A stretch of DNA of 64,000 nt, taken from positions 2,666,001 to 2,730,000 of the forward strand of contig CM035352.1 in assembly GCA_020137815.1 (NCBI GenBank), read 5' to 3'. The notes under the pieces are model-generated. The model was not told the origin of the DNA. It ran no database searches and worked only from the letters and a program-made list of their open reading frames with translations. A program made the translations under genes and the position numbers. Positions 1-64,000 of this stretch are shown here, in pieces; the first letter of the stretch is position 1; each line of letters starts with the position of its first letter. Origin of the DNA: Hormiphora californensis. Its lineage: Eukaryota; Animalia; Ctenophora.

Positions 1-84
1 GTTTCTCCCTGATTTACCCCCTGATTTACCCCATCGATCATATCCGTAACCCGGGCCGGGCAAAGGTGTCAGTTTGACAACAAA

Positions 85-1055
85 TGGTCACCTTTCCAGC
101 CAACTAATTTCTGTTAGTTTTTGGCATAATTGGGGTATATTTTTGGTATTTTATGATGTGAAATACATTGTAAGACATGTCTGGACGTGTAAAGTCCGTC
201 AGGAATCGCTAAAATACGAAAATTTCAATTTTGACGTCATTATGACGTCATAGCGTGACGTCACGACGTTATAACGTCAAGATAGGGATGTATTATTATC
301 AGGCTCATCTAGATAAAGATGCTGACCAAGTTTGAGATCGATTGGACAAGATTTAAGGTCGCTCTGGCGAAAAACGCATTATCGTCATATCTATTTTCAT
401 ATAGTCTTAGTACTTCAGACGCGATTTGAGACCCTTAGAAATAGAGTTTCACAAATCCGCGATATAGTTTCTGAAAGTATAGACGATTATCTTTCGTAAG
501 TGCGGTCTCCGTTTTTCAATCAGAAGCCGTCTTCAGGGTGTAAATTGATCTCAAAGAAATTTGGTTGATTTGAAAAAACTCTTATCTTTATGACAGTTTG
601 TTAAGACGTTCTGGTTGGACCTAGAACATGAAAACTATTCGTCTACACAATTTGAACGATTATCTTTCGAATGCAACAAACTAGAAGTGTCTATCTTATG
701 TCGTTTTCTCTCAAAAATGATTATAAATTCGGTAAAAACAGCGTCTATCCATACATAGATAGATACATAGATAGATAGATACATAGATAGACCCGGGACA
801 TTTATTGCTTTTTTCACGATGCCATATCTCTAAAACTAAAAGAGATAGAGATTTGCCCTTTTAAACTACAGTAGATCTAGACTACGTGACACTGTATACC
901 AAATTTCAGACCGATCGGTGCAGTAGGGGCCTCCCTATGGGCGTCGCAAAATGCCATTTTTGGCTAAAAACTGAAAAAAGTTATTACTGCACTCTGGCAC
1001 GCGCGGCTGGGGGGAGGGGATGGTCACCTTTGCGCTTGCCAGCGCAGTGACAAAT
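85..1055 (-). mobile_element. Non-autonomous DINE-1/HINE-like (Helentron-type) repeat, putative
   Basis: Hairpin tgcgcttgccagcgca near 1030 is the reverse complement of the one near 3670; internal (ATAG)n tract at 755-790; subterminal tggtcaccttt repeated at both ends. Confidence 0.4.
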
Positions 1056-1894
1056 TTAGGGCCCACAGAAAATAGCTAATTGATGATTATATGTCGGCGT
1101 TATGCTTATACAGCGCTAACCGAAATCAAAACATCTAAGTATTCTACGGATCTAATTTATACTTTTCTTTCTTCCTTCTCTCCGCCGTACTCTCACCGAT
1201 ATTTTTTATCGACGTGTCCTACTCATAAAAAAGATTTAACGGATCTGACCACATGTATAACAAGAGAGGAACGTTATATTGAAATATAGCGAAAGTGGAA
1301 CCTGTTAGTGCAGTGTCTCCGAGTCCATCTTTTTATATGCCATATCTCTCTCTCTTTTCTCTCTCCCCCTCATTTTCGCTCTCACTCTCTCCCTTCATGA
1401 ACTTTTATAATAAGTGAGCTCTGAAAATTAACGCAGTACTGCCATCTCACTGTGATTCACAGTCACACCTATATCCTAGCCTAGGAATAGGTACGGTACC
1501 TGTGAGTTGCGGCAAGTGAACAGATGGATGTTGGGTGGAAGAAAGAGGAAGAGGGAGGGAAATAAAGTTGTTAGGTATCGAGAGAGGAGGAGAAAAAGAG
1601 AAGGCGCATGGAATATAGTTTACAATTGACATAATATTCTTAGTAAAAATATATGCATTTGTGGGTTAATACTAATTATTCCACAATGCAATGGACCTGT
1701 AAACATTGTAATTGTAAAGTTATAGCGTGCTAAAAAACAGCTAAAAAATAGACAACTATTGCAGTATTTTATGCTTCATTCTTGATATTCAACAGTCAAC
1801 ATGTTCACGGGAAATGAACAATGGCCCTGACACTATATTATAGTGGCACTGCGGCGGGAGTGCCGGGTTGATATTCCATAATGCACAAATCTGT

Positions 1895-4699
1895 ATGAAA
1901 GCAACGTTGTGTTTCGGTATTAAACTATTATTAGTTTATTTTCTTTTGGTACTGTTTTACCGCTCATGGTAAGGTTTTTATTGGCGTTTTACAGCATTTT
2001 TTTTTCGAGTGAAGCACGAGTGGAAGTTATATTAACAGACATTTTCTACCATCTAATGTGGACGTTTTTCAATCTATATCAGTCTGTTATCTCATCTGGA
2101 CAGTTATGTGAGCCGAGAGTGTTTAATTCAGTTTAATTCAGTGTTTTGGGTCTACCATTTTTTGATATACGTCTTTAAGTAACCGCTCAGATCGCCTCTC
2201 AGTGTCAGTGTCAGTTCTACTACCCTGGCCCTGTGAGGTAAGGGCGGCATATAAATAGACATATTATTATTATTATTATTATTATTAAACTAATTTTAAA
2301 ACAAAAGGGTGTCATTATAGGGAGAAGCCTTAGAGACATTGTGCTGTCTGACCGTCTGTTAATATAATTGTACTCTCGACATTATTATACAGAGGTCTAC
2401 ATTCCTACCCGCAACACTCTCACACATGCCATTTCAATCAATATTTCCCTTCACATTTCAACCAATATTCCACATTACCTTCCCCTACATTTCAACCAAT
2501 ATTCCACATTACCTTCCCCTACATTTCAATCAATATTCCACATTACCTTCCCTTCACATTTCAACCAATATTCCACATTACCTTCCCATACATTTCAACC
2601 AATATTCCACATTACCTTCCCCTACATTTCAACTAATATTCCACATTACCTTCCCAGGTCTACTACCCAGAGTGCTGCAGGATCAGAGGATCACTCTCAT
2701 GAACATGCCTTCCTTGGGGAGTACGCAGAGAGTGTGCTGGGAATGAAACCTCAGGAGCTGGAGGATCTTCTATACTGGCTGGTATGTGTTAGAAACATCT
2801 TGACAACCACCCCCTCCCCCCCCCTTAAAGTCGGATTTTGTTGTCATTTTTGTTGTCATTTTAATGTTAATTTTGATTTTTTCCCTGCCCGGGTGAATGC
2901 CGAATGCCCGGGTGATTGCCGAAGGCATTCACCCGGATGATCTTTTTAGCACGCACGTGCTAAAAAGATCATTCAGGGTTTAGAAATCAGCAGATCGTGG
3001 AGTTAACTAAAAGTGTCCGTCCGTCCGTCCGTCCACCGTTACACTTAGTAACAAAGTCTGCTCCTTCATAAAACTTTCAGCTCACACTTTGATTTTTTTT
3101 TTTTTTTTTTGGGGTCACTTAGCCACACGCTGAGCAAACCTCATACCACCCGGGTATGGGTAACTATGGCGCTAAGCTCCCCCCTTTCTCGATTATGATG
3201 AAATGGGGGGAACCTATGGCATCAGTCATAAAGTCTGTCGAGTTGGGATTGTTCTGGAACAAGGTAACGTTTTGCCTTTGAGAGAGTCTTGAGTTTGGTT
3301 TAGTCTGGAACAAGTTAACGTTTTGCCTTTGAGAGAGTCCTGAGTTTGGTTTAGTCTGGAACAAGGTAACGTTTTGCCTTTGAGGGTGTCTTGAGTTTAG
3401 TTTGGTCTGGAACAAGGTAGCATTTTGCCTCTGCGTGTAACTTGAGTTGGTCTGGGTTGAGGTAACGTTTCGCTTTAGCTAGCTAAAAGTGGTAAATAAA
3501 AATATAATCAAATCTCTCAATCGCCACATCCACTTTCAAACTCAATGCTACATAATATCATTTAAAATGTGTACACAATAGATGGTCAGACAAAAAGCCT
3601 TTACTTTTCAAACCCAATGCTATATAATTACATTTTCAATAACTTGTACACAATAGCTTTTGGGAACACTGCGCTGGCAAGCGCAAAGGAGGCCCCATCT
3701 AATGCCCCCACACACTTTGTTTATGCAACAAAGGAAATGATTAACACGCACAGTGCCGCGCAATTACTCACTCGTAACACTTCCTACTTTCACCCGAAAT
3801 CACTTTGGGTACCCTACAGCCGTACCATGACGTGGTAGCAAGTCTTCTAAGCATGAAACTACTATCACATAATAATTGTAAGTGACTGGAGTTAAGATGA
3901 GGGTAAAGTTGAAGCACTTGGTAACCAACTAGGGTCTCCTAAGCAACTGTCTTGGTTATCATAGCAACTGCCTTGGTTACCATAGCAACTGCTTTGATTA
4001 CCATAGCAACCACTCTGGATACCATAGCAACTAACATCGTATCAGCCAAAAATTGCTCTTTGAGTGCAAAATTCATCGGGAAATCCAGTTTTGAAGCTTA
4101 GTCATCAATTTTACACCCATCTGGGGCAGGGAAACACCGCATTATGAATACATAATGCAATAATTCTTGTTTTCAGCAGGCACAGATGTACCAACTGCAA
4201 CTGTTGCTAAAATTTGTCCCCCTTTCAAAAATAAATGGGGGACATTTTTAACAAGTTGGAAGTTGGTGTGTCTTCTGAAGAAATTAAAAAAACTATTTAT
4301 ATTTTTGTTTAGTGTGTTACTGTTCTTACTAATTTAGTAACTAAACAAACTAACCGAGCTGCGATAGAAAAAAGAACCAGGTTTCATAATAAACACTAAA
4401 AGATGTGTAACTCAATTATGAACATTGAACAAGCCTTGAATGTACATATACCCTTTTAGAAACAGATACCACGCTCAGAAACCAGCGTAAACTAGAACTA
4501 ATCATGAGTTAATCAGGAATTACAATTTATAGCCCAAGTTAAACGAACCATTTCCTGTAACACAAATGTGCGAAATCAAATTAATTTTGATCCATTGTGA
4601 CATGTTTAGAATTGACAGCAAAACATCATAACCAACTTAGACTGTATTGTCTCTCTCTCTTTCTCTCTTTCTCTCTTTCTCTCTTTCTCTCTTTCTCTC

Positions 4700-4781
<82 letters not shown>

Positions 4782-5094
4782 TATTCTCTGCAGTACGTCT
4801 TGCATGTCCACCAGTTCATTGTCCAACGATTTGGTATAGTCTCCAACTCATCGTCAAACAATGATATTGAATATAGGCAGGCAACACGAGAGGCAACAAG
4901 AGAGTACCGATACTAAAGATAAAGAAAAACCTTCTGGATTTTCATGCCCGAGTGCCCGACACAGTTGGCAACAGTCCTTTCCTCTCGGTCCCTTTGATTA
5001 TACCCATTACTAAAATTATGAATTATAGGTTTCTTACAACATAGACATCAACCTGGTGAGGTTGGTTGTGAGACTACCCTTTCCTCTCTGTCTA

Positions 5095-5181
<87 letters not shown>

Positions 5182-8100
5182 ACCCTCTATCTCACGATAG
5201 TGTACCTTCTACCTATACTACGGGAACAAACACAATACGGTAGACGATAAAGATATTGATATAGCTACCCCGTGTGGTCTTCTATTGAACGAACTGTCCA
5301 TATATTGGTGGTTGGACTCCATCTAAATGGGATTAACATCTATACTGAATTCCCGGTAATTCTCTCTTATAAAGGTCAACCATGAGGCCACCTGCAGCCC
5401 GTTTAAGTGGTAGCATAATTGAGCCACGTCTAGTGGTAGGGCCAGGCTGTCTATTTAGTAAGGGGTTGAGGGGGTAGGGCCGTGGAGTAAGGGACAAAGG
5501 CTAAGGTAGCTGTTCTAAGCAATTTACCCCTTCAAGCGGGAGGAGGGGGCACTGAGAAAGAGACATCAACCCATAGCATAATATATATTTAAAGGGGCAC
5601 TCTCATCCAAAACGCATAATTATTTATGACCGTTTTGCTGTGATTCAGGACAAAAGAAGGCAATTGCAGCTCTGTCTAGCATGACAACAATAGCACGTGA
5701 TATTTTGTTAGATGCGTGCCTCATTAATGCCTTGACCCTCTCCGCGCCCGGAAAGGAGGGCTAGAACATAACAACCCCATTATAATAGGAAGGAGCAGCG
5801 GACCATATACCACAACCATGAAAAAGTATGATTGGAGTTGCCCTGGACTCATATTTAAAGAGTGCACCTCTCTTTTTCTATTACAAAGAATATTTCCCTC
5901 GCCATGTTATTAGCAAATTAACTGAAGAGGAAGATTTCGATTAATATAAGACCATGAGTTTTGCTTATTATGTGGCTAGTAAAAATGAGATGATAACAAT
6001 ATTATACCGATCGATTAGATGGCGAAAGTATGACGTAAGAGACTAGTTTAATAAGTTTAATTTGAATTCTGGTTGATCTTGTTTTACCTCCTTTAATTTA
6101 CGGAGAGAGAGAGGGTCGAACAAGGCAAGGATATGCTGCCGCTAGATATATATAGTGGTCGAGTTACTAGGAGTTGGCAGGTCGGTAGAACTTCGACAGA
6201 ATTTAGGGCAGGTAAATTTAGGGCAGGTCTGAATTTAGGGCTTCTCGCTATTCCTACTCATCTAAAACATTGACCCAAATTCCTATCTTCTAATATCTCT
6301 CCATAACTATTGTAACAAGTAAATAATATTAAATCTCCCCCAAAGAATTCCTAAATATTTGTATCCTCCTAACTCACTCTCATCTGACTAACTCTCAGTC
6401 ACTCTGAGTATTCAGACCTAAATTCAGACCCGCCCTAAATTCAGAGCTGCCCTAAATTCAGACCCGCCCTAAATTCAGAGCTGCCCTAAATTCAGACCTG
6501 CCCTAAATTGACCTGCCCTAAATTCTGTCGAAGTTCTACCGACCTGCCTGCAATATTCAATGAGATTACATAACAAAGACATTACATTAATAGTAAAATC
6601 AAAACTTCTTTCCTGTATTATAGAGCAACAGAGTCATCTCGTGACTAGTTTTAACGTATGCGGATCGGAAGGCTAATGAATATTTAAAATAAAATCAGAA
6701 TTTTGTTTTGCTCCGACACAGGTGGCCTCTGGCCATATAAGTGTAAAATACAGATTATTTACACCTTGAGATATGTATATCCCTTCCCTCACATGAACTA
6801 TTTCTATCACGATCCTGCAGTCAGTGTGAAGAGAACTTGGCCTCTCTATATTGAATCTCCTCTCTAGATTTAATCCTCCTCTCTGTATTTAATCTCACTT
6901 ACCATCAAGTATTCTATGATGATCTATATCGCCCAAATACTACTCTTCATGAATGCACTACCCCCGACCACACCTCCAATATCCATGTTAACACCATCAT
7001 GTTATCATGTTATCATGTTAACACCAGATCTCTGCCCAGGTTGAACAGAGGATAGACCAGAACAAGGATATGAAGTTGAGTGCTAACGAGTTGCAACATT
7101 GGATGAGGCACGTCTACCATCGGGACCTGGAAAACAATATCATCGAAGCTTTCAATACTGCTAACGTAAAAGGGGTAAGCGATCAGGAGAGTGATCCAGG
7201 ATCCTAGTGTAGCCTTATCATATATATCACCACGTGAAGGGTTGAGGCATCAAGATCACGCACTAAACTGGCTGGATAACTCATGTTGGTTATGTGGTCA
7301 GGATATATCACATGGTAGGTAGTCATGAAATCGGTGATAGAAAACCCAACACAACGATTGGTTACCTGTACTGATACAGTGATGGCGGCACGCATTTTAT
7401 ACCCTTTACTCATGCGACATCCTGTCAGAAGACGCGTTGCTGGGATTGGTTGCGACAGGACGAGACCTAGGTATAAATTGACATAAAATGCAAAAAGTCT
7501 AGTACATATAATATCATGTCTCTACCAGTACAAAAAAGAGTGAGTGGTTTGAGATAGCTGTCAACCAATATTTCTCACAGCATAGTGAAGGTAATTAAAC
7601 CTAAAAAGGATCTGTATATCTTCATTCTTCAAAGAAATTTATAACAAAGAATAGCGGAACATTAAATTGTTGGGAAATAATCATCCTATATAACTTCCCT
7701 TTTTCCTTAATAAAGTAAAGAAACTTTAGAACAACTGAGCTGAAATTGAAAGAACATTGAGCGTTGATAAAATCGAATTTATCGATCTGATTCGATCTTT
7801 CTTCAAAGAGAAGATAAACACATTTTCTTGATACTATCAACACTATTATGTAGTAAACTAGGAAACCAACTGACCAGGACCAAGAAGACCGCGTATAAGA
7901 GCGTTACTAACCCGGTTAGAACAATATCAAGGACTTGTTGCTGATATAGTGCCGGAACCTAAAATATTTAGTTAGTAAATAATCGATTACTAGGATGTCG
8001 ACTGTCGAGACTTGGAGATATCATCGTTACGTCTCGAAGAAGATGTTTTATCATGCGGTCTGTAAATTTCAGCTTTTCTTTCCTCTCGTTCTCTATCCCC

Positions 8101-11100
8101 CTCTCTCTCTATCTTTCTCTCACCTTCGCTCTATCAGTCTGTCGCATCTCAACTAATTTCGATCGTAGAAAGTTGTCATCGCACCACCAGCTCCCGTGTT
8201 TAACAAATTGACAGAACCCATACAAACATCGAGCAATAATTGTCATCAGAAATTAGTCAAAATAATTAAGTTGAGATTTGAAATAAAATGAAAACATTCA
8301 TTTTTTTAGCGTATTAAGATTGAAATCAACGGCTTAACTTTTTATACTAAGTGGCGTGAATGTACAGATGACAGAACTAGAAGTAAAATACTTGTATCGT
8401 GTGAGTTGCATGAATACTATCGACTTTATACTAGAATGTAAGACGTAAGTTGTTTGAAAGGTGAGCAGGTTTTTATGCAATTTCGATGCGCTCGTGTTCA
8501 TTCTGAAGTACTGTTCTACTCTCCAACTATTCTGCAGTACCTCCAAGTGCAGTGACAGCTGTTTTTCAAATAGTCAATTAGAAGCTTACAGGGGGACTAG
8601 AAGAAGGGAAATAATTCATTACAGTACCACACACTCACACACGGGACGAGAATCGTAAAGCAACATGGGCCCTTACCATACTAGAGTTGTACAGCTTGCG
8701 TTACATACTGACAGCTTCTATATTTGTGTATAACCATGTAGCAATTTTCACAACCAATCTCTCTTCATTCTATATTTTATTTCCTGAATCTAATAAACTT
8801 TCCCACAAAATCTCAATCCCTCTCTTATCAGGATAACGATATTTCATTTAAAGAGTATCGACAGTGGTTGTTCACTCAGCCGGACACCCCAGAGAGAACT
8901 GAGAAGTCTGAGAACAGGCTGGTAGCTCGATGGAGATTGGCTGATGACAACGGTGACGGCAGATTATCCCTGTGAGTAGTAGACCCTCAGCTACCACGTA
9001 CAAGTGGTGGTTTCCCGTGGCATGCTAGGTCGTGTTAAAGTGTCACCAGGCACGCCGTGAGTGTTTTTGGTTGGTTAAGTCAACCCTATTACGCTGTATA
9101 TAGAGCTCGCGTGGAGGGGTAATTTCATTAGCAAAGTTTTTGGAGCAAGAAAAGGGCTGGTCGGGAGAGTCTAAACTAGGCGAAGTGTGTTTTTTAAGTG
9201 CCCTCACACGACATGACACTAACATCTACCAAAGCTGGGCGTTGTGCCTAATGCTGCCTCTTGAGGGCTTATTAAGAATCGCACTAATCTATGAATAAGA
9301 CATAATTCAAAATTAGCTTGATGGCTATACAGTGCTCAATCTTTTCAGAGAGCTATTAACACGAAAACCAAACACAGAAAATTCGTTTTCTTTGGTTTTC
9401 GTATGAATAAGACATGGTAGTTTAGTCAGTTGAACTACAAACAGAGAGATGGTTGGAAGTAGAAAGAGAGAGCTAGATCGTAGGATGAATAGTGACAAAA
9501 CAAGACTAATGGCAACATATGAAGGAGTATGTATGTAGTACATAGCTGTATCTAGCGAATTTATAATCACGATCTTCCATTCGTCCTATAGCACAGTTAT
9601 CGACAGTATATTTAACGTGATCTAGAAATGACAGGAAATGAGTTCACAGTATTTAGTTGCCACCACAAGTACAATAACTCAGATAATTTGACACTTTACT
9701 CGATATATGGGAGGTATATAGGGGCCACTGCAGCTCCATCCTTCAATATTCATATGTCAGAGTATTGTCCTGACACATATTCATAGCACTTCCACACTTG
9801 TTCCTCTGACTCACTCACATGAATTATGGAACTTGGCAACATGCCCTGCCCCGGGTAGCGTATATGTTCCGACGGAACATACAAGCTGACAAGAGGGTAC
9901 TGTCCTTGCCTAACACACCGGGTAAAATGTACTACGGAACTTCCGTAGTACATAGTACCCGGTGTGTTAGGCAAGGACAGTACCCTCTTGTCTACCTATG
10001 ATACACAGAAGCACAGCTACCTTATTCAACAACAGCTACCATCAGGAGCTAGCTGCTAGACACATAATATTATCCACGTGCTACACTGGGGGTTGCCACT
10101 TTAACTTATAATATATGATTAGAACAACTCACTGCTTCGTGTGTTTATGTACACAGTATATAATAGCACCGGGTATTAGGGGCAACAGAATATTAGGTAC
10201 CTCATAGCGTCTTGACTTGATCTACCGAACCCTCACAGAGCGCGATGTGAGCCACACAAGTCTTGACAAGAGACTAGTGAGCAGTAGGAAAACATAATAT
10301 TAATAATAATAAAATGGGCTGGGGTGGCTGGTTGTGGGACTATAATATTTTCTCATTAGCTACATGACATATGACACAGATATGATAATTGACAGATCTG
10401 TGTCATGTATCATCTCTCTCCCCCTCTATCTCCCTTTCTCTCTATTTCTAACATCTCGATCTCATTCCAGAGGAGAGTTTGGTGTTTTCTATGCCCCTGA
10501 TGAGCCACACCACAAAAAGATGCACGGCCTTCTGGTGGATGAATACATTGAGGACAGAGATACAGACGGAGATTATATTCTTTCTTTCAACGAATGGGCA
10601 GGTAAAGAAATGAGCGAGTCGAGTTGTATCGACTATCGATCTGATCAATTGATCGTACTGTACATTATCTTTACTTCTGCTCCAGAGACAAACAGGAATA
10701 TTATGGCTAATATGGCAGCAATTATTGGCAGTTTAAAACATTTTCAATCCCCCAAAAACTTCAAACGAACTCCAAACAGGTCCCATTGTTGGAGATGATG
10801 ACATTGGTACTGACGAGATTTGGGAGATGGAGATGAAGGCCCGGTTTAAGGATGCTGATGAGAATAAAGATGGGGAACTGCACCATCCTGAGGTAGAGCA
10901 CTTCTTGTTCCCTCTTGAGGAAGATACGGAGGCGGACGAAGAAGCACTACATATCCTTGGTGAGCGAACTTGACGAGACTATCTTGTAAATGTACAATAG
11001 TCACGTGGTGTTTCTAGCTTAGTGTCATCCAATTTTCGTTAATCATTCATTAGTTCTGGCGCCGGATTCCTTGTAGCTAGGTACCAGCTAGTGGCTAGTG

Positions 11101-11265
11101 CCAGTGGTCAGTACTAACAACTTGTCTCTCATTCTCTCAGCTGAGGTAGATGATGATGGAGATGGTCTGGTGTCCCATCTGGAGATGATGAAACACCTGA
11201 GGATATTTGTGGGCAGTCAGGTCCTACAACACGGCAAACTATTCCACGCAGCAGATGAGCTATGA
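1895..11265 (+). CDS. CREC-family (calumenin/reticulocalbin-like) multi-EF-hand ER protein; exons ~1895-1968 (tentative), 2658-2781, 7040-7174, 8832-8971, 10471-10601, 10780-10959, 11141-11265
   Basis: Phase-consistent GT-AG exons encode DHSHEHAFLGE, EF-hand loops (DQNKDMKLSANE, DDNGDGRLSLGE, DTDGDYILSFNE, DENKDGELHHPE, DDDGDGLVSHLE) and C-terminal FVGSQ...HAADEL* (KDEL-like ER retention). The first exon (hydrophobic MKATLCFGIKLLLVYFLLVLF) is tentative. Confidence 0.85.
2445..2657 (+). repeat. ~34-bp tandem minisatellite ending at the CREC exon-2 splice acceptor
   Basis: About 6 copies of catttcaaccaatattccacattaccttcccct; the last copy ends ttcccAG. Confidence 0.9.
2881..3701 (+). mobile_element. 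DINE-1/HINE-like non-autonomous element
   Basis: 5' hairpin gccgaaggcattcacccggatg...gggtttagaa (shared with 35998-36070), (GTCC)n microsatellite at 3015-3033, internal ~47-bp tandem repeats, 3' hairpin tgcgctggcaagcgca. Confidence 0.55.
3250..3470 (+). repeat. ~47-bp tandem repeat, with a reverse-complement copy at 41258-41455
   Basis: Unit ctggaacaaggtaacgttttgcctttgagagagtcttgagtttggtttagt, 4-5 copies. Confidence 0.85.
4650..4776 (+). repeat. (CT)n microsatellite
   Basis: Direct reading. Confidence 0.95.
5098..5180 (+). repeat. (CT)n microsatellite
   Basis: Direct reading. Confidence 0.95.
6176..6548. mobile_element. MITE with long terminal inverted repeats
   Basis: TIR ggcaggtcggtagaacttcgacagaatttagggcagg at the left and its exact reverse complement at the right; subterminal ccctaaattcaga repeats; no clear TSD. 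Confidence 0.8.
9888..9992. repeat. Near-perfect ~105-bp palindrome (foldback MITE-like)
   Basis: gacaagagggtactgtccttgcctaacacaccgggta ... tacccggtgtgttaggcaaggacagtaccctcttgtc. Confidence 0.85.
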
Positions 11266-11678
11266 GTTGCACACTGCAGTACAGTGCACTAAGCACTTTG
11301 ACTTTGAGTATAACTGACTCTGAGTTTGTTTAGATCGTGTCATACTATGACACGATCTAAACTAACTCATAGTGATTCATTACCAATACCATGGTTTACC
11401 ATGAACTTGAAGCGACGTAATATTGCTATTATCATTATGTAATTACTGAGCATTTTTCGTGCCCCGTAGATTTTACGGATTCAAATTGAAACAAAGCAAT
11501 CGTTTTATTTGTCGTACGTTTAATTACTTGTGACGCGCGAAAACATCACAAATAAAAGCAGATTTGCGCGCGCACTACGGAGTGTTTTAACGGCGCGCGC
11601 TCGCGCTGAGAAACTGTTTTTGAACTTTTCGGCATTTTTTTAAGACGGCTGCGCCGTGCAAAAATTTCGAATTTCATC

Positions 11679-11830
11679 ATGAGGCCCCTCGGAAATGTTC
11701 AAGTCATGCACAATCAAGTCACGCCCACCAATCACAGCTCAGAACGCACGGAGTGCTTCGCGCGTTCTGAGCTGTGATTGGTGGGCGTGACTTGATTGTG
11801 CATGACTTGAACATTTCCGAGGGGCCTCAT
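11679..11830. repeat. Perfect inverted repeat with ~69-bp arms and short loop; a second inverted repeat follows at ~11843-11990
   Basis: atgaggcccctcggaaatgttcaagtcatgcacaatcaagtcacgcccaccaatcacagctcagaacgc and its exact reverse complement. Confidence 0.9.
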
Positions 11831-13071
11831 TGATGAGTAAAGTCCATTTTTTTTCAACTGTTCACCCAAAAACTGAAATTTGATAAAAAATTAAAATTTG
11901 GGTGGCGCGCGCTACACGTTAACATGTGATAAACGCGCAAAATAATTCCGCGCACGACTTTGGGGGGTGAACAGTTGAAAAAAAATGGAGTATAATGAGT
12001 TCATGACCGTATTTTAGGGGCATTTTATACTCCGAAGTGTATTTGAATTAAATGAAGGTGCTAAAGAGCCATTCTTCAACCCTGTCCGGGCTGCCGGCTG
12101 TCCTCAGTCAGCCCGCAGGCTCAGGGGCGGTGCGCAGCTTGCAGCCGCGTCCGCCCATATGAGTCCAGGATCGGGGCGGAGCCCCAGTAGGGGGTAGAGG
12201 GCCGAGTCCCCATAACGGGGACCAGTGTAGGGGCGGAGCCCCGGCGGGGGTGTAGGGGCAGCCGGCAGAACCCCCGCGAGCAGGACCAGGGGCCGGCCCC
12301 TAAGTCCGAAGTCCTAACACAAGTCAAGTGGAGATAAAACAAGTGTTATATCCGTGGTGTTCTGACATACTACATATTTCCGGGATGGGCATTATCAGTA
12401 AGTTGCTAGCCACACGGACCACGGTATAGCCTGTACCGGTTTGTATGTTCTAGATTTACCCTAGATTCTTATCATTTCAAGATAAAGATACGAACTGTCG
12501 TAAAACCTGTAAACGTGGCCTAATATGACGTACTTGTAACGTCACTTTTTATCTGTATTCTTGTTTTTTAGAGATTAGAAGCCTCCTTATAAATACCCTT
12601 TGCGCTCTACTGCTTGGAATTATTTGTTGCACTGTTAATGTTTGGGTATGATATCCCCTCTTTCTTCTATCGTCCTGTGCTGTCTCTCTCTCATGTTCCC
12701 CTTCCCCAAAAGAGAGGGGACCCGTACCCCGTACCCAATGTTAATGTTATATTGTAACATTAGGGTGGTCCATAGATATTTCATATTTGTATTTACTGGT
12801 ACTAACGTTTAAAAGCTTTGTGATAGTCGGAGCCATATAATTGCTACATGACCTTATTTCTGATGACCCGCCAAGGGAAAACCGTTATGAACTTCATCTA
12901 TAGTAAAAAGTTTTGGTCACAACACCACAATCCACATGGATTACGCTAATATATCCGCCCCTTTTTTGATATGTCATTTTATATTCCTTTTCCTCGACCT
13001 CAGCTAGCTTTGATCACAGTGGGGATCACAGTGGTTAACAACCCTCTATTCAACTATAGCAAATAGCAAAT

Positions 13072-14120
13072 ATGAAGTGCGGTGGTTCTAGTGAGGTTAA
13101 ACCTGCTGATGCTGAGGTGAAGGAGATCTGTCAGAAGGTACAATTACATTGTGCTGAGCACATGAATTGCTTTGTTTGGGGTGGGGGATATTTTGACAAG
13201 AAGAGGCAGAAGATTTACTTTTGGTTTCTATCCATCTCACATTTGAAATCTCTCCACAATCGATATTCTCCCTTTTTCAGATTAAAGGTGCTGCTGAGAC
13301 CCACGCTGCTAAAAAGTTTGAATGTTTCGAGGCTGTCGAGTACTGCAGTCAAATGGTCGCTGGAACTAACTACTTTGTCAAGGTGAGTTGAAACAGAGAG
13401 TGGCAGTCACTCTCCCGTAGTTCCATAGAATTGATTATCCCTCCTTCATTTATCTGCACTGTTGTTTCTCAATAAAAAGTTGATTTGCAAGATAAATGTT
13501 GCATGAAAACTGTGCTGTGAGTAGCCCACACCCTTCCTTTCCTGCTTTTCTCATAGCCTATCCCACGCATCTAGAGAAGAATATTCTACAAATGGCACAT
13601 GGCTCATATTTCGACTTTATTCAATCTGTCTCGCTGTTCATTCTCTCTAGGTTTCCATTCCTCATTCTCTGCCCTTTCACTTCTCTCACCTCCCGTTGGC
13701 TCAATAAGCCACCTGTGTGTAATGCGATCTACCGTTTGAAACATCTCCCCAACATCTCACAAAAGAGTTATTGTGCGTACTGTGAGTGTGTTATAATAGT
13801 AGAGAGACGTTTGAGAGTGGTATGATGAAAAGGAGAAAAACGAGAGAAAGTTAGAGAGAGTGAGATAGAAAGAGAGGGCCCAAAGAGAGAGTAAAAAAGC
13901 GACGATAGACATTGGACAGAGAATATAAGGAGAAAAAGCCTACTATAACAATGGCTCTACACAATGTAACACGAGTGTGTCCTACTAGGTGAAGGTGGAC
14001 AATGGGGACAGCCACGTCCACGTGAGAGTGTTCAAGTCTCTTCCCCATGCTGGGGCCGAGTTGTCAGTCCACTCCATGCAACATGAGAAAACCAGCGCCT
14101 GCCCCCTTGAATACTTCTAA
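13072..14120 (+). CDS. Type 1 cystatin (stefin/cystatin-B-like), isoform A; exons 13072-13137, 13281-13382, 13989-14120
   Basis: MKCGG N-terminus, QMVAG (QxVxG) followed by TNYFVKV, HVRVFKSLPH and C-terminal LEYF*; phase-0 GT-AG introns. Confidence 0.93.
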
Positions 14121-14568
14121 AGATATAGTCCGGGGACTAATTGCGAGGGGGTTTTGGGATATTTAGACGAGGTCTAGGACTATTTGCATTAACAGACTTT
14201 ATTCAATTGTTTTCAACCACACTAAGAATTCTCGAGAAACTGGGTTACCATCACTATTATAATTGTATGTTTAATATTTGTGTGTATTACAATCTATTGG
14301 CATGTTGATTTAACCTCTTGTGATTTCTTCTGAAAAACAGAAAATGAGATCTTGCTGCATTACATGACTGACTCCCGCCAGGCTGACACTAAACACTACA
14401 GCTGTAACACACGCACAGAGCTACAGACATCTGATACCACTATCACTGCCAGCGTGATCTCATTTTCTTGTTTCCCCGTGTACAGTAGCGCGCGAACGCC
14501 ATTCCCCCAATTTGCAGACATGTCTGCGCGAAACTCACCAATTCTACAAATTCGCCCTCCCGTTTCAG

Positions 14569-14739
14569 ATCAAGGTGAAGGAAGGAGAGTTCATTCACGT
14601 GCGAATTTACAACACCCTGCCCTGTTATGGCAACGAGCTGATCCTCCACGGTCTACTACATCATCACGAGGGTGGAAGTGGACCAATTGACTATTTTGAG
14701 GCTCACATAAACCTCGATTTACCCAAATACGATGATTAG
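14569..14739 (+). CDS. Second, paralogous stefin terminal exon (alternative exon 3B)
   Basis: tttcAG acceptor then IKVKEGEFIHVRIYNTLPCYGNEL...PIDYFEAHINLDLPKYDD*; homologous to exon 3A and in phase with exon 2; no separate exon 1 or 2 seen between 14120 and 14569. Confidence 0.75.
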   Translation: MKVKEGEFIHVRIYNTLPCYGNELILHGLLHHHEGGSGPIDYFEAHINLDLPKYDD

Positions 14740-15229
14740 ATGTGATTGTGACTGTATGAACTTATAATAATAATAATAAGACTTTATTGATGATCATGGA
14801 CTGCCCTTTTAATTTAAGTTTACCGCCACCCAATTTGAGAATTCCTATTTTAGAGTTAGATGTTTTAGTCTTATCTTCCACCACCGTTTTATTTTGATCT
14901 GATTGAATCGAGCTGTTTTATTTTGATTGTCAAAACACGAACAAGGCTGAACTTTACCGGAAACTGCTATCAGGTCAATGTTCTGCCCACAGAGAAACAG
15001 TTTATCGGAGAATGCAGCGACAAGCAGTTGATCGACCAATGAACACCGAGAACTGGGACTCAGAATGAGAATGAGCCCGGAAACAGGAGGGAAATGCGCG
15101 GCGCGCACGTCAGAACTAAACCGGTAAACGCCATTTCTGGTTTGATGAAGGAGCACTGGCATAAATCCCAGAATTCTATGGGCGGAGTTTTATCCCCAAA
15201 CAAACTCTTTGCTAACCTTACTCAACTAG

Positions 15230-16703
<1,474 letters not shown>

Positions 16704-16820
16704 GCAATTGATTGCATAATACTTGATTTGTACAAACAAGAAAAAATACTGTGTTTTAAATTTGTCTAAAACAATAACTTACTTCGTGTCACACAATTAA
16801 AAACCCTGCCCTAATGTTCA

Positions 16821-19800
16821 TTACAAATCTCCCAATAAATGGGCCGCCAAGTCCTCAGTTTCTTGCAAAGAGCTGCAATGTCTCTTTTCTTCAGGTTCAT
16901 ATTCTTCCTCTGCTTCTTCACTTTCCGACCCACCCAAAACTGCCGCAGGGGCTTCCTCTCCCCTTGCTCGTTTCCTCTTCTCTTTCTTCTCCTGCAAAAA
17001 GTGGGTTGTCAGGTAGGAAACCTAGTTGCTAGGTTACTACCGAAATTTAAACGACTCCTTCATAAAGACATCCGTTGACTCACCAGCTTCGCTTCCTTTC
17101 TCCGCTGTTTGGCGGCCGCCTTGTCCTCAGTGTCCCTGTCTTTCATGTCCTTCTGCATCTCGTCAATGTCGATACCACCTGGGAGGGTTTAGAGTTGTGC
17201 GAAACAGGCAATGAATGGAGGTAACATGCACACCCGTGTGAGCGAAATATTGTGCTCACAGGTGGCAATGGTAAAGCAGATCCCTCGGAAACTTCCAGGA
17301 AGTCCCAGTTGGGTGCCAGCTGTGATCCTGCGTGTCATTTCCGAAATTGCAGGTCGAGTTGGTGGACGGATTCGGTGAAAGCGGGGGATGAGTTGTGCGC
17401 GCGAAGTGGTCTAACAAACAATACCCCGCGCGTCACAGACTACACCACCAAAAAGTGTGACCGATTCCCAGTCTGTCATAGGTTTTGTGCAAATTACACA
17501 CACACAAAACTGTACAAACATTCACGGTGTAAAGTACCTGCTTTCGCTGGGTCAACTGCTGGTGTAATATCTACAAGGGCTGCAGCTGGTTGTCTGTCAA
17601 ATGCTCCCTCTTGTGCCTCGACCTACGGGTTTTGAATTAAAGGAGAGGCCAGAGGGTGAATCCTAGAATTTGTCCTGTAGAAATCTAGAAATTTATGCAG
17701 TGGTTAAAGGACTCATAACGCCATTGTTGTTTCCTACTTACATTCCCTTCCTCATCAAAAGATATCTTAGTGTTAACTTTGATTCCCTTCTTCAACAAGG
17801 CCTTTGCTTTAGCAACTTTAGACTTTGCTTTCTTCTTGGTCTGTCTCGGCTGAAGGGCTTCCAAATTTTCAGTTGACAAAGAGTCCATGACTGTCGAATC
17901 TTTCTTAACCAGGATATCATCATCGTCATTTTCATCAGCAAGGGCACTGTGGAATGTAATGTTAGGGACGGGTTAGGGACATTGCGACTCCTTAGTGATG
18001 TCTTTTCGAAGTGATCAAGTTATACCTAAAAGCTTTCTTCGCTTCCTCTGCTTCGCTATCATGATCCTCCTCCCCTTCATTCTCTTCCTTTTCTTCCTCT
18101 TTATCACTTTCTTCCTGCTGAGGGAGATTTAAATCACAGTCCCATCACGGTTCAAATCACAGGATGGTATAAGTTGAATAGTACGTGAGGCCAGGGGAAG
18201 CACATCACATGAAAGTGAAAAATATCACTCACCTCTTCCTCTTCACCGTCCCCTCCTCTTTTCTTCTCTGCTTTCTTCAAAAACCTCACTTTGGGCGCAG
18301 ATAGCAGCCCCAAAGAGGCAGCATAAGCTGACAAAGGTAGTTTGTTAACATCGAACACTGTCTTGTCCCGTTGAAGAAAGACACTCCGTACATAACTGTT
18401 AAACGTCTTCTTGGCCCAATGATGTACCTCCTGACTTTCCGCACACATTGATTGGACCTTCTTTTGGATTGAAATCTGGGCAAGGAGGTGGAGTGTTAGA
18501 GAGGTGGGGAATGAGGGTCCATCTAATCACAACACCCCGGATATTATCCCCTACAATACCTATTATACTGCTCAAATCTAAGAGAGGTGGGTAATGAGGG
18601 CCTACCCCCTACAATACCTGTTTTTGTGGGTTGACCCTGATTTTGGTTAGGGCGACACCGTGTTTTTGTAGTTTATCAATGAACGCCTCCTCTGAGGGTA
18701 ATATCATTGCCAGACTGTTCCCTGCTTTGTGGTACCGGGCTGTTCTACCCGATCTGAAGAGAGGTGACAACGTAAATATTAGTTGAGCACCGCGTTTAGC
18801 CCAGTCTGGTTTAGCCCCCTGGACACAATAGGATGAATGCAAAACCCCGGATGGCTCAGATATTATCATCTAGCCGAATAGTCAATCCTAAAATTCATGC
18901 GAATTGCGATTCATGTATTTCACAAACCTGTGAATGTATGTCTCTACGTCCTCCGCACAGTCTAAATGTACCACCCAATGTACTGCAGGTATATCAAGGC
19001 CCCGTGCTGCAATATCAGTAGCCAGTAACACCGCTGCTGTCTTCTTACAAAACGACTCATAGATCCCCACTCTACGGAGCTGCTTCTGTTTCCCGTATAG
19101 TGCGAGGATGGGCACCCCAGGTCGGAGTTTACACAGAACCGCGTTGTGGAACTGAACCTGGAGAAGAGGGAGTTTGAGGAACCGTGGGAGGGAACACTGT
19201 ATCTAATTCTAAAAGCACATCTCTCACTGGTCCCCTAGTTAATACCTGTTTACAAGATGACATAAAAACGAGGATTTTGGAGTTGAGATGAGACTTGATA
19301 AACGCGTAAAGAACCTCTAACTTTTCTGAGAGGTCCACTGTGACATATGCATGAGAGAGCTGGTTGGGTGTTTTGTTCGTCTTGTTCGTTGACACTATCA
19401 CACTCTCCTGAGAGGGGGACGGGGGTGAGGGAGCAGAACTGCTAACTTGTACTAACTTTTCATATACAGATGCAAGCCATGTGAAGGAGTTTGAACAATT
19501 CTAGAAATCAAGGAGGACGACAGTAAGAAAAAAGGCGTGTTATTGACAGTTCCCAGAGCACCTCACCTTCAGTGAAAGATTGGCAAGTTTGATGATACTG
19601 GGATTACTAAGGGTAGCAGAAAATAGTAGTGTTTGTCGCTCCTCAGGGAGATTCTCCAGAATGTACTTCATGGCGGTGGAGAACCCCATATCTAGTATCC
19701 TGTCTGCTTCATCCAGCACTGTAGGGGGAATAGTGTTGTCAATTACACATTGCTAATAATTTGGTGTTGTTAAATAGTTGCTAATACCCCCTCTCGCAAC

Positions 19801-20943
19801 CGAATAGAATTGATACAATAGTACAAACAGTACAAATACTGCTTAAGAGGAGATATATGTATCAGGGGGAAATACAAATAAGGGGATGAGAGTGTGTGGA
19901 CGCACCACCTACCTAACATTTGCAGTAGATCACAAGAGAAGGTTGAAGTTTGGTCCATGTGTTGGAGAAGGCGACCCGGTGTTGCTATGACAATATTAGT
20001 ACAGGCAAGACGAGATCTCTCTTCTTCTATACTCTTCCCACCGATAACCAGACCCGCAGAGAAATCATGCTTGCATCCGATCTAGTGAGGGGGTTTAGTT
20101 TGATTCTAGATGATATAGCCTATACAGGACGGTTAAATCTTGAAGTTCAAATCCTAGATCTCGAATGTAGAATACTCCCACTCATTGTGCTACCTACCTT
20201 TTTGAGCACTTCGTATATCTGGTATGCAAGCTCCCGTGTCGGAGTTATAACAAGTGCTCCCAATCCTTGAGATGCCGACCATTTCTCTCTCCACAACATT
20301 TCAAGAACAGGAATGAGAAAAGCTAGTGTCTTCCCACTTCCAGTAACGGCTTCTGCCTGAAATAATTGAAATAGATGTACAAGTCACATCTCTCAAGTTC
20401 CTGAGAACGGTCCTGCACAACCCATGTATGACAATATCACGTGATTACCATATTTGTGCTTGTGACGTCATCAAACATGCCCAAATATGGTATGTCACTC
20501 ACCTGCACGTCTGAGCCACGGAGGCAATGTGGTATGGATTGCCGCTGGATATCTGTCAGGGTGACAAACCCAGCACTCTCCAATCCCTCCTGGGTACGGG
20601 GCGCCAAAGGGAGGTCTGTAAACTTAACACAGTTCTCTGGGTTTACCTGATAACGATTTGATAGTTTCAAAATATATTCTTCAGTACTGAATACTACAGA
20701 ACTGTATTGCACCGTTTACATCTTTTTAAAACACAACCCTAAATAACTCACCCTAAATATAAACTTCACTACTGATTACTATGATGGATACACCGTCTAC
20801 TGACAAAACATATACTTGAAACACAACGAGTGTTCACTCACATGGGGGTACCGGGCAGTACATGTTTTAATCTCCTCGTCATATTGGTGCTTCATATTGT
20901 TCCTGGTACCCTTCGTCATTTTCTTCTTCCTCCCGCTAAGCAT
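16821..20943 (-). CDS. DDX10: DEAD-box RNA helicase DDX10/Dbp4 (multi-exon)
   Basis: Exons give the Q-motif (TDIQRQSIP), [32 protein letters not shown] and GRTARY, then [15 protein letters not shown]...YAASLGL; ends [13 protein letters not shown]. Confidence 0.9.
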
Positions 20944-21139
20944 TCTACAGCTCTACAGATTGAGAGGGGTTATAGGAGAGGAATATAGTCTGAAGACTGG
21001 AGAGGGCCAGGGACAGTGGGTTATCAAAACCATTTGATAGGGGGGTTGAGAGGAAGGTAAACGCTGTTTTGTGCCTCAAAAGTGAATGTAAAACTCAATA
21101 AAATAAACACACAGATCATGTAAAAACAATAAGTCTCTC

Positions 21140-24100
21140 TCATTTCCCCCTCCTAAAGCTCCTTGATATCCTCCAGGCGTTCGGCTCCTCATACTTGTTA
21201 AACAGTGGCTCAACCTTCTCAGACTTCTTATTCTTGCTCAGCTTCGTTTGGTCTGCCTGTTTGAAGAAGGTGGGTGCCAGCTCAACCAGCCACTTAGGGT
21301 CGATAGCAGTACATTCCCTCATGTACTCCTTAGTAGTCAGGACTAGTTCAGTGTAGATGATCCAGTCGGGCTGTCTCTGATAAAGACACGATGAGGGATG
21401 GATATAGACAACCTGGTTGTCCACTATCGTCTTGTATCCCTCCTCCCTGTCCTTCTTCGCGGCATTCCTGAAGAACCCTGAACAGATGGCCTTCTGTAGT
21501 TTGGTAGTGGCTCTGTAACAACTCACAACATCCAACTTGTGCCTATCCATGATACCCAGCATCTGTTTTCGTACATCCTGGGCCTTCTTTAGGCTCCTTG
21601 CTTGGACAAAGTTCTCGTAGCACCAGTGAGAGCTAAAACCATTATTTTTCCAGGCGTTATACACCGCTAACAATGTAAACAGATCCCCCTCCGGTTGATG
21701 GAATTTAGCTTTCTTCTGATCTGCCAGAGTCTGCTTCTCTTTAGGTCTGTAGAACACGTTAGGGAAGGATAACATAGATACAACCGTTATCGCCTCATCA
21801 CTGCACCCCAGATTTACACTTTGAATAAGGAGTTTAGCAAGTTGGGGCTCCAAGGGAAATTCAGCCATCCTCCGACCCAACTTGGTCAATAACCCCTCGT
21901 CATCCAGAGCCCCCAGAGAGTGAAGTTCCTCCATAGCTGTTATCATAGAGTCCTTGGGAGGCGGGTCCATGAACTCAAATGAGAGGAGATCGTTTATACC
22001 CATTGCCTTGAGAGATAGGATGGTACTAGCCAAGTTACTTCGCTGGATCTCTGGCACTGCACTGGGTAACATTTCATCGTTAAAAGCCCGCTCAGTGTAC
22101 AGTCTGTAGCATTTACCCGGTCCAGTTCTACCCGCCCGGCCCGTCCTCTGTTTCGCCTGGGCCTGGGAAATGGGCACCACGACCAGAGAGTCAAGCCCAG
22201 CCTTGGAGTTGTACACTTTTTGTTTTACAAAACCAGGATCAACAACGTAGAATATTCCATCGATTGTCAGAGATGTCTCCGCGATGTTGGTTGCTATGAC
22301 GACTTTCCTGGAGCCCGGTGGCGCGGGGTCGAAGATCCTAGTTTGCATTTCACTGGGCAGGGCACTGTAGACCGGGAGGATGATCAATTCGGGGACATCA
22401 TCTCCCAACATTTTCATTCTCTCAAACAGCATCTCGGCTGATGTGTCAATTTCCTCCTGACCAGTCAGAAACAGCAGAATATCACCAGGTGGTTCAGTCA
22501 GATGGATCTGCATGACGGTAATGAGCGAGGCATCCATGTAGTCGGATTCAGGTTCTTTAGCATAGAACACCTCCACAGGAAACATCCGACCGGGGATGGT
22601 GAAGATTGGGGCTTCAAAGAAATAGGTAGAGAACTTAGCAGCATCAAGTGTGGCTGAGGTAACGATAAGTTTTAGTTCTGGTTTCTTAATGATCGCCTTC
22701 TTCATCAGTCCAAATAGGACATCAGTCTGTACAGTTCTCTCGTGAGCTTCATCCAACATGATGACCGAGTAGGTGGAGAGATCGGGATCAATGAGACACT
22801 CCCTCAACAACATACCCTCTGTCATGTACTTGATCTTGGTGCTCTCACTCGTACAATCCTCAAACCTCATTGTGTATCCCACATCCTCACCCAACCTGCA
22901 CCCAAATTCCTCAGATACACGCTTAGCAACTGACATGGCAGCCACTCGACGGGGCTGGGTACAACCTATCCTTCCATTAGCAGCATAGCCCTCCTCGTGA
23001 AGATACTGTGTCATTTGGGTTGTCTTCCCACTGCCAGTTTCTCCAATAACAACTAGAATCTGGTGCTTGTTGATAGCCTTCTATCAGCTGATTCTTGAGC
23101 TGATAAATTGGCAAACTCTTCCTCTGCTCAATGATTAGACAGATCCGTCCTCTTGCCATACGAAACCTTCTTTCCGAAACTCGCCTTTTTCCACTTCAGG
23201 CATTTCCTCAGGTAGTCCTGCCTGGGATTTGAACTTCCCAGTACCCACTCTCCTGTTTCACAGCACCAGGGGTAGGGTCATGGAAGGTTGTGGTCGCAAC
23301 ACTCTCATCCGGCTTGGCACTTCTCTGCTCAGCACGGGTCTCCCTTCTCTCCTTAGAAAGGGCACTCTGGGTGGTCGCTGCACGTTGCAGTGAACCATCA
23401 GGATTCTTAATGATCCTGATAGGAGAATGCTGGACGCTGAGTTTCGTTTGGCCCCGGAGAAAGGGAGGCTCCTACCTCAGCTAAGTTCTATCTCAACATC
23501 TTCAATATCACTACCGTCTCCCTCCTCCAGCTCATCAAGGCCAGGATACTCACTCTTATCCAGAACCCCCGCTGCTATCAGCTGTTTGATTTCCCATCTC
23601 TCGGGTGAGGTCAACCTCGCCACCCCGCCCTTCTTCTTACCCTGGTCAGCTGCAGACATATCTTCACGAAGACTTTCTAACTCGCTCTCTGCCTGGGTCG
23701 GTGGTCGGTTCCCTTGGAGGAGAGAAGAGGAAGAATTGGAAGGCATCGGTCTCGCATTGGGATCTCGAGGGTTCAAATCCTTGCCTGTTCCCTGGTCGAC
23801 CTCTTTAATCGTCAGACCAATCTTGTGGCCTATAATGGACATGACCTTAACATAAACACTCTCATTTTGCTGGACCACGTCCTCAACCTTGTTAACACGT
23901 TGTCTCTGAAGTTGAGAGATATGAACCAGCCCCTCTGCTTTAACCCCCTCCATGGCAACAAAACATCCAAACTGCATGAGTTTCTTCACCGTACCTCGGT
24001 AGATCTGCCCAACTTCAGGCATGGCTTGTACTGGCGGAGGTTTAGGTTTGTGTGAGGCATGATCAGGACTCCTCCCTCTTCTCCGTTTGTGATAGTAACT

Positions 24101-24790
24101 GTCCCCACCACCACCCTCACGACTACCCGATCTTCTCGACCTTCGTCTTGCATCTGAGTTTCTACTTCGGCTGTCTCCACTTCGTCTCCTGTCACGGCTC
24201 CGTGACCTCCGTCTCTCTCGACTTCTCCGCCTCTCTCGACTTCTCGAACGACGTCGTTCTCTACTCCGTGATCTCCTCCGATCTCTCCTATCACCCTTCT
24301 CCCAATCCCTCCCTCTCTCAGACTCATCCCCACTATCCCACTTTTTATCGTCCTTCACTGGTTTCTGAGTTTTGGCTGGTTTCGGAGGTGCCTCGGCTTT
24401 GGAAGGAGCCAGGGCTTCCAACTCTGCAAGGGCATCTGTCACAACGGCTGCCTCTGCATCCGCACCAAACTGACCGTCGGGCAAACAAAGAGCAGGGAAA
24501 TTGGAATCAGCTTGAGTTGGTTGTACATTTGAATTGGTCTTGCCTTTCCGTAACAACAGATTGGGCTGCATGGTCTGAATAAGTCTGAAGATATTGTTTA
24601 TAAATGATTCCGGGAACTCAGCTCCATTCTTCTTCAGGAGCTGTTTAAATTTGGGTAGGTTCTTCCCCTTTTTAGCGAGACTGATGATGAATTCAGCTAG
24701 GTCCTTGTCGTTCATCCCCATGTGGTTGTGCAGTTCTGTACAGATCTTTGAGACAAGGGAGAGGTATTCGAGTTTATCAAGGGCGTCCAT
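21140..24790 (-). CDS. DHX8: DEAH-box splicing helicase DHX8/Prp22; intronless, with several frameshifts at ~23015-23485
   Basis: N-terminal [16 protein letters not shown] domain, S1 domain, [32 protein letters not shown] and C-terminal [17 protein letters not shown]; the two ORFs are joined by a region with indels. Confidence 0.93.
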
Positions 24791-25047
24791 TGTGTAGCTA
24801 GAGAGGGATATTGAGTGGTGTGTTAGCGGGGAGGGGGGAGCTTGGTTAGAGGGTGGGGGTTTCAGGGGAAAGAAACAAAATGAAATTAGCGAAACAAATA
24901 GTAAACCGTCAACGGTACAAATTCATATACGACACTACTACTTCTTCCAGAATACTGGGGGAGAAAAAAGGGGGGAAACAATGTCTGTCATGGGGTAGTA
25001 ACTAGGAGTGCGGTAGTACACTAAAAGTAACTGGGAGCTGGGGATTT

Positions 25048-25424
25048 CTACTTCATTGCCTTCTTCTCGAGTTCTGCTTTGAGCTGTTTTGAGAAATCAT
25101 CCTCGATCTTGTCATCATCCCAGTTGTCCTCCCAAACCTGTAGAGATCAGTGTAAAGATGATGATATGAAGAACAGTGGAAACTTGATGTAAAGCCAAAA
25201 CATCACAGAATAGGAAAGCTGTAGCTACGATAAAGTAGTTGCCTAGCAACAACTAACCTGTCTAGCAACAACTAACCTGCCTAGCAACAACAACTCACCT
25301 GGAGGTCTGCTGAATCAGTCTGCTCCTTGCTCCACTCCTCTACAGGGAAGTCCTCGAATTCATCATCCTCCTCCAACTTTCCAAGGTTGGGCTGCTTGCC
25401 AGTCTTCACTTCACCTTTAGTCAT
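25048..25424 (-). CDS. SEM1: SEM1/DSS1 26S proteasome subunit; exons 25424-25299 and 25137-25048
   Basis: [15 protein letters not shown]...[23 protein letters not shown]; missed by the ORF track. Confidence 0.93.
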
Positions 25425-25625
25425 GTTGCTATGAGCTAGATTGAGATGTTGTTAGTCTTGTTGCTAGCTCTAGAGACAATGAGAGATCTATATTGGATAT
25501 TGAGCTGCTGTCTGTTAGCTGGAATTAAATGTGAGATGATGAAAACACAGTTTAATCGGTCCAATAACTTAAAAGGTGCTTTAAAAATAATAATTTAACT
25601 TTAAAAGAATCATGTCTCCCCTGAG

Positions 25626-28600
25626 TTAGTCCGAAAGAACAAAATCTTCAACCATGTCCTCGGTATCTTCAGTCATCTCCGTCACAACCTTCTTCTTCTT
25701 CTTTTCAGTTCCATCCTTCTTTTTAACCTTCTTTTCTTTTCCATCTTCCTTCTTTTTAACTTTCTTCTCTTTTTCAACTACCTTCTCGACTACCTTCATC
25801 TTCTTCTTTTTCTTCGGAGGTCCCTCTTCAACCTTAGCTGCCTCCTCTGCGCTCTCTAAACCACTCGATTCCTCATCCTCCTCCTTTCCCTCTTCTTCCT
25901 CATCTTCCATCTCATCATCACCATTTTCAGTAGCCGCTGCCTGATTAGCCGCTAACACAGTCCTGTGAACCTTCAGCCAGCTGTTGAAAAACTTGGTTAG
26001 AGCACTTTCTGGTAGGGCATCCTCCCACTTCTTGGCCTCCTCAAGATCTCGGGGACTAAAACTAACACCAGACCGTTTGTCTGTGATATCCCGTGATACC
26101 GCCTCTGTCTTCTCAAGGATCTGAAATAAAAATATTTAGAACTGGTAAGTTATACAATGTTATATAAATTATACTTCCGGTAAATTTGGGTAAATTGAGA
26201 TGTGGAATTTACCTGTCTGATTTGGCTGGTGTATTTCGAGTTATTACAACTTTTATTGAACTTTCTTAGCCACACACTGACAGGGAAACTGGCCTCGGGG
26301 AACGCTATGCTCTGGGACAACTGTGATACATAATTGAGGATCAACTCAAACGATAAATCAAACACCCCGTCTTGGTAGGCTTTCGTCTTTTTGTAACCCT
26401 TCGTCACCTGGAATAGGGAGAATAATTGGTCATGTGAAAAATTATCTCAGAATCAAACGGTTTACGGTCGTACAGAGAGTATTGAAAACATCAAATCTTG
26501 AGGACTCACAAACCTTGAGAACGCATGTAAGATCAATGGGCTTGGAGGCAGGTGCCTTGTTCTGGGTTGCACAAAAGTTCAGACAAGTCAGGAGAGGGTG
26601 GAGAAGGGGGATATGGTTGTCTGTCGAGGCAGCAAGGTGAAGCATCATTCGAATAGTGTGGAGATGGAGGGGGAAGAAACAGGGCGAACTGTGGAGATCC
26701 AATACTTTCAACATCACCTGGAGAGGTATTATAAATAAAAATATGTGGGGGGGGGGGGCCTGCCGCAAGAATCTCATGCCTCATTGGCGATTTTCAGGGT
26801 AGCTGGGATTTTTGAGATTTTCGATTTTTGGCTAAAAAACGTGGGATTTTTGAGATTTTGAGGCAAATTTGCGATTTTTCGGGGAAAACCCGCAAATTTT
26901 CTCAAAAATCTCATAGAAAGGAAAAATTTCCATTCGAAAATTTGGAATAGAAACAATCCTTGTGTTTTTCTACCAAAAATCAAAATTCTGGATAGAAATT
27001 TTCCTTGTGTTCTAGTACAAAAGTTAATGTGAAGCTAAAACATGAAATCTGCCTATTTAAATTACTAAACTGCTATTATGATTCAGTTTTAAGCTAAAAC
27101 ATATGTCGAAAAACTGAGTATTGGCAGCCAAAACTGTGCCAATTTAACACAAAAATCTCAAACGTAATTGAGCAAATTTTCCCAAAAATCTCAAAAATCT
27201 CATCGGCCGAAAAGAGGGTAGCTGAGATTTTTGCGGCAGGCCCCCCCCCCATATGTACAAAAATTTGGGGAACTATGATTTTAGAATATAGAATAAGATT
27301 ACTTTGTGAGGCTCACATCGCTCTGTGAGGGTTCAAACTGACTCAAACTGTGTTTACCTGTATAAGTGGGAATATGAGGGGTTGAAGACAGGCATCACAA
27401 TCTGCCAGGACTGCTACCCACACGTGCAGACAGTTGATGTACTGCCAGTTGTACACACTCTCTATCTCCTTCTTACTGACCACCACTGACCTGACTGTTA
27501 CTGCTAACTGTCTGATGTACAGGAAACCCTGGGGGAAGAGGGCGAGGGTTCAGTATATCAGTTGGTGTAGTCAAAAGAAGCGAGGAGAAATATAGGAAAA
27601 CCTGGCGGTGAGGGATCAGTTTTCAGTCAGAAGAACTGTAAAGTTTCAGAAACAGCAATTTGCAATCACATACCGTGGTGTAAGTAACGGATGGGTTAAT
27701 TTTGAAGAGTTCTACCAGACAGTTCCTCATCAGCACAATGTTATCACGAGTCTTGATGTTCATTGCCTTACTACACTTGGTATACTCAACATACATCTTC
27801 TTCAGCAGATCTCCCAGAAAGGAGGGAATCTTTTTAACAAGTGCCTGGAACGGGGTTAGTGTGGGGTGTTAGGGCGAGTGACGAGTGTTAGGATAGGGTA
27901 GATTGTTATGTTCTAACCCTGTGCGAAACACAGTCTAGCTAGGCAAAGGGTAGAGAGATTTACCTACCCTAATATGGGAAATAAATCATAAACTATTACC
28001 TGGAGACCAGTAAACGCTACAACCCGGGAGAGATCGGATTTGCAACCCCACACAGTTATGTGACTCTTCACATATTTCTTTATAAGGCGGGAGAAGGCAG
28101 CATAGAATGGCAGCATTGCTTTGCAGTGACGCATTACTGCACACAAAACATCATCACTCGTTAAAAGTCCTGCAGGGGAAGAGAAAGATAGAGACTAGAG
28201 AGAGAAAATAATAGAGAAAAAGAGGGCAAGGAGAGAAACAACAAGAATGTATACTTACCAAGCAGATCAGTAAGATTGGTCAGGTATGTTTTCAGGGACA
28301 CCTTCACCTTTACCCATCGGGGTGATGCTGTAGGGCTGTCTCCCAGACACTCCTTCAATACACCCGCACTGTACTCCAAACACAGGGAAATAACTTTGTT
28401 TACCATATCTGGATCGATGATAGTATACTTGAGGCCCTCTCCTTCGTCCCCCCGGGCCGTCCCAACAGCCGCTTGGAATGCTTTTACAAGCTGTTTCCAA
28501 CTGGGGAGACTGTTCTTTCGCAACTGTTTCTCCCATTTTGCTAGCAAGGCAGGTGTAACAGGGATTGAGTTTGCTTCCGGTAATTCCTCTTCTTCCTCTT

Positions 28601-29261
28601 CAACTTCTCCTGCTGCTGCTGCAGTTTCCCCCTCATCAGCACCTTCCTCCTGGTCGTCATCTGAGGAACCCTCGCTGTCACTACCCTCCTCGTCACCACT
28701 GAAATTCAACAAATCTGGATCGTTTTCTTGGAGGAATTTGTAGAACTCTGAGTCTTGTTCCTGGAGCCTAGATAGGCCTTCTTTCACATCCTCTCCCTCT
28801 GCAGCAGGTTCCTCAAGGGGGGCCTCTTCTGGTGTGACAGACTCAGTGACTTCGGGTGCTTTTTGTTTCTTTTTCTTCTTCTTTTTATTTTTAGCTGGTT
28901 TTGTTTCAGAATCTTTCTCATCTCCGGCCTCCTCTTCTTTTGTTTCAACAGCAGCCGTGAGGGCGGTCTCATTTTCTTCGATTTTAACAGCTGCAGCTGC
29001 GAGGGGGGCCTCCTTCTCTTTCACCTTTTTCTTCTTCTTCTTCTTCACCCCATTCTCTTCACCATCTCCATTAGCAGCCACCTTCTTCTTCTTCTTCTTG
29101 GGCTTCACTACTTTCTGTGAGACCTCCTCCTCCTCGGAATCCCCGACATCAATATCTGCAAATGATGCCATGAAGGCCTCAGCATCCATTGCACCCAACT
29201 CACTAACCGATGGGCCAGCATCCTTCTTCCGCTTGCGCTTTACTTCCGGCTGGTTCACCAT
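25626..29261 (-). CDS. NOC2L: Nucleolar complex protein 2 homolog (multi-exon)
   Basis: LQEQDSEFYKFLQENDPDLLNFS, VYNWQYINCLHVW, FFPLHLH, IAFPEASFPV and an acidic C-terminus EDMVEDFVLSD. Confidence 0.88.
26747..27250. mobile_element. Intronic MITE with poly-G/poly-C ends
   Basis: TIR ggggggggggcctgccgcaa(g/a)aatctca; flanked on both sides by ATATGT. Confidence 0.75.
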
Positions 29262-29479
29262 GGCTATTTAAACTGTAACATAAAGGGGCTATTGTTAATT
29301 GAGCTAATAGGAAGCTGAAGCCTGAAAGTAAAACCAAAATCTTGCAAAATATATATGTTAAGTTTACAAGTTAACTCCGGGTGAATTATGATAATGATAT
29401 AATCGCATAAATTACTGTCAAATGTAAAAACTCCCATTGTAAAATTTTGAGATATAATATAATTCTTTAGGTAGCACTG

Positions 29480-30180
29480 CTTGTACAACTTATAACACCC
29501 CCCAGTGTTATAAGTTTTCACTTATAACACCCCCCAGTGTTATAAGTTTTCACTTATAACACCCCCCAGTGATACATGAAAACTTATAACACCGCTGCAC
29601 TTAGAACTCCACTGTTTCTGTCACACTTAAAAACCGTTAGAAAGATGAACGTGTACGAATTCCCTCTCTCTCTCTCTTTATGTCACACTCTCACGCCGTT
29701 GCAGCACCGAGATCAAGATAACGGTTACGAAGTACGAACTCCCGGACCCACACATTCTTTATCTCTCTCACTCTCACTAATGTCTCACTCTCTTTACCTA
29801 TATCAGGCGTTATCTTATCTTATACTGATTTCTCTGCCTGCTACCTTATCATGAATTTGTTCTATTGTTACGCCCTAAAGTGTCTCTCACTCTTGTTAAA
29901 AAAATTTTACAATGCAATTTTATTATGCCTGTTTTCGTTGTACCTGACGTCAACAATAATGTCCCAGATTCGTACACTTTTAGACCTCGCAGGCTCGGTC
30001 AAAAAGTAAAACTACATCACTCGCAGGCTCGTGAGGTAGTTACACTTAGTGGCACTCGCAGGCTCGTGCACTAAAGTACAAGAATCTGCCTCGACCTGTG
30101 GTCTCGGATCATTATTGTTGCACTTATAACACTCGACCTTCGGTCTCGTGTTATAAGTTTTCAGGTACAACTTATAGGCA
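29480..30180. repeat. Repeat/insertion with 31-bp tandem units and hairpins
   Basis: cttataacacccccagtgttataagttttca x3 at the left; related cttataacactcgaccttcggtctcgtgttataagttttca at 30122-30162. Confidence 0.55.
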
Positions 30181-30233
30181 TAATAAAATCCTACATTATA
30201 TAGCCAGTCCATGATAATCAATTTCTATCTCGT

Positions 30234-33200
30234 TTACTTTTTCTTCTTCTCCTTTCCCCTGTTCTTTTCTCTCTCCAGGGCACTGTCGTAGAACTCTTGA
30301 ATACCCAGATCTCGTAATAGGTTTTTCTGGGATTTTAGGTTGTTAGGCATAAAAAGGCGGGGTTCTAAATGAAAATAGGCTGATATTGTAGAAAACTATT
30401 ATAGAAGGGAGATTGAGAGAGAGAGGAGAGATAGAAAGATGCCAAGTTAAGACGGCACCCTCCCAATTACAGGGGGCACTTAGAGGGGGGCTGCGGCCAT
30501 AATTATGATGTTTTGATTTCATCAATTACAGTCCCATCTCTCTTCAACAGTACCCGAATCTATAATCAGTAACTTACATGACTCATCACGTAAGGTTTGC
30601 CGCTGTTAGTCTGTTTTACAATTCTAGCCGGTTTTCCTCCCTCGAACACGACAATCGCTGGCAGCTCAGCCTGTCATCGGGGAGAGGATAGTTAGATGAT
30701 GCTGAGATGATAGTAGAAGAGAGAAAGAAGAGGAGAGTTGGAGGAAAGTGAGTATAGGGATCTGATGAAAATGCTAAATACCCAATTAGGGGAGACATAA
30801 CTAGCAAATATTACTTATGATCTGATACTCGTTTTGAAAGCTATTTACCCAGCTGTTGTAACTGCCCATATTGTTTGGAATTGGATCGAAAGACTTCTAC
30901 TTAGTAACTACTGTTAGCTTTTGAAATACTTGAAAATCGGGGTCCGACTGTACCTTGATTGTAGAAGTGCTGATACCGTACTCTTCACACGTTCCCTGAG
31001 ATCTCAAAACATCACATTTTCCAAACTTCATCAGTGCGTGTGTGTACCTGCAGGAATATTAATTGTTAATTAGTTTTAATATTTATGAACATCTGGCTGC
31101 TTGAAATGACAACAAACAGTCTCTCTTTAGTAAATTGCAGGCAAGTAACTTACTCTCTACTGATTGCCCCGAAAATGGGTTTCACGGCATTGCAGTGGGG
31201 GCTGAATGCCGTGTAGAACTCTACAACCCATGTGGTATCAGGGTCTGACTTTAGCTGATCTTTTAGAGAGCCGTCCACAAAATACTTCATCTCTGAAGAC
31301 TCTTCTAATGCAGGTGTTCTTACCAGGACCAATAACACTGAAAATAGTTTGAAGTGAATTAATTTGGTTCAGATGCACGTGCTGCCTCAGGCCCCGGACA
31401 TTGCAAAATTATCTTTGGGATGAATGCAAATGGCTCAACACTGATACATACTTCGATTCATTAATAAATTTCCCTTGAGACACTGTATGTGACCGATCTG
31501 TTTGAACGCAAAGAGAGCTGAGAAATTTCTTGATTCCTCAGAGCTCGAAAATAATTTTTTTAATGATCGCTATATATAATAATCCATTCTTTATCGCTTC
31601 TAATATTGTTTGCAGTAGGTCGATGATGGTATTATTAGTGAGTGGTGACGTGTGAGTAATAAGGGAGGTCATTGGCCTCTTATTACCAAGCATCATCTAC
31701 TTAACTCTTGTTCAACCTCCCCTATCTTTCTTCTATTCTATATTTCGTTCAGATCTCTCTGATCATTGTTGCTACACCTGTCCAGACTTCTAGCTTTCTA
31801 TCTATCTATCTCTCTCCATCCATCTCTCTTTTTATCTTGTTCTAACTTAGTAAACGAGGCACCAGGCATTAACTATTTAACTTATGACTGACCTTCTTAA
31901 TTTTCGCTTATTATACTTTTGCTAGCTCTCAGAGGTACTTATTTATGATGCCCATTTCCCTTATTAAAACCTTTACTAAATATAACTAATATGCATGCTC
32001 TCATCTTTACACACGTCACACTCTTCTCCATTTGTCCCCTCGCTCTCTTTCTTCGCCGCTCTCTTTTTTTTTGGTCGCTCTCTTATCATCACCTCGTTTT
32101 TACTACTCTCACCTTTCTACTTCTCTATACGTCCATTTCTTACCTATCCCTTTATCTCTCCCTCCCTTTCTCTCTCCATCGTTTCCTGTCCATTACCTCT
32201 TTACGAGCAAGAAGCTGCACACTCTCTCACTTTTCCTCTTACTCTTTCTTTATTCAGTCCTCCTGTTAGTCAGCTACTGCAGTTAATGACACTTGTTTTG
32301 GTGTAACCTACATTCAGCTGATATTCTGTAGAATAGGATTGTAGACAATCTTCTCCTCTCTTTTCTTGTTGCAGAGTCTTTTTTCAAAAAGAGTAAGTTT
32401 GCACCTAACGACTGAGACGATTATATCGTTTTACTTTAATAGCGACAGAGTCTCTCCTACAATAACTCGTTTTATTTTTGTTTCTCTCAGTCTCTTTTTG
32501 AACTAATGATAAGAATTCTTCATTCTTCAATTGTCCATGGTAAACCATTCTAGAACATTCTTGTCTCTGTTGAAACAGTAAGAAAAACCACAACTTTTTC
32601 AGTCATGACTTTGTTTTCCAACGCCACTATCAACGAAAACCCAACGCCTCGTGCCGTGGACAACGTACTTGGAGTCAGTTTTATTGTCATGTTTATCCTT
32701 TCTATCTTCCTCAACCCCATCAGTTTCCTTTATCACAGCAGACGAAAAACCCTGGAGGCGGCCCTCTACACATATCTCGCTATCTGTGACTTTGTGATAA
32801 ACTTGTGGGTTCCCCTGGCAGCGGCCCAACATCTCCTAGCATCAGACGCCCCAGTGGACAAGGTGGCGAGCATCGAGGACCGATGTGCCTACCTTGTGTA
32901 TTTTACATTTTCAGCCTACAGTGGATTATTGATCAACATTCTTCTAATTTGCACAGCCATCAGGATAGGACGTCCGGGGTCTATCATACCAAAAGGGCCG
33001 GTACTTCGGTTGATCTCTGCTATAATGGGTCTATACACGGTACTCCAATTCCTAGCAGCGTTTGCACCGGACCCTAAGGGTAAACCGATGTGGGCCGCAT
33101 GGAGCCTATCCATCCACTACAAAAACAGTTTCGAGGCAGTTGTCTGGGTAACGTACATTATCTTCTTCGCCCCGGGACCACCACTAATGGTGGCAGCTAT

Positions 33201-33952
33201 CCAACACATCTCAAAGCGTCACATCCCTCCAAACCACTTCTCTCGGTGGGAGTGTGTCAAAGTGGTTAGTTTGTGTATACCAAACTTTATCTATCCAATC
33301 ATCCTGACGATTGACTTCTTTCTCTGGGAGGGTGATAAAACTGGGCGGAGTCCCGGGGAGGAGAGCGTGGCTAGTGATCAAGCTAACATGATGACATTCT
33401 TCGGCAAGACTTTCTTTCCCGTGTTTTCATCAGCATGGAATGCAGTGTTTTGTGTTTCTCTTGACAGGCAATCTGAGGTGCATGGTAGCGAACTGGTTCA
33501 GGAAAGCCAGAGAATAGGAAACGAATTGAAGAGGTTGGTAACTTGTGATTTGTGAATTGTATTATATGCTCATTGTTCCCATTTCATTTAAATATATCCA
33601 TGTTTTGTTTTAAATCGGTGGATACTCGGTGGAAAGGCTTGGGGGTTTCGGTAAATGGGGGCCCGACTGTGTAGTGTGTAGGGTTTGTAGACACTAGCAA
33701 TAACTAATAGGCACTTACCTATACAGAGAAGTAGATACCATCCGGCCACCTGTATATCTGACTTGTAGAACAGAAGACAGCTGCCAGCCTTTGCGAACAT
33801 GAATAGGGTGGAGAGGTAGGATTCTATGCTGACACAGCGCCGGTTTTTAATCGCCACTACACATATCACGAAGAAGTATATCTCAATCTCGTACTGGAAC
33901 GAGGGTTAACCGAGTTGAGTTTTAGTTTATTGAGAAGAAAACTGAGATAGCA

Positions 33953-34005
<53 letters not shown>

Positions 34006-34183
34006 GATAGAATAGAGAGATAAAACTACTCACATAGTCAAGCTCGCATTGTTTGAATAACATGTCGCAGATACCCGGGGTAAATCGTGTCAGGGGGTGG
34101 AGGAGTGCCACCAGACCATTGAGTATAAAGTACGGGGTTGCAAGATGAAGAAGGGTCTTCTTCAGAGCGTATGTATTGACCAT
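30234..34183 (-). CDS. TMX2: Thioredoxin-related transmembrane protein 2-like (multi-exon)
   Basis: N-terminal TM exons (FMFAKAG), WVVEFYTAFSPHC (SxxC-type site), KFGKCDVLR, LPAIVVFEGGK and C-terminal KKKK* dilysine motif. Confidence 0.8.
32605..33555 (+). CDS. Intronless orphan 7TM rhodopsin-like GPCR nested antisense in a TMX2 intron
   Basis: 316 aa; N-glycosylation sequon NAT; about 7 hydrophobic segments; TM1 Asn, TM2 LAICD, Cys at the top of TM3, TM7 SSAWN; no DRY motif. Confidence 0.7.
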   Translation: MTLFSNATINENPTPRAVDNVLGVSFIVMFILSIFLNPISFLYHSRRKTLEAALYTYLAICDFVINLWVPLAAAQHLLASDAPVDKVASIEDRCAYLVYFTFSAYSGLLINILLICTAIRIGRPGSIIPKGPVLRLISAIMGLYTVLQFLAAFAPDPKGKPMWAAWSLSIHYKNSFEAVVWVTYIIFFAPGPPLMVAAIQHISKRHIPPNHFSRWECVKVVSLCIPNFIYPIILTIDFFLWEGDKTGRSPGEESVASDQANMMTFFGKTFFPVFSSAWNAVFCVSLDRQSEVHGSELVQESQRIGNELKRLVTCDL

Positions 34184-34355
34184 GTTGCTATCAGAGAAAT
34201 ATAGTTCAGTGTGGGACAATAGCACAACTAATCAAGGTGGGATTTGCTTTGCTCGACCCTGTCTCACTATGCGAAAAATAAAAAGGGTTTGAAAAAAACA
34301 ACAATCATCTACTAATTCACAATAATATACAACAATTATACCCTGCACACAAAGT

Positions 34356-35430
34356 CTATTTAAAAAGTGCCGGCACCCAGTAGGTCGAATTAACTTCGTC
34401 CACCCACAACATTGACTGATCTAACAAGTTATCCAGTGTGGATTTGATACGCAGCTCAGGCCATCCCATCCTCTCCAACTCCTCAACTGTTAGCTGGCCA
34501 CCGTACTTAGATGCAACCTGGGTGGGAGGTGTGTGAGTATAACAAGCTGATTATAATAGAGGAAACTTGATAAGATAGTTGTTTACATCAAGTGCAGTTG
34601 TATGATCCATAGACAGCTCCCCAGGAACGGACTGCACCAACTGCTGCTTTCCAGCTTTCACAATCTTGAACCCATCACCTGGAATATATTAACCTGTTGT
34701 GCGCAGGAAGCATCCGTATAATTTATTAAATTTATTAATTTCTAATAACTTATCAACACCATACCAGGCTAGTTTATTGTATATCATAGTACCTAACACC
34801 GACAGTTTTGCTATGGCCCTTCCAATGTCGTCAGATTGGACGTCTTTTCGCGTTTTGCCGCTGCTCTTTCCCAACTTTGCACAGAGTTCTTCTACCGTGA
34901 TGAGTCCTCCATTAGTTGGTCTAGTAGCTAGACAAACCTGATATTAAAAAACTTTATCAAACTCGAGTTTGACTAATAACTGGGATAAATTTGCAATTTG
35001 CGTGATGTTTTACCTCGACAATTTGAACTCCGAGTTCATAGTAAAAATCTCCAACTCCTAAAAGTTGGGCCCAAAATCCTTTCGAAGATGCCAAAGGATC
35101 AACTCCAATTTTACTGCACATAACTTGAAAATGAGCTCTGAAAATAGTTTTAATAAAAATGGTATGTTTAAATTTCCAAAGAAAAACAAGATGTAGTTTC
35201 AAATGTTCACTATCCTAAAGTTTTTTGACACCTACCCACCTGAACTCTGGGTTTTTCTTAATCTCTGATTTGTATTTCATGGCGAACTCCTCCAGCTGGC
35301 TTTTGAATACCTCCATTTGCTCTGAAACTTGCTGAAGCTGCAACTCCGCGATCTCTGTCCCTTTTTGGGTAAGTTTAGCCCGGGCAGCATGCTGCTTTTT
35401 AACAGCCCCAATACCCACGTTCCGCCTCAT
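34356..35430 (-). CDS. SNF8: ESCRT-II subunit SNF8/Vps22 (multi-exon)
   Basis: [70 protein letters not shown] and YWVPALF. Confidence 0.93.
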
Positions 35431-36258
35431 TTCAATCCATTAACACGCTCTAGTACAGAAGAGTTTAGAACAGGGATCACTACAACCATATAAACAAGTT
35501 GTTAAATAAATAGGTTTGTAATATGTACTTCTTTCATATAATACACAATCTGAAAATAAAATGCTGTACAAATTCTAATGTTCGTTCTTGCCCGGTTTCC
35601 CCAGTCTTTCCATTAATCCGTACTTGTTAAAATTGGAGTTCACTAAAAAAGCTCAGTTTCCTTCATATATGTTGCATAAAGTACGACAATCCAAGCAAAT
35701 GCTACTCCAGCATAGAGGGACAAAACGTAGATTTTCTCAGCAGCTCTCATTGTTCAAACCTACTCGCTGAGCGGCAACTGGCTGACGGTTCTCCTTTCTC
35801 CTTCACCCGTGAGTCATAAAACAGGCTAAAGCACCTACAAAAGCATAGAATATGCCTTGCTCTCTAGAGCTCCGAGTTGTAGAGTGAAGATATGTGTCGA
35901 GTAAAGACCACGAGCGCGAAAATCCCGGTGAGGCAACCAGCGTGACGGCAGAGAGCAGAGGTGTTCTGAATTTTGGTCTCGAAAAAGTCAAGAATATTTT
36001 TTTCCCGCCCGGGTGAATGCCGAAGGCATTCACCCGGATGCCTTTTGCAAAAAGGCATAGGGGTTTAGAATTCGACAAGTTTACATACTAGTGAAGTGTC
36101 ACGCTTTTTTTGTCCCGTGACGTAACCCGATTAGTTGCGAGGGACAACGGTGTTGCTCCTTCATCAAATACTTCAATGGCACGTTTTCAGGAGATGTAAG
36201 CCGCGCAATGTGGCACGCAATTTACAATTTAGTGCTACTACAACACAATGATTTGTTC

Positions 36259-37727
36259 TATGATCGCAAAAGGCAAGCTTCCCCTCGTCCGACCCGAAGT
36301 TGGGAGATTCGTCGACACAGCAACCTTCAGGCTGTTAAAATATTTTTTGATGCGCGGCGGCCTGTTTATTATAGTAGGGTCGGTTGTGGGAAGTTGGGTC
36401 TGGAATTATAAATTTGACTTTCTGATATGATTAGGGACTCTATAAAAAGTCCAAAGTACCATCCCACAGGTCTCTACCAACCCCGGTTCACTTATTAGTC
36501 GTAATTATGTGATTTATGACGTTATCGCCAATTAGCACTAATAATACCAGTTCCTGGTCACTTTGAGCTTAGATTTTGATACCAGCTGATAGAGGATCAC
36601 TAGATTTTTCCGTTTGGCTGGCACCACGTGGGATTAGGGGTTTAGGTCGTCATGGGAGGTCGACATTGGTCGCGTTCGATCGGGCTCGATGAGGTGATCA
36701 AAAGCTAGTGGGCCAGACCTTGGCCCCACCCCGTTCTTGGCTTATTGGGCTTTTTCGGTTTCCCGCCAAAATATTTTCCCGCCATATATATGCTTTATTT
36801 TTTTGCCCCTGCACTGCCACTGCACATTTTTTTAATTGCTTATAATTAATTTGATAATCAATTTTGAATATTCCCACTTTTTGTAGACCTTTCTATATGC
36901 TTGAACTACATTACTGCAAAATTTTAGGCCGTTATTTATAGCAGAACGGAAAATATTTTCAAATGCTCAGGGGCAATGCTCAGGGGCACCATAAAAATGT
37001 CCATTTTTTAATTGCTTATAACTCATTGATTACTTAATTTTGAATATTCCCACCTTTTGTAGACCTTTCTATATGCTTGAAGAGCATTCCTACAAAGTTT
37101 CAAGTCGATATTTCAAGCAGATCGGGAGATAATTGCGGCTCAGGTGCCCCTGGGCCACTTTTGTTAGTGCGGGGGCAATTTTAAAATTTTAATTGCTTAT
37201 AATTAATTAATTAAGTAAAAAATCAAAAATCAGGCTCCGTGGTGACTCTCAGTTATACCACTAGAACATGCCTACAAAGTTTTAGATCGATATGTCAAAC
37301 AGTGTGGCCACAGTTTGAATTTTAAAATTGCCCAGGGGCAGTTTTTTCAAATGCCCGGGGGCAAAATTCAGGGGCACCAGAAATGTCCATTTTTGCATGC
37401 CTATAACTCATTGATTACTTAATTTTGACTATTCTAACTTTTTGTAGATCATTTTTTATGCTTGAAGAGCATTCCTACAAAGTTTCAAGTCGATATTTCA
37501 AGCAGATCGGGAGATAATTTCGGCTCAGGGGCAATGCCCAGGGGACAGAACACCCCATGCTCAGGGGCACGGTGCAGGGGCTACTTTTTAATTACCTATA
37601 ATTAATTAATTAGGCAAAAAATCAAAAATCCGGCCACGTTATGACACGTAGTTATACTACTAGAACACGCCTACAAAATTTCAGGTCGATATCTCAAAAA
37701 ATGTGGCCACAATCGCTGCCTGAAATT

Positions 37728-37770
<43 letters not shown>

Positions 37771-39268
37771 GACCTACGTTTGTATATATGATCGCAAAAG
37801 GCAAGCTTCCCCTCGTCCGACCCGAAGTTGGGAGATTCGTCGAAACAGCAACCTTCAGGCTGTTAAAATATTTTTTGATGCGCAGCGGCCTGTTTATTAT
37901 AGTAGGGTCGGTTGTGGGAAGTTGGGTCTGGAATTTTAAATTTGACTTTCTGATATGATTAGGGACTCTATAAAAAGTCCAAAGTACCATCCCACAGGTC
38001 TCTACCACCCCCAGTTCACTAATTAGTCGTAATTATGTGATTTATGACGTTATCGCCAATTAGCACTAATAATGCCAGTTCCTGGTCACTTAGAGCTTAG
38101 ATTTTGATACCAGCTGATAGAGGATCACTAGATTTTTCCGTTTGGCTGGCGGTTGGCTGGCACCACGTGGGATTAGGGGTTTAGGTCGTCGTGGGAGGTC
38201 GACATTGGTCGCGTTCGATCGGGCTCGATGAGGTGATCAAAAGCGAGTGGGCCAGACCTTGGCCCCACCCCGTTCTTGGCTTATTGGGCTTTTTCGGTTT
38301 CCCGCCAAAATATTTTCCCGCCATATATATGCTTTATTTTTTTGCCCCTGCACTGCCACTGCACATTTTTTTAATTGCTTATAATTAATTTGATAATCAA
38401 TTTTGAATATTCCCACTTTTTGTAGACCTTTCTATATGCTTGAACTACATTACTGCAAAATTTTAGGCCGTTATTTATAGCAGAACGGAAAATATTTTCA
38501 AATGCCCAGGGGCAATGCTCAGGGGCACCAGAAAAATGTCCATTTTTTAATTGCTTATAATCAATTGGATAATTAATTTTGAATAGTCCCACCTTTTGTA
38601 GACCTTTCTATATGCTTGAAGAGCATTCCTACAAAGTTTCAAGTCGATATTTCAAGCAGATCGGGAGATAATTGCGGCTCAGGTGCCCCTGGGCCACTTT
38701 TGTTAGTGCGAGGGCAATTTTAAAATTTTAATTGCTTATAATTAATTAATTAAGTAAAAAATCAAAAATCAGGCTCCGTGGTGACTCTTAGTTATACCAC
38801 TAAAACATGCCTACAAAGTTTTAGATCGATATGTCAAACAGTGTGGCCACAATTTGAATTTTAAAATTGCCCAGGGGCAGTTTTTTCAAATGCTCGGGGG
38901 CAAAATTCAGGGGCACCAGAAATGTCCATTTTTGCATGCCTATAACTCATTGATTACTTAATTTTGACTATTCTAACTTTTTGTAGATCATTTTTTATGC
39001 TTGAAGAGCATTCCTACAAAGTTTCAAGTCGATATTTCAAGCAGATCGGGAGATAATTTCGGCTCAGGGGCAATGCCCAGGGGACAGAACACCCCATGCT
39101 CAGGGGCACGGTGCAGGGGCTACTTTTTAATTACCTATAATTAATTAATTAGGCAAAAAATCAAAAATCCGGCCACGTTATGACACGTAGTTATACTACT
39201 AGAACACGCCTACAAAATTTCAGGTCGATATCTCAAAAAATGTGGCCACAATCGCTGCCTGAAATTTG

Positions 39269-39300
<32 letters not shown>

Positions 39301-39320
39301 GACCTACGTTTGTATATATA
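36259..39320 (+). repeat. Tandem duplication of a ~1.53-kb unit (36259-37786 and 37787-39320), preceded by a HINE-like end at ~35998-36070
   Basis: Near-identical units, each starting tatgatcgcaaaaggcaag and ending poly-C...gacctacgtttgtata. Confidence 0.9.
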
Positions 39321-39697
39321 GGGCCGTCACTTTTTGGATTTGGTGCAGGGGCAAATTTTTTTTTCTTCGTTTTTTCTGTTTTCTTCGGGTCGGAGGTGCC
39401 TGCCGGCACCTAAATAGGGCCGGCTTTTTGGATTTGGTGCAGGGGCAAAAAATTTTTTTTCTTCGTTTTTTCTGTTCTCTTCGGGTCGGAGGTGCCTGCC
39501 GGCACCTAAATATGGTTTGAGCGATTCATTAAATGATCGGAAATGTCTGTCCCGCCTTCACATTATGAAAGGTTGGCGGGGAAACATAGCATTATGAAAC
39601 ATAATGCAGTTATTCTTGTTTATTTTAGAAATTGTAACTGCGCGCGACTCACTTGCAACATATTTATAAAAAGTTTGCGCGTTCCAAATAAGCGCCG

Positions 39698-40810
39698 ACT
39701 CGTTCGTTACGTTGCATTTCGTTTCACTTTTGCTTGTCTCAGACACCAAAAAGGGCTATTTTACTCAATAAAATGCAACTCAAATCTGTCTCTAGTTCTC
39801 ATTTCCATCACACATGACCTCCCAGTTACCACTGAACTGTCTCTCGAGCCTGGCCTAGTCTCCTCACTAAACTACAGCTACATTCTTGGCCAATATTAGC
39901 TCTTCCCCTCACTAAAATGCAACTTAAATCCGCCTCAAATACCAATATTCAAGAAAATATGATCTCTCAGTCAACAGCGAGCAGTCTCCCCGGTAACGCA
40001 CAGTCCAATAGTTGGTTTAGGGCTCCAATTTTGGCCAAAATCGACCAAAACTTTGGAATTTCGCATTTAATTAAATTTGGGAAACTTTGTACTTTGCCAT
40101 TGCGTGTTTGATAAAGGAGCACTAACAAGTCACAGAGCAGAATTCTATTCATTACTCGTTCGTTACGTTGCATTTCGTTTCACTTTTGCTTGTCTCAGAC
40201 ACCAAAAAGGGCTATTTTCTTCAATAAAATGCAACTCAAATCTGTCTCTAGTTCTCATTTCCATCACACATGACCTCCCAGTTACCACTGAACTGTCTCT
40301 CGGGCCTGGCCTAGTCTCCTCACTAAACTACAGCTACATTCTTGGCCAATATTAGCTCTTCCCCTCACTAAAATACAACTTAAATCCGCCTCAAATACCA
40401 ATATTCGAGAAAATATGATCTCTCAGTCAACAGCGAGCAGTCTCCCCGGCAACGCACAGTCCAATAGTTGGTTTAGGGCTCCAATTTTGGCCAAAATCGA
40501 CCAAAACTTTGGAATTTCGCATTTAATTAAATTTGGGAAACTTTGTACTTTGCCATTGCGTGTTTGATAAAGGAGCACTAACAAGTCACAGAGCAGAATT
40601 CTATTCATTACTCGTTCGTTACGTTGCATTTCGTTTCACTTTTGCTTGTCTCAGACACCAAAAAGGGCTATTTTCCTCAATAAAATGCAACTCAAATCTG
40701 TCTCTAGTTCTCATTTCCATCACACATGACCTCCCAGTTACCACTGAACTGTCTCTCGGGCCTGGCCTAGTCTCCTCACTAAACTACAGCTACATTCTTG
40801 GCCAATATTA
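39698..40810 (+). repeat. 456-bp tandem repeat, about 2.4 copies
   Basis: actcgttcgttacgttgcatttc recurs at ~39698, 40154 and 40610. Confidence 0.9.
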
Positions 40811-41257
40811 CCCACCGCCCCACCCCCACCCGCCCTCCCCCACCCACCTCTCCCAATATAGCGGACATTGCTAAACACCACACTACAGAGACAATCCTTG
40901 TGTTTTGGTGCACTAAGTCGCTTATCGCGTGTAACAATTAATAAATGTTCTTATCAGGCCACCCGATTTGTCTTCTAGAACATCTTACATTCCAGTAGCG
41001 CTACAATCTGTCCTACCCCTTATTTGTGTTTGATCGTTTTCGTTTATCTTTGTCTCTACTGGAAATGGACACACTTCACATCTCATCATGTCACCAACAC
41101 GTCACGGTACCCATAACATCCATCAAGGTCGTAAGTTTGTCAGTCCGTTGTTATGTACAGTTGTATCCAAAATATGATCGTGGCCATTGAGATTCTATTC
41201 TTATTCTTAAGTTAGTATCTTTAGCTAGCGCTGCTGACAGACCGTACTCACAATGGA

Positions 41258-41455
41258 AAACGTTACCTTGATCCAGACCAAGTCCAAGACTTGCTACCTT
41301 GTTCCAGAACAAAAGATCTCAAGACTACCACAAAGGCAAAACGTTACCTTGTTCCAGACAAAACAAACTCAAGACACTCAAAGGCAAATCGTTACCTTGT
41401 TCCAGACCAAACCAAACTCAAGAATCTCTCAAAGGCAAAACGTTACCTGATCCAG
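41258..41455 (-). repeat. ~47-bp tandem repeat, same family as 3250-3470
   Basis: aaggcaaaacgttaccttgttccagac units. Confidence 0.8.
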
Positions 41456-42058
41456 CTTAACATCAACCTTAGAATTTGATTTAGGCCAGGAGTAGTGTGA
41501 TACCCCTGTCGACGCCGTGCGGCTCATCGCCGCTCGGTGTCGCCAGTGGTTGACCACGGTCTTCCTGGAGCGTCTGAAGTAACATGCTCTGCATAAACTG
41601 ATTGGTGGGTGGCCTTGCTACGGCGGGGTGGTGGACGTGCTGGGGCGCCTAATAAGCGTGCTCGGTGCGGCCGCCGCTACTTTCGGGCAGGTCACTCGCC
41701 AGACGCAGCAAGTACAAACAAACAAACAAATAAGCGCCGCGCGGCATTTTAATCAAATTTATATCAAATTAAAGAAGTTTATAAAAAAAAGTGTCGGCTT
41801 GTTTCCCTAAAAACTGTTTTTACAACCTTTTTTCAGATACGCTTCTTGAGTTCCGGCCTTTCAGCCACATCGGTCATGCTAGAACTCATGGAAAACTCGA
41901 TGCATGTGTATCATTTCAGCATTATGTATAAGCTGCCGCCCGCCAGACCCCTTTTGATGACAGTGCGCTCACGGCTCAGATCGGGTCGGCGTCGCTCGAC
42001 AGTTCTTAACCATAAATCATGTTTGAGATTTTAGCAAGAGACGTTCCGAGTTGTCACC

Positions 42059-44293
42059 ATGTACCTGTATATTTTCCTGGTACTTCCATTGACAATCGAC
42101 GGCATCTTTTTCAAAATATCGACCGGCGAGGAACCGTCAGTTGCCCCAGGTGCGTTAAATGACAAGCTTTTAATGTTTTTGATAATGTTTAATAATAATG
42201 AGGTATTCTGGTATTGGTAAATTGGTTCAGCCACTAATAATGGGCTCCTCCGGCCTTTCTTATCCCAAAGCATTATCCATGGTACACTCCACAAAATCGA
42301 GCTAATTTACTTTTTTCTTTTTTTGTACCTATGCCCTATGTTTCCTTCAGATGTTGATATCTGGACTGAAAACAATAAAGAAAACTCACTTGTTCGCCCA
42401 GGTACGTTGTTTTCCATGTTCATTGCGCATTACGTTAATCAGTCACTATTTATAAACAGTTTTCTTTGCATTCTCAGTCAGAACGCACCAGAGAAAATCA
42501 GTCAACACTAGAGCAATATTCTTTAAAGGATCGACGGTCGGTAAGTAGAAATCTCTCTGGTACCTATACCATTTATTTTGTTGCATGATTTTCAATTTTC
42601 TTTATTTTCAGAGCAATATGAAACAACTCGCCCAAGTTTACCAATTCAACCTGAATCTGAACGCCGGGGAATATTTTTCAGGACTGACTTCTCAAAATTA
42701 CTAACAGGTATCTCTCCTCCTTCTGATCAACCTAATTGTTTATTTGCTAGAAACTACTTACAATAGTTCACTTTTTAGAGCGAAATGATCCTGAGAGAGT
42801 AGAACCAACAACTAAATCTAACAAAACCGAACGAAGTGGAATATTTTTCAAATCACAAATTTCCTCGATACCGAAAAGTAGGTTTCTTGCAGTATACTTA
42901 TTTATCAGTGGTTCATGATTCTTGAGGCTGCTCCACAATACATATATTGGTGCAGCTAAGCCTCCTTTAACTGTAACAACAACTCCATTATCAGATAGAG
43001 TTGAAAGAGCCTATTTTGCCAAGAGTAACTCAGCTCCATTCCTGGAGGGGAAGGTATACTACCTATTTGAGGAGGGGGTGAGGCAGAAGACGGAAAGGAT
43101 GGTTGTGAATGCTATGAGGAAGATATCGCAGAATGTTCCCTTGTATAAAGTTCCTAAAAGTTACCCCTGCCAATACAAACAGTATACCACACCGCCTCAT
43201 CATCAGTGACAAACTACCTGGGTTAGTTAACAATTCTCGACCAACCCCTTTTCAGAATCGATTAATTTGTTCTTTGCTAAGTTGTCTCTGAATACTGACA
43301 AATGACAAATGTTAATATCCCAGGTGCAAGGTTACAAAAGTTGGTTACCGAGGAGAGTGGCACACTTCATCCCTGTTGAACGTAGAGTTTGATCGGTGTC
43401 TCACGGAGGGAGTTATTGAGCATGAGCTAATGCATATTCTGGGTGCGGTTCATACACATACTCGCCCTGATAGGGATAACTTTGTGGAACTGGATACAAC
43501 TAATATAAAAGTAATATAATAGTATGCATTAGTTTTATCAAATGTATTTCATTGCCATCTCGATTCTGGATAAGTAGTTGATATAATGCTCTTCCTTTTT
43601 TGGGGAAGTACACTAGTATTTATATTCATATTCCCCCGATTTTTCGTCACTATCGCCCCTTCCCTTGATAGACTGGCTACCAGAGACAATTTGCCATGGT
43701 ACGATCTAGCCTGGACAAAACCGATTACAAGTATGACTATAACAGTGCAATGCATTATGGTCCCTGGGTATTTCGCAATCGTAAGTTTAGAAAGAATTTT
43801 GTAGTACAGAAATACCATGCACTGAGTTAAACGTTTTTAGAAATTCTTTCCTATGTACCTGATTTTAATACGACTCCTTTGGTTCAGGATAAATCTAAAT
43901 CAGTGCTCTCCTGTAAAGCCTCCAAATAATGGCGAATTCTCATCTTCCCAGACTATCTCTGAGAGAGATATTCGTTCCCTGAGAGACTGGTACGGGTGTG
44001 GAAAACGTAAGTTAGCTCTTATCAACTGGTCTAGACGCTGGTCTTATCGTAACTTCATCTCTAGGTTGTCCATTTGATCAAGAAACTTGCGAGCAAAGTG
44101 ATCGTCTGAAGTCCTGGCATAACTCTACCGATATCTCTGATTTTAATAGCCGAGATAAGCTCGAGGAATCAGATACCATCATCACTAAACTTGTATCGAT
44201 AGTAAACGGAGATACCGAGACTGCAGCTGACACGGTGCAAAGACTCACACGACGATCCATATCGGGTAGGTGGAGGATTAAATCTATCGGTTA
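42059..44293 (+). CDS. Secreted astacin-family (M12A) zinc metalloprotease; multi-exon, 3' end approximate
   Basis: Signal peptide MYLYIFLVLPLTIDG; HELMHILGAVHTHTRPDRD at ~43421; Met-turn YDYNSAMHY; SERDIRSLRDWYGC. A 1-bp indel near 43139 restores PCIKF. Confidence 0.85.
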
Positions 44294-44579
44294 GATATAG
44301 ATATTATAGATGGCAGATGTCATAGATGACAGGGAAATGCACCCCTCAGGTATCATGGTTCTTGATAGGTTCTTGATATAATTTTTCATCTGGCCCATAA
44401 CAGATATAACTAAGCACAGATGTCAATGGAAATGAAACACTATAAACCACACAATCAGCAAGCAGCACACAAATGAAATAAGTTACTATTGAATAAATTA
44501 AATTGTTTTAACGAATAAGTTAATTAAAATGAGTCACTTTCTCTAATCACTCCTTTGTAGAGTCTGTTTTTCACCATCA

Positions 44580-46155
44580 TCAATAATGTGATCTCTGAAG
44601 TCGTCTCTGTTCCTCCATCTCTCTAGCTCGCTGTTCCTCTGCTTGTCGCTCTATCTCGGCATATTTCTTCCTGTTTTTAACTTCCTGACGGTGTGTGATT
44701 TATATTAGGAAAGGTAGTTAAATTAAGTCGTGACCCGCCTACGGGATTCTCTAGTTATCTAGTTTCCCTGCTTATAGAATTTCCTCGTTCCTGATTTCTC
44801 TTCTCAAATTCTCCGAATTTATGATAAAAATAGCACATCGCCCAACAGTTAAGTTGAGAAGATTGCAAAACGTGAATTTCTAAGTGACGCAGTCGGACCC
44901 CGATTTACCGGAACCCCGATTTACCGGGAGGATAAATTCCCCCCGATATACCAAATTATCGGTATTTGACCCCGATTCACCGGGCACCCCGATTTACCGG
45001 GCAAAACACTTTCCCCGGAGTATCCCGGTACATCTGGATCCTAGTGTCCTACTGTAGTAACAATTTTCAAACAAACCGTATACAAGATGAGAGCTCCCTT
45101 GCTATTGTTTGGTAGGCGATGTTGGAACATCTGGAGTGTGAGGAGCGATAGCCCCTTTCCGTTGAAACCGAACATCAGTGGGTCAATGTCATGGATCTCG
45201 TAGGTTCGGGAACACCAACGCAACCAAAGCATCACTTCAGAAACACTCCAGGTCTTGGGATCTGGGGAATTTAGATGCTGAAAACTTGACATTAAATGCT
45301 TCTCTTGAAGAACAAAATTATTTGCATTATGTTCTAACGTAACGCATTCGCACGGGCAGGGAAAAATGAAAGAAATTTGGGAAAAATGTAAAATATACTG
45401 CATAACGTTTACCGATTTGTAGAATTGGTGGGGTGTTGGGTGCGTTATGAAAGATTCTGGCAGCCTCAAGATTCGGACGTTCAAGGGGGGTAAACGGGAT
45501 CGTTCCGGCAAGCAACACTAAAACATAATATTATTTAGTGAAAAATAGTATATGTTTTGGTATGAGCTAGATTGCATAACTGGACAAGTGTGCGGTGTGC
45601 GTCACTCGTCAGTTTAGTAGTATTCTATGATTAAGCCTAGGGTACTACTATTCCCAGAACTTAAAAGGGCAACCAATCATTGACGTGTTAGTGTGTTACT
45701 AAACAATCATCGACGTGATTAGGATGATATAGGACTTACTATCGGAGACGGTCATGGGCTGATTATCATTAACGGAAGTGCTAGTACCGGGTTGGTTCCA
45801 AGCTCCGGGGGGTTCCTGATTGTGAGGTGCTGCGGTTCTCCTGGAGTCTGTTCGTACTGTAATGAGAGACTTGTGTCAAAACACAAAGCACCACAACAAA
45901 ATCAATGCAGTTACATATAAGAGAAAAATATTCACTAGTAAATAATCAATGCACTTTAGAGATAAATAATCGCTAGGTAGTTAGGTCTTGGATGAGACTG
46001 AAAGTTTTTACAATTCAAAGCGTCACTAACAAAAGCACAAATTCAAAGTCAATTAAGATTAAGATTAAAAGTGTCACAAATTGAATGTGACTGCAGCCTA
46101 CCTGTGCATAAGTGTAATCGTAGTTGTAGTGGGAGTTGTAGTAATTGTAAGCCAT
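44580..46155 (-). CDS. SAM/Pointed (PNT) domain protein without a detectable ETS domain
   Basis: PDPKTWSVSEVMLWLRWC...FNGKGLSLLTLQMFQHRLP...GALILY matches the PNT consensus and splices in phase to a short charged last exon (44684-44580) with a stop. Upstream exons are tentative. Confidence 0.65.
44891..45050. mobile_element. Degenerate copy of the CAGTCGGACCCCGATTT MITE family
   Basis: Same terminus as 59405-59576; other fragments at ~46990-47172, 55080-55168, 30936-30952 and 33650-33672. Confidence 0.7.
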
Positions 46156-48076
46156 TTTCCCGACTGTTGAACCGTATTGTAGCAAGGCCAAAAGCAACCT
46201 GACAAAGCAGAGTGTTACCGAAAAGAGGATATATCATGACAGCCCCCATGATCCACTATGGTTTAATTAACGATAAAAGACAGTTTAGCAACACTTACAT
46301 GCCTCCCACAAAACTCCCAACAAAAGACAACGCATCAAGCATACTGCACCTACTCTATAAAGAACTAAGTAGTTGAACAAGATGTGGGCAGCAGCAGAAC
46401 ACAAACTAATACACCTGATATTTGATTATTTGATGATGTGAATACCTTACCGTGGATAAACCGGTGGAGAGGACGGGGCGAATTGTGCACACAAGATAGG
46501 ACCAAAATGTAAACTGAACTCCGCCCTCGCGATTTAAAGGGTGATGAATCAATGTATTATGCCTTTATTTGGTTTTGATTTGCCGCTATCACCTCCCCGA
46601 ATTGCATGCCCATATATGGTGTTGGGGTGGTTTGTAAATATATAGAAGCCCCCCATCCCCTCTCTCTCTTGCTCAAAGCTCCACCCCTGCAGAGAGAGGT
46701 AGTTACACAATCAAATGTAACGTCACAGTAATTAGAGCAAGCTGTCACACATGCGATTATATATGGTGAAAATTTACCATTATTCCATAATAGATCACGA
46801 AAGGCTACACAAAACCTGCTAACGTCAGAATCATCGGATATTTTTAGTTCGGATCACTTAAGATGACATTCCTTAATTTGTTCATAAGTTTCATGATTGA
46901 TTCCTCATTCCTTCCCGAAATAGATATCTCTCTAATAGGTTCTGTATGCTCATGTCACTTGAGAAATGTATCTTGTCTGCTACTTTTCATAAAACCTCGA
47001 TTTACCGGGCCACACCAGAAACTCGATTTACCGGAACATCAATTTACGGGAGGATAAACTTCCCCCGATATAGGAAATTATTGGTATTTGACCCCGATAT
47101 ATAATACCGGGCACCCCGTCATACTGGGTAAAACCCTTTCCCCGAGTATCCTGGTAAATAGGGGTCCGACTGTACTTCACCTCTACCATGAATGATGCAT
47201 CGCATATAATATTTTTCGCACCCCGGTTTAATAAAATGCTATTGTCGTGCGATAACATGAGCTCTTTCCCCGATAACATGAACCTTTTCCCCGATAACAT
47301 GAGCCCTTTCTCTGTAACTTTTACCGTGGGGTGCATCTATATTGGTTTCTCTTTCTTCGTGACCTGGCGACCTATATTTTTCTATTTTTAATGTGTGGCG
47401 AAAAAGGAAATGAGTGCGAGTAGAAAATTACTATTACATGCGTTTGGAATAATTGTTATAAGCCTTAGAGCTCTTTTGAAGAGTGTGCAATCAAACATTC
47501 TGTTTTTCTCGCTGGTTATCCCTAACATCGTTTTAGTTGCTTGATGTTAATGAGTACATGATGATAGCAAGTCTTCAATTTTGAACTTGTTTATTGTTTT
47601 AACGATCGGCCATAATTATAGTTCGACCAATAACTCCCCGTGCATCCCATGCAAGGGAAACCGCTTCCGAAAGAAGGACGTATGAAGAAGAAAAAAACGA
47701 TTGATTTATCCTGATTCATGATTATGTGATTAAATATTTATGCTGTTTTCTGTCAGCTGGTTGAAAGTAGTTGTAACTCGCTTTCTATGCAAAAGGTCTC
47801 TGATTTTAATCTCAGATCAGATCCAAGCCGGCTAGTCAAGCTATGTTTGGTACAGATTTTGATGTTTCGCTTCATTATTCGTAAAACTAGCCCCTTTTTT
47901 ATAATGTAGATTGATGAAACTAGCCACTAGGGAGATAAGCTCCTGAAGAGACCTACCCTTAGATTGGGCACGTCACGCTATCCCCTGTATGTAACACGCT
48001 GCCAAACCCTTAGATTAAACCTGTTCGAACGGATGACTTTAGATTTTTATCCGGGAAGCAAGGATTACACATGACT

Positions 48077-48525
48077 TCTGCCTTGAGAAATGATCTGGCT
48101 TGAGAAATGACTTGCCTTGAGAAATGACTTGCCTTGAGAAATGATCTGCCTTGAGAAATGATCGGCCTTGAGAAATGATCTGCATTGAAAAATAATCTGC
48201 CTTGAGAAATGATCTGCCTTGAGAAATGATCTGCCTTGAGAAATGATCTGCCTTGAGAAATGATATGCCTTGAGAAATGATATGCCTTGAGAAATGATCT
48301 GCCTTGAGAAATGATCTGCCTTGAGAAATTATCTGCCTTGAGAAATGATCTGCCTTGAGAAATGATCTACCTTCAGAAATGATCTGCCTTGAGAAATGAT
48401 CTGACTTGAGAAACTATCTGCCTTGAGAATCTATCTGCCTTAAAAAACTATATGCCTTGAGAAATGATCTGCCTTGAGAAATGATCTGCCTTGCGAGATG
48501 ATCTGTCTTGAGAAATGATCTGCCT
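48077..48525 (+). repeat. 17-bp minisatellite
   Basis: About 26 copies of ctgccttgagaaatgat. Confidence 0.95.
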
Positions 48526-49204
48526 TACAAAGTGACAAGTAGAAGTTTTCCTTAGTCTAATGGACAGGACTGGGGTGCTTGGCAATGTCATCAACTTGCA
48601 GTTTCAATTTGCTATCAAACAAACAAGAGTAGTATATTGAGGCATGGGCCATGTATTTTAATTCTATGTCCGTACTAAGTTAGTTATTTAATTAACTTTT
48701 TTTTGCCGATATTTACTGTGGCGTTTTTGGAGTTGTCTCCAATGCTAATACAAGGTGTGTGAGTGTGTCCCCCTGCTGACCACGAAAATAGCGTAATCAA
48801 GGCAGGATAAAAATACGGGTTCAAAAACATGACTAAAAAAGGACACGAAACGAAGCATAGAGCAAAGTGAAGCATTTAGCAAACCACGCAAAGCGAAGGG
48901 GTAGTGGGTTATAAAGGAGAGAAGGAGCTGTTTGACGTCACAAGCTGCTTCTTTAAACAGCACCTGTGGTTGGTTACTGGCTAAAATAGCTTGCATCAAG
49001 AGCCGAGGAAGTCACAGAATATATATTTTAGAAAACGATATTTCAATTCACCCCTTTCCTCTCTCTCTCCCCCGATTAGATGAGGATATAGCTGAGAACA
49101 ATCAAACTGAAGTTGAAGCATCTCAAAATTGAACTCTATCATGGTTAGTACTGCATTCGCTCTGCAGACAAATGAGAAGCAGAATGTTGTCGCTATAATT
49201 TCTT

Positions 49205-49311
<107 letters not shown>

Positions 49312-51514
49312 TCCCTCTATTTCTTATGTTGTCGAGGAAGTAGGGAAATTGCAAAAGGCACATCTTTGAGGTCATGATTTGATGATTTCCTTTGTACCCA
49401 AACACTTCCTCAGGTCACAAAACACGCTGGGATGAGGTTGAATGTGATCACTCATTGGACATCATCCCTTCAGCTATGACAGTCAACAATACAAATCACA
49501 TTGCCCCGGTGTTTCTAGAGGCTGCTCTAGGTCGGTTTCAACATAATAAACTACATCATAGCCCTCTCTCTAGCTTGTCTCAAGACTGAAATCTGAACAG
49601 AATATTTAGGGGAGACTTGGCCATAACGGTATACCATCCTTTTTCCCCATATATCTCCATTTCTACTGGCTCTTCCCCCTTCATTTTTATTTGGTTGTAT
49701 TTTTCATTGTTAGATTTACCATTTCCCTGAAATATATCTTCCTACCTACACCCAAAGATGAGCAACGGTACTATCCCATTTGGTATAAAATTTATGCAGT
49801 GGCTAAAATTTTTGGCGAAACGGGACATACCTTTTTGGGTCAAACGGGATATCCCATTTAACCGAAGTTGCGTGTCCCATTTTGCCAAAACCACTTTAGT
49901 TTGGGAAGAACTTTAATTATATGCCAAGCACGGGGTTATTAATTGGAAGTAAGTATAGAAATATTGTTTAAACATAAACTATTTGTGTTATGCACAAATG
50001 ATGTTTTGTTTCCCGGCCGAAAATGGATGTATTATTGATGTCTATGCTTCAAAACTTGGTTTTTTGATGAATTTTGTGCTATCAAACATTTTTCGGCTGA
50101 CGCAATGTAACTTGCCATGGTTTCCTAGGTGGTTGCTATGGTAACAAAACGATCCCAAGCAGTTGTTATGGTAATCAATAAAGATACTTAGATCTTAGGT
50201 CAAACGGGATAGCAAACTTTGGTAAAATAGGATATCCCATTTTAGCAAATTTGGCCCAAATTTGGTAAAATGGGATATCCCATTTTGGACAAGGTGTAAA
50301 TGTCCCATATAACCCAAACTGAACAACTTAACTATATCAACTATTTAACAAACACTGTAATTTGAGAAAGGTTAAAAATATTTAAGGGTGCAAGAAAATT
50401 ATACTGGCTAATATTTCCGCCCAAAAACTGGTAACAATCTACCAAGAGAGCTGTGTAATCGAGCTTAACACAAGGTCAAATTTTCGACTTAGATAATTCT
50501 GTGGGAAACCACTTACACACGACACCATATATTTGTCAGAAAATGATAATAATCAATGGAAAATGATCCTTGAACAAAGAGGATCGTATTGTAGTGTTCA
50601 GTTTGTGTCTGAACCTTATTATCTTACGTACAGCCCAAGATCCCATTTGGGCACACGGCCCATATTGGCCAAGTCTCCCCTACCCTACTACGGCCCATTG
50701 CATAACAATAAAAATTATGCGTGTGTGTGTGTGCATAACGAAATATTGCGTGTCTCTCTCCTTCCCCAAGTCCCTCTCCTTCCCTTTCACTGATCTCTTT
50801 ACGTGTACATTATGTGTGTGCCTTTACTCCAGTGCGTTATGTGTGTAGGTAACATGATCTCTCTTTATATAATTATGCGTCCTTGCTCACACGGTCTCTC
50901 CCTCTCTCTCTCTTCTCCACCAAACGGTCATCTTTATGTATGAATGTATCGCCTCTGCAGTTTGCTACACCACCCCGTTGCTCGCTTTCCCCGGTTCACC
51001 ATCTGTTTTGAATTATTCTAACTTACATTGGATGAACTATTGCTTCAAGTATTGTCAATTCAGTTGTACAATGTACACTGTACTGTCTAATTATATTTTG
51101 TCTTTAGCTCGGCTCAATGTGATCTATTGAATAAGTTTTAAAGTGTTTAAATCTGTATCAGAGTAATAAAGTTTTCTATATTTCAGTGGTAACTTTTGAG
51201 GATATATACTATATATTTGTGTCTTGGGGCGTTATTTGTGACTTTAAATATTATGAATTTTAATAATTACCTACACAAAATATGCCATTCGTTCCTTTTA
51301 AGTCAAGATGTGATCTACAGTATACATGTGTAGTAATGCTGCACGGACGAATAACCCCTCTTTTTGTATAGTTGAACGTGTATTTGCATTCTTCTACTCT
51401 GCATTCGATTTCATATTTTAATTCCCCTCTATCGCATCAGTTCTGTTTCAGCCACTCCTAAGTTGACCTCTAAATCCCAAATATCCCCCCCCCTTGTTGG
51501 TGCAGCAGTTTCTG

Positions 51515-52715
51515 ATGGGCTGCTATGGGTGTACAAAGTGCACGCTAGTATCAACTACATCCCTCTCCCTTGCCCTTGGAGTGTTCTCATTCATTGCTGG
51601 GGTTGTGCTAATCTTCAAGGGAAATGATTGGTTTCCAGAACTAGATGAATACACGTGAGTCCTGATTTTTTACCTCTACCGGATGATCGCGTCGTTTCAG
51701 CTTAGGCACGTATTCTAAAAAGATCATACACATCTAATTTTAACAAACTTCCCTCCCCACAGGAAGGATCACTATCCTATTTGCACCTGGATCATAGTTC
51801 TGGGATTTGTGTTCTTCGTTCTAGGGGCACTAGGCGTGATCGCAGTGATAAAGAGGAACATCTGCCTTCTACACACTTATTTCTTTACAATACTTATTGT
51901 AGTCATACTTGAAATATCCGCCCTAATTTATGGTAAGAAGGAGAAATTAATCAGTTATGTAGACCTTTTAGTTTGAAAATCAATCAAACATTTTCGGTAT
52001 TTTACGTAGTGAAAAAGTTGGTTTTGAACAGCAGTGACTTTCAGTTGTTGTTAGAAGAGAGGCGTTAGCAGGTAAACTAGAGGTTACCTATCAAGACTGG
52101 TTTAGGAACCTGAACTATGGAAATAACACAAACATGGAATTACTCGGAGTTAGTCTTATTCAACTGACATTCAGATGCTGTGGGTAGGTTGTTGTTTTGT
52201 TCATAATACCCTATTTTTAGACAGGATCCAGCAAGGCAAGTTGTGGGAACTAATCACCTGGAGTTCATTGACGCAACAATTTAGTAAAATCTAACTGTAT
52301 CACTAACAACACCTTGTGTTACAGGCTGGGTGAGAACGGTATATTCTACTGGACACAATGGGATGCGAAGAACAAAGTTCCAGCAAGCTGCTGCGGCAAC
52401 AGGGCCAACCCACACTCAACATCATTCTTTTGCAACCGATACGATCAGGAGCTCAAGGACAATTCATGTGATCCCTATATCTATGAAACTCTATCTGTCC
52501 ATCTTATCTGGGGCATTGTTGGTGTGTGTGGCTTTTTTATCTTCCTAAATCTGTGCCAACTGTTGTGTACTAGAGGGGTGAGAAGGCATTTGGAGCGGTA
52601 TGATGAGTTCTATAGTGATGATGAAAGTGCAGAGGGTGATTTTACCAGATATTCCGCGTTAGAAACGGCTAGCTCGGGCAAAGCTCCCAGTACAGTTAAC
52701 AGCACATGGCTTTGA
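51515..52715 (+). CDS. Tetraspanin (4 exons)
   Basis: MGCYGCTKC start, three N-terminal TM segments, QLTFRCCG (CCG motif), VPASCC, then TM4 and a cytoplasmic tail. Confidence 0.85.
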
Positions 52716-53341
52716 AACAGCAGGTCTGTCAGGCCAATGCTCTGACCACAGTTCTCACTCATGAGAGAAATGAGAATAGGGTCGGGTCAATGCTCTGACA
52801 GCAGCAAGTACATGAAGGCCAGAATATTAATTTCAGAAACAGATAAACAAGTTGACGAAGCATACCTGTCTTACTGCAATAGGTACTCTGGATGCAAGAT
52901 TTGAAAAGTAAAACAAGTATAGATCTCTCAGAATTTCAAGTGAAAACAATTTATATAAATATATTTATATACCCTTCATATATATTATATATTATATGGG
53001 GATTATTTGTGGGAGTTCTTGGTGGGATTAAAAACATAATTGTAGAAGGCTGCTATTTATAGTGGTTGAAATTTAAAAATAGACGGCATGTGACATGGTC
53101 GGTAAATCCAAAGATTGTTTTATGTTTTATTCATGTTTTATTTACCCCTTTTTGAGAAAAAAAACCTCCTCTTTCATTTTGTTTCTCATCTTGATATGGT
53201 GTGATGGACGTGTGTACGTGGGAAAATCAGTTAGTTTGGACCGGAAACATCAGAACTAATACGAGAAAGGAAGTCACTTCTACTGTTTCTGAGCGGATAT
53301 AGGTTGCGTTGGGAGCGAAAAAAGTTTGTATACTTTTCAAA

Positions 53342-56300
53342 ATGTTGCTTCTATATTTCTCCATAATCGCTCTCTCAACCTGGTAAGGTATTATGTATAT
53401 CATATTTGACCCAGCCTTGATAATTCATATTCAGACATTCCTAGCTGGTTTGTAATCACTCATTATACTGTCCAGGGTATAAGTGTAGAGGATCATTATT
53501 CTTTCTACTTACGAGGTTTAGGCGAGGGTGCCCGGTTTTTGGGACGGGACTCTTTTCTTGTTGATGTTGGGAGAACGGTCGGGGAGCTCAGCAGGGACAA
53601 GGATTTAGGGATTCCTCTTACCAGACCACAGCGGGATGAAGGTCAGCCTGCAGGTTCGATAATGCGAGACAATCACCCGTAGTCATAGGGATGGATCTAT
53701 TATGATAATCCCATAGGGATGGATCTATTATTATGATAGTCTACTGTCTGTCGGCGCCTCAACTTCTGACATGTGACCGTAATAGTGCATGAAGATTGCA
53801 GGTCGGCACCGCCATCTCGTTATAAACATGGTGGAGTCTTTACCCCCCTCACTTGGAGTCGTTACCCTCTAATTATCAGGGGATGAAGTGGTGTTTATTG
53901 AGGACTTCAGGAATATGACAGTTAGACCGGGGAGCCGTCTCTCTTGGCCGTGCGAGGTGAACCAGGCAGAGAGAGTGGATATATTACCAAGAAAACAAAG
54001 TACGTAGCGGCTATAGATTGTATTGGTGATATCCCAATCCTCTTTGGTTGTCCTAGTTTTGATTCGGAATCCACTGTCGATTGACCCCCCTCGGCCCTCC
54101 CCCCTAGATGCCGTGTCAGCTGACTCTGTGGTACGGGAGGGTGCCACTAAAGCTACATTAGTCCTAGAGGATGTGTCATCCAAACACCAGGGCTGGTATT
54201 TCTGTGGAGTCGTCTCTCCTGGTGGACGCCACATGCACAGAGAGGGGTATCTTGCAGTAAAAGGTACTGGTTTATTTTATTATTTTATTAAAGAGCTCCC
54301 ATTAAGGAAGTACGTGTTTACAGACACTGTCTGAGACTGATGAGTATGTGGGAATTGATAAGACACGTTTAATACAAATATAATATCTTACTGCAATTTC
54401 TAGAGTGTCTACGATTGTTGAACGCTTAATCATGTCCTCTTCCCTTCATGTTGGGATACTGGTTTAATATTCGACCAATGATCTTCCCCCTTTCACCAGT
54501 ATAATAACTCTCCTGTTTAGATGTGTGTGGGGATGACCATGACTGTGCTGATTACCAAGTATGTACCCACACTGACCCCCGCTCCGATACCTATACCTGT
54601 TCCTGTGACATTCCCTGTGACGATAACACCTCCACCGGTCCTGTCTGTGGAAGTGACTGTGAGACACATGCCTCAGTCTGTGAGATGAAGAGAGCGGGAT
54701 GTCGAAAGGGTATTGCATTCCTAGAGGTGGTTCACAAGGGACCCTGCTCAGAGACAGGTTATACATTTTAAAGTGGTCTTTTCTTACCAGACGTAGCAAC
54801 TACTAATGCTATTTTCATTTCCCTCCCGAGCACCATATAACCATTCAAATTTTGCTATCGATTTCTGTTGACTATGGTTTCCTAGAATGGTTTTAATTTT
54901 AAATTGTGCAAGTGTGCGGTAACGGCTTAACTCGCTTCATTTACGTAGGAGCACCTCAAGAATTTTGCGTAGGAGTAGTCGAGCGACAGATAACCGAGAA
55001 AGGAAGTTGGAGCTGAGAGAAAGTATTAGAGCAATTTTGAGACTTGACACTTGCAATTTTAGAAACATTTATCATTTAAGATCGGACCTCGATTTACCGG
55101 CCCCCGATTTATTGTACCTCGATATACCGCGCAAGACCCTTTCCCCTAGTATTTCGAGGTCCGAGTCTAACACCGTGTTACTATCCTCAGTTCAGCCCCC
55201 GGTTTTTACCCTGACTCAAGAGGATCTGATTATTGAGGAGGGAGAGGGAGTGGATTTGAGGGTTCTTGCTGAAGCATCTCCTGATCCCACATACAGGTAA
55301 CTCCTGACCTTTCAGAACATTGGCCTGCGGTACCATTATATCGTTGTCTATCTTGTTAATTGGCCTGACCCTATTCTCATTTCTTTCAAAGCTCGCGAGA
55401 ACCGCGATTAGAGCATTGGCCTGACAATTCCTTTTGGAGAATGGAGATATCGGGACAAAAAGTTATTTCTGAAACGCTCTAATATGCAGTAGTATACTAT
55501 GTATGGATAAAAAAACCTTAATAAAAGCTTAGCTGTATGTGTGTTTCGCAACCTACAGATCTACTGACACTAAATACCAACTGATAATCAAGAACTCAGT
55601 ATATGACACTAAATACCGATAAACAGTTTCGTGACGCACGCCCACGTCTCACTTCCCCTCTGTCTCTCAGATGGTTGTTGTCAGGGCACAAGGTTGCAAG
55701 TTCAACAATCAACCCCACGTCTCATTTCACCCTCTCTGTCAGGTGGTTCTTGTCAGGGCACGAGATTACAAGCTCCCCAGAATTTACTGGCAGGATGAGC
55801 GGTCTACTTGAGGGACTATGGGAGGTAGAGGCCAGGAATTGTCATACTAACATTGTAAACACTTCTTTTACATTGACCATGTGTAAGTTGACAACGTAAT
55901 AGTTATATCAGACTCAAACATGAACAATTGATTAAATTGCGATTCAAATTAACTGTATTTTAGTACCGAGGGAGTTTGTGGAGCCGGCAGGTGAGGTGGC
56001 CAGTGTCAGTGGTATGTCCCGAGTTACGTCATTCTCTGGTTCTGAGTCCCTGTACACAGCGAAGGGTACCTTCCTTTTGGTAGAGACCCCCACCACTCTT
56101 GTATATGGGACATTTGAACCGTGTTCAACCGATAACCTGGTAGGATTCATACATGTGAAATCCATTGAGAACTTGTTGAGTAAGGATTGTGAACCCCTTG
56201 AGAATGAATGATAATTATTTTCCTGATATTTCCAAAATATTTCCATATTATTCAGGAAGTGTCCTGCATGACCAGTGGAACTATCCACAGGGGAGGAGAT

Positions 56301-57879
56301 GGAGTACAACTACTAACCCAGAATATTATATCCCACAACGGCTACGCTATTAAAGTAGGAGCACACTCTCACAGCTATAAATTACCACTCTCACAGCTAT
56401 AAATTACCACTCCCTTTCAGATATTTCGAATATATAGCTTTTTATGTACTTGATGAAGGATTCAGAATCATTTATACCTTTCATTAAAATATATCTCCTT
56501 GCCTCTACTACCCTCTACCTCCATTCGCTCTGCGACATCGTGGGTGGTGCTATTTTAACCCACAACTGTATAACCTGTGTGACGCAGGTCGGGGACCGTG
56601 GGGTGAAGCGTGTAGGGAGAACTGGGGACATTGAAGTGGCTGGCGTCAGCACGGGGTACCAAGTCACGACACCCGACCTTACCCTCTACTGGGATGGAGC
56701 CCTAGGTAATAGCTCTGCATGCAGTAAATTAATTATAGTAGTATCTCCTGGAAAGTTTCCAGTCAAATATGGAGTATTTTACTTTTAGTTGGGAGCCCTA
56801 GGTAATAAAAATACTCTGGATGCAGTATATTAGTCTCTCTTTAAAAAATTTCCAGTGAAATATTCATGCAGTATCATATACTTTTAGTTGGACACTTTGA
56901 GTTGGACGCTAACTAGTTTTCACTTCTAACATGATCTAATTGTATTATTCAGGTTACACGGTGACAGTAGAGTGTGAGACAGTAACCAATGGATTATTCG
57001 GTCGGACATCTTGTCATAGTGATGATGATGCCAATGAGTCGGATCCGATCCGGGATTTCCTAATTACTGATCACACCCGAACATGGACAAACCTAGCCCC
57101 ACGATCACAAGAGGATGATTGTGATACTGTCAGGTATGAGGTTGTAGATCTAGCACGATCTATATTTTCTCTCTTGTGCATACCATACGAGGGGGAGGGT
57201 AAAAGTACCCAAGCTTTTTAGATGCATCACTTTTTTTCGGCCACGATTCTGCTTGCAAGGAAAATAACCTTAGCTACAAAAATTTTATTCCCCATTTATC
57301 ATTGTCGTCACCTTTTTAGATTCGAGAAGAAATGCAAAGAAATAGCCTCATCACCATTGTTTGCGAGCTGCCTGGGTTTCCTCGATTCGTCTGTGTTGGT
57401 ATCAAGCTGTGTTCAAGATGCCTGTACTAGATCTTGTACTGACTGCAGATCCAGACCAGATAACACTTATCGGGTAAGAATGGATGTAACGGTCAAATAC
57501 AATATGAAAAAGTTTCTAAAATTGTAATAGTTTCCACTAATAGTTCTTCTTTTCCAGTTCTATCCAAGTCCTGGGTGTCAGTTAGCAAGTGATATGGCTA
57601 TCCAGTGTTCCATCAGAGGAACCTACCTTCCGCCCTCCTGGAGAGACGCTGTATCTTGTCAAGATGGTGAGATGTTCCATATCCATCCCTCTCTTACCCC
57701 CACTCATCCCGCCCAGGCCCCTACCTGAGTATTCTATTCTGGCCCCTCCCCTCGGCCTCGACCCTCTTTTAGTGCCAACGCCGCTCTCTTTTCACCACCA
57801 CCCACTTCATTGTTCAGAGTTGTTGTCGTCAACACGCCCTGGAGTCTGCAGGCGGAACAGTGGATACGCCCTCTCCTAG
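53342..57879 (+). CDS. Secreted Ig + FOLN/Kazal + Ig + VWD + C8 mosaic protein (multi-exon)
   Basis: Signal-like MLLLYFSIIALST; Ig (WPC...ATLVLEDVSSKHQGWYFC); Kazal (PVCGSDCETHASVCEMKRAGC...HKGPC); Ig (PPVFT...ASPDPTYRWF); VWD-like (SGMSRVTSFSG...GTFLLV, NGLFG); C8-like (CKEIASSPLFASC...CVQDAC...SWRDAVSC). Confidence 0.65.
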
Positions 57880-57917
57880 ATGGACGATGAGCTATAACAA
57901 TGGGGGCTAAACAGACA

Positions 57918-57920
<3 letters not shown>

Positions 57921-58011
<91 letters not shown>
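57921..58011 (+). repeat. (GA)n microsatellite
   Basis: Direct reading. Confidence 0.95.
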
Positions 58012-58015
<4 letters not shown>

Positions 58016-58134
58016 TCTGTGTGTTACAACATACTATTGTTCAGACAGGTTGTTCTAAGACCAACAAAGTGTGTCTTTTTGTTCTCTGCCATCTATTTAA
58101 AGTAACACGCCCTTTCACTCTCACTTTCCTAATT

Positions 58135-60590
58135 ATGGCTTATCTGAAAGGTGTTGCCAGTGCGTTCCCTGAAAACACTATCTCTGCTTCCGATCTTGTT
58201 GATCTCTTTGAGCATGAAACATTTGGTTACTCCCCCGGTCGGATCTCTGCCATCAAGAAACTTGTACAGTCAATGGAGATTGAGAGTAGACCCACTGCAG
58301 TTAATTTTGAACAGTTTTGGAGGCCCCTGACTGAGGAGAAGGGTGGTGTGAATGGGGAGAATTTGTTCCGGAGATCTGGATTCAGGCCAACAATGAGTGA
58401 CCGGGCTACTGTGTGGGAGGTGGCTGCCAAGGTAATTACTATTGCTTACTTGCTCGATTTCTGAATTGTTAAAATATGTTACTGTTGATAAAAAGTTTTG
58501 CCTTTCTCGATCCTCTCGATCCGCGCCCCAGGGAGACCTTTGGTTGCCCCAGGGAGACCTTTGGTTGCCAAAGTTTTGGCTCAGGAAATAAACCAATTCC
58601 AAACTTCTAATTCTCCTAGGAGCTATCACGGGATGCGGCAAGGCGAGTCCTGAACAAAACTAACACACCCCTGGGGGAGGTGGATTGTGTGGTTACCAAT
58701 ACATCTACTGGCGTTATACTACCCAATCTGAGCACCTGGCTACCTCAACAACTGGGCCTACCAAACCTGAAGTAAGTCTAGTAGGTGAGGGACAGTTTTT
58801 GGACCAAAATGGATGTTTTGAGTGCTAGTAGATTTTACCTTCCATTGTAGAATTAAGGAGGTCCTCCGACAATTTTAGTAGACCATTCATCTCTCCCCAG
58901 CTCCATCTCCCCCTCTCTCTCCAGATGTAACTATTCTCTGGATAACACGGGGTGTGGTGGTGCCATCTCCTGTTTAGATCTTGCACGATCTCTCATCCTT
59001 GCCAAACGAGCTACCTGCATTCTTGTCGTCACAGTCGGTAAGAGTTAAATAGAAATATGGAATATAACTGCATAGTCTATTATATAATGGGATCACATGA
59101 AGGTAGTCTTCCCCCCTCTTCGTGGGTGGGTCAGTTGGTTGTCGTGACCTAGTTACTAAAAACCACGCAGTGCAGAGTCACTTCGTGGGTATATACCTTT
59201 TCTCTCTTTTGCGTCGGAGTAAATGGAATGTTCTATATAAAAAGGGGTCACATGTTTTCACAATCCCACATGTTGTACCCAGCAATGGTAGTTGAGAGTT
59301 GAATTGTTGTGCAACGTCATTTCTAAGATACTATGCAGTTATAAACTTGCGAACAAGACACACCCTGCGTAACGAGTTCTTCAGACAGTCTCCTTTAGAT
59401 ATTACAGTCGGACCCCGATTTAGGGACACCCTCGGGGGAAAGGCTCTTGTCCACTAAATCGGGGTGTCCACTAAATCGGGGTCAAATAAGGTTAAATTCC
59501 TATATCGGGGGGAAAAAATCCTGACCCTAAATCGGGGTGCCACTAAATCGGGGGTCCCTAAATCGGGGTCCGACTGTAGTAGGGGTGTAGTTAAATTATA
59601 GTAGGGGTATCATGCCCAATACAAGCGAGACACACTCCCTCATCTTGTCTTACTCCCGTTAGAACATATAACAACCCTCCTTCTCCACAGATTGCAGTAT
59701 CAAAGCCAGCCAAACTAAAACAACCCTCCTCCCCACAGATTGCAGTACGCCATACATCAACACTGGTAGTAGAGAGGTAATGGAGGCCGTCCTACCCAAC
59801 CTACTGTTTGGAGATGGTGCGGGTGCTGCTATTGTAACTAGTGCCAGAGAGAAAGGGAGTTGGAGGTTAGACGAACCAGCCGGGGTACTGTTAGGACCTG
59901 AAACAGCCAACTATATCCACCTGAAGGTAGGTTTTATACATGGTACATGGAACTTTACTGCACGTAAAAATATGATAATACCTATTCCTCCTCCCCCTAC
60001 ATTCCCTCTCCCCTAAATTCCCCCTCCCCCTACAATTTACATTCCCTCGCTCACTGCTCTCAAATTCCCCTCCTCCTCACCCCCTCATCTCCCCCGATTA
60101 GTTGACAGACCAGGGATACCATCTGAACTTGTCTCGAGACCTAGTTCCAGCGATAAAGGGTGTCTTAGAGGATCACTGGGACCGGCTAACTAAGGGTCTA
60201 CCAGCCTCCCCTGAACAAACTGAATGGGCACTTCACCCGGGCGGAAAGGGTAGGTTGTTTAAATATTGGGGTTGGTTGGACCTTGTAGACAGAAAGAAAG
60301 CGATATTTCCTCCCACCCACATAACATGGAATGGTATTGTGATTCAAATTGTATTTGAACTAACAAAATTGCTTTCAGGAATTCTTGATGCATTCCGATC
60401 CCATGGCCTGTCTGCTGAGTCCCTCCGACATTCATACCGTGTTATGAGAGAGAAAGGGAACATTGTCTCATCTACATTATTCTTTGTATTAGAGATGTTA
60501 CTAGAGGATCACCAGTACCCCCACGCCTGTCTAGTGGGTCCTGGACCCGGCATTGAACTCAAACTTATGGCTATAGAGAAAGTGGTGTAA
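58135..60590 (+). CDS. Type III polyketide synthase (chalcone/stilbene synthase superfamily), ~369 aa; exons 58135-58431, 58620-58771, 58925-59037, 59739-59926, 60102-60249, 60379-60590
   Basis: Phase-consistent GT-AG exons give GVASAFP, VVTNTSTG, NTGCGG (catalytic Cys), LLFGDGAGA, WALHPGG (His), KGNIVSS (Asn) and GPGPGIE. Confidence 0.9.
59405..59576. mobile_element. Complete Tc1/mariner-pogo-like MITE in PKS intron 3
   Basis: TIR cagtcggaccccgatttaggga...tccctaaatcggggtccgactg flanked by a TA target duplication. Confidence 0.85.
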
Positions 60591-62239
60591 CAGAGCGTTA
60601 GAACAATATATTTTATGTGACTGTTTTTAATTTCATTCCCTTCATTCCTCGACCATCTTTCATTGTAATAAAGAGTTAGTAAGAGTTTTTGAATCTTTGA
60701 GTTTTGCGTAGTAGAACCTGTGAAGTGGTATCGCATTTCGGTAATGATGTATTTCGGTAGCGTCTAGCGAACTGTTAGGCTTGTGGTGTGTAATCTCTCT
60801 GTTGGTGACGTGTATTCTTATCTATTATTTTACTGTTCATGAGATAGTTGTCGTTCAGATTGTTCCAGAATTCTGCAGAATCGTCCAGATATGAAAATCA
60901 TGATTTCGGATCACTTTTCCAGTCGGTGGTCGAAAAGACTTTCTGTCGCAGTGAGTGGGCGGCAGGCGCGCGGACTAATTAGAAGTGTAAGTGTACTATC
61001 CGCGCACTGGAAAACTCTCACGCGTGAGAACATGGAGCTGGAGACCCTGAGGGTAGGGACCAAGGCGCCAATTACACACACTTCCCCTGTCTTATCTCTA
61101 GCGTGGCGTGTCTGTTACCCTCGGGCCTCGGTACATTTTAGTTTGACCGTCACCAGGATCCAAAGCTTAGAAATTGACCAGATGTGTATGATTGTGCATG
61201 ATTGGCGGTGCAGTGATGTGGAGACTGGAGTTCGTATGTGGCCTGGATTCCACAATGTGGAGTCCACATTGATTGTGGAGTCCACATTGATTGTGGAGTC
61301 CACATACTGATACATAGTCCAATGCCCACATTGTGGACACTGGACCATCTGAAACGAGCCTTAAACGTGTAGGTGCTTACTGTTATACTACATTACTACT
61401 ATAAGCTGTTAATAAGATTTCTCACCCCTCCTCTCTCCGACTTCTCTCACCCCTGGCCTCTCGCTGAATGATATCTCTCTCTCTCATCTTTCTCATCAGC
61501 GCTAGTGAGATATGTATCTTGGCTGATTGCCCAAGCTCAATTGAGTCTCTCACCTTTTGTGGTATTGTCGTTGTTTCCTTGCTTGTACCCCCAGCTTGTA
61601 CCCCCAGCCCCACACTTGTTACTCGACAACCGCTGCATGTAATATCAATCATTTACCATTTTACCATATCGACATATCAGTATCTTATTATCAGGGTGTG
61701 AACTGCATGTCGTGTTTGCTAGTCGCGAGCGCGCTTGCGAGACAAGTAAACACGTCAAGGTTCATTAACAAGCATGCTGCTCAGTCATTTTAGATTTAAT
61801 ACACAATGTAAGGATACCATGTAATAGGTGAGACTCTTGCCGTCACCCTCGTTCAAGTCCCGTGAAAAACGGAGCAGTACACGCAAACTGATGCCAATTT
61901 TCCTCGCGTGACCCCGATTCAGCAGTTTGAGACACCAACTCTTTAGGGGGCCATATCTCAGGAACCAGACAAGATAGGAAAAATCGCCGTCTAATGAGGC
62001 GTACAGTTTTTAATCTAGTTTACCACTGTACCGGCCGTTTCACTCTCCGACCTAAAACAAAAATCGCAACCCCACAAAACTTCAAAATAATGAAATTCGC
62101 ATCTCGCATGTCGTGTTGCATGTCGTGTCATGTTATTGACGCGCTCGCGTTCAACTCTCACACAGCAGCTGCAGAACATGGCGGGAAACATCGAGGAGTA
62201 GAGAGAGGGTCGGTGCCGAATCAAATATTTCTTGATCTT

Positions 62240-64000
62240 GATCTACTCCATCTCTCAGCTATCCTACCCCTCATCAACTCGATCTCTCAGCTACCCTACC
62301 CCTCATCTACTCCATCTTTCAGCTACCCTACCCCTCATCTACTCCATCTTTCAGCTACCCTACCCCTTATCTAGTCCATCTCTCAGCTACCCTACTCCTC
62401 ATCTACTCCATCTCTCAGCTTCCCTATTAGGGAAGCATAGAGATGGAAACGATTAGGGGTAGGGAATCCCTATCCATAATCGTTTCCATCTCTATGCTTC
62501 CCTAGCCCTCATCAACTCCATCTTTCAGCTACCCTACCCCTAATCTAGTCCATCTCTCCGCTACCCTACTCCTCATCTACTCCATCTCTCAGCTACCCTA
62601 CCTCCCATTTACTCCATCTCTCAGCTACCCTACCTCCCATTTACTCCATCTCTCAGCTTCCCTACCTCCCATTTACTCCATCTCTCAGCTTACCTACCTC
62701 CCATTTACTCCATATCTCAGCTTCCCTAACTGCCATTTACTCCATCTTTCAGATACCCTACCTCCCATTTACTCCATCTCTCAGCTTCCCTACCTCCCAT
62801 TTACTCCATCTCTCAGCTACCCAACCTCCCATTCACTCCATCTATCAGCTACCCTACCTCCCATTTACTCCATCTCTCAGCTTCCCTACCTCCCATTTAC
62901 TCCATCTCTTAGCTTACCTACCTCCCATTTACTCCATATCTCAGCTTCCCTACCTCCCATTTACTCCATCTCTCAGATACCCTACCTCCCATTTACTCCA
63001 TCTCTCAGCTTACCTACCTTCCATTTACTCCATCTCTCAGCTTCCCTACCTCCCATTTACTCTATCCCTCAGCTACCCTACCTCCCATTTGATCCATCTC
63101 TCAGCTTCCCTACCTCCCATTTACTCCATTTCTCAGCTTCCCTACCTCTCATTTACTTACTCCATCTCTCAGCTACCCTACCTCTCATTTAGTACTCCAT
63201 CTCTCAGCTACCCTACCTCCCATTTACTCCATCTCTCAGCTTCCCTACCCTCCCATTTACTCCATCTCTCAGCTTCCCTACCTCCCATTTACTCCATCTC
63301 TCAGCTACCTTACCTTCCATTTACTCCATCTCTCAGCTTCCCTTCCTCCCATTTACTCCATCTCTCAGCTACCCTACCTCCCATTTACTCCATCTCTCAG
63401 CTTCCCTACCTCCCATTTACTCCATCTCTCAGCTTCCCTACCTCCCATTTTACTCCCATCTCTCAGGGGTAGGAATGTTAGGATAAATGAGAGATGGAGT
63501 AAATGGGAGGTAGGGAAGCTGAGAGATGGAGTAAATGGGAGGTAGGGAAGCTGAGAGATGGAGTAAATTGGGAGGTAGGGAAGGTAAGCGATGGAGTAAA
63601 TGGGAGGAAGGGAAGCTGAAAGATGGAGTAAATGGGAGGTAGGGAAGCTGAGAGATGGAGTAAGTGGGAGGTAGGGTAGCTGAGAGATGGAGTAAAATGG
63701 GAGGTAGGGAAGTTGAGAGATGGAGTAAATGGGAGGTAGGGAAGCTGAGGGATGGAGTAAATGGGAGGTAGGGAAGCTGAGAGATGGAGTAATGGGAGGT
63801 AGGGAAGCTGAGAGATGGATAAATGGGTGGGTAGGGTAGCTGAGAGATGGAGTGAATGGGGAGTAGGGTAGCTGAGAGATGGAGTAAATGGGAGGCAGGG
63901 ATGGAGTAAATGGGAGGTAGGGAAGCTGAGAGATGGAGTAAATGGGAGGTAAGGTAGCTGAGAGATGGAGTAAATGGGAGGAAGGGAAGCTGAGAGATGG
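62240..64000. repeat. ~32-bp satellite array that flips orientation at ~63465-63490
   Basis: catttactccatctctcagcttccctacctcc units up to ~63465, then reverse-complement units to the window end. Confidence 0.93.

What the first reader, a model, noticed from the sequence alone, without database searches (positions are those of the whole stretch)
58135..60590. Intron-containing type III polyketide synthase embedded in an animal genome
Seen: six exons splice into a ~369-aa protein with the full type III PKS signature (Cys in GCGG, Phe in LFGDG, His in HPGG, Asn in GNIVS, C-terminal GPG). It has five spliceosomal introns, one carrying a MITE family found elsewhere in this window, and sits next to metazoan-type genes, which argues against contamination. 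Known: type III PKSs are typical of plants, bacteria and fungi, making chalcones, pyrones and alkylresorcinols, and are not a standard animal enzyme. Inference: a domesticated horizontal transfer giving this animal its own aromatic or lipid polyketide pathway with an unknown product. A chalcone-synthase-like HGT candidate may already be reported from ctenophores (my recollection, unverified), so novelty should be checked.
Basis: partly seen in the sequence, partly recalled or inferred. Interest (0 to 1): 0.9.

Follow-up and report, generated by a model that had tools for sequence, protein, structure and literature searches.

The report
Second polyketide synthase of comb jellies
This is a spliced, intact gene for a plant- and microbe-style polyketide-building enzyme in what is likely a comb jelly; it is a second, fast-changing copy of a gene likely borrowed once from marine plankton, and it is predicted to make a small ring compound (a pyrone) rather than a plant flavonoid.

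Summary
The gene is real: six exons, five GT-AG introns, 369 aa, catalytic Cys-His-Asn intact. RNA-type contigs join three introns exactly as predicted, and 9 of 11 differences from them are silent. Its nearest proteins are ctenophore (Bolinopsis, Mnemiopsis; 52-53%). A chalcone-synthase-like transfer in Mnemiopsis (ML18354a) was published in 2018, so the headline is known.

What seems new: ctenophores carry two paralogs. Copy A is 86-100% identical among ctenophore sequences and fits the published gene. The window holds copy B, about 30% identical to A and about eight times faster-evolving; it would likely have fallen under the 2018 cut-off. A and B form one clade (100/99; separate origins rejected, p=0.001), with no shared intron position where testable. 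They sit inside a clade of diatom, dinoflagellate, diplonemid and a few proteobacterial enzymes. A protist-like donor is favoured, but weakly.

B's pocket (Leu/Met256, Val338, His/Tyr197, Gly165, Asp192, Pro211) excludes it as a chalcone synthase. It resembles 2-pyrone synthase, so the best guess is a short alpha-pyrone from an aliphatic acyl-CoA. The product is untested.

The parts
58135..58431 (+). exon 1 (aa 1-99)
   Evidence: the intron after ...VK is shared by 7 of 7 N-terminal fragments of orthologs
58620..58771 (+). exon 2 (aa 100-150), with the ctenophore-specific TNTS(S/T)G loop
   Evidence: junction to exon 3 in run X2
58925..59037 (+). exon 3, catalytic Cys160 in DNTGCGG
   Evidence: junctions in X1 and X2
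59405..59576 (.). MITE in intron 3: 172 bp, 23-bp perfect terminal inverted repeats, TA on both sides
   Evidence: related copies elsewhere in the window; X1 contigs carry it with other flanks
59670..59747 (+). duplicated splice acceptor of intron 3; the upstream copy (exon start 59691) would add 16 in-frame residues
   Evidence: both RNA-type contigs use the downstream acceptor
59739..59926 (+). exon 4: Asp188 (CHS Glu192), Tyr193 (Thr197), Pro207 (Gly211), Phe211 (Phe215), Leu249 (Gly256)
60102..60249 (+). exon 5, catalytic His295 in HPGG, Leu258 (CHS Phe265)
   Evidence: junction from exon 4 in X1 and X2
60250..60378 (+). intron 5, 129 nt, open in frame (retention would insert 43 aa after HPGGK)
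   Evidence: not bridged by the contigs; orthologs run straight across the site
60379..60590 (+). exon 6, catalytic Asn327, Val329 (CHS Ser338), GPGPG loop, stop
60667..60672 (+). AATAAA-type polyadenylation signal
   Evidence: an X1 contig covers 60521-60727
54017..57890 (+). upstream neighbour on the same strand with Ig and C8 domain exons; its likely last exon stops about 245 nt before the PKS start
   Evidence: sub-threshold Pfam hits on single exons; gene model not built

Best explanation
The window encodes an intact, spliced type III polyketide synthase, copy B of a ctenophore gene pair that likely arose from one horizontal transfer followed by duplication, and it is predicted to condense a short aliphatic acyl-CoA with about two malonyl-CoA and release an alpha-pyrone. 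Shown: gene structure, splicing of introns 2-4, purifying selection, triad, fold (of the Bolinopsis ortholog), and the A+B clade. Inferred: (1) a likely intronless donor gene, from the lineage now found in diatoms, dinoflagellates, diplonemids and a few proteobacteria, entered the ctenophore stem; (2) it duplicated, and A and B gained introns separately; (3) A stayed almost frozen while B was rebuilt around the pocket; (4) as in other type III PKSs, B would work as a soluble homodimer: Cys160 takes the starter, His295/Asn327 decarboxylate malonyl-CoA, bulky residues at CHS positions 197, 256 and 338 bar a coumaroyl starter and cap the chain, and without the Glu192-Thr132-Ser338 network the chain would close as a lactone. 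My odds: active type III PKS 0.9; separate paralog from ML18354a 0.85; horizontal origin 0.85; protist rather than bacterial donor 0.6; short-chain pyrone product 0.45.
For: Gene and selection: (9 of 11 listed differences silent, 25% expected, p=1.5e-4). Orthologs lie on 18-Mb and 13-Mb contigs of Bolinopsis and Mnemiopsis. Two paralogs in both species: A 86-100% among 11 rows, B 53-73% among 5 rows, A-B 28-33%; Mnemiopsis-Bolinopsis distance 0.039 for A and 0.319 for B. Table S4 of PMC6005172 gives ML18354a 88, 90, 89, 90, 31, 92 and 95%, the A pattern. Against Acanthamoeba, which was in that paper's database, A scores an alien index near 87 and Mnemiopsis B 41-43, under their cut-off of 45 (database size assumed). 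Trees: A+B 100/99, enclosing clade 100/100; AU rejects separate origins (p=0.00096). 0 of 3 inferred A intron sites match a B site. Pocket; position roles from passages of PMC6274091. 2-pyrone synthase is the best PDB sequence match to the B profile (111.8 bits, next 103.1), whereas moss chalcone synthase tops copy A.
Against: No activity data. Structure searches do not discriminate: 50 entries tie at Z 43.6-44.7, and Foldseek ranks the long-chain enzyme PKS18 first. His197 is ancestral in the whole clade, so it is no B-specific signal. PDB matches are only about 22-26% identical. The ctenophore+protist branch is unstarred (94/77; 88/86), and a proteobacterial sister is only marginally rejected (p=0.039; groups named after seeing trees; long branches). 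I never saw the ML18354a sequence; Table S4 lost its columns in extraction and Table S2 is a picture. ML18354a has five introns (Table 2, read by column order), the same number as the window gene.
Confidence: 0.55

Rival explanations
1. Same history, but B is a long-chain enzyme that extends fatty acyl-CoA (C12-C20) into alkylpyrone or alkylresorcinol lipids through an acyl-binding tunnel.
For: PKS18 is the top Foldseek match. CsyB, Steely1, Ectocarpus PKS-I and PKS11 are in the tied top ten of VIA-align. Small residues at CHS 132, 165 and 194 could open a tunnel. Many protist relatives have hydrophobic N-termini, and some relatives are fused to fatty-acyl ligase/ACP or FA-hydroxylase domains.
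Against: Position 197, described as the tunnel entrance (PMC6274091), is His/Tyr, and 198 is Met/Ile. Neither ctenophore copy has a hydrophobic anchor. The aldol network needed in stilbene synthases is broken, although biphenyl synthase cyclises without it.
Confidence: 0.3
2. B has become a one-step condensing enzyme (diketide/beta-ketoacyl-CoA former, KAS III-like in action) feeding another pathway, possibly copy A.
For: B-specific changes at otherwise conserved sites (E192D, G211P, F373P, G139N) in 5 of 5 B rows, and a stem branch of 1.4-1.6 changes per column.
Against: FabH models score far below cut-off on ortholog P0001 (37.6 vs 292.1 bits). All listed structure matches are type III PKSs. 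No evidence that A and B share cells.
Confidence: 0.12
3. The gene pair was inherited vertically from early opisthokonts and lost in all other animals.
Against: The clade mixes diatoms, a dinoflagellate, a diplonemid and proteobacteria, unlike the species tree. No named holozoan appeared among the 20 looked-up proteins or the 120 rows. The 2018 paper found no animal RefSeq hit for ML18354a. A and B share no intron site where testable.
Confidence: 0.1
4. Contamination, chimeric assembly or pseudogene.
For: No contig laid spans the gene and its flanks; the whole genome is not held.
Against: Host-type MITE inside an intron, GC and GC3 like the neighbours (GC3 0.47 vs 0.49-0.72), spliced contigs, silent-site excess, and orthologs with the same introns 1 and 2 in other ctenophores.
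Confidence: 0.02

Closest known systems
[quoted passage not shown]
   Same: Type III PKS Pfam set, spliceosomal introns, ctenophore-wide, no animal homologs; shares TNTSSG, DNTGC and a non-Trp residue at 256 if it is copy A.
   Different: The published identities (88-95%, one value of 31) fit copy A, not this gene's group (53-73%). The paper names no paralog, gives the donor as 'Bac, Unknown' and no product. B differs from A at 137, 139, 165, 192, 194, 211, 338 and 373.
Bolinopsis microptera XP_063688999.1 and Mnemiopsis leidyi KAL5270340.1 (uncharacterised)
   Same: Orthologs, 53% and 52% identical; same pocket residues except Tyr/His197 and Leu/Met256; introns 1 and 2 at the same sites in fragments of the group.
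   Different: Database names are 'uncharacterized' or 'hypothetical'. Four group-B fragments on 24-577 kb contigs run across the sites of introns 4 and 5 (one also across 3), so these introns are lineage-specific.
Gerbera 2-pyrone synthase (PDB 1EE0)
   Same: Best PDB sequence match to the B profile; bulky 197/256/338 and small 165; same fold (Z 44.5, rmsd 2.1 A over 352 residues).
   Different: About 25% identical; a plant enzyme and not a close relative, so any likeness is convergent; it keeps Glu192 and the GFGPG loop.
Protist type III PKSs (Seminavis, Striatella, Attheya, Abedinium, Artemidia) and proteobacterial MAG enzymes (L001-L003)
   Same: Same 100/100 clade; His197; triad.
   Different: 26-29% identical to the window protein; protist members have Trp256, mostly Ser338, and often a hydrophobic N-terminus or fusion; none is characterised in what I read.
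Chalcone synthase (plants)
   Same: Fold, triad, Phe215, Pro375.
   Different: Thr197, Gly256, Phe265, Ser338 and Glu192 are all replaced.

Membership tests
Type III PKS (CHS superfamily) | Cys-His-Asn catalytic triad | tested here: met
   C160, H295, N327 align with the triad of solved enzymes
Type III PKS (CHS superfamily) | Chal_sti_synt_N and _C domains above Pfam cut-off | tested here: met
   Orthologs P0002 (56.0, 50.9 bits) and P0057 (46.5, 51.9) vs cut-off 27; window C-terminal piece 31.2; single N-terminal exons stay below
Type III PKS (CHS superfamily) | Full-length thiolase fold of CHS type, stand-alone protein without ACP | tested here: met
   Model of the Bolinopsis ortholog, pLDDT 93.4; Z 44.7, rmsd 2.1 A, 350 aligned; 369-aa single-domain gene
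Type III PKS (CHS superfamily) | Gatekeeper Phe215 and Pro375 loop | tested here: met
   F211 and P356; the loop reads GPGPG instead of GFGPG in 5 of 5 B rows
Type III PKS (CHS superfamily) | Homodimer | not tested
   assumed from the family
Type III PKS (CHS superfamily) | Iterative decarboxylative condensation of malonyl-CoA | not testable with these tools
   needs an enzyme assay
Chalcone synthase proper | Thr197, Gly256, Phe265, Ser338 lining the coumaroyl pocket | tested here: not met
   Tyr, Leu, Leu, Val; roles from PMC6274091 passages
FabH / KAS III | Score at family cut-off; grouping with FabH | tested here: not met
   TIGR00747 37.6 vs 292.1 bits on ortholog P0001; the two FabH-like rows, used as outgroup, lie many nodes away
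Ortholog of ML18354a | 88-95% identity among ctenophores (Table S4) | tested here: not met
   B group 53-73%, A group 86-100%; table columns were lost in extraction
Ortholog of ML18354a | Direct sequence match to the ML18354a model | not testable with these tools
Domesticated horizontal transfer | Integrated, spliced, selected, shared by related species | tested here: met
Domesticated horizontal transfer | Nested among non-animal sequences and absent from other holozoans | tested here: inconclusive
   nesting 100/100; most relatives unnamed, holozoan absence not surveyed

The most novel reading that the evidence does not exclude
Comb jellies run their own two-enzyme polyketide pathway, taken from eukaryotic plankton near the base of the phylum. 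The frozen copy A and the rebuilt copy B make an undescribed pyrone or phenolic compound, used in tentacle or colloblast secretion or in defence, and B's changes (Asp192, Pro211, GPGPG) give chemistry not seen in known type III PKSs. The tentacle link rests only on the 9-12 hpf expression spike published for ML18354a.
Probability: 0.15. Interest if true: 0.85.

Novelty: new variant of a known kind. Interest (0 to 1): 0.55.

Why it matters
Type III PKSs are not standard animal enzymes. I found no functional study of the ctenophore gene and no mention of a second copy (searches; open-licence PMC and bioRxiv only). Two long-kept paralogs with very different rates and pockets point to real, divided chemistry in an early-branching animal lineage. 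A single soluble enzyme of about 40 kDa is easy to express, so 'what small molecules do comb jellies make themselves' becomes directly testable. The tree also reopens the published 'bacterial, unknown' origin in favour of a possible plankton-to-animal transfer.

Tried and rejected
- No whole genome is held, so copy A could not be sought in this organism.
- Exon 1 alone hit no Pfam or NCBIfam family.
- Run X3 matched only 33 intronic bases and was ignored. Contig depth was not used for expression.
- X1 and X2 contigs end at the exon 5 boundary with unlike letters. This neither confirms nor refutes intron 5.
- Read cover over the flanks (44-63 kb) was not obtained; physical linkage rests on the assembly, the MITE and orthology.
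- The upstream acceptor in intron 3 was rejected as the main form.
- Cymbomonas P0075 ranked second only because it has 12 repeated domains; it branches elsewhere.
- ESM Atlas gave only generic clusters: bacterial for P0002, plant for P0078.
- Fold searches confirm the fold but cannot rank function.
- The gene neighbourhood of bacterial relative L002 gave no pathway hint (ORFs read by eye, 1 of 3 such loci).
- A dimer prediction was not run: homo- or heterodimers would be expected to pass by likeness to solved structures.
- Earlier scan notes: nothing found.
- Literature that led nowhere: the supplements of PMC13342648 (HGT compendium) could not be read and may list other animal type III PKSs; the main text of PMC11258130 has no 'type III' or 'chalcone'; the listings gave no further ctenophore PKS paper.

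Full report
1. Observation. The six exons and five GT..AG introns give an open 369-aa protein with C160, F211, H295, N327 and a C-terminal GPGPG. Of 3 runs laid on 57900-60900, two held the gene. X2 (RNA by guess) has one 545-nt contig joining introns 2, 3 and 4; X1 (metatranscriptome) joins 3 and 4 and covers the 3' end. Introns 1 and 5 were not bridged. Of the 11 exonic differences listed in that call's table, 9 are silent against 25% expected (p=1.5e-4); the table lists 10 of the 16 differing letters of the X2 contig. Intron 3 carries a 172-bp MITE with relatives at about 44.9 and 47.1 kb. Coding GC (0.495) and GC3 (0.468) are near those of five neighbouring stretches (GC3 0.485-0.724). Of 24 ORFs scanned in the window, hits include SAM_PNT, tubulin and helicases above cut-off, and Ig, V-set, C8 and tetraspanin below it.

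2. Relatives. A search with the 3' ORF gave 1 protein of 357 candidates. That protein gave 53 of 7,997, with a sharp drop after five. Against 74 proteins then held, the spliced window protein is 53% identical to Bolinopsis XP_063688999.1 and 52% to Mnemiopsis KAL5270340.1, on 18-Mb and 13-Mb contigs; all others are at most about 31%. The animal is therefore likely a ctenophore, probably not a close relative of these two, as it is equally far from both. A profile search of 1.84 billion representatives (3,757 hits, best 150 listed) exposed a second ctenophore family, P0076, whose cluster holds Mnemiopsis KAL5253875.1 and Bolinopsis XP_063682565.1. I call this copy A and the window's group copy B. 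A rows are 86-100% identical (11 rows), B rows 53-73% (5 rows), A to B 28-33%. For the same species pair the distances are 0.039 and 0.319.

3. What is in print. Hernandez and Ryan 2018 (PMC6005172; I read passages, section 14 and the text of the supplement) list ML18354a as a putative chalcone and stilbene synthase of bacterial, unknown origin. It has five introns by the column order of their Table 2, and its expression spikes at 9-12 hpf during tentacle morphogenesis. The main text never uses 'paralog'. Table S4 gives 88, 90, 89, 90, 31, 92 and 95% to other ctenophores, which fits A, with the 31 matching an A-to-B hit. Against the Acanthamoeba enzyme (that species was in their database) A gives an alien index near 87 and the Mnemiopsis B models 41-43, under their threshold of 45 (database size assumed, other database species not tested). 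I did not see the ML18354a sequence, the table's columns were lost, and Table S2 is a picture, so this assignment is an inference (about 0.85). Searches for other reports (listings only) returned only this paper as relevant. PMC7284882 (passages) reports CHS-like genes in diatoms and dinoflagellates, with no mention of metazoa.

4. Origin. FastTree on 366 domains (26 of 380 proteins dropped as fragments) and IQ-TREE LG+C20 on 64 and 40 chosen rows give B 100/100, A+B 100/99, and an enclosing clade at 100/100. Its named members are the diatoms Seminavis, Striatella and Attheya, the dinoflagellate Abedinium, the diplonemid Artemidia (group labels recalled from these names), and MAGs of Noviherbaspirillum, Burkholderiales and Thiotrichales. 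Chlamydial and Acanthamoeba enzymes lie outside. The ctenophore pair is sister to the diatom-dinoflagellate-diplonemid group with 94/77 and 88/86, unstarred. AU tests reject A+protists without B (p=0.00096) and marginally reject ctenophores+proteobacterial core (p=0.039); both groups were named after seeing trees and involve long branches. On introns: 7 of 7 N-terminal B fragments break at the window's intron 1 site and 3 of 3 230-aa fragments start at intron 2. Four fragments on 24-577 kb contigs cross the sites of introns 4 and 5. Three A boundaries, inferred from fragments, map to window positions about 128, 230 and 289 and match none of B's (99, 150, 188, 250, 300); A fragments cross B's sites 2, 3 and 5. 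The simplest reading is one intronless founder, early duplication and separate intron gain. Inheritance with loss elsewhere is not excluded, because most near relatives are unnamed.

5. Mechanism. The Bolinopsis B ortholog was folded in place of the spliced window protein (pLDDT 93.4, pTM 0.93). It matches type III PKSs along its length, and the 50 listed entries tie. Positions were mapped through HMMER alignments to 2-pyrone synthase, octaketide synthase and moss CHS; the alfalfa numbering is partly recalled. All five B rows keep the triad and Phe215. They have Leu/Met256, Val338, His/Tyr197, Gly165, Leu265, Asp192, Pro211 and Pro373. The review PMC6274091 (passages) says that bulk at 256 marks enzymes using acetyl- rather than coumaroyl-CoA, that T197L/G256L/S338I shrinks the 2-pyrone synthase pocket, that 197 gates both the buried pocket and the acyl tunnel, and that Glu192-Thr132-water-Ser338 drives aldol closure in stilbene synthase. 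B follows the 2-pyrone pattern at these sites and lacks the aldol network. My best guess is a short alpha-pyrone from an aliphatic starter (0.45), then long-chain alkylpyrone or resorcinol lipids (0.3), then one-step condensation (0.12). His197 is ancestral in the clade, identities to characterised enzymes are about 25%, and product prediction from such residues is unreliable. B and A lack the hydrophobic N-terminus common in the protist relatives, so both are likely cytosolic.

6. Verdict. A real, selected, animal-integrated type III PKS. The phenomenon is published for ctenophores. This gene appears to be an undescribed second paralog with a rebuilt pocket, and the tree points to a different donor neighbourhood than reported. 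New variant of a known kind; interest 0.55.

Noticed in passing
proteins P0076, P0224-P0236, P0251 (ctenophore copy A): Copy A is unusually conserved for a transferred secondary-metabolism enzyme (86-100%); it has Ala338, Val256, Tyr165 and lacks an otherwise conserved Arg near the N-terminus.
   Followed up: partly
window 60250: Contigs of both X1 and X2 stop at the end of exon 5 with different unlike letters, and intron 5 is open in frame; alternative splicing there is possible.
   Followed up: no
window 59670-59747: Tandem duplication of the intron 3 acceptor; both copies are in frame.
   Followed up: yes
protein P0075 (Cymbomonas tetramitiformis KAK3233920.1): A 4,818-aa protein with 12 type III PKS domains in tandem; may be a merged gene model.
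   Followed up: no
proteins P0081, P0104, P0211, P0091, P0149, P0183: Type III PKS domains fused to acyl-AMP ligase/ACP (P0081 with two PKS domains), fatty-acid hydroxylase, methyltransferase or UbiA domains; diatom members have a long N-terminal extension without a Pfam hit.
   Followed up: no
window 62150-64000: A 32-bp tandem array that switches orientation near 63.47 kb, forming large inverted arms.
   Followed up: no
window 36259-39252 and 39698-40909: Near-identical tandem duplications with periods of about 1.54 kb and 456 bp.
   Followed up: no
window 15230-29267: Housekeeping genes: alpha-tubulin, a DEAD-box helicase, a nearly intronless DHX8/Prp22-like gene and a NOC2-like gene (names partly recalled from the translations).
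   Followed up: no
window 32554-33555: Single-exon 333-aa ORF that reads like a seven-helix membrane receptor, with no convincing Pfam hit.
   Followed up: no
window 45041-45517 (-): SAM/Pointed domain exon, likely an ETS-family transcription factor.
   Followed up: no
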